A stretch of DNA of 64,000 nucleotides from NCBI GenBank assembly GCA_973895155.1, contig OZ316898.1:5071079-5135078 (forward strand), read 5' to 3'. Source of the DNA: Marsupella aquatica (lineage: Eukaryota; Plantae; Marchantiophyta). The notes under the pieces were generated by a model. It saw only the letters and a program-made list of their open reading frames with translations. It was not told the origin of the DNA and did not search any database. Shown here piece after piece: positions 1 to 64,000 of the stretch. Within the stretch, counting starts at the first letter, position 1, and the number at the start of each line of letters is the position of its first letter. The translations under genes and the position numbers were made by a program.

Positions 1-243
1 TCGCTTGCGTGTGAGTGTGCCATACTGACCGTTAGATGGGATTTTGGAGTATGGGAGTGCGTGCTGTACGCGGTCGCATGAGCAGATTTGCGGGGTGAAT
101 TTTCTTATGTACTCTGTATTTATTTATTTATTTATTCATTAGAAGGAGCGCGAAGGTCCATCTAGTAGCTAAGTTGTAGCTTGGATGGACCATAAATTTT
201 CGGGTTAGACCCCAATGGACCAAGCACTTTTTGACACCCTGTA
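1..243. mobile_element. Probable right end of a Tc1/mariner-type element or MITE (other end outside the window)
   Basis: Ends ...ttttgacaccctg followed by TA (242-243). The reverse complement TA-CAGGGTGTCAAAAA is the typical Tc1/mariner terminus. The partner TIR is not visible. Confidence 0.35.
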
Positions 244-540
244 GGATGCACATTTATACGAAGAAAAGTGCTGCCTGAGTAAAAATTATTGTTTCAAAGT
301 GGTCCTTGCAAGTTCAAATCCAAGCATTTGGTGGAACATGGCCTTGTAAGGAGGACTAACGTGCCAGCTTATTTTTAGGTGCCAATTTCCACCAAATTCC
401 ACCTCCCCAAAATGTGTTAGTCACTTTTAGCTAAAATTTGCTCGATTCTTTGTATACCATTGCCACTTTCCCACCAAACCAAGGACCCCATTTGCCAGAA
501 TCTAACAGTCATCCATAAATGTAAGGATATCTAACAGTCC

Positions 541-698
541 GCAAAAGATAAAACTATTTAATGTAGGTAACCACTTGGTCTACCAAATAGACAATTTGAC
601 TTGTTGCAAAAGATAAGACTAACATATTTAGGTAACGACTTGGTCTACCAAATAGACAATTAGACTTGTTGCAAAGATAAAACTATTTAATGTAGGTG
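541..698. repeat. ~65-bp tandem repeat, about 2.4 copies
   Basis: gcaaaagataaaactatttaatgtaggtaaccacttggtctaccaaatagacaatttgacttgtt recurs at 541 and 606, and partially at 671. Confidence 0.85.
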
Positions 699-2249
699 GA
701 GTAACTTATTCTTGCTCTGTTACAACTCTTTCCAACAACAAAAATTTTCAGGCAGGGAAAGAACCAAGCCCATTGAAAAGGAGGAGAGTGGGGAGAAGAG
801 GTAGGCCAGACAGAAGAACGCCACGAGAGGAAGAAGGCTATGGTAGGCTGTAAGGGCCAGAGTGACTACCAATGCTTAACAAGAGAACCAGATACACTTT
901 GGCCAGACTGCCACAGAATTGTGTTAGCAAACCCATTGCTGAGTAAAAAACCTCGGAACCATAAAATCACTATTTAATCCCTACATGTTAAATTAACGAT
1001 ATAATGTCCCCTAGCTGAACTACTGTACCTAGCTGGGGGACGCATGCTTGACAGCCCTTAACCTTGAAAACTCCGTGCATAGTTGAAGTGTCATCTCTAC
1101 GTGGACATCTCCCAAAAGCAAAAACATCACAACTCCACACTAGGTAACACAACTTACCATCCTACATCTACGTCAAAAACAAGCTAGAGTCTCACATGGC
1201 ATCATGTAGCTAATCTCTTTCTTCACCTTGACAGGTTCCTAACTTCAACTTGCTCTCCTTGCTGGGTTGATTACTCCAAATTGGAAGATTCTTGGAAGGT
1301 TTCGTACTGTAGTTGGGCCACTATGTTGACTAAAGCAGGAATAGTAGTTCAACGGGGGTTATACAAGTTGTGCAGGCCTTTGTTCTCCTCGCTTATTGGC
1401 AGAATGAATTGCGTCTTCTTGCCTCGTCTCCTCATTACTCTACAATGGAGCTCGCTTCATTACCTGGTCTCCTTCTTCTCTCTTTCCAAGGGGTAAGTTG
1501 GCAACTTTTGAACAATTTTGGAACTGTGAATTTTCTTGTCCTTTACCATGGTTTCTCTTCTCTTCTTCAGATTCCTTTTCTTATTAATCTTCCCCAATGG
1601 GTTAAATTACTTTATTGATGCCGACCTCTCCCTCTCCTTCCTTCTCTACCTCAATTGGGAAGGCAGTGCCTGCCAATGCACGTATAGGAATCCTTTCTAC
1701 TGAATTCTTCATGGAAGTGGAAGAGACAGTGATAGCTCTCACTCCACTTCTATTTTTTTGCTTTCTTCCACTCTTTTTCTTTATCCTTTCGGCAAATCCT
1801 ACATAGGAATATAGGTTTGCTTAATTTGAGCCACATAGTAGAATGCCAACTTGAATTTGTCTTCCAGAAAGAAGGTCTCTTAACTCTCCTCAATATCATT
1901 TCTTTCATTTCTTCCTTGGAGCTATTTTCTACCACTCCTCTCCTCTCTTTTAAGGATCTTGAGGAAATTCTTTGCTATGACCCTTCCTGGTGGTGGCTAC
2001 CCTGTGCTAGCTCTCTAACTAACGGCCCAAACTCTCTACTTCTAACTATTGTCTACTAGTTAGTATATCCTTCTTGCCTCTCACCTTGAGCAAAACCAAA
2101 AATTGTCACAACTATTTCTTTTCTTGATTTGAGTGATACCGAGGAATCTTCCTCTACCCCAATGATCTATCTCTGTACCAACTTGAGGAACTTCCTCTTT
2201 GTTGTGTCTGGTGACTATTATCCTTGTTCCTCTAAGTTTCTCTTCCGGT

Positions 2250-2950
2250 TTCTCTTTGGATGAGTCTTTATTTGCTTTTGGGCAACTCTTGGCTTAGGCA
2301 TGAATGCAAAAAAATTGATGATATCATATGTCTTTGTCAATGAATGTATCTTAATGTTGATGTTGAAAACCAACCTTTGAGAGAACTTTTTCAATTTTGT
2401 CTTTACCAAAATTGCATTCTTGTGAAACGGTGTTCCAGACCCCAAGTGCATCCTTGCTACTTCTTGCACTTAATATCATATCAGCACAACAACAAAGGTA
2501 GTACTTACCTTCCTTAATTTGGATGTTGATCAATAGTTTGAGCTTTGTCGGGTTACATTGGCTGAATCTCATTGAGTTATTCACTGTTCTCAATTGTTAG
2601 AGGTAAAGATATCAAATCCATTCGACTTGTTCTCAATTCATCATCAGGTTCATTGTTCTCAAATAACCTCAGGGGTGACTTTGTTATGAGCATCCCACAG
2701 TCGTTTTGGATCTTCACTATTTACTTTAACAAGAAATAGAGAGTTTGCAGGTGATTATATTTGTGATAAGCTTAGCTAAATTTGTTCTTATCCATTTGTC
2801 CACCACTTTTGCATTTGGCATCCCTTCAATAGAAAGAACACTCCTTGGAAGTGAACACTATGTCGATCATAGAATAGACTTCTTGCAGTGGTACTTTTTT
2901 ATCACAGGGTAAGCCCAGTCACCCTGATGGTGTTGTAAGATGAAAGAATG
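2250..2950 (-). pseudogene. Highly degenerate LINE (L1) ORF1-like remnant
   Basis: Minus-strand fragments such as KWWTNG/WIRTNL, PANSLFLVKVNSE and a knuckle-like FFCIHA*AKSCPK, with many stops and frameshifts in purine-rich sequence. Confidence 0.3.
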
Positions 2951-5900
2951 TAGTCTCTTATTGTGTTCCTCTTTCCCCTATCCTGCATTTCTTTATTTGA
3001 GAATGCTCTTCCTTGGTCTTGATCCTTTCCTCTTCCCACTCCAGTAGAATTTTGCCATCTTGGAAATGTATCTCCCTTCCATCCACACTTCCCAATCCTT
3101 CTAATCATGGCCTAACCAAATTCCTGTCCCTTGCTACATTCCCTACCTCCAACTGGAATCAGGCGCTCTTCCTATTCTAGCCTACAATGTACATGTACTT
3201 CCTCCTAATGTAAACACACCCCTCATTATTGTTGTTGTTAAGTTGTTGTTATTGATGATCTTACTTGGCAACAATTTTTAAAGTACTCCCAGCTTTGCCA
3301 CGTGACTCTAACTGCCATTTAATTTCTAATGGGTTTGCTCCACCAATATCTCCTGTAGCTCTGGCCACTCCTAGATTCTGACACTCCTTTTGTGAGTTTG
3401 GTTTTTGAAATTATCTTGGCCCAACACAAAGTGCATGTTAGGAGGGTGCCTTGGTATTAATGTGAATTTCCTTGTCGATGTTTCCAATTGTCAGTTCAAT
3501 TAAGACCAGCATAATAGATGTTTACAAAGTGATTGCCAATTATTTGGATAGGTCATTAAAAAAATGATTGAGGGGTATAAAAATAGAAAATTGCCAACTA
3601 GTTTGGAAGCCCCCTAGTCCTGCATGTAACAAATGTTTTGCTTGAGATTCCCAACATCGGTTGGAGTTATAAAAATTATGTGGTAAAGCAAGGGAAATAA
3701 TATATGTATTCTTGGGGTGGGGGAGACGATTAGTGTTGGATTTAGGGCAACATGTATGATAATGTGGGTGGGAGGTTAGAGAAAGGGCACATGAAATGTG
3801 GATTGGAAAGGAGGGAAGGAATTCGTGGATAAGGTCAGGTTATTGGGTGGTGTGAAAACCATGCAAGGCTCATGGCAGTTGGGCATGGAAATGATCAGAG
3901 GTAGGTTCCAGGCTGGCACATGTACATGGTCAGGAATTTAATTATTATAGAGTGAGGCAGGCAATCTTGAACTTACGTGATGTAGGGTTCATTTTGAAAG
4001 GTGGAGGGTGAAGAGAGAGCATTTTGGGAGATGGATTTTGGGAGGAGGATGACAAGTTAGAAAGGAGGATGACAAGTTAGAAGGTGCAAAGCCTGCGTTG
4101 TACATTGTGTGAGAGTTGAAAGGCAAAGAGATGGAGAGAAGAGGAGATAGGGAAGAGGGTAGGGATTGTTTTCTTTTCTCTTTGAAGACGTCCCCCCATT
4201 TTTCATTTGTATTTTGCAATGAATTTATCTGGCAGAATATTCCCCCTTCCCCTTGTTCTTGGTTCTAAATATACTATTAATAAAAAAATCTGAGGCGTGC
4301 TCCAAGCACTTTAAAGCCAGCTCATGAAGGCATTGGCCCAGATAAAGCATTTCCTCTTTTTTAATAGAGCTCAAAGGCAATAAGAGGGCGAGACTTGTTA
4401 TGTTTGTTGTGAGAGTTGAAAGGTACGGAGAGAGAGAGAAGAGGAGATAGGGTTTGCTTTTCTTTCTTTCTTTATTACAGCTCAAACGCAATAAGAGGGG
4501 AAGACTCGTTTTCTTTGCCTTTTGTGAGGAGGCAACCACATTAGGTGAAGAGATTGATGTTGTCTTTGGTCATTCTGTTGAGGAGGAAACGCACTCATAA
4601 GGGAGGGACGGAGAGATAGAGAATAGTTTACATCCACGTTGAGTCAAGGTTGGGAAGGATTGGGAAGACTAGGCGATCATGAAGTAAGAGAGTTAGTTAG
4701 GGGGGATTGATTTGAGATAGAGATAGAGAGAATTGATTTTGGGTATTTCTTTGGAGCAAGGTGAAGGGGGAACATTAGGGTCAAAGAAGAGATCGATTTT
4801 GGACATCTCAATCGTGAGGTGGGCGATTGTGCGAGGGAGAAAGGGGGGCTTCGTTGATTGATGATCATGGTGATCATTTCATCCCTAGGCTAGACAAGTT
4901 AGTAATAAGGGGAGGCCGGAGGGGGCAAGGGAGAGAGGGACATTGATTTCTGTCGTTCATTTATATCGTCACTAGGGTAAACTAGTGAGGGGACAGAGAA
5001 GTGTGTGACATTGATTGAGCTCGTGTATGTGTGCGATGTCGTGAGGGAAGGGAACAGTGTGAGGTAGAGATTGTCGATTTGGGTTGTTCCCCATTCTCTT
5101 GGGGCAAATGGGCATACATGTTGCCCAGTGAGAGGTGGTACTTTAGTATCCATACGTGATCTTGGTGGTCTTGCTTGTAACGTTGGCGTTGAGTCCTGCT
5201 TTGTTGTCTTACATGATTGCATCATTGTCCTGTTTAGCAAAACTGTAATAAGGGAAAGGAGGTGAGCTCAGATCAGATCGGACTCTACGCGACCATCGTG
5301 TTGCTTGAAGGCGAGTTGGGGTTATTACAATAGCAAGTAAGTGGTTGCTGGAGTTTTGGACTTGCCATGATTGTGGACCAAATTTTTATTTCACGTGAGC
5401 CAAAGTTTGAAAGGGAGGGAGGGAGGGATTGCATTGTCACTGGAGTGTTACGTTACGTTACTGACTCGAGAGATGTGTTAACTTGTGTCGTAAAGAGTTG
5501 GTGGTGGGTTTGGTGGGGTGGCCTATCTTTTTTGTGTTTTGGGTATGTTTTCGTCTATTCGTTCGCAACTACAATAGTAGGTTTTGAATGAAGCCTTTTT
5601 CTCGAAGCTCTGCGCAGATATCTGAGCTCTATTAATTATCTTTCTGTCTGGCTTTCAAGTCGTTCGCAACGTGGTCGACGCATTTTCTCGAGCTCCACCC
5701 AAAGAAATCTGTCGCGTGCGTTTTTCTTCTCCCTGCGGACAAGGGCTTGTCCCTGCAGAGGGAGGGAGGGAGGGACGGACGGACGGACGGACAACGCTTT
5801 TTGGAAGGGAGAGAGCCCTCATCACTTCGCTCGAGAATAACGACGAGGACGTATTATTTCTCGAGCACGGTACGTGAAAGTTGATTTTTATTATTAGCGC

Positions 5901-5989
5901 TCCGCAGCGTTTGTTTTGCACCAGACCCTCGGTGTTTGCTCCCTCTCTCCCTCCCTCGAAAAGGCCGATCCGGTACCGGTAATCACGGC

Positions 5990-6050
5990 TTCTTCTCTTC
6001 GTCCCTTCTCTTCTTCTCTTCTCTTCTCTTCTCTTCTCTTCTCTTCGTCT
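5990..6050 (+). repeat. Pyrimidine microsatellite (CTCTT)n in the likely 5' UTR of the PHD gene
   Basis: ttcttctcttctcttctcttctcttctcttctcttc. A (GGAC)n/(GGAG)n run is also present at 5761-5791. Confidence 0.8.
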
Positions 6051-6603
6051 GGACTCCGTTTCCCGTTGGTGTGCCTTCGTCCCCTCCTGGACTTCTGGTT
6101 TGGTCTAGTTTGAACCTTCTTTCCTCTTGAACCAGGTCCGCCCCCTTCATGAAAGATGCATCACCTTCCGGATCCCCGGATCCGGTAAGGAAATGCAGTG
6201 GACTGCGGCCTTACCGGGGCTCGGAAGGGAATGATCATGATTTCATTTTGTCGTCGCGGAGTCGAAGTGCGTGGAGGCATTCTTGACCCTGAGGAAAAAG
6301 TTTGCTCACTTCGGACTGACGAGCGGTGAGGCTAATCTGATGATGGTACGATTGGACACTCATCTTGGTTGGAATCGACTGGCAGGTGCAGTTGCAGGCC
6401 GGACGTCAGGATCATACTTGTAGGTTCCTAGTCTCGAATCGACCACTGTACGGGATGTAAGGGCGATCAAGAGAATTATTACTGTCTTGTCTATCGATCG
6501 TTCAACCAGGGGGATTTGATTGTACAGAATCGGTTGTTTGGGGGCGCTTCGGGGTGATGGAAATGCGCGCTGAAATAATGCATGCTCTGAGTTTTGTAGC
6601 ATC

Positions 6604-9600
6604 ATGATCTTGGGCTGTGAGGGACTGGCCGACTATCACTGTGGGCTCCATAGCTTGGAGGTTCCTGTGACTAGTGGCACCGGGCTGCAACAGTCTACGT
6701 GCTCATTTGCTGCCCATGTTGGCTCCAAGTGTGGAAGGTGGAAAGCAGAGGATTGGTGCGAGTCAGGAGCTCTGTCTTCGGACGGGACAGGGATTTTTGC
6801 TGAGAATGCTCTGGTGAACAGTCCTGACAAGAAGGAAGAGTTAATTGGCGACAGTAGTGGGTTATGCCCTGATGATAGTGAAGGCATTGCCCTCTATATC
6901 GATCTGCCATGTTCACCCTGTAAGGATTCAGCAGAGTTTGCGTGCATAAAATCCCCCGAGCAATTTTTATTAGCAGAAGGACCAAAGGGAGGCACTGCCG
7001 GGCCAGCATTGGCGACAGGCTCACATGAGCAACTCAAGATGACTAGCCCACCGGAAGTCTCTCAAAAATCCGAATCAAGGAGATCCTCAAGTTTGAGTCT
7101 TCATGTACTGAGGGCTTTGTTGAAGACCGACAATGTGCCTAGGATTAAAAGACTGCGGCAGGTAACTGCTATTGATCAGAATCCAGAAAGTGCCTCTTAC
7201 ATGCTTAAGAAACCTGAAATATTGCCGAACTTGAAAATGTCTACAACACCAGTAAAAGATGGATTGGCGGAGAGTGTACAAGGCAAAGACGTAAAGGCAG
7301 GGCTAGCTGAGTCTAATTTTATGAAGGACTCAGGTGGTGATCAACATAGAAATTGCTGTCAAGGGGAATCTCCTTGTTTGATTGTAGAAAAGACTGAATC
7401 AAAGATTCCTTTAAATCTAGGAACACACGCGTTGAGGGCTCTGATCGAGGCCGACGATGTCCAGAAATTGAAGAGGCGCCGGTTGACAACTCCTGCAGAT
7501 TTAGCTTTTGTCAAGGATTCGAAGGATGTTTTACATGGAAATTCTCCAGACTTTGTGAGTAGGCAATCCAGTGATCTCCCTCTGGCAAAGGAAACCGAAT
7601 GCTCGGAAGAGTCCTTGCCAAGCTCGGACGCAGATGGACTTCCGGTCCGTAGAACCTCAGCTCAGAGTGACATTGCACAAAGTACCATGGACAACACAGG
7701 ATCTGGGGACTCCACCTCAGACGTTGCTTCAAGTGGGCTACTCAAGGGTAAGAGTGATACTAATAGTGATTCGAGTGAATCACCATCGCATTCCCATGAC
7801 AGAGAAACTTTAGATAAGTACATGACTCGGCCTCCTAGACTTTCTTCTGGAGGTTCTATAGGTGCCTTCTGTTCAAAGAAGAAAGAATGGTTAGGTCAGC
7901 ATCATGGTGGTAATAAAGGGGAAAGCGATAGTGGACAGGATAAGAGTTTTGCTGGGAATGTGGGAAAATGTTATCGATCAGCTATCGACAAGCGCCCTGC
8001 TGCACCGCATCCCGGTTTCGTTGGTGATGGAGCGAATGTGCAACTCTGCAGGGTCTGTGGAGAAAGAGAAGACGCAACAAGCTCTCTCATTTGTGACTCT
8101 TGTGAGCAGGTTTTTCACATGGGTTGTATAAACGTTCGAATGAAAATCATTCCACGAGTTGATGAGTGGCTCTGCCGACCATGTAAGAGGAAACGGAAGA
8201 TGTGCAGAGAAAGTGAGAACCAAGGTGACTCTGATGCTGGAGAGCCTAAGGATTGGTGGCGGGAAGATTCCCGCATTGGTAGAGTTGAGAGAGAATTATT
8301 ACGTATGAGCAATGGTCGAAGGATGAAAGTGCGGCTTGGACCCAAATTCCAGGCAGATGTTCCAGAGTGGACTGGCATAGTCGATGAGGTTGACCTGGAT
8401 GACAACCTGTGAGCACTTCAACCCCAATCACTTCTTTTAATTGTCAATTGCACGAGTCGAACGAAGAGACTTATTTATGTGGGCCGACTAGACCGTAGTC
8501 ACTGAGAGCACATCTTGTGTGTTTTCCAGTGCAGAAACTTCCTACCGTTTTGGAGAGGAGATTCCTCTCACTAGCGAGGAGAAGCGACTCAAACAAGAGA
8601 CTGCACAATACAATCTAGCGAATGTACGGGCTAAGTTTTTTTCTTGTTCCTCTTACTCCACTTTGGGTTGGATATCAACTACAATGAGTCCTATTCCGTT
8701 GGTTAAACTACTAGAAAATAGCTTCGTTTTCTGTGTAAGGGTCCTGGAGCTCTCTTGTTCTTATGATGGTTGGTTGCCTCTTTTGCAGGATATATGGCCT
8801 AAAGGGTGGTTGCCTGCTATTCAGCTTCCACCAGGCTCGAAAGAAAATTGGATTCAGTGCACTCTACTTTTGTTCGAAGAAGGCGAGATGTGTCTTGACG
8901 GCTCAACTGCAGAAAAAGATATCTTCTGTGGGAAATGGAGAAGGTGTTCTTCCAAAACAGTCCTAGGAACATTCTGAAGTTTCTGAAATCTGAGATGTCT
9001 AGACTTGTGATATGTCTAGACTGTTTTGGAAACTTTCACTCTGAAGGGACGATAACAAGTTTGAGTAGGTGATAGTTCATACAGACGGTGAAATCTAGAT
9101 TCAATTCCAGCTCACATCCAGTCTACCATCGTGTATAATCAGGTCTAGCTAAGACCTTAGTGTTGAAACCTATTATCTCACATGCAAGAAGAGCCTTCCG
9201 TCGATAATTCGAATAAGTGTTGTTGTGGATTTCATTCAATGTGTTTTTTAATCTTGGAATACACTAAGGATCTCCATCCAGATATCACTCTATGCTGGGC
9301 GGGATTTGTTTGGGACTTGTTAGTTAAAGTTTGGTAGTCCGTAATTGTGTACTAGAACATTTTTGGAGGATAATACTAGCCGCAGAAGAGGTCTCATAGT
9401 TGTAAATTTGGTCATGTCGTAACTGACCGTTGAATTTGTTTGCGCTGTTGCGTGGATGCCTAATTTCAGGGCTCCTTTAGGGATAGTGCCAAATGATCAG
9501 TGGGAATGTTCCTGCGCCCTTGTCTGGGATCCTCGGCATGCAGATTGTGCCGTACCCCAGGTCAGTTACTTCGCCTGCAACTTTAGCTTTCCAGCTTGAA

Positions 9601-9919
9601 CAGAAACGTATGTCTTGAGTATAACTCCTATGCGTGGGTGTGTGAACTTCACTGTTAAACAGGTCATTTGCAGATTGGTTGTGGTGTTTACGCTTAAAAC
9701 GGAGCCTTAGGGTACTCAATTTGGTCATCCCTGAAGATCTTACCTGTAATACTTAAGTAGAAAATGCTACTACTCATTAAATTTAAGTGTAAAATCAATT
9801 TCTTTCTTTTTTAGTCATTGTCTTTCTCTTGGACTGTGCAGGAATTGCCTACAGAAGAGATCGAGGAGCGTTTGAAATCTGCAAAGCTCAATGTTAAAGA
9901 AGAGCCTGCCTTTGTTTAA
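6604..9919 (+). CDS. PHD finger / ELM2-like / CW-type zinc finger chromatin-reader protein (spliced)
   Basis: Exon 6604-8408 contains the PHD CRVCGE..LICDSCEQVFHMGC..EWLCRPC and the ELM2-like VRLGPKFQADVPEW. GT-AG exons 8530-8623, 8789-8943, 9470-9560 and 9842- join in frame to give the CW finger ENWIQC..CGKWRRAP..QWECSCALVWDPRHADCAVPQ-ELPTEEI. Stop at 9917-9919, or at ~10097 if a further intron is used. Confidence 0.85.
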
Positions 9920-12843
9920 TGTTAGTGATTTTTTCCACCATTTGAATGTGCTCAACACAATGTTATGTGAGATGGACGTGGCATTGTGGTAGCCTGGCTT
10001 TTTTGGGTCTGTTTTTACCGGGTTATTTTTAGTTCCCCCTAAATTCTGGTACGTTGGATGTTTTCTCTGTCTGCAGATGGATAATATGAATTCGTAACCA
10101 ATTTGGGAAGTGAATGCTGCAACGAAAGGACCAAAAGGGAGACCTGTTCTTTTTAATCCTACAGTAGCTGTCAGCCTTCCTTAGGTAAAGCTAACCTACT
10201 TCCCTTGCTGTTTCAGAGGTGCTCGGATTCACAGGTTGCTTTGAGTAAGTTTGAGATTCTCTAATGGGCTGCTCTCATGCATGAACAGCTAAATAAGCTG
10301 TCTTCCAAACATGTGGATGTAGGTTTATCGCAATCGTCGTCATTATGGCTGAGGTTATCCCAACCAATTTAAACCGAAGTCATGGTTTAGAATGAAGGCT
10401 TGTGGATGGATCCATGGGGAACTAGTCTTTGTCCAAGTTTTGGCAAAGACAGCTTTGCACATGATTTCACTGAATTGTTGTTGTACTGAAGATGTGGAGA
10501 TTTATAAGTGGTAGAGGTTTGGTTCCGAACTAAAGCAGCTGTTGTACTTCAAAGTCAGTTACGCCCTGTGTTGAAAACAGTAGGTTCCGTGAGCAATTGC
10601 AACTTTGTAGTTTGAAGGCGTGAAGGGGTGAATTTAAAGGCATCTCATACAGTACTTGACAGATTCTCTAATCAAAGCACAATGAAGCTGTGATTGTTTC
10701 ATCCCTGACGTTTAACTGCAGGTGGAACATCTAGTGGAGTGATTAAGGGATTTCATTGTGATTTTTTCCGACCAGGACCGTAAGGATGTTGCTGTCGGCC
10801 AAGTCGATAGTCTCAATTAATTCCACTTTCAGGAATCCAAGTAAGTGTGGAGTCCAAGTCGTTGATAGCATCCAAGCTGCTAACTGGTTATAGTTCTGTC
10901 TACATTGGGCTGTGCATCTGAATGTGCAAGTCGGCATTAGTGTTTTTCACCTACCCTGGCCCTGTGCGACATGACAACAAAGCCTAGGGTATTAAACTCT
11001 AACCACGTACAAGGAGTATGAGTAAATTCATTTGAATCCAACCCAGAAGACAAAGTTTCTCAGTTGATGAGCATTAATTCACCCAGTTGACCAGCACACG
11101 CTGTATGAGATGGCCAAGTTACTCCCTCGAATGAACTTGAGGAAGAATTTGACAGACAATATTTTAATGGAAGGCTTCAGCTGAGATCTTCTCTTGGGCA
11201 AGTAGTGATCAAAGTGTGTCCATTATTGACTACAATGAACCCTTCACGTCGCAATCCTAACACATGATTAGGAGAAACAATCGAAGGATGGGTTTGTTAG
11301 CCATTCAAGGCCTTGATGTGCATTTAACAAGGTCATCCCACGAAAATTCTCCAATTAAGGAAATAAAGTACTACTTGAGTCCATAGGGCTCTAGTACAAC
11401 AAAGAGTAGTCTAGGGCAGATTGAAAGTTTATTACCAACCCTTAGAGATCCATTGGCCGGACATCCACAGTGCACAGAAAGGCTTAACTATACATCAAGC
11501 CCACAGACCCTTCTGTCTTTAATCATTCACTGGCCATGACTGATTTAAGCTCACGGTAGGTTCTGCAAATGATACTAAAACAATCCAGTCCTCATGTGTG
11601 CTGGGAAGACGTGAATCAGCAACAAGTACGAGGTTTGGGCTGAACTGTAAGCTAAGAAAGCATTTCCGTCTCCAATGAAGTGCCCATGAAACTGAATGCA
11701 TTCGATCCTGATTTGGAAGATAGTCCAAAGTTCTCCAAAAATAACTCCATATTGACTTGGAGAAAAGCACTGTCATCCACCCCTGGTGAGTCTCTGTAAA
11801 TTGTATCTTTTTATGTTCATAAATCTGGAATTCCAAGGCAAAACGAAAGGACACTACTAGTGGAGAAACAAGTTACGGTGTCTTTCCACATTTCTATTTT
11901 GCAAAGGGGGGTTCTGCATCAGAATTGTTCTGGGGCTTGACCTGTACAGGTCCTCTGTCTTACAATCTGAGAAAAACCCTCAGATTTCATTTTTAACTTG
12001 AAAGGCACATTCATCATAAGCCCAGAACTATAATGTGAATACAATTGATGTAGTGAGTGCAATTTTAAGTCAAAACTAAGAGAGAAATGGACTTTGTGTC
12101 TACAAGTCATGGCCAAATCAAAGAGGCAGTGAACGTGTGATTCTCGCATTCACTAATTACTCCACATCTAAAACTGGCGCTCTCACTACTTTTGATCTTG
12201 CAAGCTCCTTGTTGTGGCTGCCAAGCTACTCGTCAATGAGTTTTGCTGGTTTTGATTCAAAGACGCATAATCTTGTTTGTTTATTACATTGTCTTGTTTG
12301 CTTATTACGGCAATTATATACACTCATGTTTGCGACTGAAAATGTTGACATGAGTGCATGTGGTGCCAGAAAATTTGTTCACTGACCAAAATCTAGTCAC
12401 TTGTAGCGGCAATTAAGATAATCAATTGCAGGCAAAACGTCAGTTTAGTATTGTGATGGGGGCCCAAAAATGGCCCCAAGCATTAGTGTCCACCTTATTG
12501 TCAAAACCTATGGCCCAACTTGCATGGGGCAGTCCTAAAGAATGCAGCCCTTAGCAGCAAAACCCTCAGCCAAAAGCAGATTTGGAGTGACAACATTATC
12601 TGCTGCCCTGCAATGTCTGCTTGGGTTTTATTATGAAATCATAGGTGGGGACCTCAATAGTTGGAAAGTTTCCAGGCCTTGCCCTTGGGATTCCAAAAAT
12701 ATTGCAGTCAGGCCTAGCACAGGAGGGGGTTTAGGCATGTAACTCTCGTTCACTCACATGTTATCATCTGTGAAGTTGAGTCCCACATTTTTCAGGACAT
12801 TGAATGCGAGTTGGGCCGAGTTCAGCCTTATTAATGTCACAAT

Positions 12844-12990
12844 TGTTAAGAGAGAATGAATCGAGAATGAACCAGATACCGATTAGGAGTCATGGTTCTG
12901 CTTTATATATGTGTGTACAGGTATGGTTAAGGTATAACCATGCATGGTATAGTGACTCTATTCTAGTCTGGGGCTAGATGACTCATAACA
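12844..12990 (-). repeat. 3' LTR of the Copia element (147 bp)
   Basis: tgttaagagagaatgaatcg...gatgactcataaca, directly next to the PPT. Confidence 0.92.
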
Positions 12991-14967
12991 CTCCCCCTTG
13001 GCGACATAATGGGAATTATGAAGACAATCTAGACTAGTCCTAGAGCTAGACAAAAAAAATGACAATTTATCATCATGCTTATAGATACGCATGTTACGTT
13101 GACCAAAGAGGTGGACTGCCTCGTTAAAACCTTTAGCGGCGCTAGATTGAGGTAAAAACAACTCTACTACGGTAGTAGAGAAAAAAATAAAATATATGAC
13201 CCTAAAGGAAAAAGAGTACAGCCCGTCGATCCTCTTGGCGATAAAGGAAAATGCATTAGCATTAGGTGGAGTCATCAATCAGTAGATATCATGTGTTGTA
13301 AGTCAATCGCATGGTATGTAGGGTTGTCAAAGGTATTAAGATGCAACAGGAACTTCAATTGTCTCCAGAAGTTTGCAATATCTTAGATGAAGCCTGGCAA
13401 CAAACAAGTCAAGTTCATGTCCAATATAATGAGGAGCTTAGGTTAGTAGCTGAAAAATCACATTGTGTTGTTCCCCCTCAAAGATGAAAGTGGTATGATA
13501 GTATGTTGCTACATCTTGTGGTCGTAGGTTTGTGTTATCAAATGTCAAGTGTGGTATAGAAATAATAACTTCTACTCCTTGTAAGAGAATATAATTGGGT
13601 ATTTGTATGTGATTTGTGTATATTACATGGATTTTATCCTATGTTGGATATGTATGGTGTGAATGATGTTATCTCCCCCTCAACATGAGGTTGAGGTACA
13701 TGTACTATTTCCTTCTCAAGTTGAGTTTGAGGGATTTAACTATAGATGCATGTGCAGTGGGCACAGGGAGAAATCATGTATATTGAAAAGTTGTTTTCTC
13801 TTGTAGAACAGGGTGTGCCTTGTGAGAGAATATATAAATTTGCTTAAAATGGCATCACCAGGGGGTGTGCATGATTTGTCTTAAAATGGGCACTTCTGCC
13901 TTGCACGTCTGCAATGTTTTGTGTTATTTTGACAAGAGTGTCATGGAGTGGCAAACTCCTGGTATAGCCAAGTATGACCAAGTACAGAGGTACTTTCCAT
14001 TGTAGTGTATGAGTTTGGTTTAAGTTTTGGAGTAGATAAGTTAGAGAAAATGAAGTTTCTTCCCATTGATCTGCATAAAATGCATGTTATTTTCTCTTAA
14101 AATTGTGAGTGTGAGGAATATCTCTGAAATTTGGAACTCATCTATAGGTAAGGTTCGATAAGAATGCCCACTGATCAAGAGAATGTAGGGGTTAGATTAC
14201 GGGCTTTGCCCATATTAACTCCCTCATTAACTCATGTATAGATGAGATTAGGGGCTTTGCCCATTATCAAATCATCTCTACCTTTACCTTTGTTAGTCAT
14301 GGAAAGTCCCTTATCTGAGTCCGTTTGGATCTTATGAGATCAGATGATATTAGAAGGTGTATAAGTTCAAATGGTACTAGAAGGTGAATCTTCTCATGAG
14401 GTTTCCATCCCTCAAATTTCCTTCAGTCCTTTTCACCCTCCGGTTGTTGAGCCCTAATGCAACATTCGTTCTCTATAGGGTGTGGTGTCTTTTCAGATCT
14501 CACCTTGATTGAAATTTTGTTGATTGTGCTCTGCCTCTAATCAATCAGGTCTCTTTGATTGGATTGATTGACTCCAGCCCAAGCTTTATCCTGGTTTCTC
14601 TATGGACTTTGCGCTGCAGTGTTTCTTCTCCTCCTTCCATAAATCATGCTGCGTACTTTCAATCGTGCATTTCAAAATCAATTCCTCTAAAGCTTTTATT
14701 AATGATCCCATAAGGGTCAATCCAAGGGTTCGACTCTTTGTCTGATCAGCCTCTCCTTCTGATTTTGTTTCTTCTAATTTCTTGGGAGTCAGTTTCTCAC
14801 AGAGGAAACTCCATCAATTTCCAACGCCAGGTTGACATGGACTCTCAAATGAAGGTTTCCTTGAAAGGATTTTGTCTTGGGATTCCCTCAAGTGTCTAAT
14901 TTTTGTCATTTGTCGAATCCCTAAAAAAAGTTCAAGTGCTCAGCCTCCGAGAGTCGTGCTGATAACA

Positions 14968-15125
14968 TGTTAAGAGAGAATGAATCGAGAATGAATCGAG
15001 AATGAACCAGATACCGATTAGGAGTCACGGTTCTGCTTTATATATGTGTGTACAGGTATGGTTAAGGTATAACCATGCATGGTATAGTGACTCTATTCTA
15101 GTCTGGGGCTAGATGACTCATAACA
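14968..15125 (-). repeat. 5' LTR of the Copia element (158 bp)
   Basis: Same sequence as 12844-12990 with one extra 11-bp tgaatcgagaa unit and one C/T difference. Lies next to the PBS. Confidence 0.92.
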
Positions 15126-15524
15126 ACAATACTATTATTGAGCATTTTAAGACCATATAATGACCACATCCCTTTGGTCACAGGCATGGTTTGTTATGTT
15201 AAAACCTAAAAGTCAGTAACGGTAGTTTGACCCGGTTCCATGTCCTGCTGCCCCCAACACTCCACAGAGGCTCCCAGATTGTCGGAGCCAAGGGGCTCTA
15301 TTTGGCGTCCATGGCCACCCTCGCCCTCGCCCTCACTCGATCCCGAGCTCCTTCAACGGTGGTCCGGTTACGCTCCGTCGAGTCGACGGTGAACCATGCC
15401 GTCACCAGACTACACAGTAGACTCCCCGGTTTGATGTGACGGGCAACTTGCCGAGTTGCCCGACACGTAAACTCGGCATTTGCCGGCCTGAAATGCTCTC
15501 ATTTGACGCATATTCGTCTTTATT

Positions 15525-16212
15525 CCCCGGCTCGACCCGAACTTCTCCCGGCCCGGCCCGAACTCCTCCCGGCCTCTTCCCGGACCCGGCCCGGCCCCCC
15601 CTACCTCTCGTCACCCGGCCCCGGCCCCGGCTTTACGCCCCGGCTTTAAATCCCGGCCCGACCCGGGTGGAGGAAGGCCCGGGTGGGGGGAGGGAGGAGG
15701 CCCGGCCCGGGTGGAGGGGGGCCCGGGTGGGGGGAGGGAGGAGGCCCGGCCCGGGTGGAGGGGGGCCCGGGTGGGGGGGTGAGGAGGCCCGGGTGGGGGA
15801 AGGGAGGAGGCCCGGCCCGGGTGGGGGGGGTGAGGAGGCCCGGGTGGGGGAAGGGAGGAGGCCCGGCCCGGGTGGAGGGGTGAGGGGGCCCGGGTGGGGG
15901 GGGAGGAGACCGGGTCGGGAGGAGGACGAGGCCCGGGTGGGGGGAGGGAGGAGGGCCGGCCCGGGTGGAGGGAGGCCCGGGGGGAAGGAGGCCCGGGTGG
16001 GGAGGAGGAGGAGGCCCGGGGGGGAGGAGGCCCGGGTGGGGGGGGAAGGAGGCCCGGGTGGGGGGAGGGAGGAGGCCTGGCCCGGGTGGAGGGGGGCCCG
16101 GGGAGGGGGGGGAGGAGGCCGGGTGGGGAGGAGGACGAGGCCCGGGTGGGGGAAGGGAGGAGGGCCGGCCCGGGTGAAGGGAGGGGTGGGAGGAGGGAGG
16201 CCCGGCCTGGGT
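15525..16212. repeat. Left subterminal GC-rich array (ggcccgggtggggg..ggaggag units)
   Basis: Dozens of CCCGG/CCCGGG cores. C-rich at 15525-15660, then G-rich at 15660-16212. Confidence 0.9.
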
Positions 16213-16434
16213 TAAGGGAAGATAAGCCTGGGTTTTAGAGTTATGGATAAACTCAATTGAGATAAGTCATATCTGCTAATTTGGGGTTGTGACGATTTCT
16301 CGCCTATCTAGTATTTCAACCCCGCTAAATATAGAATGTTTTTCCATTCTAAATTGTATAAAACTTTGAGTTTTTCTCATTAGACACACTTCACTAAAAG
16401 TAGAGCACTCTATGTAAAGAGATAGAAAAGACTT

Positions 16435-16830
16435 TTGTGCGCGCGTGCTTGGAGGTTTTACTCGGCATGTGGTAATCCGCATAATAACTTTTTTCTTATC
16501 CCTTAACATTTAGTGGTACTTGTGGGTATTGTGAAACAAATTTTGACAATGTTGACATTCATGTACGCATGTTTGGAGCTAAAGCTTGACATGTGATATT
16601 TTACATGATTATCACTAATTGTCTCATATGTTTTCACTATATCGGCAAATGCTCATTAAATTATAGATATCACATACGTCGGATAGGAATGTTAACAACC
16701 AGAAAACAAAAGAGAACCGCTGTGCGCATGTTTGGAGTTTGACTCGACATGTGATATTTCACAGTAGTTTTTTTTTCTCGTTTTATTGTTGTTACTTCAA
16801 AAGACTAACAAATAATCATTCAATTTTTAT
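16435..16830 (+). promoter_or_regulatory. Left internal inverted-repeat arm with three copies of a ~40-bp motif, upstream of the transposase
   Basis: Consensus gtrcgcatgyttggagttt..ctcgrcatgtgrtattt at ~16441, ~16562 and ~16722. It is the reverse complement of 21470-21860. The regulatory role is inferred. Confidence 0.7.
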
Positions 16831-16893
16831 TAAGTGACTATGTTTAGCGACGTATAAGAAGACACTTTGTGTGTAAAGTTCTTGTTTTCGATC

Positions 16894-19752
16894 ATGTCTT
16901 CCGAAGAAGATGAGTCGGGCAACTCATCAGCTCATTCTACTCCTGTTAGGCACGGTGGAAATCACAATCGAGATCGTAGTGCAAAATTTTCCCCAGTGTG
17001 GAAATATTTTGAACGATGTGATACGCCGTCAGCGTGTAATGATATTAATCGTATATATCGAAGATGCAAATTTTGCAAGAAATATACAACGCATCATGCA
17101 ACACGAGCAAAAGCACATTTGATGGGAAACATACACAAAGGAGATGCGCCACCTTGCACATGCTTGTATGGAGTTGTTGACTTAGATGACATCAATAGAA
17201 TGTACAATGTCATAAAGGTTGACCCATCCATAAAGTACAAACGAAGTGATGGAAGTCATGTTCTGTTATCCATGAGAGGTCGTAGGTCATATAACCCATC
17301 TTCCAATTCGTAAGCATCAACTCGAGACTCAAATTTTGTTGACCTCGATGAGGATGGAAATATGAGTCATCGAAGTAGAGCATCAAATTTTGCAAACCCA
17401 ATCATGGATGCTTATCAAATTCCAAATAGAGCTCATTTGGATAAGCTGTGGGCCAAAGCTTTTTATTCAAGTGGTATTCCGTTCAATGTGTCGGAGAATC
17501 CTTTCTTCCATGAAGCAGTCACAGAAACCTCGAAAGGGATTGTAAATGGATATTCTCTTCCGGGTATGCGAAATTTGAGAATGAAATTATTGGAGGAGGC
17601 TAGAGTTGATCTTACAAAGGACATGACAAAAACAATGAAGGAGGCAAAACCTTTTGGATATTCCCTTTCATCCGATGGATGGGAAAATATCTGAAGGGAA
17701 CCTTTGATGAATGTCATGTTGTTGAGTTCAAAAGGAGATTTCTTTTTGGATAGTTGGAACGCTGCACAAGCCGACAAGAAAGATGGGAAGTATCTTGGTG
17801 ACATGTGGTTAAAATACATAGATGATATTGGCGCCGATCACATCATACAAATTGTTACTGATGGGGCGCCTGCAAATCGTGTAGCAGGTGAAGAGATAGT
17901 CATGAAAAAATATCCGCATGTGACATGGAGTTGGTGTGTTGCTCACGTTTTTAATTTGTTGCTAGAAGACATGTGTGGCCACAAGAATGTAGTGCTAGAT
18001 GAGGGGAAAAAAAATCCATTCAAAATGATTTTTAAGCACTTGAGATGGATAGTTAAAGCAGTTACATCATCACAAAAGTTGTCTGCAATATTTGTGAGGA
18101 AATCTGGGGACAAGAAGTTGTTAAATCCAAATGCAACGAGATTTGCAACAAATTTTTTAATGGCGCAGAGAGCATTGGAGCTAAGAGGAGCTTTACAACA
18201 AATGGTCATTGATGACAAGTGGCAATCCTATCGTGATCGCCTGCCAGTTCGACCAAAGTCACAGGGGCATATGACGAGGGGAAAGGCAGACGAACTTAAA
18301 TCGTGGATACAGCAAGATACATTTTGGGCTCAAGTAAAATCTACAGTTGCTTTTTTCCTGCCGTTGGTAAAGATGTTGCGAGAATTCGATGGAGTTTCAC
18401 CACAGTCTCCTTGGCTATATTGGAGCTTGAAAAAAGGAATAGCTAAACTGGAGGCGAGCATGGAGGGTTGTACATTAGTAACAGATTACTTAAAACCAAA
18501 GATAATGAAAGTGTATATGGATCGACAAAATTCACTTACTACTGATTTCATGTTAGCAGCAGCATATCTGAATCCTCAATTTTTCTTCGATGAAGATGAA
18601 GATGTGGTAGGAGATGCAGAACTGTATAGAGGCTTCAATGATTACGTTCGTAGATATGCAGAACACAAGGTGAAGGCAGGAATCAACCATGATCGAGATG
18701 TGACGACACTTATTTCTGACATCCAAATGCAGGCATTTGAGGCTCAAAAAAATTTGCCAAATTCATCGGTTGCAATTAGAGGAGCACAATCGAATATTGG
18801 GAAATTAAGTCCAGGAGAGTGGTGGCATTTGTATGGAGCTGATTACGCGGAGCTAAGATTGATGGCGAGAAGAATCACGCATCAACAAATGTGTGCATCT
18901 TCATGCGAATGAAATTGGATTTCGTATGGCTTTATCCATTCAAAAAGCCGTAATAGGTTGACCAATGATCGGACAAAAGACTTGGTTTTTGTATTCACAA
19001 ATTCGAGGGTGCAAAAAGGGCTCACAAAGGTGAGAAACCCTCATACGTCTATGTATAGATGATATGAAGAAAGAACAATAACAAATGATGGCCCGAGGCC
19101 TACTTCCATAGAAGGATGTCACACTGAACAACATGGTGTTACATGTGCGGCTCTTGGAGAGGATGATGTGGAGGATTTTGATACAATTGATGACGCAGAT
19201 GAGGCTTTGCAAGGATTATCATTACACAATGATAGTCACATGTTGACTCGTATTCCACCAGATACTGAAATAAGTGATGTCGGAGAATGGGAAGATGAAA
19301 TGGATTTAATGATGTTCCCTACAATCGATGAGTCTCAAATTCAGGATGACGAGGACTACTCATTTGATGCAAACTTTGTAGTGCCTTCCCAACCAAACCC
19401 ATCCTTCACATACCCAACATTGAATCTACAAAATGATGTCCAAGCAAGTACTTCATACTTATTTCAACGACGAGGTGCTGCATCGGAGCTCTGTCCTGAG
19501 AGAACAACACCAACTTTGTTTGCGCAACCTGATGATGCACAGTGGGGACAACATGCTTCTCCAGCACAAAATATGTATGAAAGGCAGAACATGACAAATC
19601 CATACACATCAAGCATACATGCCCGTGTTGGGGCATTTCAAGAATATCATAGCGCAGATCCGGTCCAATGGATGACAAGACAATTTCAATTTGATCGACA
19701 GTTGCAAGAAAATGAGAACAATAACACAAGGCACTTTTTGTCACAACCTTGA
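16894..19752 (+). pseudogene. hAT transposase (BED finger, DUF659/RNase H-like core, C-terminal dimerisation domain) with four in-frame stops
   Basis: A single frame carries VWKYFER..RCKFCKK..RAKAHL (BED), SSDGWENI, IIQIVTDGA, CVAHVFNLLLED, NATRFATNF and EWWHLYG..CASSCE*NWISYGFIHSKSRNRL. Stops at 17311, 17692, 18910 and 19060. Confidence 0.93.
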
Positions 19753-19864
19753 CATCTGTTTAGGTATTACATGCTAGTACTATACGACAAACTATGATAT
19801 ACTATGCCGGATTGTGCATGTCCTATGCAATAAAATATGCTATACTAAACATTGAGTGTGCAAT

Positions 19865-21289
19865 CTACTCATTTCGGTTCTCATTGTCTTGCGCTTCTGC
19901 TTTCACCTCTGCCAGTTGCTGACAACGACGATGGCGACGAATAGATTGTTTTTGATACGCAACTGCTTTCTCTGTAGGGGTGGGCCACATTCGATTTTGT
20001 GGTAATGTGCATTGTGACTTGTGTTTGGACAACCCAAAATCACATATTCCTACATAAACTCTAATTGCCAAATCATCCCCGTGATCAAAGTGAAGAAGGA
20101 TGTTCCCAAAATGAAGATCACAATGGAAACGATCGTGTGCATGCAAATATTGCAAGGTCTCCAATAGAGCCATAGCAATCCCCAAACGATGTTCCAAAAA
20201 GAGTTTCTTTTCGGATATGAATGTCACATCAACCTCAGAAGTGGATTGTGTCTTCCCTTTGCTCTTACTCCATTTCCCACATTTATCTATGAAACTTCCC
20301 AAGTCACCTCCATTGTAATGGTCATAGATAAGTTTCGGTGGATCTTCGATAGTCATTGCCAAGGCCCCAATTATTCCTTTGTGATTCAAACCTCCCATGA
20401 GCACTTCTTGTAAAGCATCTGTTCGTCTCTTGTGCCGGTCTCCATCCTTAAATCGTTTTGCAACCAGTGTTGCATTTCGAGGAATCAATGGGCAATCCAA
20501 TATATGACATATGAACACATGTCCTTGGATGCCGCTTCCAATGCGATGCAAATTCGATACTTGCTCCCTCCTCAAGAAATGAATACTCCTGACCATGAGA
20601 ACAACTCGTGATGGACGCGTTCCTCTATCTGCAACCTCCACGCCAATCTCTCCAAACTGCACGACCTTGCTCGCATATTTGACATTACTCTCCGATTTGG
20701 CCATTGCTAACTCTTTGCTCCATTTAGCTAGCAAATCTCTTCTATGTGTGTATAGCCCAGGAACTCCAAGCATGACGGCCCCAGCCTCATCCAAATTGGA
20801 TTCCAACTTGTCCCAAAGATTCACCGCAAAATTCAACGCCAAATGTTCAACAAATCCACCCGGCTTCTCAAAATCACTTATTAAGGAAGCAATTTCATCT
20901 CGGGTTATGTCCTCTTCTTTCTCCACAATCTCACGCATGCAACGTCCCATGTCATTTAAAAGGTTTTTGTAACCCTCTGCTCCATGCATAGCATATTTCC
21001 TCTCAAAGCCATCCTGCTCATACTGTGCTGGCAAAGTGTAGGGATATAGAATCTTTTTCCAAATTGCAACTAACACATGTTGCCTTCTCTCTTTCAATGC
21101 AGCACCAATTGCTCCTCCTCTATGTTTCCGTTTCCCTAAGATTTTACCATGTTTACAAATTTCTAAGGTTTTGTGAGCATTCCTTAGAGCATTGAGAGCA
21201 TGAGGATCTGGTTGGTATCCCTCGTTTAGCATGGTCTTCATTGCCTCAAAAAGTTTCATATACTCTACACTCACATTTGCAGCGGCCAT
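19865..21289 (-). CDS. Transposon-borne non-RD protein kinase-like protein (long uncharacterised N-terminus; kinase appears truncated after DFG)
   Basis: Uninterrupted ORF, likely start MAAANV at 21289. Gly-loop IGSGIQGHV, VAK lysine, alphaC LQE, catalytic loop HCDLHFGNILL and ICDFGLSK are present. No APE motif or subdomains IX-XI are seen. Confidence 0.82.
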   Translation of the reverse strand: MAAANVSVEYMKLFEAMKTMLNEGYQPDPHALNALRNAHKTLEICKHGKILGKRKHRGGAIGAALKERRQHVLVAIWKKILYPYTLPAQYEQDGFERKYAMHGAEGYKNLLNDMGRCMREIVEKEEDITRDEIASLISDFEKPGGFVEHLALNFAVNLWDKLESNLDEAGAVMLGVPGLYTHRRDLLAKWSKELAMAKSESNVKYASKVVQFGEIGVEVADRGTRPSRVVLMVRSIHFLRREQVSNLHRIGSGIQGHVFICHILDCPLIPRNATLVAKRFKDGDRHKRRTDALQEVLMGGLNHKGIIGALAMTIEDPPKLIYDHYNGGDLGSFIDKCGKWSKSKGKTQSTSEVDVTFISEKKLFLEHRLGIAMALLETLQYLHAHDRFHCDLHFGNILLHFDHGDDLAIRVYVGICDFGLSKHKSQCTLPQNRMWPTPTEKAVAYQKQSIRRHRRCQQLAEVKAEAQDNENRNE

Positions 21290-21469
21290 GTTCTCAAGTA
21301 ACCACAACAAGTTGTAGGACAAAGAAAAGGCGCTTACGGAGTGTGTTGGCTGCTTGCCGAGGGTATGGATGATGCAAGTACAATAAAGCTGGATCAAGAA
21401 TCCTGAAATATCATTTCACACTTTGTGTTGGTACCAATAATACCCAAGCAATGAAATTTTAATATTTGT

Positions 21470-21860
21470 TCAATTTTTTATTCGTTTGTTTAGTACTTTG
21501 AAAGTAACAACGATGAGGGGGAAAGATAACTATGTGAAATACCACATGCCAAGCCGAAACTCCAAGCATGCGCACAAAATATGTCTTTTCCATCAAGTTG
21601 TTACATTCCTATTCCAATCTATGTGAAACCTATAGTTTAGATGTCATTTGTAAATGTTGTGAGAATATTTACAAGGAATCGAGATATCCATGCAAAATAC
21701 CACATGCCGAGCGGAAACTCCAAGCATGCGTACATGAAAATCTCTATCCTAAAAAATACTCCACTCAATTCACAAATCACACTAAACTGTTAAGGCGATA
21801 TTAGGTTCTCTCATACGAAATACCACATGCCAAGCATAAGCTCCAAGCATGCGCATACGT
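21470..21860 (-). promoter_or_regulatory. Right internal inverted-repeat arm with three copies of the same motif, upstream of the kinase
   Basis: aaataccacatgcc(a/g)agc..aactccaagcatgcg(c/t)a at ~21537, ~21695 and ~21818. The spacer sequences also align with the left arm. Confidence 0.7.
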
Positions 21861-22089
21861 GAGAACACTAATATCCCTCCAAATTAAAACTAAATGTTAA
21901 AGTCATACATGACAAAGCATAGCAAAAAAAAGACCGAAAATAATTCAAAAACGAATGAACTAAACTCAAAACAAAGCAAAACATAAGCAAAAGCAAGAAA
22001 AACTTACCAAAGGTCTCTCCTACAAAACAAGCAAACTTAGTAATGAGAAGTGACTAATGAGAGAAAGTGAGGAGACCTCCTCACTTTAT

Positions 22090-22600
22090 AGGCCCGGTCC
22101 CGGTCTGCCCCCCCCACCTCGTCAGCCGACCCCGGGTGGCCGAGCCCGATCCCCCCCGGCGGCTGCCCTCCTCTCGCGTGACCTAACCCTAAAGTCCCCC
22201 CCGGCCCGGCCCGGCCCGGCCCACCCCACCCCCGCCCGACCCGGGCCCACTCGGGCGGGGGTGGGCCGGGGGGCTTTAGGGACCGGGGCGGGGCTTTAGG
22301 GACCGGGGCGGGGGGGCGGGGGGGGGGGGCGGCTTTAGGGTCCGGGCCGGGAGGGGGGGGCTTTAGGGTCCGGGCCGGGAGGGGGGGCTTTAGGCTCCGG
22401 GCCGGGAGAGGGGGGGGGGGGCCTTTAGGGTCCGGGCCGGGGGAGGTTTAGGGTCCGGGGTCGGGAGGATGAAGGATCCGGGGTCTGGGCCGGGGGGGTT
22501 TAGGGTCCGGGGCCGGGAGTACTCAGGCCGGGACCGGATTTACTCGGGCCGGGACCGGATGATGCCGACCGGGAGAGACCGGGTGTCGGCTTGCCGGTTG
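22090..22600. repeat. Right subterminal GC-rich array containing TTTAGGG units
   Basis: ctttaggg(t/a)ccggg units at about 22275, 22295, 22334, 22362, 22424, 22447 and 22499, a variant at 22389, and ccctaaa at 22187. Confidence 0.9.
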
Positions 22601-22964
22601 ACGGCCTTAAAACGGCCTATTTGCCGGGCAAGTCCAAACCGGGGTAGACTCACTGCACCGCAGTAGACACGGTGCACCACAGTAGACGCAGTGCCCTCTT
22701 GTTCAGCAAACAGTGGGTGAAGCTTTTGTTCATTCTTCTGCAGCTTTCTCATGGAGAAGAAGTCCGGCGCCCCCTTCTCTCTCTTCCTCTCGCACTCGTG
22801 TACATCTCGCTCGCTCGTATCACTGAAATTGATGCCCCCTGCTGATCTCTTCCGAGTCTTGGTCACTGCTGCACGCTCTGTTTCAGTGTGCCGTTCATTG
22901 AACCATTCACTTTGGACTCTCTGGAGGTTTGCGGGCGGTAGGAGGCGAACGGCGGGCTTCGACA

Positions 22965-25033
22965 ATGTTAAGGATTAAGAAGACGAAAAGCGCGCGCGCC
23001 AAGCGTGTACTTGAGAAGCGCGCTCCAAAGCTCGTAAGTGTTGCTCTCGTGTTCTTTTTCTTGCCTCGTTTGGCATTTCTGTGACAATTTTAGTGAACCC
23101 TAAGTGAGAGGAAGTTCACTTTTGCAGCGTCTAATGGTTGGTTTGAGCTGGGTTGAGGTGACCGCTGGCCGGAGAAGAGCTTAAGTTCTGAATTACAGAT
23201 GAAGCGATCGTCCACGGACAATTCACATATTTCCTACAAATAATGTATTTAGAGAAATGGATGGTGGTATGTAGGAGGAAAATGTCAAGAAGGTAATGCT
23301 CCTGAATGGATCAAAAACCAGCAGCGTCATCAGAGGAGTTGTGGCTGACCTGCATCACCTGAAGAAGACTGGGGGCAACTCCATTAAGTTCTCGAGGAAA
23401 AACGAGAATGTGCGTCCTTTTGAAGGCGGAGGCGAGACCTCCCTCGAGTTCCTCTCCCAGAAGACTGACTGCAGCTTATTTGTGGTGAGTATATGTACCA
23501 CCAAGAGGTTCTCTAGCATCGATGAATTGATTCTGGAAGGCTGGACTTTTTTTGTAAGTGGAAGCCTAAATTGTTGCTGTTTATGCACAGTTTGGATCTC
23601 ATTCCAAGAAGCGGCCCAACAACCTGGTTATCGGGAGGATGTTTGACTACCACGTGTATGACATGATTGAGCTTGGCGTAGAGAAGTTCAAGTCAATAGA
23701 CTCACTGGGTGGAGGTAGAAAGTCAGCTCCGCAACTAGGGTCCAAGCCTTGCTTTGTTTTCATTGGCGAAGCCTTTGACACCAAGCCGGAATTCCAGCAT
23801 TTGAGAGATCTACTGCTCGATTTCTTCCGGGGTGAGGTGTGTATTCTCGACCTAGACGTCATCTCCATTTCACAAAATCTTTAATCTGAGGTTAACGTAC
23901 ATGGTGCGCCCTTATCTAGTATCCTCTATACAGTTTAGATTTTCCACCTTCACAGATTTTTGTTGAGAAACGCAAACGGGGAGAAACCTAGGATCATTAG
24001 ATGCTCCTAGGCTCTGCTACTTTTCTGGTGTGATTTGTGTTCTGATCTCACCTGGTTTGTGACAGGTGGTGGAGACCTTGAATGTGGATGGTTTAGATCG
24101 AGTTTTTGTCTGTGCTGCAGCTGGTGAAAAGGTATTTTTTGGAATTATGGTGGTGCACATTTGAACCCATGTCCCTCTCTAATGATTAGGAAGATGGTAA
24201 GCAGGTCTAGTAGTACTGTGTGGAGGCTAACTCTAGAAGCGTATTCTTCAGATATCCATCATTTCCTAAGTCGTCGCTGAAGCTTAGGTATGGGCGTAAG
24301 CTGTTTTCCTCATCTGTCTTGTACAGAATACGCAGAAGATGGAAGTAGTGAAATTGAACCCTTTGTATGGCGATCTGGACTTGGTGCAGGTATTCCTAAG
24401 ACATTGTGGTGTTGAGTATAAGAAGTCTGCTGGTAGTGGGCCACGCATTAATTTAGTGGAGGTTGGGCCTTCACTGGACTTGATTATTCGGAGGCATCGA
24501 GAACCGAGTGACGACTTAAGGAAGGAAGCCACAAAGACTGTGCCCAAGACAACGAAGAAGAAGGTAAAAGGCAGTAACAACTGTGTGGTAGGGGATGACG
24601 AGTCTTCCACAGGTTGGGAGTTAAGAATCTTTTTTTTGCTGCAACTAGTAAGTGTCGGTTTTCTAAAATGCTTAACGTGACTGTATTTCAGGTGAAGAAT
24701 GTCAAGGGCGATTCGTTAGCTGGAAAGGTTGGGAGGATTTACATGCCTAAGCAAGAGGTAAGGCTGTCTACACAATACAGATTGCCCTCCATTTTCCTAT
24801 CACCAGACATCCGTATGTACTTAAGTCGCTGATGCAACAGATCCCTTATTTAACGTGGGGGTGCGGACGTGCAGGTGGGAGGAATGGCTTTGGCCAAGAT
24901 GAAAGGTTTGAAAAGGGAGAGAAGAGATCGTGCTGCTGAACGGTCAGCAGGTCCAGTAAGAGATGTTGCCGACAAACCAGCTAAGAAAGGGAATAGACCA
25001 GCAAAGAAGAAACCTCGAGTCCAAGAAGATTAG
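22965..25033 (+). CDS. RPF2: Ribosome production factor 2 homolog (Brix domain), 7 exons
   Basis: GT-AG exons 22965-23033, 23275-23484, 23591-23836, 24066-24131, 24390-24563, 24692-24757 and 24875-25033. Motifs RPFEGGGETSLEF, FGSHSKKRPNNLVIGRMFD, LVEVGPSLDL, GRIYMPKQE and KMKGLKRER. Confidence 0.95.
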
Positions 25034-26914
25034 GTCCTTCCCTATGTAGACCATTGACATCTATTCTCTGTGGGATTGGCCCACCGGCCTAATATTTGTA
25101 ACAATCCAGAGGTTAAGTAGGCAGTAAGTTAGGTGGAAGGACCGACGGAAGTCACCCTTGTAACACCTTGTTTTGTGTTCGACAAGGTTTTCACCAGCTT
25201 TCTCAGACACCATAGGTTTCTGTGCACCATAATTAGAACATAAAATAGAGCAGTCGTTGCACCTTTTTTCCACTCCGTAGATGAGCGATAATTGCTCTCG
25301 TTCTACCTCTTTATACCCCGTCTGTTATAGGGGTTCTTGATACTTGTCATTCTTAGTTGTACCGCCAGTTCAACCGGATGCAAGCGTGCCTCCACACGTG
25401 AAAGTTTAGTTGCAAGCGACACGATTTTTTGTCAATGTATTGAATATGGGCAAGGGTGCCTTGGGGATTTCCTTTTTTTGGTTTGGAATTTTCAAAAGAT
25501 AAGTCCAGGGCAGTCATGCGGTGTCTAAGCTCGAGGGTGGCTTCTAAATGGAGACCTCAAAAGAATGAAGAAAAAAGTTTCTGGAACCACAGAAGGATAG
25601 GAACCGTGGTAGCTCTGTGTTTGACCCGGTCACTGCCTGAGTTGGATGTAGATTTTGGATGCTTTACAATTCCGACTCTGGAAATTCAAGAAACAAGGTG
25701 ACACACTGACTATTCGAACGAAGACATTAGAATATAGAAAGGGACCACAATTGATACAAAAAGGAACAAATAAGGGACCACATTAGAAGTTTTGGTTCAA
25801 TCTGTAGGGAACTGGCGTTTGGATTCATCCACAGTGATGGATCATTTAAAGTTATCATGATCGCCAATCCCCTGGCCCTGTGCGAAACGTCAATTTCAAA
25901 TTTCAATGTATAAGGCACCTCCATAAATCTATGCTCCAGATTTGCAAGAAGTACAGTAGTGTTTCATGGGAGAAACTTAGACCCGGAACACTAAACATTC
26001 AGCCAAAAGCTTGGCAGGGAGATCGATCCAAACCTTCAAGGTTGGATTGGATTCAAAAGCAGTTGAAATCTAGACTTCCAAAACGCAAGCACCCAAAGAC
26101 CAACATGCTCGACAATATGCTCAGGTAGACCATCAAAACCCTCACGGAACATATTGACATCTTAGTTTTACACAGATAACATATTCCTTTTACATATTGA
26201 CATGTTAGTGTTACTCAGATAGCATATTCCTTGTGTATGAAGGCTCAGATTTTGAAGACTTGGTCCATCAGAATCCTTGAGTTCCAAAAATATGAGTATT
26301 GCCTACAAAGGAAAGTCAATCGGAGTCCTTAGTTAAAATGCTGTGGTCCATTTGAACATCAGGTCAGAATTTTAATAATTTTAGCCTAATAAATTAGGTT
26401 AACTTTAGTTCATTGCGATGACCACCAAATTGTCACAACCCGTATTGTTTGGCTTATAGTGACCATATAGCTTTGGGCATGGGCATGGTCTAGTTTTTAT
26501 GAACCCGGACTGTATAGTACAGTCATCTTGCTCTAAGTGCAAACTCCACAAGTGGAAAACCTGGCTAACTGCAAGGAATCCTGTTCTTCTCTTTTGTAAG
26601 TGAGTTTGCACTTTTTTTACACTATTTGTAACTACAAACAGGCCTCAAACATTTTAGCTAATCAACTTTATAAGTGCAAAACCATGATAAGTGTACATGT
26701 ACACTTATCAATAAGCACACAATCCCATAAAATTGCATTTCCATGCCCTTATCTAGTAGAGTAGAAAATTCACTTATGGAGTAGGACACCAAATTTATGG
26801 CAGCAAAGTACAATTTGGCTTGCAGGGTGTCACAAGCCTTCTCACTGACTGAGGGTGCACTCTTATCAATAAGTGCACAGCTCTATAGGTTTGCACTTAT
26901 CATGTAGTGCAAAC

Positions 26915-27125
26915 ACCCGTGTAGTGCACACGGGATGCTTCTTCCGGGCCATGTGCACTACCCATTTAGTGCACACCAGATGCTCTTCCGGGGGAGTGGG
27001 CACTACCCCTTTAGTGCACACCAGATGCTTCCTTTGGGGAGTGTGCGCTTAGAGTGGGCACTACCAATTTTAGTGCACACCAGATACTTCCTTTTGGGGA
27101 GTGTGCACTTAGAGAGAGTTAACTG
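26915..27125. repeat. Short degenerate tandem array built on tagtgcacaccagatgctt..ggggagtg
   Basis: Three to four copies at ~26922, ~26967, ~27013 and ~27071. Possibly the subterminal region of a MITE. Confidence 0.6.
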
Positions 27126-27735
27126 TCCAGCACAGTAGTCCCTCAGAGTGAGGGAGAAAGCTATTTTGTCGGTTGAGGCTCTCTCCTCCTCTTCCCCCTC
27201 AGCTGCTTCGAATAGCCATGCTGCCACCACCAGGTGGGTTCTCCCCATCCACAGAGCCCATTGCTCCCTCTGCTCTGCTCTACTGATGAGTGTCTGGAGA
27301 GCAATTGAAGCCAACAATTTCAGAATCCAAGAACACCCAAAACGTTGTTTCTTGTTTCATGGTCTGCTTTGCTCTGTGAATGGAGATGGACCCCTTTCCT
27401 GGGCGACGTTTGGGAAATTCTGCGTTATGCTCACCTCACTACTGCCTGTGATGCAGCTCCTGCCCAAGAATTCATTCATGTGATTTTCTGCCCTGTGGAT
27501 CTGATTCTTTCACAGCTCCCCAATATATTGGCGTGCTCGCTCAATTCCGTGTTGCCTCGTTCTTAGCATAGGAGGATCTCTGCTGGACTGGGCTGGGATT
27601 CATGACATCGCTGCCCCTTTCCTTCTCGTCCTTCTTCCTCCTCCTCTTGTCTTGCAGCTGCTTCAATTCAACCCGGTCACGTTGATTCAGACTGGACACT
27701 TCTCTCCTCAACAAGGGTCCCAATCTGGAAACGAA

Positions 27736-30700
27736 ATGCAGTTCCAGCAGAGTGTGTTGCTGGCAGGGACTGCTAGGCCATGGCAGGGCATCAGCAGCTG
27801 TACCTGTTCTCTCGCTCACCTCCGGGTTTTACCACAGCGTCCACGGTCCTCTTCTCTACTCGGTGCTTCACGATTTGGGAGATTTGGGGCGTCAACTGTG
27901 AGGCCTTTCCGCTCTCCGAATAAATTCCAGCCGCAGAAGAGAGCTCGCTCGGTGCTGGGGGTGCGCTCAGCTGCTGCCACAGGAGGAGCAGGGGTGCTTC
28001 CAGCTCAAAACGGCAGCAGCAATTCCAGCGTTGGCAAAGCGGATTTACCTGAGCCGCCCGCCGACGTGGGTCTGAGAACTGTGAGTTAGAACGCAATTCC
28101 CAATCTGGAGTTAACAGCAAACTAAGCTGATCGTGAAAGGAAAAAAAATGAGGCACAGGGATTCTGTGACCACATTTTGGGATACTTTTGGAGGATTGCA
28201 TGTACCAAAAGGGTTTTCTTCAATTGCTTGGATGTTTTAGGGACAATTTTGGGCGCTTGATGGATTTGGAACACTGGGGCATGAAATTAGTTCATTTGTG
28301 GCCGTGAAATTGTTCAAACGTGGGACATGGAATCGGCAACTGTACCAGGGTTGGACTTTTTAGGAATTGTGTTGAGTGTAGTGTGTCCCAGAGCAAGTTG
28401 TGGAGCACTATGTGCGCAACACCTAGCCAATTTGTTGAGTAATGGGACTGTCCACTGCTGTTTGAATATTCGAGCGCATGTGAACGTGCTCGTTGGTGGG
28501 AATTGAGCATGGGAATATTTAAAAAAAACTCTGATTATGAAATTGAACATGCTGTGCATTAATTGCCTCAGAATTGAACATGATCTGTTATATGTAGAGT
28601 GAATTTTCACCCCAACATCTTGGGAATTCCTATGTGCGGCTTCCAAAGCTTGTTCCTAGGATATATATTAATCAATTTCGACACGAAAATGTATTCTTCT
28701 CAAAGGACTAGTAAGGATGTGTTCTTCGCTGTTTGAATTTTGGGTCACTGTCATGCTCAGTATCGCTTTGAAACCAAACCTGGATGCTTACGACTAAAAT
28801 CCAGATTTAGAGATTTGGATACTTAAATGCATATGAAGGTGACGCAGGGCTCCTGGGGTGCCTAGAATTCAGCCTCTCCTCATTTTGGATAAGTGTGTCA
28901 GCCATTGAACTTTGAGATTTAACGTCTGCAATTTTGGATCATAATTTGAACAGGCTTTGCCTTACGTGTGGAATTTGGCCGCGGGGGAGAGCACGTTGAG
29001 CTGGCGTTTGATTGTGGCCCTGGTCTTACTGGTGATCAGCAAGGTAATGTTGTTTTTGAGTCGTCCACATAAATGTTCAGTGAAATGTCTTTGGAGTTAG
29101 GCTATGCGTCTTATACAGAAGTATGGGGTCTGATTATTTTTACGGAGGGCTGTTGCCCCTCCACTGGATAGTAGTCGCTTACTCGTCACAATGAGTAAGG
29201 GAGCTAGAAGACTAATGAAGTTAGGATGAGGAAGGGAGCTGAATGGGTCTTTATATGAGTACCATATTTGTTGGTTTTGTGATCGATTTTTGGCTCCCGG
29301 ATATTAAGATTATTCCAAACTATCTAGCTTCTCGTACAACTTGTAAGCGAATGTCAATTAAAATCGATATGGAGGTGGTATCCCTTACATGTTCCGAGGA
29401 GATAGGACTGAATACGTGATGATTTAGCTAAAATATGAAATACTTTAATAGCCTCTTAATTTTCTGCTAAGTAAGATTGGGTCATGGGATGTGGACTGTT
29501 GTGTTAAAGTCAGATTGGCAATCGCTTGTACCACCATGTCTAGCCAGCTGGTGTACATTTGGCCTGACGAGTAAAGAGGGTTTGGATTTAGAAGGAATTG
29601 GTTAGAACTTCATGGGGAGTGACACCGACTTTTACAGGGTTCTTCCTCTTTTGCGTGTGTTATCGTGACTGGAAATGCTTGTTCTGACTCATTCTGGATG
29701 AAGCAGGCGGCTGGGCTTGCTGGACCAGTTTTCTTCAAGAGAGCTATGGATGCTCTTTCACAGGTCCCAGGAACCGTGTTATCCAAGGAGGCGATGCATG
29801 GAGCTGTTCTTATTCTCGTGCTTGCAGCTATAAGCAAAGTAAGTGGAATCTCACGATGTTTTGGTTCTGGATTTAGAAACAGTTCTCCTGTTTTTGGTGA
29901 TTGTCTAACGCATTCAAGTCAGGTTGATATTTCAAGAGTAAAAGAGCTTGTTGAAAAATTGAAGAATGCCTGTTATATTTTACCATCGTCGAAGCATTCG
30001 TTCTTTCATTGTCTCCGAACTCAACTTCTGGTTTTTTATCCTTTGCTTGGGAATATCTCTTTTAAAACACATGGCTTCCCTGCCGCAATCTATTTTCTTC
30101 AAGAGTTGTCCACATCCCAATGCTAGGGGACAGTGTTTAGCTGTTCAGGTTTTGGGTGTGAATTATGCTCATTCCATTTTGAGGTTTTCGAGTGCATGTA
30201 AGGTGTCTAAAGATATGATTAACACCGACCACTGCTCATGTGCCCATATCGGATGGCAGGCTGTTAGTGCTGGGCTTAATGAGCTTCGGTATCTAGTGTT
30301 TGCCCCACTGGGTCAGTTAACAGGAAGACGAGTAGGTGTGCAATTACTTGATCATATCCTTCGACTGGATCTGGCCTTCCATCTGGAGCGCAAGACTGGT
30401 GCTCTTACCCGCATACTTGACCGAGCCCAGCGAAGCGTAGTAAATATTTTTCGAGCTGTAGGTATGTTTACATTGCGTTCTACCAAGACCCTCGGCTTGC
30501 ACAAAATGTTTATTTTATTTCCACTATTCGAACCTATGCATGTCATTCTCATGTCCTGTTTTCCTCGATCGCTTCTCGTCATGAACTTCTGGTACTTCAA
30601 TATTTTAGATGAGTGAACCGACCAGTCGGAAGATGTTTGTCTCACTTTGAAAGGTTGAACCAAAGAATTATAGTCAACTCAATATTTGCCCAGCTAACTG

Positions 30701-33700
30701 ACACTTTAAATGATGTTTCAGTATTCACGTTTCTACCGACCGCAGTGGAACTGGCATTTGTTTGTGTACTCCTAGCTCAGCAAGTGAGCTCACTGGTGGC
30801 TGGAATCGTCCTTCTTACATTTGGAGCATATGTGGCTTATACAGTAGCAATCACTTCGGCTGCAGCTGCAAGTCGCAAAGAGGTTCTGTTTTATTCTGGA
30901 GCACTGCATATTACCCATAATTTAGCTACTTGCAAATTCTGCTTTCACATTTAATGGTACACAGTGTCTGTAGCCGTTCCTCTGTTCAAGAATGAAGTTG
31001 GATATTCTTTTTCTGGGCTTTTACTACAGGTGAACAAGCTCGAGAATCTCGCAACAGGAAAAGCGGTGGATGCTCTACTCAACTACGAGACTGTGGTCCA
31101 GGTCTCTCTTCTACCTTTGGCTGTTGTACAGTCTGCTGATATGACTTTCTTGCATGGGTCAATGGTCTGAAGATAGTGCTCAAGGATGTCATGGAATCAT
31201 ACTGCATAATTCCTTTGGATCGCTAAGATGTTTTGTACGTATATAATATTGTTTTGGCATGCCTAATGTGTTAGGATATTTGTTTTTGCTTTAGATCTCA
31301 GTTGTTTTGACCGTAGCGAGTCTCAAACATGAACGCTAATGAGGAACATTGCATCCAATGCAGTTCAACAACCAAAAATTGGAAGTGAACCAGTACAATG
31401 AGCTCCTACAGCTGTATCAAAAGACCTCGGTATGTGCAGTTCTTGCTTTAGGAGAATTTTTGTTTTTTCTGTCTAATTTTATTCATTGACATCTTGTTTA
31501 CTTGGGACCAAGCAATTAGAGAAGCGGCTGTCTTTTTCTTGAAACGACGACAATGTAGTTCGACTTGTTCCTGCATAAGTGAACTCAACAAGAGCGTCTA
31601 GGAAATGATCTCGTATTTGCTGAGTGTGACGCATTGCTAAGGAATTCGATATTACGTGGTGAAATACATACAAAATCTAAAACCAAAAAAAGTAGAACTC
31701 AAGAATTTTGAGGGCTACTAGGTATCAAGTCGAAACTCACATTATAAAGTGTAATTGGAGAGTTTCCAGCACCTACGGGTTTCGTCAATTCCCTACTGAT
31801 TGGTGAAAACTGGGAAAAACGCGGCGTTGTGACGGTGAGCAAGCCTGCTAGTTTAGATTGAAATCCGAATCTGAAGCAAAGAAAACAGCTGGATGCAGAG
31901 CGGTTGTCAGCAGCATTGAATGCAGGCCAAGCTTTGATTCTATCTTTCGGTATCGCTGCGGTTATGGCATTTACGGGCTTGAACGTTGCTGAGGGGAGGA
32001 TGACGATAGGGGACCTTGTTCTTGCAAATGGTCTCATTCTGCAGATCTCGGGACCTTTACAGGTACGTAACCCTCTAAGTGGTCCGCATCGGATGTCGTT
32101 TTGAGTTCACACAAGCAACTGAAGTTTCAAACTTCTGATCCTCCTCTGGCCTGACAGTTTCTGGGATATCTTTATCGAGATCTACGACAGTCATTGGTTG
32201 ATCTGGAGTCATTATTCACAATCCTCAGGTAATGAATGAGGCAGTTCTTCCAGTACCACTGGTTGTGCCTGTAAACGTAGTTTGTGTTACTTAAACCCTA
32301 TGTTTCTTTGTTTGTGTACTGATTGGTGGATGAATTTATCCAGCTCATGCCATCTCTATATTCCATGTGACAGTACAAAATCGCAGCTGACAGATGGGAC
32401 GACAGAGCTTGCTTCCTCATCTCAGGGCGTGAAACTGTGGATAAAAAATATACATTTCGGGTATACACCTGCTCGGGAGGTATTGCTTTGCAAAACTTGG
32501 TCAACACATTGCTCATACGACATGTACCTTGGTGCCTATCGAGAGAAATTTCCTTTAATCCACTTCCAAAGCATCAGGAAACGTTAACAGCATGTTGCAA
32601 ACAGTTGTGATTATGAAAGTATGATATCAGCAAATATGATCTGAAGTTGGGTCCTGAATTGATTGGACCCCGGATTGGATTCGGCCCACAGTGGTGCTTC
32701 AACATATAAATGTTGTTGTCGCTAAAGGAAGGTATTTTCCAGAGTGGCACTCTATCAAGAATTACATAATTGAAGCTTGGCATTGTCCAGGTTCTTAAGG
32801 GAGTCTCCTTCTCAGCGAGTCCAGGACAGAGCATCGCAATTGTCGGGACATCTGGATCAGGAAAAAGTACAATTGTGAAGCTTCTGCTACGGCTCTACGA
32901 TCCTGACGTGGGAGTCCTATATGTTGATGGCCATGATTTGCGCTCTCTATCACAGGTTTGTATTGATTTGCTGCTCCCACGAAGGGAATACTTGCTGATT
33001 ATGAATCATTACAATACAATGTGATTCTGAATTTAGTATATCTAGTTGTGAACTGAAATATTGGCTGAGAGTTGTTGATGTGTAGAGAAGTCCCACCGAA
33101 ACTGTAGGTACTTTTTGAACCTGGTCGGCTCTGTTTGAATTGTAAATTTCCCCATTTAGCTGAAAGCGGAGTAGATTCTGCAATTGCTGAGGGGCCCACT
33201 AATGAAGAGAGGAGTTGCTTTGTGATGCAGAAATCTCTTCGTAATACTGTGGCAGTTGTTCCACAAGATACGGTATGCAATCTAAATGAGAAATAAAATC
33301 CACTTAATCCAATATTATGCGTATTTCAAGATTTGAAGGCGTTCTTTACATCAAAGTCCTTACGGGAGTGGTTGGGGCGCAGGTTCTTTTCAATGACACC
33401 ATTTACCACAACATATCGTATGGACGGCCATCTGCCACAGAGGAAGAAGTGATGCAAGCTTCTATGCAGGCTGTGAGTGAGCTCCTATTAATCTTTCCCT
33501 GTCCATCCCAAGCCATAACTCTCCTTGTTATTATCCTGTCTCATGGAAACTACAGGAGACCAGCCCACTTCATCTTGAATACCTTTCCAGGTGGCAAAAA
33601 CGAACTTGTGCTATCAGGATGTTTGTTAAGAGATTATGACTAGGTTTTGGCAGACTTGACCATTTGCATTCACCACGTTATGTTCTGAAAGATGTTTTAA

Positions 33701-35128
33701 GAAAGTTCAATTTTTTTCAATGTAAACTGCAATTTTAATAACTGAATTAACAAAAATTTTTAAAAATGCAGTTTTCAATTAGCCTGGGAGGATCAAGAAG
33801 CCATCAATCTGTACCCAGCTCAGGAGTCATCCGGTGAAAACTATGGTTGGCCATTCATAACGTCCGTTTGGTGGATGTTGTGGATGTGAACAGAGGCTTC
33901 ATGATGCTGTAAAACGCATGCCTGATGGTTATTCTACTGTGGTTGGTGAACGTGGTCTGAAGGTGAGCACTAGGCGTCATCTTACCCTCGAAAGGCATGG
34001 GAATATGTTATAGTCATTTGCTTGATCCTTTTTGGTACCTTTGAACTATCATGTCACCGGTAAACTTCAGGTTTGCTTGACGTAGCAAGGAGGAAGGATT
34101 ATTATTACTCTACTCTGGTTAGGAACGCTTGAAAATTTAGAACATTGGTCAGCAAATTGATTTGTGCCGTATGCTGCCATGTATTACAGCTGAGTGGTGG
34201 AGAAAAGCAGCGAGTTGCGATTGCAAGGGCTTTTCTGAAGGTTTGCTCGATACTGTGATTATCGTTTTGGTTGGCACTAATGTTCGTCAAGAAAAAGAAA
34301 AAAAAACTGATAAAATGATAAATCTCTGCCATTATGTACACTATTGTATGTACTACATTTTGTTTATCGGACGTGCGGAAATTGAACGATTGTGGAATTT
34401 CGTTGCTGCGCAGTCTCCTCGGTTGCTAATCTGTGATGAGGCCACTAGTGCACTTGATTCAGGAACAGAGGTACAAACAGCACCCAGAGAAATTTTCCAC
34501 TTGATCGTTTTGCTTCTTTTTAAGTACTGTTCTAAAGCTGCCTTCGCACATCTCTAAAGTGCTTTTTAAATTGGTCAAGTTAAGAATGTAGCTGGGCGTG
34601 ACACTAACGTTAGAGGATGCAAAGAATTAGCAACGGAAGGGCGTCTAAGTGTTCTTTCAACTGTTGGAAGGGTGACATTGTAAGTATTGAATAGGCTCCC
34701 AGCCAGGTTATTGGGTCAGAAATATCTCTATCAAGACTTAGTCAACTGCATCGGTGGCTGCTGCTAAGACACTTCTCTCTTTCCAGGTAGCCATACTACG
34801 ATCACTGAGGGAGTTGGCCGCAGGTCGCACCTGTGTCTTTATTGCTCATCGGTTGAGTACGATCAAGCACTGTGATCAGATTCTGGTAAGGTCTTGCTAG
34901 TTAGTAAGTCTACTTTCTTATTTGTTTTGTGTTATCCCACGGCTTCAAACATGTCTTTGGAATTGGCTCTTAATTATTTGATTATCATGGTTCGGTCAGG
35001 TGATGGAAGCGGGAAACATCATTGAAGACGGTACCCATTTTGATCTTCTGCAAAAGTCGGGGACATATGCACGAATGTGGGCTTTGCAAGAGTCAGAAGA
35101 AAGTGCCAAAGTACCTGCAATGAACTGA
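27736..35128 (+). CDS. ABC transporter B family half-transporter, ATM/HMT-like, with probable organelle transit peptide (many exons)
   Basis: S/R/A-rich N-terminus. TMD motifs [27 protein letters not shown] and LNAGQALI. Walker [11 protein letters not shown]-loop VVPQD, VGERGLK|[14 protein letters not shown], Walker [14 protein letters not shown] and H-loop IAHRLSTIK. Last exon 35000-35128 ends in TGA. Confidence 0.93.
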
Positions 35129-38100
35129 GGATACACAGTATTCGTTTCGCTGACTCGTTCGAGCTTCAGGGTGAGAGCAATCAGGAGGAGGTCCAATAGG
35201 CCCATCTTCTGGTGGAGAGGAAGACGGTCTGACTGAAGACACTATAGGACAGTAATCTCTTCAATCATTGCAACCTAGAGCCTGGAAGTTTGGCTGGTCA
35301 ATGGGCATTTAGTGTACGTAATTGAGAGTCAACCACTATCCCTGCATTCAAATTATCTTTGATGATAATTTGGTGGCTCTAGGTCTTGAAGTTCCTTGAA
35401 GTCAACTCAATTCAGAAGCCATAATTGTAATATACCCTCATTACATTCACGGTGGTACAATCATTCTATACTGATCAGACTTAGAACTCTTTCCTTCGAG
35501 GCTTCCCTCCTCCTCAGGTCAGAACATCAGGCTATCACAATTGCCCACCTACACCACTGAGACCGTTCAGTTTTTGGTGGAGAGAATTGCACACAAACGG
35601 AGGTAGGCATGACCTTCCTCAACCAGGTCCTCAACAACTCGATCTCCTTTCCCCGGTCCTCCCTTTAGTCGTCCCGTTGGTGCCAAATTATGATTTGATG
35701 CTATTTGGCGTTTGCACCCTTAGTGATTATTGGGGAGTATGGAACCAAACTGAAGACAGTTTTGGAACATGTAAACTAACTTTATAGCGTTTATTGTGAA
35801 TCAAGTGCAAATGGACAAGATGTGCATGCCGATGCACTCTTTTCAAAGAAAATAAGGTCCCCAGTGTGTAGCCTTTCCTATTGTCCTCGCATCTTGATGG
35901 TGCTGTTGTGTGAATGGGTTGGTTGCTCTGAGAATATCATCTGTAATCCGCTCTGAACTCTTTTCCCTAGAATGTGAATGGAAACCGTCTCTGGCGCATG
36001 TAGTCAATCAAAGCACAGTACTGTTGCTGTCTAGCCCTTCTCGCTCGTGTTGCCTGTACAATGATGGTCTATAGGGTGCCTGTTTGCTGGACAACCACCC
36101 ACTCCAATCCTGCTTCCTTTGCGAAGTTCGAAGCATCTAAAATGTACTGTCCAGGTGACTAATTTAAACCCATGCAAGAATGGAGCAAACTATGTTCTTC
36201 TGGACGAGAGAGGCTAGGTTTCTTCCAAACAAAATTATTATTATTATTTATTAATAATAATTAATTTTTTTAAATGTAAATTTGTGAAACCCCAAAGAAA
36301 AGGAATAGTAAATCACAATATTTGAACATTAGACCTATGAGTCTCACCAAATCAAGTCTTTAAAACAGATCTGAGTTTTCTGAGTTGTGTGCTGTATAGT
36401 CAGCTAATATGCGCATGCCATCTCGTGTCTCCAAACAAAGACTCAAAGCTAAACTTGGAATGATCCCAAGCATTGTGACCCCAAGTGCCAACCTTAAATT
36501 TGCAAACATTCAACTGACATTTGGGATTGAGCAACCCCACCTTGCATTGCGTGATGAACTAACATTTTCTACAATGGTTTTAAAAACTTTCTTTCATCTT
36601 ATCGAGCAAACTAGATTACTCAATCTTAGGGACCATGTTTCCAGGTTTTGGCCTTCCTGTCTTTTTGATTGGCACAATTTATATATATAATTCTAGGATC
36701 GATCTCGTTGTGCACAACACGCGCGAGGGTCTCGTTGTGTTTTGTATCTCATTGAGAGGTCATATTGAATGATTATATGGAAGCATTGGATATATATTCA
36801 CACTTCATCCTTCTTGAACTGTATTTCAATGTACCAAAGGTAACGATTCACAATAGTTGGAATGAGGCGTACAATTTTTTTTATAGGCTAGTAAGACGTA
36901 ACTTCTTACTTCTATCCAGCGAAGTGAGAAGTCAGTGGACTAAAAATTTGCCCTCATGCATGCATAGCCTACTACAAATGAAGTGAGAACAAAAGCTTTT
37001 GCAAAAGGCTAGTATCGGAGATTAGCTCAGAAGTTGCTCGGGTACGTAATCTCCCACACTTCACATATGCATTTCAGCTCACCTCTCTGTTTGTCTCCCA
37101 CTCCCGCTCCCGCTCCCACCGCTAGATTAGAATAATTAGCGTGCTCCTATACGTTTCATTGAAGAACGGTTTTTTCAAATCATCGGTCAGTGACGACTCC
37201 TAGAAAGATCACGACAGAAGTACTTGATAAACTAGAAGTCTAGGACCTTGGATCAGTAATCTTTACCTGTTGATATGCCTTGCCTAAGGTACGGTCTGTT
37301 CATATCACGCTTGACGAGTCCTCATACGTATCGATATATAGAGGAGAGACTATTAAGTTCACGTATATACTTGTAGTCCTACGAGTCCTAAGGACATCTG
37401 ATCGAATCAACATCTGAATTGTATTCAGTGCGAAATCGTATCAGACAGCCATTATTGTTTCCTTTCACTGTTCACTATGTATCTCACCTGAGGCCGCTTT
37501 GACGTTGGAGACCAGGCGACGGGTATAATTCCTCAGTGAAATTAGCGCGCGTGGAACTCCGAGGAAATTCATAGGGGCTGCCTTCTACATGCTGGCGGTG
37601 ACTGAATATTAATTTGTGTTGTGAGCTATAGGGGTCGTGGCGGCCGGTGGATATCTCAGAATTATATATACTGATGGGAAGACTTGGATCTCCTAGTCCC
37701 AGAGATGAGATTGTAGCTTTCATTCTTTTATCGACATACTTGAGTTCAGTATATATCGACGACTCTGATCAATTAAGATTAGAAGGCTTTTCTTGCTTCG
37801 TTTTCTTACTCTTTTTCTTCCTCTTTGATACCGCCATACAGTACACTATAGTGAATTGTCTGGGTTTAACGCGCGGTAATACGATCATGTTTGTCATTCT
37901 ATTGGAAGCGGACATCGTTTTACTTGTGGGATATATATCGTTATATTATTGTGCAAGGCTGACGATTGGCCCCAATGTCGATCTGGACCCTGGCTTGAAC
38001 TTCCTCGGCGTTCCATGCTCTTTGCAGCCAGTTCCTTTTGTTTCCTACACTTACAGATTGTCTTCGAAATCCCTCGAAACGTACGTGAAGCTTCCGTCGA

Positions 38101-38948
38101 AGTTCAGAGTTCCATTAATTTATACAGATGTATAATCGTTCAAATAGTGTGCTATATATGGTCTTTGAATGTGAGCATCGTCGTCTTCGAAAATAATCCT
38201 TGCAAACGTACGTCAAGCTTCCATCACAGTTCAGAGTTGTATTTTTACAGATACATGATAGTTCGAATACTGCTATGGATGGGGTCCACAGATTGAGAGT
38301 CTTATTGACCTATTTTCTTCTATTCAATCGATTTTTATCTTCTAGTGACTAGCTTGGACGTGTGAATTAAGTACCTCTAGCTAGGTACGTACTTCTACGC
38401 TTTCGTTGGACAGTGGATGGAGACTTGGATCTTCGAGAACATGACTTAATTTGGCGACCGTATCTGACCCTTTGCAGGTGCATTGCAGTGCACACAAAAT
38501 TTACAATCACGGACAACTTACATTTAGTAGTCCTTACGTGGCAGGGTAATACATAATTTTGTGGCTGGGAAATATTATGGCCCTCTTCTGGTCTCGAGGA
38601 GTTCTTTAGGACCTGCGAAGCGTCGAAATATTCCAATCTAGAAGTCAATTCACAGTCTCACCACCGAGATTTTTGAATCCCAAGAGAATTAATTAATTTA
38701 TTGAGATATTTCATGTCACAATAGACGTGCTTCTGGGGCAAGAATTAAATGTATGAGACATATATGTATGTATGACAACATAATTATGCAAGCTTCTACA
38801 AACCTCGCGAACCAAAGTCCAATGTGGACAACACTTGGTTGGAATACGCGTATGCTACAAATAGATATACAATTATCTTGTCAAACCCTGGAGTAGAACT
38901 AGATGCTGCAGGTGTTACTGGCTTCTGGAGCCAGGAAAAAATCGGACC

Positions 38949-39344
38949 TCAGACCAGCGTCAAATAATTATAGTTCTTGCAGTTATCAAGAAATCTGTGG
39001 ATTGTTCCGGCGTCGTCGTTGTTGAACGACACAGTTGATAACTTATGGATAGCGGCAACTCCCACTTGGTCCCCTACGATGAGCACCGGGCAGTTCTGAC
39101 CGATTTGGAATCGTATGACGTCCGCGCGTAGATTTTCTCCCAATACATCCATATCGGGCGTAGTATTTCTTTCCACGTAGTAAAAGACAATCAATGCCCT
39201 TGCGGTAGGTAAATACTTCCGGAAGTTCTCTTGAACAATCATCTGCGCATTAATCCCGAAGTCACCAGGCTGGCCGCCATGGAAAAACAGTACCTCGATC
39301 CAAGGCTGCGAAGGTATTTCCCAAACTCTTTCATTGAGCTGCAT
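38949..39344 (-). pseudogene. Second, degenerate alpha/beta-hydrolase domain copy
   Basis: Parallels 40289-41059 (VWE..IEVLFFHG..PTARALIVFY..LGENLRADVI..IGQNCPVLIVG), but GHSLGG is replaced by GDQVGV. Confidence 0.6.
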
Positions 39345-39679
39345 GCAAAATTAGTAGTGAGTAGGTCAGTTTGGATTTACGATTCACGATTGATGATGAT
39401 CCGAATTGCTTGAGATCAACAGTTTTCAAATGATCGCGATGCCAAATAGAGATCATGCCCTATCTTAGATACAAGTATAAAGTGTAGGGAAAATCCTGTG
39501 CTCTACAAATCCCGAAGACTACATTCTTGAGCCCGTTTGGATTTCAAATCGGGCTATTTATACACAACGGAAATGATGCATACAAGGTTCACAGTTTTAG
39601 GTAGACAGTGAAGTTGGCACACAATACACAGGTTCTCCATCGATCACACACTGAAGTTGCAAACGAGAAATATAGTTAC

Positions 39680-41056
39680 CCGATGTATAGCAGGAGCTCT
39701 TGACTCGGAGGCTGAAGTGATGCTACGGTCTCGTACAGGGCTTGGTTTTCTAATATGCGTTTCTTCTTCATCGCTCACCGTATATACACAGGGAGGTTCG
39801 GAGCTTGTGGTCGATACGGAAGGATAATTAAGACGGTTGATGTCCGATTCTTGAGCACCAGCTATTAATCCCTGAGTTCTGACCAACGAATTAGCAATAA
39901 ACCCCGTAAGCTGTCCAATGACCGGATCGTTCATAGACTGCGGTCTACAGACCGTGAAATGGTCAGCTGTTTTCAGAGTAAAACATCTGTCAACGTTTTC
40001 TCCAGCCGATCCCTCTTCAACAACTGTGCCACTAAACGCCTGCATTGAATCACAAAAGGTCCACATATTGCAATCGTAAATCAGTTAAGGCAGCTTTGCT
40101 TCATGATGAATCAGATATAAGCATCGACTCGGTCGGCCGAGAGTTTAATTCATATACAATTGATATATACCTGAGTGAAGCCTGCGTTAATCCCTTCTCG
40201 AGTCCATTCCTCTTCAAGTACTGCGTTGCTAAACTCCTGCAGTAAATAACAAGAGGCTCAGTATTAATGACTCGTTCGTCAAAGGTGCTTAATTATTGAA
40301 AGACAGTTCTCGATCATTCGGAGATCGACAGCAAAAGGGATGGCCAGAGACATAGCAAAGTTCTGTTGGTCTAACCCCATGAGGTGCACGATAGTATGTC
40401 TTATCACCCTCCAGCACCGCAAAACCATGTGCATTTCGAGGAGCCCGTTGTTTTCGAAACTGTTTCTTGATGCTTCCGCTCTCTCTATCGATTGTTTTGA
40501 GAAGTTTTAGAATTGGACTTCTGCTTTGAATTTGACTCGCAAGTTCTCCGATCCTCGAATCACCATGCGGTGTGGCATAATAGAACATTCCTCTGATGTT
40601 TTCGAGAAATGCGTTGAATCTTTCAAATTTGGCACTATCATGAGCATACTTCGCTTGAGTTTGAAAAGCCGTGAGTATAAATTGCTTCATAACAATCCCT
40701 CCTAGACTGTGACCGACGAGGAACACCGGACAATCCTGACCAATATTGTAACTATTGTCCACTATAATATCACGGACCAAGCATTCCCCCAAGGCATTTA
40801 CAACATCATGATCAGATTGACCAACAGTTTGCAGTGCAAAAGAATTGTAAGCAACAGACATTATCCTTGCATTGGGAAATGTCTTACTGAGCCACACTTT
40901 GGGCCAAACCATCTTTTCATTGTCCCTAACCAGCCAAGTCTTCCAAAACGCATCTTCAAAGTGGTCCAGCTGGAGTCCATGGAAAAAGATTATTTCCATC
41001 TCGGGCTTCCCAGTTGGAGAATAGAATTCCCAAACTGTTTGGAAGTCATTAAGCTG
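39680..41056 (-). CDS. Alpha/beta-hydrolase (SERAC1/PGAP1-like) domain exons, resembling the N-terminal domain of liverwort hydrolase-NLRs; full gene model unresolved
   Basis: IIFFHGLQ, WPKVWLSKTFPNARIMSVAY, nucleophile elbow GHSLGG and FYYATPHGDS, with the His motif ADHFTVCRP in the downstream exon. The listed ORFs begin at splice acceptors (ttgcag). Confidence 0.75.
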
Positions 41057-43891
41057 CAATGAACCGGTGTTAATTACTTTTCAGTGAAAATGACTATTAT
41101 GCGAGGGAAAGTGCCTCCAAACCTGAATGTGTGATAGTCTCTAGATCAGAAATCGATTTGGATATATATGCCAAGCTTAATTAACATGTGGAAATGGAAA
41201 CGACAGAATCATATCCAACAATAAAACATAAGTGCTTTCTGATCTAACAATGTCAAAACACCTCACAAGCCTTGTAGGGTTCGTTAGTTGAGCAGATATC
41301 CCAAGCCAGGGCCAGGGCCAGACCAGTTACAGCACCCCTTAGTGAGGTTGAGAAGTAATAGTACGTATATTAATATTGGTTATCCTGATCAGAAGGTGAG
41401 GTTAACCATGACTAACCTGAGTTATACCACCTGGTAAGGCACGAGGGGAAGAGGGCTTCTTCATGGAACGGCCTGAAAGGAATACAGTTTCGTTCATCAA
41501 TCCCGCCATCAATGTTGTCCAGGGCTTCTTCCAATGCCCTGAAAGTAATTCAAATTCATCAATGTTGTCAAGAGATCGAGACTAGAGAATATATAAATTC
41601 AGAGATAAACTACCATGATCTAGACCCACTTGTTGTTATGATATTACAATGCCGAGAAGTGAAATACGTACTCCAGTGTTCAATCTCTAACTTCAACAGT
41701 AGCTAACACAGACCGAGACATAGACTTCATTATTCATTTTCCTCTTACCAGATACATTGTAACTCTAACTTCTGTGTCTTGGAAACCAAGTTTATAAACA
41801 TAACAGAGGTAGCATACAGATGAGGAGGTCCGAGGCAAAGAAAGCAATTATTCAAGGTAGGTCCGACCGCAGATACTGTGACGCTTCACTATCGGGTACC
41901 TATATATGGATGCATGCATTTGCTGATTAAGAGCTAGAGAGGACTGGTGTATATTAACGTACTTGATTACTGGGGTTGCCTGCAGGACAAAGATTTATAT
42001 GTATCATCTCATAATTAATTGTTTGGAGAGACACAGACATGCCTCATGTTATTCAGTCACTGAGCTCACCTGGGTAGAAAATGGAATCCCTGGTCCTCAT
42101 GAGCCGTGTGACTGCTAGTACAAAGAGTGCTCCTACACAGCACCACAATATATGCAAACTCAATATAATTAAGAGACTGTGTGTCGATCTCGGCATGATC
42201 GTCACGAGACAGCTAGGAAGCACAGAAAAGCAGCAACGTAGATATATATAGCAACTAAAGCGTCAAACTGGTAACTCAACATCAACTATAGAAGACCTGT
42301 GCATGGCGTGCACATCTTAAACACATACATGATTATCTACAATCCTACAAGGGCGGAACCAATTCAAATCAGGATCTCATACAAAAACAAGGAATGAGAA
42401 ATCTTGTGAATGAGGGAAGTACCTAGTATTGAGCAAAATCCTCGGAAAAAGCGCCATAATGTTTGTGATGAGCTCCATGCTTTTGAAAAAAAGGATTGAG
42501 TGTTGGATTGAATCATGGCCAGGTTGTCGAATATTGAACCCCAGCTAACATGGAGAAAACTTACTAATGACAAGATTCCCATCATCATCATAACTTGTGC
42601 ATCAGGAGTCAAGCCGTCCACAACTACAAAATACAACACAATTCATTCAAGTTTTACTGAAGAGCTGTTGAAGTTAAGTTCTCTAGTCAACATTCTTCAA
42701 GTACCCATAATTGCTTCCTATTATGTATTTATAGAGAATAATGCTATATATTGGAGAATAATGTTTTAAACATGCATCATGCAAATGTGACGTGCAATAA
42801 ATCAAGAAAGGCACCACCACATGTGGCGCCATTTCCGTGGATCCAAATCAACATTCCCCGTAAATGAAAAATAGTATGTCATGCCCTTACCTGAAATCCG
42901 GTATGGCTTCTTCACGTTATAGGGTTCGCTATGTACAGTACAAGTCACCCCTTTCTCCAAGTCAATGGACTTCGATGCAAGAACATATATTTTGTTTTGA
43001 AACCATGGGGCTGACTTCTGAATCAAAGCAGGTTCTTTGCATACGACCTCATCTAACCCCCGTTCAATCTAGGTACCCACAACAATCAACCTCTCATCAC
43101 ATGTTACCAAAAAAGGACTATTGTAACATGTATGAAAGAAAATTAATCTAGCTGATTAAGCTAGCAACTAATTGCAAAAGAGCTCTTGCCTCTATATGTC
43201 GTTTAATTGTTGGATCATGGACAAGATTACTTGATGTCTAGTATCTAGTTCAACTGATAGTTTAGTATCAATTTGAATTCAAGAAATAACTAACTTAGAC
43301 CATTTGGTCTAAGATTTAGTGGCCAGGACTAAATCAATCTAAACCCAAGTACCTTGCGTCGTTCCAGGACTTTGAACAGTTCACTTTCATTACTTGAGGC
43401 AGCTTTCAATATTGCCCCCTCCAGATTGAAACCTCTTATGGTCCAAGTTGTAAACTCATCTGGATATGGATTTTCACACGAGGACTTAGATAAGAACAAG
43501 ATCACATACAGACTCCATTTATTTAAGGATAACGCACCAGAATTGTGCAAAAGTGTCCCTCACCGTTCAGCAGACTCCATAGTCTCCAAGATCGATGAAT
43601 ATGTACAACTGTAGGTGCGCAGTTTTGTTGGAGATTCCACGTCTTTGGGCCGGAGGCTGTTTGATCCATAAATCATGCTCAATTGTAAATATGACTCCGA
43701 AATTTGGATGAATCAGATCAATAAGACTTGGAAAGCAATATTGTGGTACATAGTAACACTGTGATCTCTGTGTTAAAGCCAACAACAATGATCCAGAGAC
43801 TAAAATGCATCGATAATGAGAAGCACTTATGGAGTACAGTTCAGTCACACTGTACATGTCACCAAGCGGTAGTGCAACCTCGAGTGCAACA

Positions 43892-44728
43892 TCATTTTAA
43901 GCATCTAAGCAATTGACTCTGGATCAGGAGAAAAGTTGAACATTCACCTGTGTATTTCAATACTACCGCAGAACCCCATTGTAGAGTAAAATCCTTGTCA
44001 AACTTTCGTGCTATTGTTATACAATCAGAAATTTGTCTTGCAAGAGTACTGTCCGGTTGGACTCCTTTAGAATGGATTTCAAACCTCATATGCACCACTT
44101 GGGAACCAGTCGTAAAACTCGGACTACCCGGCCAATTCTCATTTTCCACCCTCTCGTTGGTATCCATTGTCACACTAGCCGGTACCCATCCCGTGCTTCC
44201 AGATGCCATTGAAGGTAAACGAGTTGAAGATTCCACATCGCTTTCCGCGCTTCGCCATGATTCAGTAGATGACAGTCGTCGAGATATTACATCAGGCCTT
44301 TGATATAGTACAGTATTGACATGAGAAGCCTCACGTTCTTGTACATTCACCATAACATCGCGTTCTCCTGGCCAAAATCTCCGTGGACCCATCGTCGGAA
44401 TGCCCGTCGAAAAGTGTTCTACTACTTGCGGGAATATTTGTTTCGATGTTGCTGTCGCTAGATCGTGTATCTGTATAGACTCTAGTCTCACCGAAAGTGG
44501 GAGCTGAGGGTCCTTGCAATATGTTTTATCTAGATGTTTGAAGACCTTAAGAACTCCACCAACTACGAGTAAGATCACGAGAATAGGAAGGAAACCCTTG
44601 TACCACGCTACTTCTTTGGCTAGAAGGACCAACAACGCACCTAGAAAAAGCCAAAATAAGGATCCAAGTCTGACGGACAAATATTTACGAATCGCTCTCA
44701 AATGCCTTCTTAATACAATACCGTCCAT
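43892..44728 (-). CDS. Unknown protein with two predicted N-terminal transmembrane segments; probably the first exon of a spliced or decaying gene
   Basis: 278-aa ORF with an ATG start, hydrophobic stretches LGSLFWLFLGALLVLLA and FLPILVILLVVGGVL, and a donor-like ag|gtgaat near 43948. Confidence 0.45.
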   Translation of the reverse strand: MDGIVLRRHLRAIRKYLSVRLGSLFWLFLGALLVLLAKEVAWYKGFLPILVILLVVGGVLKVFKHLDKTYCKDPQLPLSVRLESIQIHDLATATSKQIFPQVVEHFSTGIPTMGPRRFWPGERDVMVNVQEREASHVNTVLYQRPDVISRRLSSTESWRSAESDVESSTRLPSMASGSTGWVPASVTMDTNERVENENWPGSPSFTTGSQVVHMRFEIHSKGVQPDSTLARQISDCITIARKFDKDFTLQWGSAVVLKYTGECSTFLLIQSQLLRCLK

Positions 44729-46127
44729 ATTGTAATAATGATGAATTCAGCTGCTGAAAACATTGTGCTCACAGTTTTGATGACTTTATATAATTTGAAT
44801 CTGAATTCAGCCTAAGTAACCACACTGATTAGATACTGGACTGTATCATTGCAGTATTGTTTTAATTTAATGACTTGTGATTGAGAGGACTTTCTTGCAG
44901 ATAGCCTCGCCACATCGATCCGTCACCAAACTGTGGGCAATCCTGCAAGATCAGAAATTATGCCACGAGTTGATAAAGTACGTTTAGGTTCATAGATTGC
45001 TGTGAAAGATAAGCGAATTAATTCAAATAAGGTTGTACATCTGGACTTGGCTTAAGATTATCATCAATATGTGCTCAGCACTGTCACGTACAGGACCACG
45101 AAGACACATGTCATCTACTCACTGTCAAAACAAAACCGCCAAGCTGGTACCTGGCCGGCCTGTAGATACAGGATTGAGCGATGATCTCTCACAATCGTTG
45201 GAGATTTCGGCGATCCAGATTTTGAAGTGATTAAGCGCCTCCGCTTGTCCCACCAATCTGTAGTAGCTGCTGTCCTCCTAAATAAATGTGAAGGTTTGGC
45301 AGCGATCACAGGGACGACACTTCCCTTAGTAAAGTTTAAACCCAACATTTGGAGGGCCATTTCAATCTGCTGTCTGAGGTCTATACCCACGATTTACAAT
45401 TTTTCACAAGCAGGAATCGAAATCCTTAATTCACACGTCTCTAGCTTTATTGGACTGAGTTCGCTGCAGGCTTGGAAGCAATCTACGGCCCTGGCATCGT
45501 TAATTTTCTATAAATCGGGACATCAGCCATGCATCCAACTGCCTCCAGGGAATTTTTGGCCATGGATCGACGCCATTAATTTGATCGTTTGCAGCGTACC
45601 GACTGGAGATCGCGTGCCATCGATGGGTCGGTCAAACCGAGTGTCACGATAGACTGCGAGAACAAATCTATTCACCGACGTCCAAGAACATATATTTGCC
45701 ATCATATTGTTATGTCATATATGCTATGAAAGAAAAACAGACAACAGGGCTTCGGAAGTCTGCAGTTTCGTCCGTCCGTACAGAGAACTGGATTGAATGT
45801 GCGGAAGTGGGAAGAGTTTGGTACCAGAGAACGTATCTCCCGCCGGCGTGTCCAATTTATGATGTCATGGTATTTGAAGTCTTCAGGTATAATCTTCTGG
45901 TAATCTCACAAAGAAAGATTGTCGACACCTTCCCTAACACAAGCAGCTGCTGTAGACCTTCGCCTAGCACTAGCAGCTGCTGTAGACCTTCGCCTAGCAC
46001 TGGGATATATGAGTACGGCCGGTGGAGGATATGGATTGAATGTACTTTGCATATACAAGTCACCTTTGCTACTCGTACCTTGTTAGACCGTCCAGGTTCG
46101 GATGTGCTGGTTGGTTGATGCTGTGTG

Positions 46128-46210
46128 TTACCAAAGTAGGCGCTCTTAAATAACTAGTCCCGACTACCACCAAAGTAGGCGCTCTTAAATAACTAAGCCC
46201 AACTACCCGT
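46128..46210. repeat. 38-bp direct duplication
   Basis: accaaagtaggcgctcttaaataacta(g/a)..cc(g/a)actacc occurs twice. Confidence 0.8.
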
Positions 46211-46384
46211 TCTTTGAAAGTGAATAGGGGAGAGAACAATAAAAGAATTATCAAAATATTTTTTTTATATTCATATTTTTTTAAAATTAATTTCTATAAT
46301 ACAAGGTTGCGTCCTTTTCTACCGTGTTTGTCATTCAAATATACAGTGTCCAAAAAAAAATTCCAGCAAAAGAGGAAGGAATAA

Positions 46385-46583
46385 ATCAAAGATAAAAAAG
46401 TTTAGTTTGAATCAAAGAAGAAGAAAAACTTTTCAAAAATGAAACATTAAAAAGAGGAGAAAAAAGTTTAGTTTGAATGAAAGAAGGAGAAACACTTTTC
46501 AAAAAGGAGACACTCAAAAGAGGATAAAAAAGTTTAGTTTGAATGAAAGAAGAAGAAACACTTTTCAAAAAGGAAACACTCAA
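46385..46583. repeat. ~66-bp A-rich tandem repeat, three copies
   Basis: aaaaagtttagtttgaat(c/g)aaagaag(a/g)agaaa(a/c)acttttcaaaaa.gaaacac occurs three times. Confidence 0.85.
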
Positions 46584-47099
46584 ATTAGTCCATGGACCCC
46601 TTGTTGATCCAAACAATGTGTGTAAATTTGTTTTTTCTTTGAACAAAGATATGAATTTTTTCAGCCAAAAGGACTGGGATACTAGAAACCCTGCCAATTG
46701 CCAGAGTGAAACTGCTAGCCGTGACTCTATAGGCATGCAGTTACAATTATAGAGATACTAGTGAGATAAAGCTAATATTATTAGAAGCTACTATCTCGCT
46801 GGGTGGTGGACTGCCAAAAATTGTACAACATTGTGCTATCAAAATAGGTTTTGTTTTGTGACATTAGCTAAATTTTTGAAAAGCTAAGAATGTCAAAATG
46901 TTTCCATCATGTTCACTAGACACACACACCTCAGACACGAGTAAACCTGTTTGTCCAGAGCTTTTTAAATTTCATGTTGCTCTCCTTTGATTTGATAACT
47001 GAACATTGTAGTTTGGTGCATAGCTTTTTGAAAAGGGGAAATAAGTCTCAAATTGCAGTACATAGAAGATGCATTACAATAAGAGGCAAGTAGAAAACA

Positions 47100-47950
47100 G
47101 CCCAGTAAGAAACAACAAGCGATCCTCTAGACAAGTGCACCCGGGCCTGGTGCGATTGCAGCTGTCCGACTCAAAAAGTTAATGCTCTTTTGGACTCCTG
47201 TGATTACCTTGGTGGCCAAAGAATTCTATCAAAGTCTCCAAACTAATTCTGCAAAACTTCCGCAATTAAGAATTGTATGCTCGATAGCGCTTCTTATCCA
47301 TCATTTGGTCCACAACAAAGGAGCATTATAATTGCAGACTAAGACCGAGCCTACGCACTATTACTTGTGCAGGCCCAGCTTATGTGAGTACCACCATCCA
47401 AATTGAAAAACATCCCATGTCTTCATCTCAGAAAAGTTTCCATCTTTGACCCTTCGATCTGAACAGGATAAGCAAGAAGTGACGGGCATGACAAAGAATC
47501 AGGCAGCTCCGTGACACGTAGCCACAATTTCTTATGACATCTCCCGCTCCAACCGCTTGTCACAAAATGAGACAACGAGCTGAATGATGAGGCCACCAAT
47601 GTTTTGAATGCACATCTTGTCTTTAGGAAATCCTTCATGACAAGCCCTCATTGATCCTCCTGTGGACTTACAAGAGAAATCTCGTATCCATCACAAATCC
47701 ATCTGTTTGCTTGGTATGGATGCCAAAATTTGTTGGCTACAACATATCCTACTATACAACCAAACAAAATCTATAAGACAAAGAAGCAATTTTGCAGAGC
47801 TCGTTCAATTCTCCATATCTCTTGGATGGCTGATTATCAGTTGAAAGTTTAGAGACAATGGTCATGTTCTCAAAGGCTCCTCATTGCATTTGGAGTGTCA
47901 CTGAGATGACTACTCACTGATCCCAACCTGAAGGCCATTATTGAACCACG
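47100..47950 (-). pseudogene. Possible degenerate LINE ORF2 C-terminal (zf-RVT-like) fragment
   Basis: Minus-strand AIEHTILNCGSFAELVWR resembles E..H.F..C....W. The rest is heavily decayed. Confidence 0.3.
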
Positions 47951-48800
47951 TGATGCTAAGGGAGGAGGGTCCTTAGCTTCTTTGGTTTCGGCGGTTTTGT
48001 TTGGGCGGTTACAGGAATACGGTTACTTTTAATGTTGAACACTATTTATTTTTATAAAAAGAAATTTATAAATGTAAGTAGAGCGATTATGGGTGAATGT
48101 TTTTAATCTTGTCCTTTGTATCAATAGGTTTGGATGAATTACTTTTAAGTATTCTTACATTATGTTTTGATGGCACGGCATCCATAAAATTACACAAAAA
48201 TTGACGTAAACAAGATGGAGAGGAGGTTATTCGATGCGCAAACATGACACATCTTGTTTCATGCGAATGTTGCTGATGTGGCGCTCTGTGGAGTCTCAAA
48301 TTTTAGAAGGGATCTCTTACTAGTGGGGTCTGTAAAGAGACAAAGAAAAAGGGAAATGATTATTAAATAAACTGATGCAAACCCCAATTTAAGGAAAACC
48401 GAACTTTGGAAATTCCGAAAATCACTAAATATTATTATTTTAATAAAAAGGGGGCGACATGACGCGTGGCTGCGTGTGAAACCCTGAAAATGACTGCAAC
48501 GTCACATTTTAACCAATCCAACTTGACGGGACCAAGAGACATGCTCACACGAATAATAATAATAGAGAAATAAATCTTTGAGATCCTTTATATATGATAA
48601 CCAGTATATAAGGAGTTTACAAATGGTTTCTAGAACGACAATACAAATTAATCTGATCTCATGCCGACTATTATTTTGGAAGCATCCAAAATTGGGCGTC
48701 TGTTAAATTGCTCTACTATATATCTATCTCCATGCCTCTGAATCACAGGGTCTTCCCATAGAGTATGATTATAATCATAATCTCTAAAAATAGATTTAAC

Positions 48801-49292
48801 TTACCAATCAGGATAATCTCTTCCATTGGCAATGACAAGCGGCTCACAAGAGTTTGCTAGCTTGCTAAGATACAGAATCAGCAAGTTAATTAGGAAACTG
48901 TCGTCAACCGACCCAAAATATTTGGGCGGAAATAATGATCCAACAACAGGATCTAAACAAGCATGAAATGCATCGGATTCGATAAGCATTATATTTTGCT
49001 GTAGATACGCCTTCGTATAAATTCCAACCTTCTCAAAACACTTCAAAAATATCCGCTTATTTGATGTCACCCCATCGCATAAGTAACAATGAGACTGATC
49101 CCAAATATACTTAAATGAGGCCATTTCCATCGCAATAAAAATAGATGCTAAAATCTGATCTAAAAGGTTCTTCCCAAGAGAGGACCAGATCCCTACATCG
49201 AAATTCTCAAAACAGAATCTCAAGAATTCGTGAAGATGAGGCCTTGGAAAAATGTATATATTCTCAATCCGAATTCCATTTGAGACCGCCAT
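48801..49292 (-). pseudogene. FCP1/NIF-like HAD phosphatase domain, N-terminal catalytic motif not recognisable
   Basis: IFPRPHLHEFLRFCFENFDVGIWSS, IWDQSHC, IFLK and NIMLIES. No DxDxT motif in the upstream sequence. Confidence 0.75.
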
Positions 49293-49939
49293 CAGTCGGG
49301 AATGCGGTGCAGTGTAATAGAGTAGATAACACGATTTCGGACCGAACGAGAACTATTTCCTCTAAACGAGAAGTGTGTTTTCATTTTCCGCCGAATCTCA
49401 TGCAATCGGCAGTTTTTTTCATCAAAAACACGTTTTTGGGGAAATAATGTAATTCGTATCGGAGTTCGGATTGAAACAGCAAATTTAATAATGATCAAAA
49501 CCAATGAAATTCATGCTAACAAACATTCATATTATCAAGGAACAATTAGATCCGAAAAACTTTCTCCTCAACCTCATATTCACGCTCTCCGAAGATATAT
49601 GAAAGGTCTTATCTATAAATCCATATCCACGTTTTGAGCCAAGTGCGATAACTGTATCGGACTCCGGATTTGAGCCACGAAAGCTCCGACCCAATCTCAG
49701 TTTTCTCAATTTTTGGATATTTACCAAAAATATTTTACATCACAGTCGATAAGAATTACTGCACGGTTCGTCAAACTTACCTTGCAGTTACCTTCGCAAT
49801 TGACCAGTTACCTCCGCAAGTGACCATAGTCAACATGCCATTCTTTCAACAGCAATGCGCAGTCCGATAAAATTATTGCGAAAACTACGGGCGACAAAAA
49901 TACTAGTCGACAATACTAAGATCCTTCGGTTCATCGGTT

Positions 49940-50284
49940 AAATTTCAAAATTCCTATCCATATGAAGAAAACTCTTCGCAATACCAACATCAGATAAATT
50001 TATCGCTTCAATTTCAAAATTGCAACTTCCATATGAAGGAACCACTTTTGCAATACCAACATCAGATAAATTTATCGCTTCAATTTCAAATTGCAACTTC
50101 CATATGAAGGAACCACTTTTGCAATACCAACATCAGATAAATTTATCGCTTCAATTTCAAATTGCAACTTCCATATGAAGGAACCCCTTTTGCAATACCA
50201 ACATCAGATAAATTTATCGCTTCAATTTCAAATTGCAACTTCCATATGAAGGAACCACTTTTGCAATACCAACATCAGATAAAT
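49940..50284. repeat. 71-bp minisatellite, about 4.7 copies
   Basis: caataccaacatcagataaatttatcgcttcaatttcaaattgcaacttccatatgaaggaaccacttttg starts at 49979, 50051, 50122 and 50193, with a partial copy at ~50263. Confidence 0.95.
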
Positions 50285-50448
50285 ACACTCTGAACCACAC
50301 AACCCGAAGTCAGGGGAGGCAGAGTCAATTACATTCAAAATGTTTCTTTACAAGCTCTTCTCGAGCAAACCTTAGAGCACCCAAAATCGACTAGAGGAAT
50401 GAGGAGTGCGATAAATTTATCGGATGTTCGCAGCAATGCCTCATCCAC

Positions 50449-50997
50449 TCAGACTCGTCCATGCCATGCAAGAATTGTCCGCTTCCCGCTTTCTCCAAGA
50501 TTTATCCAAACTCTACGAAACTGATCTAACTGCTCATACGAAAAGCACCCAAGCATATCTATGGGAGGGAGGAAATGAGTTTCCTCTTGGAAGACCCTAG
50601 CAATATGTATGTTTGAGAGAAGGTCGGCATTAGGAATGCTTGCGAGCATTTTGTTTATGTCATTGATCTCACGGAGTGCATATTTCAATAGCGCACAAAA
50701 TCGTGTACCAACAACAAGATGGTTCCATTTCTTTGAGGTGGCTCCAAGACAAATGATTGTTCTCATTCGAGTCAGTCGTTCTTCTGGTAGAAGTTTTAGG
50801 TCAAGGCCAAGGTGTTCATCTTGTGTGCAAGACAAGGCTAGGAGGGGCCAAATGTGAGATTCAACGAGTTGATCGGGAAGTCCATTCAACAAACTTCCGC
50901 ATTCCACACCGGGCACTTTTCCTCGAATATATTTCCTACGCTCGTGGGCTAAAACGGATCCCATCTTTGCAATGATTAGATTCTCCGATGCAGCCAT
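50449..50997 (-). CDS. Intronless F-box-like protein
   Basis: LLNGLPDQLVESHIWPLL ... LGATSKKWNHLV matches the two halves of an F-box, separated by an insertion. Confidence 0.55.
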   Translation of the reverse strand: MAASENLIIAKMGSVLAHERRKYIRGKVPGVECGSLLNGLPDQLVESHIWPLLALSCTQDEHLGLDLKLLPEERLTRMRTIICLGATSKKWNHLVVGTRFCALLKYALREINDINKMLASIPNADLLSNIHIARVFQEETHFLPPIDMLGCFSYEQLDQFRRVWINLGESGKRTILAWHGRV

Positions 50998-51667
50998 GAA
51001 GCAGAGCTACCAAAACCACCAATAAAAATACCTTCAATCACCAGGTGTAACCGAACACATCCACAGTACCAACCCTGCACGACAGTTTAACGATTAGGAC
51101 TCGTGACATATTATATTCGTTGCGCAAGGGTAGGACTTGTTTATTTAAATATGTCCTTACAAGACGCGCCTCAATGAAAAGGTCAAAACACTCATCGTGA
51201 AAGGTTCACCCAAGGGTCTTCGTTCCAAATCTTACAACAGAAGTGAGCCTGTTTGTGGTACTTGTTGTCAAGACGACGACAACAATAGTTACAAGAAAAC
51301 TCCAAAGAATGTAAACACGCCGTTAACATCAACCTCGAACGAATTGGAACTCCTGCATCATTCATTCCGCAGAATTCAATGTGGAGAGGATTCTGCCTAT
51401 CTCCAGGATCAGTACCACCAATCCACAATGCTCCTAATCCATCAGCATATTCTATCTTGTGTAAGGCTGATACTTCAACCCTTTGCCGATGGATTAGGCG
51501 CCATCTGTACCTGTGATTTTTGTGCCGCAGGGTTTGGAGAACGTACTAGAACGGTCTGTTTGTTTCCCGCCTTCGGACGATCACCGGACTTCCGGACTGG
51601 TGCCTTCGATACTTGATCGGGGGTTTTAGGATAGGCTTCTGTAAAACATTAAGAAATGAAAATAAGT

Positions 51668-53915
51668 TTATAACGCGAACGGTCGCGTGACTACAAAGAG
51701 AGACACTGAAATAAAGTGTATTACCTGTACAAGACGGTCGTTCAGTGCTGGAATTCCGCTGGAAATGTTAATCATAGCAGCACGGATCCCGGTAACTAGG
51801 TTACTTGCGGACGTTGGCTTGCGGAAGTCCATGTCAAATAACGACAAGACTATCTCCCTACGGAATTTCTCAATTTGATCCACGGCAAAATTAATTTCTT
51901 TTCCTTGACACAAGCACTTGGCGTATCTCAAGATAAACACACCACAATTGTGGCCGTCACTCTGGTGAGGAATATCATTCCGATATATCCGTTCCCAACC
52001 TGAGAGATCCAAGTTGACACCAGTTCTCCAGCCAATTTCGTCGGTGTAGTACTTCCCAACAATATCTAGCACCCTAGGATTTTGTCGATTATGAACTAGA
52101 GAATCTAGGTACTCCAGCCGTTTCTCATTCGGATACACAACTACCAATGACCAATGTTCTTTCACAGCATTGTGTACTGGAAAGACCAGTTTGTCGTATT
52201 GACTGATTTTTAGCGGAAACTCCTTTGTCCAAGCTGCTCTCTCCTCGTCGAAAATGGTAGGATCCATGGAGAGAAGCTCAAAATGGTGTGTTTGGAAGAA
52301 TTTGACAAGGTCTGACTTTCCAACTCTATCGAGAATCAGTTCAAGAAAACTCAAATAAGCGTTAATTATATCATCGATGAGCAACTCGCGTGGTCTCAGA
52401 CACATCATATGTTTCCTCTTGATCGATTGTTGTAAGAACTTGATCAATAGCTCTTCCATATCCTTAGAAGGATCAAGGCATTGATCTATTCGACTAGCCA
52501 AATTTTCAAAAAACCGCAAAAAACAGAGATTTCAGTACGCCTTCAAATAACGTACTGAGGTTGTAGCCTAAGGGTTCTACCTCAGAAAACATAAACAATA
52601 ACAAATCAATAATAAAATAATGACGTCTATAATAGAAACTTTAAGCTTATAGCTTGCGAATGACCTTTGGATTGGGTGGATCCGGCCTTTTCGCAGCTGA
52701 TCTCTTGGGTGCCTCAATCGCAACAACATCCTTCAACCCTCCTCAAGACCGCAGTGATCGCTCCACCGGATCAGTTTGCGAAGGTTGGAGCGATGAGGCG
52801 GGAAGACCTTCAAATGGTTGTGGCATTTGATTGAAATATTCCACAATCTGGGAATCCGATTCCAAAATATCCAGTGCCACAATTTCTGCGCGAGTGACCT
52901 CTGCAATATATCGGGGTCGAGACCACAAACCCGGTCGCGTCAAGTTAGCTGTTAGTCTCTTAACGACTTGAGCCGAGTCTGGTGCCAAAGACAGTCCCAG
53001 GTCTTGCACTCGATTCTTGGAAAAGCGGACATTATTGATGATTGTCTCCATTCTGGATGCAGTGGCAGTCTTCTCCTCGGTAATCAAAAGACCCTTCCAA
53101 TATTGCAAAGCAAGGACTGCCTGGACTCGGAGCTGCTCCGGTGAATATTTATTCCAATCATCCAACGAGACCGTACTTAAGGGTGGATCGTTAAATTCAA
53201 ACTCCAGGCGAAGAAAATAGTCTAATATTTTCTTCTTAACTGCAACTGAGGGTGAAGAAGGCTTCTTCAAATTCAGCCTTATTTTTGGTAGCCGTTGTGC
53301 CTCAGGAATAAGCGAAAGATCCTTGGCCCTCTCGGCCTCCTCCCTCGCTGCCTCCAGTCTTGCGGCTTCTTCTCTCTCCAGTCTTGCAGAATCGACCTTT
53401 TCTGCCTCCAACTTCTCCGCCTCCACCCTCTCCGGTCTTGCGGTCTCGTCCGCCATCCTCTCGGCCAGCAGCCTCTCAGCCGCCACACTCTCCACCTTGG
53501 CCCTATTTGCCTCTATCACTAAAAGGACTCTTGCAGCCTCCGCTTTCTCAGCCTAGGCTTTCTCAGCCTCCGCGTTCTCAGCCTCCGCTTTCTCGGCCTC
53601 CGCTTTCTCGGCCTCGGCTTTCTCAGCCTCGGCTTTCTCAGCCTCGGCTTTCTCGGCCTCCGCTTTCTCAGCCTGGGCTTTCTCAGCCTGGGCTTTCTCG
53701 GCCTCCGCTTTCTCAGCTTGGGCTTTCTCAGCCTCCGCTTTCTCCGCCTCCACTTTCTCAGCCTCCGCTTTCTCCGCCTCCGCTTTCTCAGCCTCCGCTT
53801 TCTCAGCCTGGGCTTTCTCAGCCTGGGCATTCTCCTTCTTCTTCACGGCAGTTGCTTTTCTAGCTGCTGCCTTTTTCTTCTTAGCCTCCTTCTTTTGAAG
53901 CTCCTCTTGCCGGGC
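51668..53915 (-). pseudogene. Ulp1-family (C48) SUMO/NEDD8 protease gene with an N-terminal EKAEA coiled-coil repeat; disrupted and 5'-interrupted
   Basis: Protease domain 51668-52519 has LRPRELLIDDIINAYL, FPVHNAVKEHWSLVV, EYLDSL and IPHQSDGHNCGVFIL (His-Asp-Cys plus Gln). Upstream segments 52743-53915 contain a stop and frameshifts. Confidence 0.85.
53530..53830 (-). repeat. 15-bp coding tandem repeat (gctgagaaagcggag; AEKAE/AEKAQ), about 19 copies
   Basis: Seen directly in the sequence. It explains the Arg-rich and Pro/Ser-rich shadow ORFs. Confidence 0.95.
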
Positions 53916-55903
53916 TGTAAACGGTAACATTACACCGGTTAAATTATAGTCCTTTAGTCTTAGAAGCGTCAGCCAGAAGTTAATCCAGGGTATTTAGGGA
54001 GCAGCACGCAAGGACCGGTAGCAGTTCATTGCATCCTGTTAGAATGGCGGAAAGGCTAGAATTAGGAGAGGCAAAGATCATCGCGATTAGTGGCCGGATA
54101 GGAGTAGAGTTCTGTTATGAAGGTTGCGATGGCTTTCTAGCAGATGGCAAGGTCTGTGCCTTAGGCACAAGGGCTCGACAGAAAAGACAAGAGGGGACCG
54201 ACATGGGAACCCCTATTAGCCGAAATTGAGTAGGGCATAGGTGTAAACCGCTAGGCGAAGGAGTGCTTATGTTTATGTTCACCATTCGGGTGAAAGAAGG
54301 GAGCTGTCGTGTCTGGGATGAGGCCGGGCAACAATTGTTTGGAATGAAGGGCAAAGAGTTTCGTCAGCGATTCACGACCAGCGGGGCCATTGAGGAATTC
54401 TGCAGAAATGTCATGCAAAAGAAGTGGAATCTGGTACTAAGGCGGGATAACAACCGCGATCAATGGATTGCATGGCGATTAATCACCGCCGGTCAAGTAA
54501 TCATCGCCAACAAAGCGACTACCGCTAAGGAAGGGAACGATAACCTAAATGTCGTTTCACACTTAGCAAAATTGGCGATCAAAAGTCCGGAAGCTTCCAG
54601 TTCAGGCGCCATCAAAGAAGAGAATCAAAGGCGTCGTTGCACAGTTCAGTAACCACGGGAATCTTCTTGACATGTAAACACAATTCTTGGCTCACTCATC
54701 GTTCTTGGCAGGAGACAGTTAGAGTTTCTTGGCAGATTAGCGCAGGAGACCGCGGCTGAAGGGCGAACCGTCCAACTGAAGTCGGCGCACCCCAGAAAGT
54801 AGTTAGAAACCTCAGCAAAGACGAACGCGAGGCATAGGTATTTAGAGGCTGTGGAGCGCTAGGCGTTTTGTCACTTTTTGCTAGGAGCTTGGTTGAGAGG
54901 TAGAGCCGGACTCACCTCAAGATTACCAGCGTTTTGTATTAGTGTCCCTACTTGTTTTGAGTAGTTTTTGATTATAAAGAGATGTGTATGAATGCAATAG
55001 AGTGCAGAGGAACTTCGTTACCTTGTGCTTGAGCGGTGAGTAAGAGTCCAGAGCAACGTTGGAAGAATGTTGTGAATCAAGTCAGAAGAAGCAGTAACTT
55101 TGAAAGTCATTCGAAGAAGGAGAGGCATTCGAGATTAATACTGAGAGTCGAGGAGTGCGGTTATGGGAGTTCGCGCGAAGTACTCGTTAGGAACATGTGT
55201 TAAGTCGATTAATCGTAAATCGCTGGGATGAATGGAAATTGTCTCACTACGAGTGAGAACCTTACGGTTTAGCACGTTAAGGTAGCGATTTAACAGACAG
55301 CTCGTGGGAAGCAAGGTCTGGTTGGAGATTGTGTGTATCCAGGATGTGACCTTGGTCGTCGTACACCTTCAACATACAGGGTCAACCGTTAAATTGGGGT
55401 TCCTACTACGGATACCTCTATTTAAATTGCTTGATTTAGCCAAAGACAGATCGATTGCCAGGAAGGCCGATTGAGGGACAGCAGGACCTAACCCGGTCAC
55501 TGCTACTATAACAACCATGAATGTAGACAGTAAGGTGGACAAGCCTTGCTCCTTGATTAAGTTAAGACCACTGGAATTGTGGATCTGTTCCATCGGTTCC
55601 CACCTGATTACCCGAGCGTTACGCCAGGAGAGTATTCCCATCTGTTTAATTACTTACCGCTACTGGTGTGGGTTTATCGAGATCATCTACAGGGAGGGTC
55701 TGGTGTTGACTGAAGCAGTCATGCCCAAGAGGTGGAAGGAAGAGTTAGACATTATAGAGCACTTGGTAGGATTCACTTACGGGGACTATATAGAGGAAGA
55801 GGGGAGTACCCCGCTAGAAGGTCGGTTGATTGTTTAAGCGGGAGATACTGCAAAGAAGGCAGTTAGACGTCCGTTAATCGCAATTCAAACTGGGTGTTTA
55901 ACA
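53916..55903 (+). repeat. Putative 5' LTR (~2 kb)
   Basis: Ends gtgtttaaca immediately before the PBS. Begins tgtaaac where the Ulp1 gene frame breaks off. TATA-like tataaa at ~54974. The second LTR is not in the window. Confidence 0.55.
54044..54652 (+). pseudogene. RPA70 C-terminal-like OB-fold/zinc-ribbon protein with one in-frame TGA at 54227
   Basis: FCYEGC..VC....*VGHRC..LMFMFTIRV..GSCRVWDEAGQQLFGMKGKEF resembles the Rep_fac-A_C pattern Y.AC..C..C..C..L...D.TG...F.E.A..LLG..A.E. The two listed ORFs are in the same frame. Confidence 0.65.
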
Positions 55904-55907
55904 TTTT

Positions 55908-55925
55908 TGGCGACCATACTGGGGA
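55908..55925 (+). other. Primer binding site, tRNA-Arg-type
   Basis: tggcgaccatactgggga follows the LTR end and a short T spacer. It resembles the TGGCGAC..CTGGGGA PBS of Tat/Ogre-type elements. Confidence 0.7.
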
Positions 55926-56012
55926 ACGCCTCGTTGAGGGTTCCGAGAGAGGAGCAACTGCTATGACCAGCAGTCCGAACCAGGAGAGAGAAGAGCAAAT
56001 CAAGAAGGGCGA

Positions 56013-56604
56013 ATGGGTGACATGAACTCACCAAAGGAATTCTGGACGTTGTTCTATTTCGAGAAAGATGCTGAAGCAGCAATCATAACGACACTGAACG
56101 AGAAAGAGCACTCGATACTGGCCAATGGGAGGAGCAATGCACGAGAAGGCGATGTTATGATAATCGCTTACACCATGCCCACACACACCGAGTTGGTACT
56201 TCGAGAAGCGCATGGCGGAACCTGGAACGTGAGGAGGCGGGCGATTCATTTGCAATCCTCTGTTCGGAGCAGTGTTTACAACAGCGACCATGCCACCAAG
56301 TGATCGGTTACCCCAAGGCTACACGCAGTACCGCCTACCCAAGAGGAAGGAGGACCTTAGAAAGATCTTAGAGTGGTGTCGTTGGAATCGAAATGAGTAC
56401 CCTATTGCGATAGCATTCCAGATAGGCAGAATCGCTAGGAAATTAAAGTCTAAACTAGAGGAAACCACAGGGGCTTGCCCAGGATGTATGATGTGGAGTC
56501 AACATGACAGTTTTGAGTTTTCTATGTTAAAACAGTTATTAACGATGTGCTTTAACGAGGAACTCATGGCTCCAGAAGCCTGCACTCCTAGTTTAAGCGA
56601 ATAG
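56013..56604 (+). CDS. Two overlapping small ORFs between the PBS and gag, unknown function
   Basis: ORFs 56013-56303 and ~56289-56604 overlap at atgccaccaagtga. Protein-like composition; the second contains CPGC. Confidence 0.35.
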
Positions 56605-56827
56605 GAGTCATTTCGCAGAGGGCATAGCCGCAGTTAAGTAAAGGAGAGAGAGAAACTGATTAATAGAGGTCATAACATCAGTCAAGTAAAGAAGATAGTA
56701 GAAGGTCTCCGTTTTTGTGAAAAGTAACGAGTAATAAGAACTTGACGCCACCCTTGTAAAGAAAAGACCTGATCGTCGAGTATATTGCTTGTAGGCAGAG
56801 AAAGGGCTTTGCTACCCCAAAAGATAA

Positions 56828-59800
56828 ATGGGCAAGATGCCCGTCAATCCCAACGAAGGGGAAATGGCAGGGGAGTTCGAACCTTTCCAAGAAAGCAGAC
56901 CCAGACTTGAGGCCGAAGAACGAATCGAGAATTCAAGGACTCAAGATAAGGTCGAAGAAAACCTGGAAGAAGCCATGGAACGACTTAAAATCCACCAAGG
57001 AGCTGGTAGTAGTTCAAGATCGGCTCCTACCAGAAGGGTTAAAATACCCATGTTCAAGGGAGCACCTGATGAAGATGCCGATACCCACTTAGCACGTTTC
57101 AAAGAAATGCTCAGAGCTAACCACGAACAGAACGACACAGCCCGATTAGAGCTGTTTCTCAGCTCGCTGGACAAGGAGGCTTTTGTATGGTACACTCAAT
57201 ACCCAGCTGACCATTTCAAAACTTGGCCTGATTTTTCAAAAGAATTCTTATTCATTACAGAAGGGCTAAGGAAGAGTCTGATTTGTATAGCATTCTGCAA
57301 AACATGACTCAGAAGAAAGGAGAACCAGTACAGAACTATATTGGACGGTTAAAGGTAACAATGAGATGATTAACAAATAAACCGTCCGATGGGCAACGAA
57401 TTAGCTGGATGAGGAAGGCTGTGAAGGGGAGTCTAGTCACAGTGGTGGAACAAAATCCCACTTCTAATGCTGATGAATACGAGAAAAGATTAATACGGCT
57501 AGAGGGCATTACTCAGATGCTTAACCAGGAAAAGAACGAGAGCAGTAAGGACGAAGAGAGGGTTAACCGGAAAATAGAAACTTCTAAGGTAGAAGTCAAG
57601 GAAAACCGAGAGCGGGGCGAGGTTAGTACTCATAAATTCTGTGAAATACATATGAGGCCTGGACACACTACTCAGGAATGCAACCAAAATCCTTTTAAAA
57701 AGAAACCTAGCCTAGGTGTAAATCAGGTAGGAACAAGCAAAAAAGATGGGGATAGGATGAGAGTAGCCAGGGATATTACAATCCTGATCGTAACGCAAAC
57801 CGAAGGCCTTATAAGGATGGTGGGGCTAAATACCCACCGATTTGCTATTTCTGTCGACTAACCGGCCACATCAGGGGCCCCGATTGTGAATTATGGATGA
57901 AGCATATGAAAGAAAAGGAAGAAATAGCGGGGAAAGCCCCAGCACCTGTGAACACTGTGCAGGTGTTGACATACGTGGTGACAAGATCTCAGGGGCAGCC
58001 AGAGGACTCAACCCCAACCAATCCCACGGAGACTGAGGGAGGATTCGATTGGAGCCAAATGGACGCAACCACACGAGAAATAGCGGATGAAATTCACCAC
58101 AAACAGCAGAACGAGACGCTGCCACGGCTTGAACGATTAATGCGTTCAGAACCTTACGCAGAGACGGATACTGAAATTCTAGAGGAGGGAGTGATGATGG
58201 GGGGATTCGATCAAGAAACGGGACAACTCCCACGAGACGAAGAACCACCGAATAACCCTGCCGAAGTGAACCAGCGAATAGTGGATAAGCTAGTGCAACT
58301 CATCGCGAAGACCAGAGTCGACATCACTGTCGAGGAACTGTTCCAGTTAGCACCATAGTGCAAGGAAGCAGTAATGAGACGGTTGGGAGGCAGAATTAGT
58401 CCTACCACACTGCCAGGGGTACCACTGTACCAAGCTGGGAAGATTCCCCTGATCGACAAAGGAGCCGTAGTACAGATCAGCGTAAGGGGCATCAAACTGA
58501 AGAACGTATTGCTGGATGGAGGGTCAGCCGTAAACCTCATGAGTGAGCAAACCTACAGACTGCTAGGCAGAGTCAAGCTCTTACCGGCCCCTTTTAATCT
58601 AGTAATGGCCGATCAAAGTAGCTGTCACCCACTGGGTTACGTGCCAGACTTACCAATGCTGATTTCAGGCATCAAGTACAATTTAGGAGTGGTAGTTTTG
58701 AGAGAAGCAGATTCTACCCAAGGACAACCCATGTTGTTAGGACGACCTTGGCTAAGACAGGCCAAAGTAAAACAACATTGGGGGGAAGAAAAGGATTATA
58801 TAAAAATAGAACATAGAGGAGAGACCTTCAAGATCAGGACCAAGGCCATCAAAGACTGTGTACCACCTATGGCCAGAGTCTGTACTTTGAACTGGGCAGA
58901 GGGGTTGAATGAGGATGAAGAAGAGACCTATTTAAAATGCCGTCCAGACTTAGTACCAATTTCAGATATGGAAATAGTCAAGCTCGACGAGATGCAAGGA
59001 ATGACCAGAGAAAAGATGGATCATGATCTACGAAACGATCTGTTTAAACACATAGACCCGCAAGGCATTCAGGAGTGCTCGTTAAAGGAGGAAGAAGCAC
59101 AGACCACCTTGCAGGATCTAGCAGAGAAAGTGGTGGGATGGAGTGCCACCGAGGAAGAGCACATTCAGAAGGTTGATTTGAGTGACACCGAACGACCGCG
59201 AGAAGTAAAGATAGGAAAACACCTTTCCCCCGACCTCAAAGAGGAACTTGTTACACTACTCGCCGAATTCCGAGATGTTTTTGCCTGGGATTACACGGAG
59301 TTGAAGGGAGTACCAGAGTCAATTGGCGTACATCGAATCCGACTCGTACCAGGGTCAGTACCGGTGCAAACGCAACGATATAGGATGAACCCCAACTATG
59401 CGGAAAAGGTCAAAGAAGAAATCCAAAGGCTCCTTGATGCCAAATTCATTGAACCCGTTAAGCGTTATACATGGCTATCTCTGATAGTCGTAGTACCTAA
59501 GAAAAATGGGAAGTTGAGAGTCTGCATTGATTTCAGAAAATTAAACGCAGCTACCATAAAAGACCCTTTTCCAGTACCATTTCTAGAAGCAGTTCTGGAT
59601 GTGGTAGCAGGAAAATCAGCTTATTCATTTCTAGATGGGTACAGCGGGTACAGTCAGGTCCGGTTAGCAACAGAAGCGAGGGAGCTAACCACTTTCATTA
59701 CGGAATGGGGCGCTTTCCAGTGTCTCGTATTACCCTTTGGATTATGCAATGGGCCTAGTACATTTCAGCGATTAATGATGATGTTATTTCATGAGTATTT

Positions 59801-62759
59801 GAATCAGTTTATGCAAATCTTCCTGGATGACTTCACCATATACGGAGAGGAAGAGTAACACATAGGCCACCTCAGATTATGTCTCTTAAGATGTAGGGAA
59901 GGGGGAGTCAACCTGAACCCTGATAAGTGCACCTTCTTTGTACCATCGGGCAAGATATTAGGACACATAGTTTGTAAACAAGGCTTGTTAGTAGACCCAG
60001 ATAAGATAAAAATCATTAAAGAGATGCCAGTCCCCAATAGTGCAACCCAAGTCAGAAGGTTCCTGGGAAGTGGAGGTTTCTATCGTCGTTACATCAAGAG
60101 TTACTCCCAAATCAGTGCCCCGTTGGCACGATTAACGGGTAACCATCAAACGTTCACTTGGGACGATGACTGTCAAAAAGCGTTTGAAGAAATCAAGGAC
60201 CGGTTGTGCCATGCACCCATACTCAAGGAACCAGATTGGAAGAAGGAGTTCCATCTACATACAGATGCCTCTCTGGTGGCGGTGGGAGCGGTGTTGGCAC
60301 AGAAGGGAGAACAAGGTATCGATTTACCAGTATACTATGCCAATAGACTGTTAAACGTGCATGAAAGGAATTACACTACGACCGAGAGAGAAGCGTTAGC
60401 CATGATATTTTCCGTAAAGAAATTCAGGCATTATTTACTCGGTAATCGCTTTGTGTTTTATGTAGACCACAATGCCTTAGTCAATTTGGTAAACAAACCG
60501 CAGTTGTCAGGCAGAATAGCAAGGTGGATTTTACTGCTAGCAGAATTCAATTACACCATCATTTATAAACCAGGGAAGACCCATGTTATACCCGATTATC
60601 TTAGTAGATTAGAGTCAGGAGAGACCTGTAAGGAAGGGGATGATCAATTGCCTGATATGGAGTTATTCCAAGGTGATCAAGAGACATACCATGTAAAACT
60701 GGTCACCTTAGATGATGAACCGGCGTTAGAAAGGTATTTACGCACAGCAGAATACCCCGATGGGTTATCCAATAAAGAGAGGAAAATCTATGCATACAAG
60801 GCGAGGCCCTATACTTTAATCAACCACGTGCTTTATTACAAAGGGCCGGATGATATACTACAAAGGGTCATCCCAGAAGAGGAGAAGCAGGAAGCCTTGA
60901 TCGCGGCACATGAGGGGCTAGGCGGAGGACATTTCGGCACCGAAATCACCATTAGGAAGATTCTGCAGCAAGGACGCTGGTGGGCAACGATCCATAAGGA
61001 CACTCGGGAGTTTGTGAAGACTTGTGATTTGTGTCAGCGAACGGGCCCAATAAAAGAAAACATGGAATTCCGGCCCATAATAGCGCCGTACATCTTCCAG
61101 AAATGGGGATTGGACTTCATCGGGCCCATTACCCCACCTTCCAGGTATAGCCAGAATCAGTATATTTTGGCAGCAACGGAGTACACGACGAAATGGGTAG
61201 AGGCAGTCGCAACTCGCGACAACACCGGGTGAGTAACGGCTAAGTTCATATATCAAAACATCATTACGAGGTACAGATTACCGGGGGAATTGGTAAGCGA
61301 TCAGGGGTCGCACTTCATGAACAAGGTCATCCAGGAGCTAACCGACAACTATCATATAAGTCACCGGTTCTCAACGCCCTACTACCCAGAGTGTAACGGA
61401 CAAGCAGAATCGACGAATAAGATTCTACTCAATGTTTTACGGAAAGTGATTAACAACCAACAGAACGATTGGGACGTTCAGCTACCCGCCGCAGTATGGG
61501 CATTCCGAACGGCGTATAAGGTAACCACGGGCCACACTCCCTTTCAGTTAATGTTTGGAGTAGAAGCTCGTATGCCAGCAGATTATGAACTTCCCAGTCT
61601 GCAAATCGCCATTGGGTACGACATTAATCATAATCCATCTTTAAGCAAACGATTAAGAACATTACTGGAGGTAACCGAAACCCCAAGGAAGGCTGAAGAA
61701 TGATTAGAATACGTACAAGGACAATGCAAACGACGGATAGACGATCAACGGGATGTCACCACGTTCACTGAAGGAGAATTGGTACTTTGGTGCCGGAAAA
61801 GGGCACGCATAAAAAAAAGGAAGTTAAGACTTAAGTGGGAAGGGCCTTTCACTATACTCAAGGTATGGGGGAATGGAACCTTCGAAATTGCTAGCCAGGA
61901 CGGCAGCGAGCAGCAGCTGGTGAACGGGAACAAAATGAAGACATATCACGTTAGAAACGATGTGTACTTGCGGGAGGTAGAAAGCGCGGTTAACGACTAC
62001 CTGGACGAAGACGACGGCGGAAATGACCACGATGCAGTACCAACACGGGCCGAGGATAGCGACCGCTATCAACCGTTAACAGCTACAAGAAACCGAAATC
62101 AAGTAGGGTTAGGGGAGTACCAATCATCTCCCAGAGTCGTGGCTTGTATAAGCGTGGCTCCCTACCCCGCAGCGGCAAAGACCACAGAAGGGGAAGAACT
62201 ACCGACGCACACAGGACCGTCCTTGGCTCGCCCGGCCAGGCCAAGTACCACCTCTAACCACTATCGACAGCAGCGAAGGGACCGAACAAACAAACAAGTA
62301 CGGACAGCAGCGATTAAGGGATGTACGCTAGCAGATTACGTGAATGAAGTAGTCCCATCAAGCGGACCGTTTAGTTCAGCGAAGACAAGCCAAATCAAAT
62401 CAATTGTACTAGCAGCAGAAGATCTATTGGAAATATTTCAAGTTCATGATTGGAAATACAAACTAACGAAAGGACAGGAAGAAGAGCGGGAACGATTTCC
62501 GTATAGGGTAGTGATCGTAGGGTGTACTCACGGAAAATCATCCACCTGGATTGTGGATCGGATACTGATAGGACCTAACTCAATACCGTGCATAGAGAAC
62601 TACGCCATGGGAAAATTACATGTGCTTCTAAAAGCTTACGAGACGGGGGAGTCCGAGAATCAAATACCCCTATCAGCGAGGGAGTTGCTAAGACGGAAAC
62701 CCTATTTGCGGTTGGCGCTGAAGCTACGAGCGACTGCAGAGTGGAGCGGCTATCAGTGA
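56828..62759 (+). pseudogene. Gypsy gag-pol polyprotein with frameshifts and in-frame stops, and a long post-integrase extension
   Basis: Gag IPMFKG..DADTHL..AFVWY; knuckles CEIHMRPGHTTQEC and CYFCRLTGHIRGPDC; protease LLDGGSAVN; RT FLDGYSGY and FLDDF; RNase H TDAS; integrase [24 protein letters not shown] and WEGPF. Stops at 58356, 59856, 61230 and 61701. Confidence 0.93.
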
Positions 62760-62881
62760 GCACTGAGGTTCGAGTGGACAAGAGTGGGGAGCAAATATTA
62801 CACATTGCCTGTAGGAATGAAGGTAGTAACCCTCAAGAGAGCAGGCAAATTTGCCGACGAGTACCCCAGGAAACGCACGAC

Positions 62882-64000
62882 GATGGCAGAACTGCTAGAA
62901 ACGCCAGCCATGGAAGGAACGACGTCATACACAGAAGAAGAACATGCGGAAGGAATGGAAACAGAGGTGCAAGAAGTCCTCACGGACACGACTATTAACG
63001 ATCAAGGAGTCGTCGGGAAGCAGCCACCGATCACCGATAGTGTAGCAGGAGCGAAGACGGAAATGGGAGAGCAAGAACTCGAAATGGAGCCGGGGTCCGA
63101 GTGGTAGGATGTCGAAGCATAAAAGGAAGTGCCGATCAAGGTACCGGAAGCTCAGGTCGAGAGGTCGGAGGTGCTGTCGGTGGGGAACGAAGGACCGCAG
63201 GTAAAACGAAAATTTATGCTTGCAGATTGGCTGACCGAAACCGACCCAAAGGTGGAGATTGCGGCAGTCACAGCAGCCATACTTGAGGAATCGATGCCTC
63301 CCGACACGAAGAGAACTCGCCCGAACAAGGTGAAATTTATTAACGAGGAACGGCCCAAGAGGAGAGCGACCGATTCAGAGAAGAAGAAGGCCAAGATAAT
63401 TGAACCCAAGGAGGAAAAAGAAGAGAGTAGCTCAGCCAGCGAGGAAGAAGAGCTTGGCAACGAAATAGCAGTCCAGAAGAAGAAGTCAGTTGGATCGAGT
63501 AGAGCCCGTCCGAGGGAAGTTTTCCATGTGCTTAAATTCGAAAGGATGGAGCCCCATATCTTGAAGAACATGAGAGACCCAACTCACCGGAAGTTCTTAC
63601 GGTCGCAAGGATTAGAGGATTTCGTGAATTCGACGTGGAGTGTTCCAACTGAGCTACAAGCCGAGGACTACAGCAAATTCATCTCCATGTGGAGGCCCAC
63701 CGAGAACCAAGGGAGATGCAGGGGGCAAATCATCAAGACCGACCCTCGGACATTGCGTGAGTTATTCAATTTGCCAGAGCGAGGAGCGGAAATTAAGAAG
63801 CGGATGGGGAAGACCTAGCAGCCAGCCTCATTTCCACAGCACAAGGAGGTAGATGACACACGAGGCTATCAGACCAAACACTGCACTAATGAGAGAATCA
63901 AAGAAAGGTTAGAATTCGTTACCCATGCCCTGCATTGGAAACGACCTAGGTCAGAGTACCCACGATTCATGATAAAAATCGTGGAAGAAGGGAGTGGTAA
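62882..64000 (+). pseudogene. Downstream extra ORF of the Gypsy (Athila/Tat 3' ORF-like), partial, with two in-frame TAGs
   Basis: One frame from MAELLETP through stops at 63105 and 63816 to the window end. An acidic/basic N-terminus is followed by FLRSQGLEDFV..SKFISMW..CRGQIIKTDPRTLRELFNLP, which resembles plant-transposon accessory domains. Confidence 0.65.

Follow-up and report, generated by a model that had tools for sequence, protein, structure and literature searches.

A dead, internally deleted hAT element in a liverwort and the three-gene family, with kinase and RING-H2 genes, to which it very probably belongs

What is a protein kinase frame doing between the ends of a hAT transposon? 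To our knowledge, the transposase is the sole protein encoded by classical hAT elements. In the stretch of Marsupella aquatica DNA analysed here (the window, 64,000 nucleotides), a hAT transposase frame on the plus strand runs tail-to-tail into a minus-strand frame with kinase motifs, and a preliminary description took the two to represent a two-gene hAT family with a stable kinase. We find it very probable that 15425-22643 is instead a liverwort hAT copy that is dead and has lost an internal segment, and that the complete form of its family has three intronless genes, with the transposase facing a converging TKL-like kinase and RING-H2 gene. The features on which this reading depends are collected in Table 1.

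Ends of the element

Read directly from the sequence and by homology with the termini of independent Calypogeia fissa (C. fissa) copies, from which the boundary was set, the element spans 7,219 bp, with 9-bp TIRs and a perfect 8-bp TSD. Over its first 100 nt it shares 78% identity with L010, a C. fissa copy, at that copy's transposase-side end. The right TIR is preceded by TTGCCCGGCAAATAG, which is conserved at the kinase-side end, unchanged in L001 and L005 and with a single mismatch in L010. The L010 TSD is CTTCTAGG/CTTCCAAG, a 6/8 match. Two convergent frames, enclosed by inverted termini and by subterminal arrays rich in GC, had been described before, and the sequence bears this out; the ends had been put at 15415 and 22655, with TIRs starting from CAGT, which is wrong, as CAGT is made up of TSD and flank. 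TIRs in that register result in no TSD (AGACTACA vs CACCGCAG), and the C. fissa termini favour 15425/22643. A 6-bp TSD, TAGACT, was abandoned once the 8/8 register emerged. The right TSD is at the same time the opening unit of a 19-bp minisatellite in the host DNA. A 259-aa "ORF" at 15436-16215 is an artefact of the left GC-rich minisatellite array. The element has the marks of the hAT superfamily, namely a hAT transposase, an 8-bp TSD and short TIRs, but the YARNG tip usual in hATs is absent and the tip is CCCGG.

Table 1. Positions of the element's parts in the window
Feature	Position	Strand	Remarks
Left TSD, GTAGACTC	15417..15424	.	Same 8-mer at 22644-22651 (8/8); boundary by C. fissa homology
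Left TIR, CCCGGTTTG	15425..15433	+	9/9 inverted match to 22635-22643
Subterminal GGGCAA/TTGCCG palindromic motifs	after left TIR to ~15520	+
Left GC-rich subterminal minisatellite array	15526..16205	+	TRF, periods ~21-51 bp; GC 0.64
Left arm	16441..16812	+	Three copies of GCATGCTTGGAG (16443, 16567, 16726), upstream of transposase ATG
hAT transposase pseudogene	16894..19752	+	One intronless frame, 952 codons, four nonsense codons
RING-H2 gene remnant	19865..19945	-	Last 26 codons and own stop (19865-19867); tail of chimeric ORF
Internal-deletion junction	19945..19950	.	6-bp microhomology ATTGTT; both flanks align to L009 with overlap
Kinase remnant, codons 1-448	19946..21289	-	Pfam and alignment to full-length relatives
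Right arm	21485..21854	-	Three motif copies (21571, 21729, 21852), upstream of kinase ATG
Right GC-rich subterminal array	22057..22560	+	GC 0.65
Right TIR, CAAACCGGG on + strand	22635..22643	-	9/9 inverted match to left TIR
Right TSD, GTAGACTC	22644..22651	.	Identical to left TSD

The transposase

The transposase stops where it was first said to, and the autonomy then implied for this copy is contradicted by four in-frame stops, TAA at 17311 and TGA at 17692, 18910 and 19060. Introns are ruled out, since all pieces share one frame, with nothing but single stop codons between them. At the four positions relatives carry CAA, CGA or CGT, and 17311 is C in other copies on contigs of run X1; the stops are C>T nonsense mutations. 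Over its whole length the protein is 64-75% identical to those of the C. fissa copies. Pfam finds DUF659 on this frame with E = 4e-20, and zf-BED at E = 0.052, which is below the Pfam cutoff. The match of the window piece to the hAT dimerisation domain, PF05699, is weak (E = 0.0095) because the TGA at 18910 breaks the conserved CE(R) motif; the matching L009 codon is CGA, and the close homologues P0164, P0166 and P0168 carry PF05699.

A kinase frame that ends in another gene

The minus-strand ORF is 474 aa long. Pfam assigns it to PF07714 at 52.5 bits (cutoff 23.1), in a match that ends at profile position 152 of 263, and the motifs GxGxQGxV, VAKRF, ALQEV, HCDLHFGN and CDFG are conserved, for the Gly-loop, beta3 Lys, alphaC Glu, HxD...N and DFG. 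The remnant holds an N-terminal helical domain and the kinase N-lobe and continues through the catalytic loop, HCDLHFGN, to DFG; the deletion took the APE motif with the remainder of the C-lobe. Full-length relatives (P0003, P0004, P0009, P0159) carry LAPE...NSPYLRD, and homology to them terminates at 19946. The tail of the ORF, beginning SIRRHRRCQQLAEVKAEA, matches the RING C-termini of L009, L010 and L002, with window 19893-19950 aligning to L009 15814-15871. Compared with L009, 2,258 bp are missing, and the overall estimate is ~2.3-2.6 kb, a deletion deduced from copies of another species, C. fissa, and from contig break points, with run X5 contigs diverging from the window on both sides at 19945/19946.

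By these alignments, the lost segment appears to comprise the C-lobe of the kinase and almost the entire RING gene. The 474-aa ORF looks to be an in-frame chimera of kinase and RING tail produced by the deletion, and kinase activity from it is very unlikely. With termini kept, an internal segment gone and microhomology at the junction, the element is to all appearances a Ds-like internal-deletion derivative. What had been described as an intronless kinase thus lacks its C-lobe and ends in the tail of another gene. The earlier 112-bp gap and the positions 19752 and 19865 stand, but since 19865 is the RING gene's own stop, the gap lies between the stops of the transposase and RING genes.

These parts give the history of the copy. 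Ordinary hAT transposition inserted the element and left the 8-bp TSD, and a microhomology-mediated internal deletion, of the same kind that leads from Ac to Ds, very probably removed the internal segment and joined kinase codon 448 in frame to the RING gene's last 26 codons. The transposase accumulated its four nonsense mutations.

The complete family

In complete relatives, the transposase reads toward a RING gene, beyond which lies the kinase, both on the opposite strand and reading back toward the transposase. This three-gene layout is present in 4/4 C. fissa hAT copies, two retrieved via the kinase (L001, L005) and two via the transposase alone (L009, L010), and on Logan contig L002, while ENA contig L003 has kinase and RING. 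Both termini of L010 enclose all three genes, and every other copy examined carries the RING gene. The C. fissa hAT copies examined are all decayed themselves, and intact kinase and RING ORFs occur only on the short contigs L002 and L003. The two-gene family of the preliminary description is partly right: the kinase is stable, and complete copies hold a third gene, RING-H2. The kinase is a heritable component of the lineage and neither a chance neighbour nor a single-copy host gene. It occupies the same convergent position in all four C. fissa copies, and public runs from three organisms contain it in high copy number. In run X1 the element is matched by more than 1,000 contigs, with kinase depth similar to transposase depth.

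Selection on the kinase and its gene tree, both comparisons proposed at the outset, speak for the same stability. For transposase, kinase and RING alike, dN/dS is ~0.1-0.45 on deep and mid-depth pairs of copies, dS being saturated in the deepest pairs, which for the kinase indicates purifying selection. The copies pair identically for all three genes, as ((L005,L010), (L001,L009)) with the window outside. The three genes are inherited as one unit and kept under purifying selection.

C. fissa also has a second kinase subfamily (L004, L006-L008), which lies in a roughly 7-kb repeated unit (B unit). No hAT transposase or RING was found within 10 kb of these kinases, so the kinase is not exclusive to this hAT family. 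The ~670-aa protein encoded downstream of the L004 kinase (18143-20167) has no similarity to the RING protein, and no Pfam domain was found in it.

The two additional proteins

The predicted RING-H2 protein, ubiquitin-ligase-like and ~620-650 aa long, is encoded between kinase and transposase, with an intergenic gap to the kinase of ~50-220 bp. Its pattern CxWC-x14-CxHxWHxxC-x10-CxC is conserved in six copies, the last pair being CxC instead of C-x2-C. RING scores fall under the curated cutoffs, with zf-RING_2 at 22.4 bits vs 27.3, and in Atlas the protein neighbours RING clusters at 0.83, which is no more than a lead. A homologue search returned no match beyond the query itself.

The kinase family is narrow, with ~35 strong matches among 1.84 billion representatives followed by generic kinases, and it sits on a very long branch. 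The best sequence match of the kinase domain to a solved structure is to Roco4/LRRK-type TKL kinases (PDB ID: 4yzm, 4f0f; E = 2.5e-9), and a fold search with the domain returned tyrosine and TKL kinase domains. It appears to be a divergent, conventional eukaryotic kinase of TKL-like type. Against Roco4/LRRK it has ~20% identity, the catalytic loop HCDLHFGN where they have HRDLKxxN, and an added N-terminal helical domain. That domain, ~190 aa, is family-specific and is modelled with pLDDT ~85-90 over residues 57-188. Neither Foldseek (E > 0.3) nor VIA gave a convincing fold match for it, the best VIA Z of 5.7 lying in the range usual for helical bundles, and Atlas had no usable match.

Mirror-image arms

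Between the subterminal arrays and the start codons lie two arms, of which the left is a 71% mirror image of the right, with the spacing of their shared 12-nt motif mirrored as well. Within the 64-kb window the motif is confined to the element, and upstream of kinase and/or transposase it is conserved in 9/10 related loci, with none in L002. C. fissa and the genome of the window share this upstream motif on both units, in copies that differ by dS of ~0.9 or more. Because the arms before both transcription units repeat the same motif, coordinated expression of the two is suggested. The RNA runs searched for the element had no match in any.

Alternative explanations

A genuine two-gene hAT family, with transposase and intact kinase 112 bp apart as the propagating form, would agree with the perfect TSD and the open 474-aa frame of this copy. 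The summed depth of the junction bin 19738-19928 is also high in runs X1 and X2, an indication that the deleted form may have been copied, as Ds-like derivatives are. What makes this explanation improbable is that the last 26 codons of the ORF are a RING tail on a kinase without its C-lobe, that the RING gene is present in all other copies examined, and that the transposase here has four stops. If stops were as dense in the kinase as in the transposase, a run of 448 codons free of them would be nothing unusual (estimated P ~0.15).

Host gene fragments are often captured by plant DNA transposons, and the truncated window kinase could be taken for such a Pack-type capture, a fragment taken once by transduplication and useless to the element. 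However, the kinase is intronless, multicopy and under purifying selection, its copies pair as the transposase's do, and its family is narrow and on a very long branch. Given enough flank, it always adjoins RING and hAT transposase or sits in the B unit. No host-gene counterpart was found, and where Pack-type cargo would be neutral and vary from copy to copy, the position of this cargo is conserved across copies. We give capture hardly any credence, the least of the three alternatives. Scarcely better is the proposal that kinase and RING form a separate mobile unit nested in or beside a transposase-only hAT. The B unit, with a kinase and no nearby hAT or RING, would suit it, and L009 has an extra terminus-like sequence at ~12097, between its transposase and RING genes; but that sequence sits within a ~500-nt insertion absent from L010, the kinase-RING block has no TIRs or TSD of its own, and the outer termini with TSD enclose all genes in the window and in L010. 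Identical motif arms precede transposase and kinase, and the three genes diverge concordantly from copy to copy, which also argues against nesting. A deleted copy of a three-gene family is the explanation we retain.

Relation to known systems

Like Ac/Ds and other plant hATs, the element has the hAT dimerisation domain, DUF659, an 8-bp TSD, short TIRs and subterminal repeats, and Ac/Ds also yields non-autonomous derivatives via internal deletion with microhomology, as in the window copy. Unlike them, this family encodes a kinase and a RING-H2 protein as well, on the strand opposite the transposase; the tip of its TIR reads CCCGG where the usual tip is CAG/TAG-type, and its GC-rich arrays are of kilobase scale and accompanied by mirror-image arms on the promoter side. 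Its convergent transcription units with mirror-image flanking sequences recall maize MuDR (mudrA/mudrB), in which each unit is driven from its own end by near-mirror-image sequences. MuDR differs in belonging to the Mutator superfamily, with a 9-bp TSD and a mudrB that is neither kinase nor RING. We rejected the element as a MuDR-like two-gene Mutator, its transposase being hAT/DUF659 and its TSD 8 bp, not 9-11 bp.

Extra enzymes are already known in other DNA transposons; full-text literature searches turned up no earlier account of a hAT element that combines protein kinase and RING genes. The fungal DNA transposons that carry TET/JBP include hAT7, and IS3EU with an alpha-kinase, and in IS3EU families the alpha-kinase gene is oriented opposite to the transposase (PMC12730594). 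They are alike in being DNA transposons, hAT included, that stably encode an accessory enzyme, and unlike in having fungal hosts, a dioxygenase and an atypical alpha-kinase, compared with a land plant, a TKL-like kinase and RING-H2 here (PMC12730594). The VANC proteins of Arabidopsis VANDAL (Mutator-like) elements are anti-silencing proteins with sequence-specific DNA binding (PMC10398659). As transposon-encoded accessory proteins that serve the element and are non-catalytic for transposition, they are a model for the role we would give to kinase and RING, although VANC is a DNA-binding protein with no enzyme pair and has no sequence relationship to either (PMC10398659).

Kinase and RING may be an accessory module that aids propagation of the element, and the likeliest mode would be phosphorylation plus ubiquitination as a mark on either the transposase or a host factor for silencing or repair. 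The preliminary description had suggested that the kinase might regulate the transposase, counter silencing or play a toxin-like part. The more specific proposal, that a module co-expressed with the transposase via the motif arms marks a host silencing, chromatin or DNA-repair protein for degradation, thereby protecting or promoting the element, is a tentative one that we think rather unlikely to hold as worded.

What the family may mean

For annotation, the lesson is that the window's "kinase gene" is very probably a chimeric relic in a dead transposon and no host kinase. For the family, a hAT lineage, textbook one-gene transposons, has retained, under selection, genes for a protein kinase and a RING-type protein, and a signalling and ubiquitin module would join VANC, TET/JBP, alpha-kinase and Myb-like proteins among the accessory functions of DNA transposons. 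Large DNA viruses use kinases and RING ligases against host repression, and a degradation module, if true, would be the plant-transposon counterpart of these. Should host silencing or repair be what the module acts on, this family would offer a tractable bryophyte system for transposon counter-defence.

A hAT family with three genes

The window copy is an ordinary dead derivative of a three-gene hAT family. A word-indexed search returns 10 kinase homologues, and among 1.84 billion representatives the kinase has about 35 strong matches, with generic kinases thereafter; a homologue search finds the transposase lineage to be equally narrow. All named matches to either protein are from the liverwort Calypogeia fissa (GCA_965154635.1). 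The preliminary description had proposed a two-gene family, which does not hold because a RING-H2 gene is present as the third in four C. fissa loci (L001, L005, L009, L010) and in the Logan contig L002; at L010 all three genes are enclosed by both termini. In the middle of the RING protein is a coiled coil, and the motif CxWC-x14-CxHxWHxxC-x10-CxC is conserved; Pfam RING scores fall slightly under the cutoffs.

Features of the window and of the related loci
Locus	Feature	Coordinates	Description
L001 (C. fissa)	RING-transposase spacer	13113-17306	Found via kinase; kinase -> RING -> ... <- transposase
L005 (C. fissa)	RING-transposase spacer	13409-17778	Found via kinase; kinase -> RING -> ... 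<- transposase
L009 (C. fissa)	RING-transposase spacer	11443-15873	Found via transposase alone; transposase -> ... <- RING <- kinase
L010 (C. fissa)	RING-transposase spacer	11140-13370	Found via transposase alone; transposase -> ... <- RING <- kinase
L002 (Logan contig)	Three genes		Found via kinase; intact 636-aa kinase, intact 624-aa RING protein, convergent transposase tail
L003 (ENA contig)	Two genes		Found via kinase; intact kinase and RING, contig end next
L009	Extra terminus-like sequence	~11490-12100	Minus strand, ends 12097
L004 (C. fissa)	Second kinase subfamily	9212-16139
L006 (C. fissa)	Second kinase subfamily	9280-15700
L007 (C. fissa)	Second kinase subfamily	2834-7230, 9207-16287
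L008 (C. fissa)	Second kinase subfamily	9145-15850
L004	Conserved ORFs, examples	11987-12586, 13312-14763, 18143-20167	No Pfam domains
Window	GC-rich minisatellite arrays	15526-16205 and ~22057-22560
Window	Upstream arms	16441-16812 (372 bp) and 21485-21854	Upstream of transposase and of kinase; mirrored
Window	Host minisatellite	22644-22694	19-bp unit, 2.7 units, GTAGACACAGTGCACCACA
Window	PHD-finger ORF; ABC-transporter fragment	6604-8412; 29966-30616
Window	Gypsy-type pol ORFs	58374-62759	RT, RNase H, integrase zinc finger; right end

The non-coding stretch separating the RING stop from the transposase stop measures 112 bp in the window's family, against about 680 bp in L002; in C. fissa it is 2.2-4.4 kb long, rich in internal direct and inverted repeats, and variable in length among copies. 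The extra terminus-like sequence in L009 is of the transposase-side type (CCAGGTTTGACGTGTCGGGCAA...) and falls between transposase and RING, inside a roughly 500-nt insertion that is shared with L001 and missing in L010; a nested fragment or a MITE of this hAT family is its probable identity. A second kinase subfamily occupies a unit of about 7 kb that is repeated on four C. fissa chromosomes and carries further conserved ORFs. Neither a hAT transposase nor a RING gene lies within 10 kb of it, hence the kinase module has moved from one context to another.

Selection and shared ancestry

Pairwise dN/dS (NG86, stop codons treated as gaps) for the kinase is 0.10-0.30 in deep pairs, 0.44-0.49 at dS of about 0.35, and 0.54-0.65 in the youngest pairs. 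Transposase and RING values rise similarly toward young pairs, with scatter: RING deep pairs reach 0.45, and the young L001-L009 pair gives 0.32-0.34 for these two genes. The rise marks genes that are selected in active lineages and decay after insertion. The pairing of copies is identical for all three genes, (L005, L010) at dS 0.03-0.04 and (L001, L009) at 0.07-0.11 with the window outside, and the kinase tree joins the window, the homologous protein P0001, and the C. fissa hAT copies in one clade (100/99) with the same inner pairs. The transposase, kinase, and RING genes are inherited as one selected unit. The proposal that the kinase is a stable component of the family is borne out, in that it recurs beside the transposase, is selected, and follows the same pairing; it is neither single-copy nor syntenic with a host gene, and no copies of this hAT without it were found. 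Between the window and C. fissa, the kinase is more diverged than the transposase, with about 58% versus 72% protein identity and dN of about 0.32 versus 0.17. The closest relatives, at these identities, indicate that the window comes from a liverwort other than C. fissa.

The element is highly repeated in public runs. More than 1,000 contigs of sequencing run X1 match it, every identity class being represented, and the kinase and transposase are covered at comparable summed depth.

Ends and target site

Tail-to-tail ORFs, inverted termini, and GC-rich arrays are all present by composition, repeats, and Pfam, GC rising to 64-65% at both edges of the ~15.4-22.7 kb region. The ends had been placed at CAGT (15415, 22655), which yields no target-site duplication. 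When the window is compared with four independent C. fissa termini (L001, L005, L010, and the transposase-side end of L009), homology begins at CC(C/A/G)GGTTTG, and that register sets the element at 15425-22643, 7,219 bp, with TIRs CCCGGTTTG matching at 9/9. A perfect 8-bp direct repeat, GTAGACTC, then flanks it at 15417-15424 and 22644-22651. An 8-bp duplication is a hallmark of hAT elements. L010, both of whose ends fall within the retrieved locus, has flanking repeats CTTCTAGG/CTTCCAAG in the same register, matching at 6/8 with both mismatches transitions. Because the insertion site is a host minisatellite, extra CAGTAGAC strings resembling the element's left flank misled the first reading.

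Apparent ORFs of 259 aa (15436-16215) and 114 aa (15894-16238) are GC-rich minisatellite artefacts and no genes. The Gypsy pol, PHD-finger, and ABC-transporter ORFs are ordinary plant-genome surroundings.

The transposase of the window copy

The plus-strand frame between the arrays matches DUF659 (E = 4e-20) and, weakly, the hAT dimerisation domain in Pfam. All four plus-strand ORFs share one frame, and translation of 16867-19752 gives 962 codons with no introns; the only stops that interrupt them are at 17311 (TAA) and at 17692, 18910, and 19060 (TGA). At these positions C. fissa copies have CAA, CGA, CGA/CAA, and CGT, and X1 contigs from other copies have C at 17311, so all four stops are C>T changes. 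Three of the four fall at CpG, and one nonsense codon disrupts the conserved CE(R) motif of the dimerisation domain. This is the fate expected for a methylated, silenced copy, and the frame is a pseudogene.

A chimeric kinase ORF left by deletion

The minus-strand ORF scores 52.5 bits with PF07714 (cutoff 23.1), but the match spans just positions 3-152 of the 263-position profile. Full-length relatives, at 540-636 aa, extend past LAPE to a conserved end, ...NSPYLRD; the window kinase leaves their alignment after ...AYQKQ, with tblastn homology ending at 19946. At the DNA level, window 19945-20298 aligns to L009 18124-18477, which is kinase, and window 19893-19950 aligns to L009 15814-15871, which is the 3' end of the RING coding sequence. 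The two alignments share 6 bp, ATTGTT, and compared with L009 the window copy lacks 2,258 bp. The last 26 residues, SIRRHRRCQQLAEVKAEAQDNENRNE, are the RING C-terminal tail (L009 ...RSIRRHRQRQQQLEVKAEANDINNK; L002 ...RSIRAHRRRQAMRERD). The 474-aa ORF is therefore kinase 1-448 plus 26 RING-tail residues, an in-frame fusion terminating at the RING gene's own stop. An ORF convergent with the transposase, with stops 112 bp apart, had been described correctly; what had been taken as a whole kinase is truncated with a RING tail, and the 112 bp is the natural gap from transposase stop to RING stop.

Run X5 comes from a third organism, at about 96-97% identity; two of its contigs track the window to 19945/19946, one from each side, and then run on into unmatched sequence, as expected for a copy retaining the missing segment; these breaks are consistent with internal deletion. 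One contig of X1 connects 19575 with 20559 and bypasses 983 bp; it may represent another internal-deletion derivative of the family, from the same genome or a related one.

The Gly-loop, beta3 Lys, alphaC Glu, catalytic Asp and Asn (HCDLHFGN), and DFG are all retained in the kinase. Its closest solved relatives are Roco4-type TKL kinases (E = 2.5e-9), and a fold search with the predicted structure finds tyrosine and TKL kinase domains. Given these motifs and likenesses, full-length members are plausibly active; the window remnant is predicted to be inactive. At the N-terminus, a helical domain of about 190 aa is modeled confidently, with no informative fold match in the structure search.

Shared upstream arms

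The two arms each contain three GCATGCTTGGAG copies at mirrored spacing (124/159 and 158/123 bp). At up to 1 mismatch in the 64 kb, where we estimate a chance expectation of about 0.3, the motif occurs only inside the element, as the six arm copies and one at 20775, with one mismatch, within the kinase remnant. It also lies upstream of the transposase and/or kinase in the C. fissa copies and L003, and the hAT-less unit keeps it upstream of its kinase. The arms are a putative shared promoter or enhancer module.

History and role

The dimerisation domain, DUF659, 8-bp duplication, and short TIRs place the element in the hAT superfamily. It does not belong with MuDR, although the convergent layout with mirrored promoters operates as in MuDR. 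The history of the window copy comprises a hAT insertion leaving the 8-bp duplication, a Ds-like internal deletion by microhomology, and transposase decay via C>T.

Accessory genes in DNA transposons are already known: in fungi, hAT7 elements encode TET/JBP, and IS3EU elements encode an alpha-kinase in opposite orientation to the transposase (PMC12730594), and VANDAL elements encode VANC (PMC10398659). In a full-text literature search, no hAT lineage carrying both a conventional protein kinase and a RING gene came up. The three genes are inherited together, are selected, and share an upstream motif. The kinase and RING protein would serve the element, probably together, and their phosphorylation and ubiquitination could be aimed at a host silencing, chromatin, or repair factor, or at the transposase. 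That they act as a host-directed counter-defence module is a tentative suggestion, and we consider it rather unlikely.

Follow-up and report, generated by a model that had tools for sequence, protein, structure and literature searches.

Mirrored arrays of a conserved stem-loop ahead of both genes of a decayed liverwort-type hAT element: a putative cis-acting RNA module

Transposase binds the subterminal repeats of Ac (AAACGG hexamers) and En/Spm (12-bp TNPA motifs), and in both elements these repeats partly coincide with the 5' leader or with the promoter of the transposase gene. Structured cis-acting RNAs within an element's own transcript are represented by TAR and RRE of retroviruses and by the leader stem-loops of IS200 and IS10. 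MuDR of the maize Mutator system contains the convergent genes mudrA and mudrB, which are driven from two TIRs of about 215 bp (PMC3440606). The VANC targets of Arabidopsis VANDAL elements are tandem repeats restricted to the non-coding DNA of one family and possibly recognised by an element protein (PMC5735166, PMC10398659).

The present study deals with a window of 64,000 nucleotides from Marsupella aquatica (contig OZ316898.1), which contains a decayed liverwort-type hAT element with two converging genes. Like MuDR, it has a transposase and a second gene, each behind an inverted-repeat arm with regulatory sequence (PMC3440606). However, MuDR carries its promoters and the MURA-binding site within the TIRs, whereas the mirrored part in the window lies 0.8-1 kb inside the element and leaves out the core promoter; its arrays are hairpins downstream of a TATA box and a splice donor, and the superfamily is hAT instead of Mutator. 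With Ac and En/Spm it has in common that a motif recurs in non-coding DNA close to either end, in inverted arrangement from one end to the other. The motifs of Ac and En/Spm measure 6-12 bp, lie no more than about 250 bp from the ends, are found in either orientation and lack covariation, whereas the unit in the window is 60 nt long, has one orientation per arm, lies far from the ends and pairs in a strand-specific manner, and a TTGCC-type motif occupies the classical position. The arrays resemble VANC targets in being family-restricted tandem non-coding repeats that an element protein possibly recognises. VANC targets, however, are short duplex motifs which diverge fast between related elements, whereas here the core is kept across deeply diverged elements, the signal is base pairing and a VANC-like gene is absent. 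Like TAR/RRE and the IS200/IS10 leaders, the units are conserved stem-loops in which bulge and loop bases are also conserved, and the presumed reader is a protein or the processing machinery. None of those RNAs is a tandem array duplicated in two convergent units, however, and the hairpin of the window, part of a predicted transcript, matches no Rfam family.

The complete element spans 15425-22643 and is flanked by a perfect 8-bp target duplication. Its ends and genes are as follows.

15417-15424, no strand: left 8-bp target-site duplication GTAGACTC, with the same 8-mer at 22644-22651, immediately outside the TIRs
15425-15529, plus strand: left TIR (CCCGGTTTGA...) with subterminal DNA of about 100 bp; the Calypogeia element L002 shows 79% identity at its left end (6852-6953)
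15530-16215, no strand: left GC-rich minisatellite within the element, GC 0.64, repeat families D1-D4
16895-19752, plus strand: decayed hAT transposase gene with BED-like finger, DUF659 and hAT dimerisation region
19865-21291, minus strand: kinase cargo gene remnant (Pfam PK_Tyr_Ser-Thr, 5e-14)
22091-22560, no strand: right GC-rich minisatellite with telomere-like TTTAGGG units, within the element
22581-22643, minus strand: right TIR with subterminal DNA; L002 shows 77% identity at its right end (18741-18804)
22644-22651, no strand: right 8-bp target-site duplication GTAGACTC, matching the left copy

The transposase gene was matched by Pfam DUF659 (4e-20), with Dimer_Tnp_hAT and zf-BED sub-threshold. 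It shows 78% DNA identity to L002 8410-10923 and has in-frame stops at 17311-17313 and about 17695, places where L002 reads through. The kinase gene has suffered an internal deletion (junction 19950-19992) that joins the kinase domain, broken off at its middle, to the tail of the RING-protein gene; window 19992-20867 corresponds to L002 15809-16684, and window 19885-19950 to L002 13303-13368. A search of the element's proteins found no RNA-binding domain, only a sub-threshold zf-U1/zf-BED-like finger. Repeated TTGCC(G/C)/GGCAA motifs in the left subterminal DNA (15425-15529) are classical candidate sites for hAT transposase binding. GC-rich blocks equivalent to those of the window lie inside the element ends of the relatives L001, L002, L004, L005 and L006. 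It had been considered in the initial annotation that the arms might be the TIRs of a separate nested element. This was rejected because the outer TIRs are the ones flanked by the perfect 8-bp target-site duplication, and because in the relatives, too, the GC-rich satellites are internal.

The two arms and their hairpins are given below, with the score under covariance model R1 and the RNA fold energy.

16421-16860, plus strand: left arm with three hairpin units and homologous spacers; the transposase start codon (16895) lies downstream of it (alignment A1, shuffle test, covariance-model matches)
16430-16489, plus strand: hairpin L1 (outer), 63.2 bits, -19.7 kcal/mol, z = -2.1
16554-16613, plus strand: hairpin L2 (middle), 72.9 bits, -18.6 kcal/mol, z = -3.5
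16713-16771, plus strand: hairpin L3 (inner), 72.9 bits, -21.4 kcal/mol, z = -4.1
21437-21874, minus strand: right arm with three hairpin units and homologous spacers; the kinase start codon (21291) lies downstream of it (same evidence as the left arm)
21525-21584, minus strand: hairpin R1 (inner), the weakest unit, 67.7 bits, -14.2 kcal/mol, z = -0.7
21683-21742, minus strand: hairpin R2 (middle), 81.0 bits, -23.2 kcal/mol, z = -3.9
21806-21865, minus strand: hairpin R3 (outer), 65.7 bits, -25.8 kcal/mol, z = -4.9

The initial annotation had described three motif copies per arm with mirrored spacing, homology extending into the spacers, and a motif better conserved than the spacers, and all of this was borne out. 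Local alignment of the left arm with the reverse-complemented right arm scored 127, as against 14.0 +/- 1.6 for dinucleotide shuffles (z = 72), and the three spacer pairs tested alone gave z = 5.9, 12.5 and 2.6. The half-motif GCGCATGYTTGGAG, with up to two mismatches, occurs at 16441, 16565 and 16724 on the plus strand and at 21560, 21718 and 21841 on the minus strand, so that the spacing is 124/159 bp on the left and 158/123 bp on the right. Outside the arms it has one stray match in 64 kb; chance would give 0.69 matches in all, and seven matches were reached in none of 100 shuffles. The second half-motif, GGCATGTGGTATTT, has six matches in the window, every one within the arms (0.46 expected). 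The outermost hairpins start 1005 bp (left, from 15425) and 778 bp (right, from 22643) inside the element ends, in agreement with the distance of 0.8-1 kb noted earlier.

The arrays are a property of the family. Twelve arms with 2-7 motif copies each were found in nine loci of relatives, from the Calypogeia fissa genome and environmental contigs, and these matches include loci left out of covariance-model building. The arrays are always sense-oriented, lying upstream of the transposase in four elements and of the kinase in eight. The arrangement of arms ahead of both genes holds in every relative found. In a negative control, 80 unrelated contigs containing the 14-mer gave no covariance-model match. 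The right arm of the window is 77% identical to that of L002 (17678-17885). The claim that the kinase is part of the element also stood: relatives carry eight kinase-side arms, the cargo unit downstream of these being kinase plus RING, and in one relative, with a kinase only 42% identical to that of the window, this kinase is still placed opposite a convergent hAT transposase. Across elements the units group with others of their side (left or right) and not with those of their own element, which indicates that both copies have been kept separately since before the elements diverged and supports the proposed old duplication.

The motif forms a hairpin of about 60 nt with 21 base pairs, 15 of which show compensatory changes (RNAalifold, 27 units). 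A sequence-variable lower stem of about 11 bp is followed by a 3' bulge of 6 nt (ATATTT) and by an upper stem of 8 + 4 bp that contains a TG bulge, both bulges being conserved; the loop is mostly a UUCG-type tetraloop, and some units have an additional basal stem, GAGGA/TCCTC. The earlier observation of two CATG-type cores, spaced by about 20 bp, is correct: each core is one strand of the upper stem. The 5' half of this stem hardly varies in sequence, which a double-stranded DNA site could explain equally well. Unpaired bulge and loop bases rank among the most conserved columns, which fits recognition of a folded shape. In the 27 units pairing holds in 93.2% of cells, as against 28-51% with partners slid, and the covariation score of 0.535 (0.276 for shuffles) was reached in none of 500 shuffles. 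An independent set of 14 units gave 93.8% and 0.515 (0.268 for shuffles), again reached in 0 of 500. The A4 alignment was fitted to the covariance model and is biased toward structure. G·T cells outnumber A·C cells by 70 to 8 in the first set and 46 to 1 in the independent set (116 to 9 in total), counts that exceed the number of independent events, as tandem or recent copies are numerous among the units. Better folding of the sense strand was seen in 26 of 27 units and 13 of 13 independent ones (39 of 40), with mean energies of -20.6 kcal/mol sense and -12.3 antisense, and with -14.45 and -5.82 for the consensus fold. The G/T excess is limited to the hairpins, and the two strands of the spacers are symmetric in this respect; this speaks against a mutational bias of the whole region.

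On this basis we favour, with moderate confidence, the reading that the arms are a shared cis-acting RNA stem-loop array of putative function and not a double-stranded promoter motif. That the units are instead double-stranded DNA sites acting on transposition, chromatin or transcription, with the palindrome reflecting dimeric binding or cruciform extrusion, is unlikely. They could be extra subterminal sites bound by the transposase through its BED-like finger, or self-recognition sites for an element-encoded regulator, like VANC targets or those of TnpA/AtMu1-type transposase-activators. The arrays are inverted between the ends as subterminal repeats are, the 14-nt core is nearly invariant among elements with proteins 42-59% identical, and it is documented that transposon proteins bind tandem non-coding repeats of their own element and that transposases can be sequence-specific activators (PMC5735166, PMC10398659, bioRxiv 10.64898/2026.08.24.746577). 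However, a dimeric DNA-binding protein would not select base-pair covariation in a freely varying lower stem, and the 13:1 excess of G·T over A·C and the sense/antisense energy gap are meaningless in duplex DNA. The single orientation per arm and the distance of 0.8-1 kb from the ends, with separate short TTGCC-type motifs adjoining the TIRs in the classical position, also speak against DNA sites.

It is somewhat less probable that the hairpins are Dicer substrates in a leader intron, as miRNA-like or hairpin-siRNA precursors that limit the element or act on host targets. A stable sense-specific hairpin with a stem of about 21-24 bp, basally extended in some units, and a tandem, possibly intronic layout resembling polycistronic precursors would suit such a role. 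Yet conservation peaks in the loop, bulges and upper stem while the lower stem is free, whereas in a miRNA precursor the mature arm would be conserved and the loop free. For processing by plant DCL1 such a stem is short, and the Rfam search with the hairpin motif gave no match, miRNA families included.

The sequence around the arrays points to a leader in which they may be transcribed. Two features of the kinase unit are relevant.

21403-22007, minus strand: predicted first (leader) intron of the kinase unit, with GTAAGT donor at 22007-22002 and TTTCAG acceptor at 21408-21403, enclosing the three right-arm hairpins
22084-22090, minus strand: TATA-like box of the kinase unit, TATAAAG, at the border between GC-rich and AT-rich DNA

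Equivalent TATA-like boxes are present in the kinase-side arms of L001, L002, L005 and L006 and in the L002 left arm, and a GTAAGT-type donor, a hexamer expected by chance about 0.6 times per 300 nt, lies at the homologous position in the same four kinase-side arms. Box and consensus donor together stand upstream of the array in all five intact arms of the kinase side and also in the left arm of L002, and a TTTCAG|G acceptor is kept downstream of it in 6 of 6 kinase arms (alignment A5). The kinase-side arrays therefore probably sit in a leader intron. The box and donor pair is absent from the left arms of the window and of L001, both decayed copies.

These signals bear on the proposal that the arms are a duplicated promoter or binding cassette, which stood in part: the module is old and precedes both genes, but the core promoter is not duplicated, as homology between the TATA/exon-1 regions of the two sides is undetectable (z = 1.5-2.3). 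An enhancer or promoter cassette bound by host B3/RY-type factors upstream of both start sites is very unlikely. The equal relative orientation of the arms ahead of both genes and the conserved CATG-containing cores would agree with it. However, the cores read CATGCT, CATGCG or CATGTG, and the canonical RY core CATGCA occurs at no consensus position. The conserved TATA-like box and donor are upstream of the arrays instead of downstream, and TATAAG 40 bp before the transposase ATG of the window is not conserved in relatives. Strand-specific hairpins with covariation are not predicted by a double-stranded cassette and would be left unexplained. That the arrays are functionless palindromic tandem repeats (from duplication or slippage, with some structure-templated repair) or nested-element ends is hardly credible: copy number does shift by tandem duplication (units of about 179 bp repeated five times in L001) and the window copy is a dead element, but core and pairing are kept separately on each side across the diverged elements while spacers decay, and all relatives have the identical nested layout.

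The arms are best read as two copies of a single non-coding module, ancient and maintained independently of each other, which occupy the 5' leaders of two convergent units, the transposase on the plus strand and the kinase(+RING) cargo on the minus strand. The hairpin is read from the sense strand, and action at the RNA level is therefore most likely. We infer that transcription would start at the TATA-like box at the GC-rich/AT-rich boundary, and that a short non-coding exon would end at the GTAAGT-type donor. The array would then lie within the next AT-rich leader intron, or in the leader itself if the intron is unspliced. To our knowledge, no conserved cis-acting stem-loop RNA is known for a eukaryotic cut-and-paste transposon, and a stem-loop array of this type has no earlier description for this kind of transposon. 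In such an element the stem-loops could serve as docking sites for one RNA-binding factor, which would link the pre-mRNAs of transposase and cargo in their processing or output.

The two arms are inverted homologous regions, 16421-16860 (+) ahead of the transposase and 21437-21874 (-) ahead of the kinase. The motif was located at 16441, 16565 and 16724 (+) and at 21560-21573, 21718-21731 and 21841-21854 (-), and the spacing is mirrored (124/159 on the left versus 158/123 on the right) as the initial annotation had described. Each of its two half-motifs occurs six times in the arms, with one stray first-half match at 3431 in the 64-kb window; 0.69 and 0.46 matches per 64 kb would be expected by chance, and the observed count was matched by no shuffle. 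Homology of the arms, also proposed there, was borne out by local alignment of the left arm with the reverse complement of the right, which scored 127 where dinucleotide shuffles reached 14.0 +/- 1.6 (z = 72). Homology extends to the spacers taken by themselves (z = 5.9, 12.5 and 2.6), and these are less conserved than the motif in the arm comparison, both as claimed. Only the array with its spacers is shared between left and right, in a stretch that opens ~10 bp ahead of the outer hairpin and closes ~60-90 bp past the inner one, and no homology was detectable between the TATA/exon-1 regions of the two sides (z = 1.5-2.3). A core-promoter resemblance between sides seen by eye (AACTCCATT...) failed the shuffle test (z < 2.5). 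The array units are ~60 nt long, three per arm, in a single orientation per arm and 778-1005 bp from the element ends.

The true boundaries of the element that holds the arms are now known to be 15425-22643. A perfect 8-bp TSD, GTAGACTC, was found at 15417-15424 and 22644-22651, and the TIR CCCGGTTTG is present at both ends, as in hAT elements. The window transposase matches DUF659 (4e-20, Pfam), as is typical of the plant clade of hAT transposases; the hAT dimerisation domain Dimer_Tnp_hAT was below threshold in the window (E = 0.0095) and reached 5.8e-11 in the homologue from the relative L001. Inward from each end come the TIR, ~60-100 bp of directly adjoining DNA with repeated TTGCC/GGCAA motifs, a GC-rich minisatellite and then the AT-rich arm. 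The minisatellites, which separate subterminal DNA from arms, are:

15530-16215, GC-rich minisatellite of the left side
22091-22560, GC-rich minisatellite of the right side

Every family member has on both sides such a fast-evolving minisatellite, rich in G- or C-runs, between the subterminal DNA and the promoter. Its GC content is 0.61-0.73 per 500-bp window in the relatives L001 and L002, and equivalent blocks also exist in L005 and L006. The repeat units vary between copies, so that position and composition are conserved and not sequence; insulator, CpG-island-like promoter or G-quadruplex are candidate roles.

Judged from its sequence, the copy in the window is dead, a derivative formed by deletion. 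Stops interrupt its transposase frame at 17311-17313 and ~17695, where a Calypogeia relative reads through. At the junction 19950-19992 the counterpart of L002 13368-15809 (~2.4 kb) is missing, a loss that takes in the kinase domain's end, one middle ORF and the greater part of a RING-H2 ORF. The reading frame at 19865-21397 (-) is a deletion chimera in which the mid-kinase domain runs on, in the same frame, into the final ~20 codons of the RING-H2 gene; because of this deletion the window kinase ORF has no visible C-lobe.

The transposase ORF has its closest relatives, at 72% identity, in Calypogeia fissa, a leafy liverwort, so that the source genome is of liverwort type. Elements L001 (= L003) and L002 of C. 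fissa were retrieved via the transposase, and L004 and L005 (C. fissa) together with L006, L007, L128 and L129 (environmental or run assemblies) via the kinase and the transposase N-terminus. In full-length relatives the left half reads TIR, GC-rich satellite, array and rightward transposase, and the right half reads leftward RING-H2 protein, leftward kinase, array in reverse complement, GC-rich satellite and TIR. In L007 the kinase is only 42% identical to that of the window, yet hairpins precede it, a RING protein follows it and the C-terminus of a hAT transposase converges on it; this locus keeps leader signals as well as the convergent gene and thus reads as genomic or unspliced DNA. Since the relatives including L007 keep the layout of hairpins, kinase, RING protein and transposase, the kinase is a genuine passenger throughout the family, and the initial annotation was right in regarding it as integral to the element. 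The cargo is a two-gene unit maintained over deep divergence:

L001 15824-19560 (-), two-gene cargo unit
L002 13289-16647 (-), two-gene cargo unit
L006 1377-5040, two-gene cargo unit
L007 287-4294, two-gene cargo unit

The first cargo gene encodes a kinase with an N-terminal region of ~300 aa, for which Pfam gave nothing and the Atlas no usable match; the second encodes a coiled-coil protein of ~620 aa with a RING-H2 finger at its end.

Twenty-seven units from the window, L001 and L002 were aligned (alignment A3), and RNAalifold found in them a single stem-loop of 21 pairs with compensatory changes in 15 of the 21. In A3, 93.2% of the cells are paired, as compared to 28-51% when the partners are slid by 1-3 columns, and covariation is 0.535 versus 0.276 +/- 0.016 for shuffles (0/500 reach it) and 0.08-0.16 for slid partners. 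The lower stems differ by positional class and each is self-complementary: CGTACG-type in the outer units, CCATGTG/CACATGG-type in the middle units and CTTTTGTG/CATAAAAG-type in the inner units. An unpaired TG bulge, an ATATTT bulge and a loop that is mostly TTCG are among the best-conserved columns. All six window units take the common fold, with RNA z-scores of -0.7 to -4.9, and in four of them no shuffle of 200 was equally stable. A covariance model built from A3 found the six window units and nothing else in 64 kb. On loci on which it was not trained it found 19 units, all in sense orientation upstream of a kinase or transposase ORF, and in 80 unrelated metagenome contigs with the 14-mer core, taken as a negative control, it found no match, the 14-mers being chance single occurrences. 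The 14 units from L004-L007 are 93.8% paired with covariation of 0.515 against 0.268 for shuffles (0/500), in an alignment that is fitted to the model and so leans towards structure. The evidence as a whole is comparative sequence analysis of 46 units from nine loci, many of the units being recent tandem or sister copies. These results demonstrate a conserved hairpin, whose pairs are compensated beyond the controls as expected of a structured RNA. A search of Rfam across 15300-22800 returned no match at E <= 1.

The hairpins are also strand-biased. In A3 there are 70 G·T cells and only 8 A·C cells, and in an independent set 46 and 1 (116 and 9 in total); as in structured RNA, G·U is tolerated and A·C is avoided. 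Folding energy is lower on the sense strand in 26/27 and 13/13 units (39/40), the means for sense and antisense being -20.6 and -12.3 kcal/mol in A3 and -23.4 and -13.8 kcal/mol in the independent set, and the consensus fold gives -14.45 for sense and -5.82 for antisense. The base composition of the hairpins is G 0.27, C 0.185, T 0.34 and A 0.21, whereas the spacers between them are strand-symmetric (A 0.36, T 0.36, C 0.15, G 0.13). Regional mutational strand bias was rejected as an unlikely source of the G·T excess because the G+T excess is restricted to the hairpins. In the upper stem the 5' strand is near-invariant and the 3' strand changes mainly A/G and C/T, keeping Watson-Crick or wobble pairs. 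This pattern together with the strand bias carries the signature of a single-stranded structure, most simply RNA, and its reading direction would be that of the neighbouring gene.

Comparison between elements revealed that the units group by side. Left middle units of L001 and L002 are 0.90 identical and the window R2 unit (right arm) is 0.85-0.87 identical to right units of L001, while left and right units inside one element are only 0.78-0.80 identical. This clustering rules out that the arms within an element evolve in concert, and it places the arm duplication before the divergence of these elements. Although the copies have not been homogenised against each other, core and pairing persist in each of them, which points to selection acting on each array separately. 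The core 14-mer is kept in elements whose kinases are 42-59% identical. The arrays vary from 2 to 7 units, changing by tandem duplication, and in the right arms of the window, L001 and L002 the outer pair keeps its spacing of ~124 bp.

On the kinase side, a TATA-like box was found at the boundary of GC-rich and AT-rich DNA in the window, L001, L002, L005 and L006, followed after 77-207 nt and before the first hairpin by a consensus donor (GTAAGT or GTATGT). Across kinase-side arms these TATA-to-donor regions are homologous (z = 6-26), and their donors line up. An alignment of the region past the last hairpin (A5) has a TTTCAG/G acceptor (cut before G) in 6/6 kinase arms, beyond which come a brief conserved stretch, another GTAAGT and the start codon. 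In the window the sequence signals are:

22090-22084 (-), TATA box of the kinase unit
22007-22002 (-), donor of the kinase unit
21408-21403 (-), acceptor of the kinase unit

On the transposase side both TATA box and donor were seen only in L002 (TATAAAA at 7309, CAG/GTAAGC at 7404, cut before G), the one intact copy on which the promoter of this side rests, and the pair is absent from the left arms of the window and L001. A TATAAG 40 bp before the window transposase ATG was rejected as promoter, being not conserved in relatives. Because TATA-like box, donor and acceptor signals flank the arrays, we infer that the arrays probably belong to a leader intron in each of the two units; a donor-like hexamer by itself is expected by chance ~0.6 times per 300 nt. 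The C. fissa locus L004 is, at 8500-8860, a rearranged derivative with foreign DNA inserted in the GC-rich block, and its purine-rich first exon is joined directly to a hairpin unit, so that the donor and the intron start are gone. In most arms, telo-box-like TTTAGGG(TT)/AACCCTAAA units, which resemble telomere repeats, precede the TATA-like box by 59-163 nt:

window 22183-22197 and 22260-22520, telo-box-like units
L002 7250-7262, telo-box-like units
L001 ~21170 (-), telo-box-like units
L004, L005 and L006, telo-box-like units upstream of the TATA-like boxes

Their density is 6.8 per kb in the right GC-rich satellite and 0.3 per kb elsewhere in the window, and the real promoter may include them.

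We give about even chances to the explanation that the motif forms a cis-acting RNA stem-loop array common to the leaders, probably the first introns, of the transposase and kinase units. Transcription would run through the arrays, splicing would follow, and a trans-acting factor reading the stem-loops would couple the processing or output of both units. That the arrays are bound as double-stranded DNA, by the transposase or by a regulator of the VANC/TnpA kind, is unlikely: the invariant core and the inverted layout fit, but the covariation in a stem of free sequence, the G·T/A·C asymmetry and the distance from the ends are left unexplained, and TTGCC motifs separately hold the classical position. 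It is quite doubtful that the hairpins are Dicer substrates. The stem fits such a role but the conservation pattern does not, since a plant miRNA precursor conserves one ~21-nt arm, lets its loop vary and has a long lower stem, whereas here conservation falls on loop, bulges and upper stem, it is the lower stem that varies, and the stem comes to ~21-24 bp in total. The promoter cassette that the initial annotation had inferred, bound by transcription factors of the RY/B3 type, is very improbable, as the position relative to TATA box and donor contradicts it and the consensus has CATGCT (CATGCG on the opposite strand) and CATGTG in place of the RY core CATGCA(TG). Neutral repeats or a nested element with the arms as its TIRs can hardly be entertained: the former is contradicted by the separate long-term conservation and the latter is ruled out by the perfect TSD at the outer TIRs and by the TIR, GC-satellite and array layout common to relatives.

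A stem-loop array of RNA could in turn serve as docking site for a protein encoded by the element, a reading that we hold to be rather unlikely. Candidate proteins are the kinase/RING cargo and the C2H2-type finger (C-x2-C...H-x5-H) at the N-terminus of the transposase:

window 16990-17140 (+), N-terminal finger of the transposase
L002 8440-8580, N-terminal finger of the transposase

The DNA-binding zf-BED, a domain expected at the N-terminus of hAT transposases, scored 11.5-14.1 bits on this finger against a cut-off of 20.6 (Pfam), and zf-U1, which binds duplex RNA, was equally weak and sub-threshold on the same residues; the finger as RNA reader is an unsupported lead. A Pfam search of the cargo for RNA-binding domains found only the kinase and RING-H2 domains.

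Among known systems MuDR, whose two TIRs carry the promoters of convergent mudrA and mudrB (PMC3440606), is the closest in how the layout works, with mirrored sequence ahead of two convergent genes. However, MuDR has core promoter and TSS inside the inverted repeats, and the mirrored part of this element is internal and has no core promoter. Subterminal repeats of hAT and CACTA elements and the target repeats of VANC (PMC5735166, PMC10398659) are likewise element-specific non-coding repeats, but differ from the arrays in size, position, orientation and divergence rate. The hAT repeats, which the element's transposase binds and which transposition needs in cis, are ~6-12 bp, in many copies and both orientations within a few hundred bp of the ends, unlike the arrays; VANC targets are a short duplex tandem motif that diverges rapidly between sister elements, whereas the array core is conserved. 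Full-text literature search found nothing on this hAT family or on hairpin arrays in hAT leaders. We file the stem-loop arrays as a variant of transposon cis-regulatory repeats that has no Rfam counterpart.

DNA transposons are thought to control themselves via double-stranded sites such as TIRs, subterminal repeats and VANC/TnpA targets. The conserved signal here is base pairing of the sense strand, kept separately in both leaders despite protein divergence (~40-50% identity). Self-recognition by VANC/TnpA takes place at the DNA level, and docking on RNA would be its RNA-level counterpart. If that docking occurs, transcripts of the family would be recognised by the family itself, expression of transposase and cargo would be coupled at the RNA level, and this would be the first conserved structured RNA described in a eukaryotic cut-and-paste transposon. 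If the arrays are an RNA element at all, they would add an unrecorded RNA motif to bryophyte genomes and provide a testable handle, a 60-nt hairpin for which compensatory mutants are defined, on how the transposase is co-ordinated with a captured kinase and RING module.
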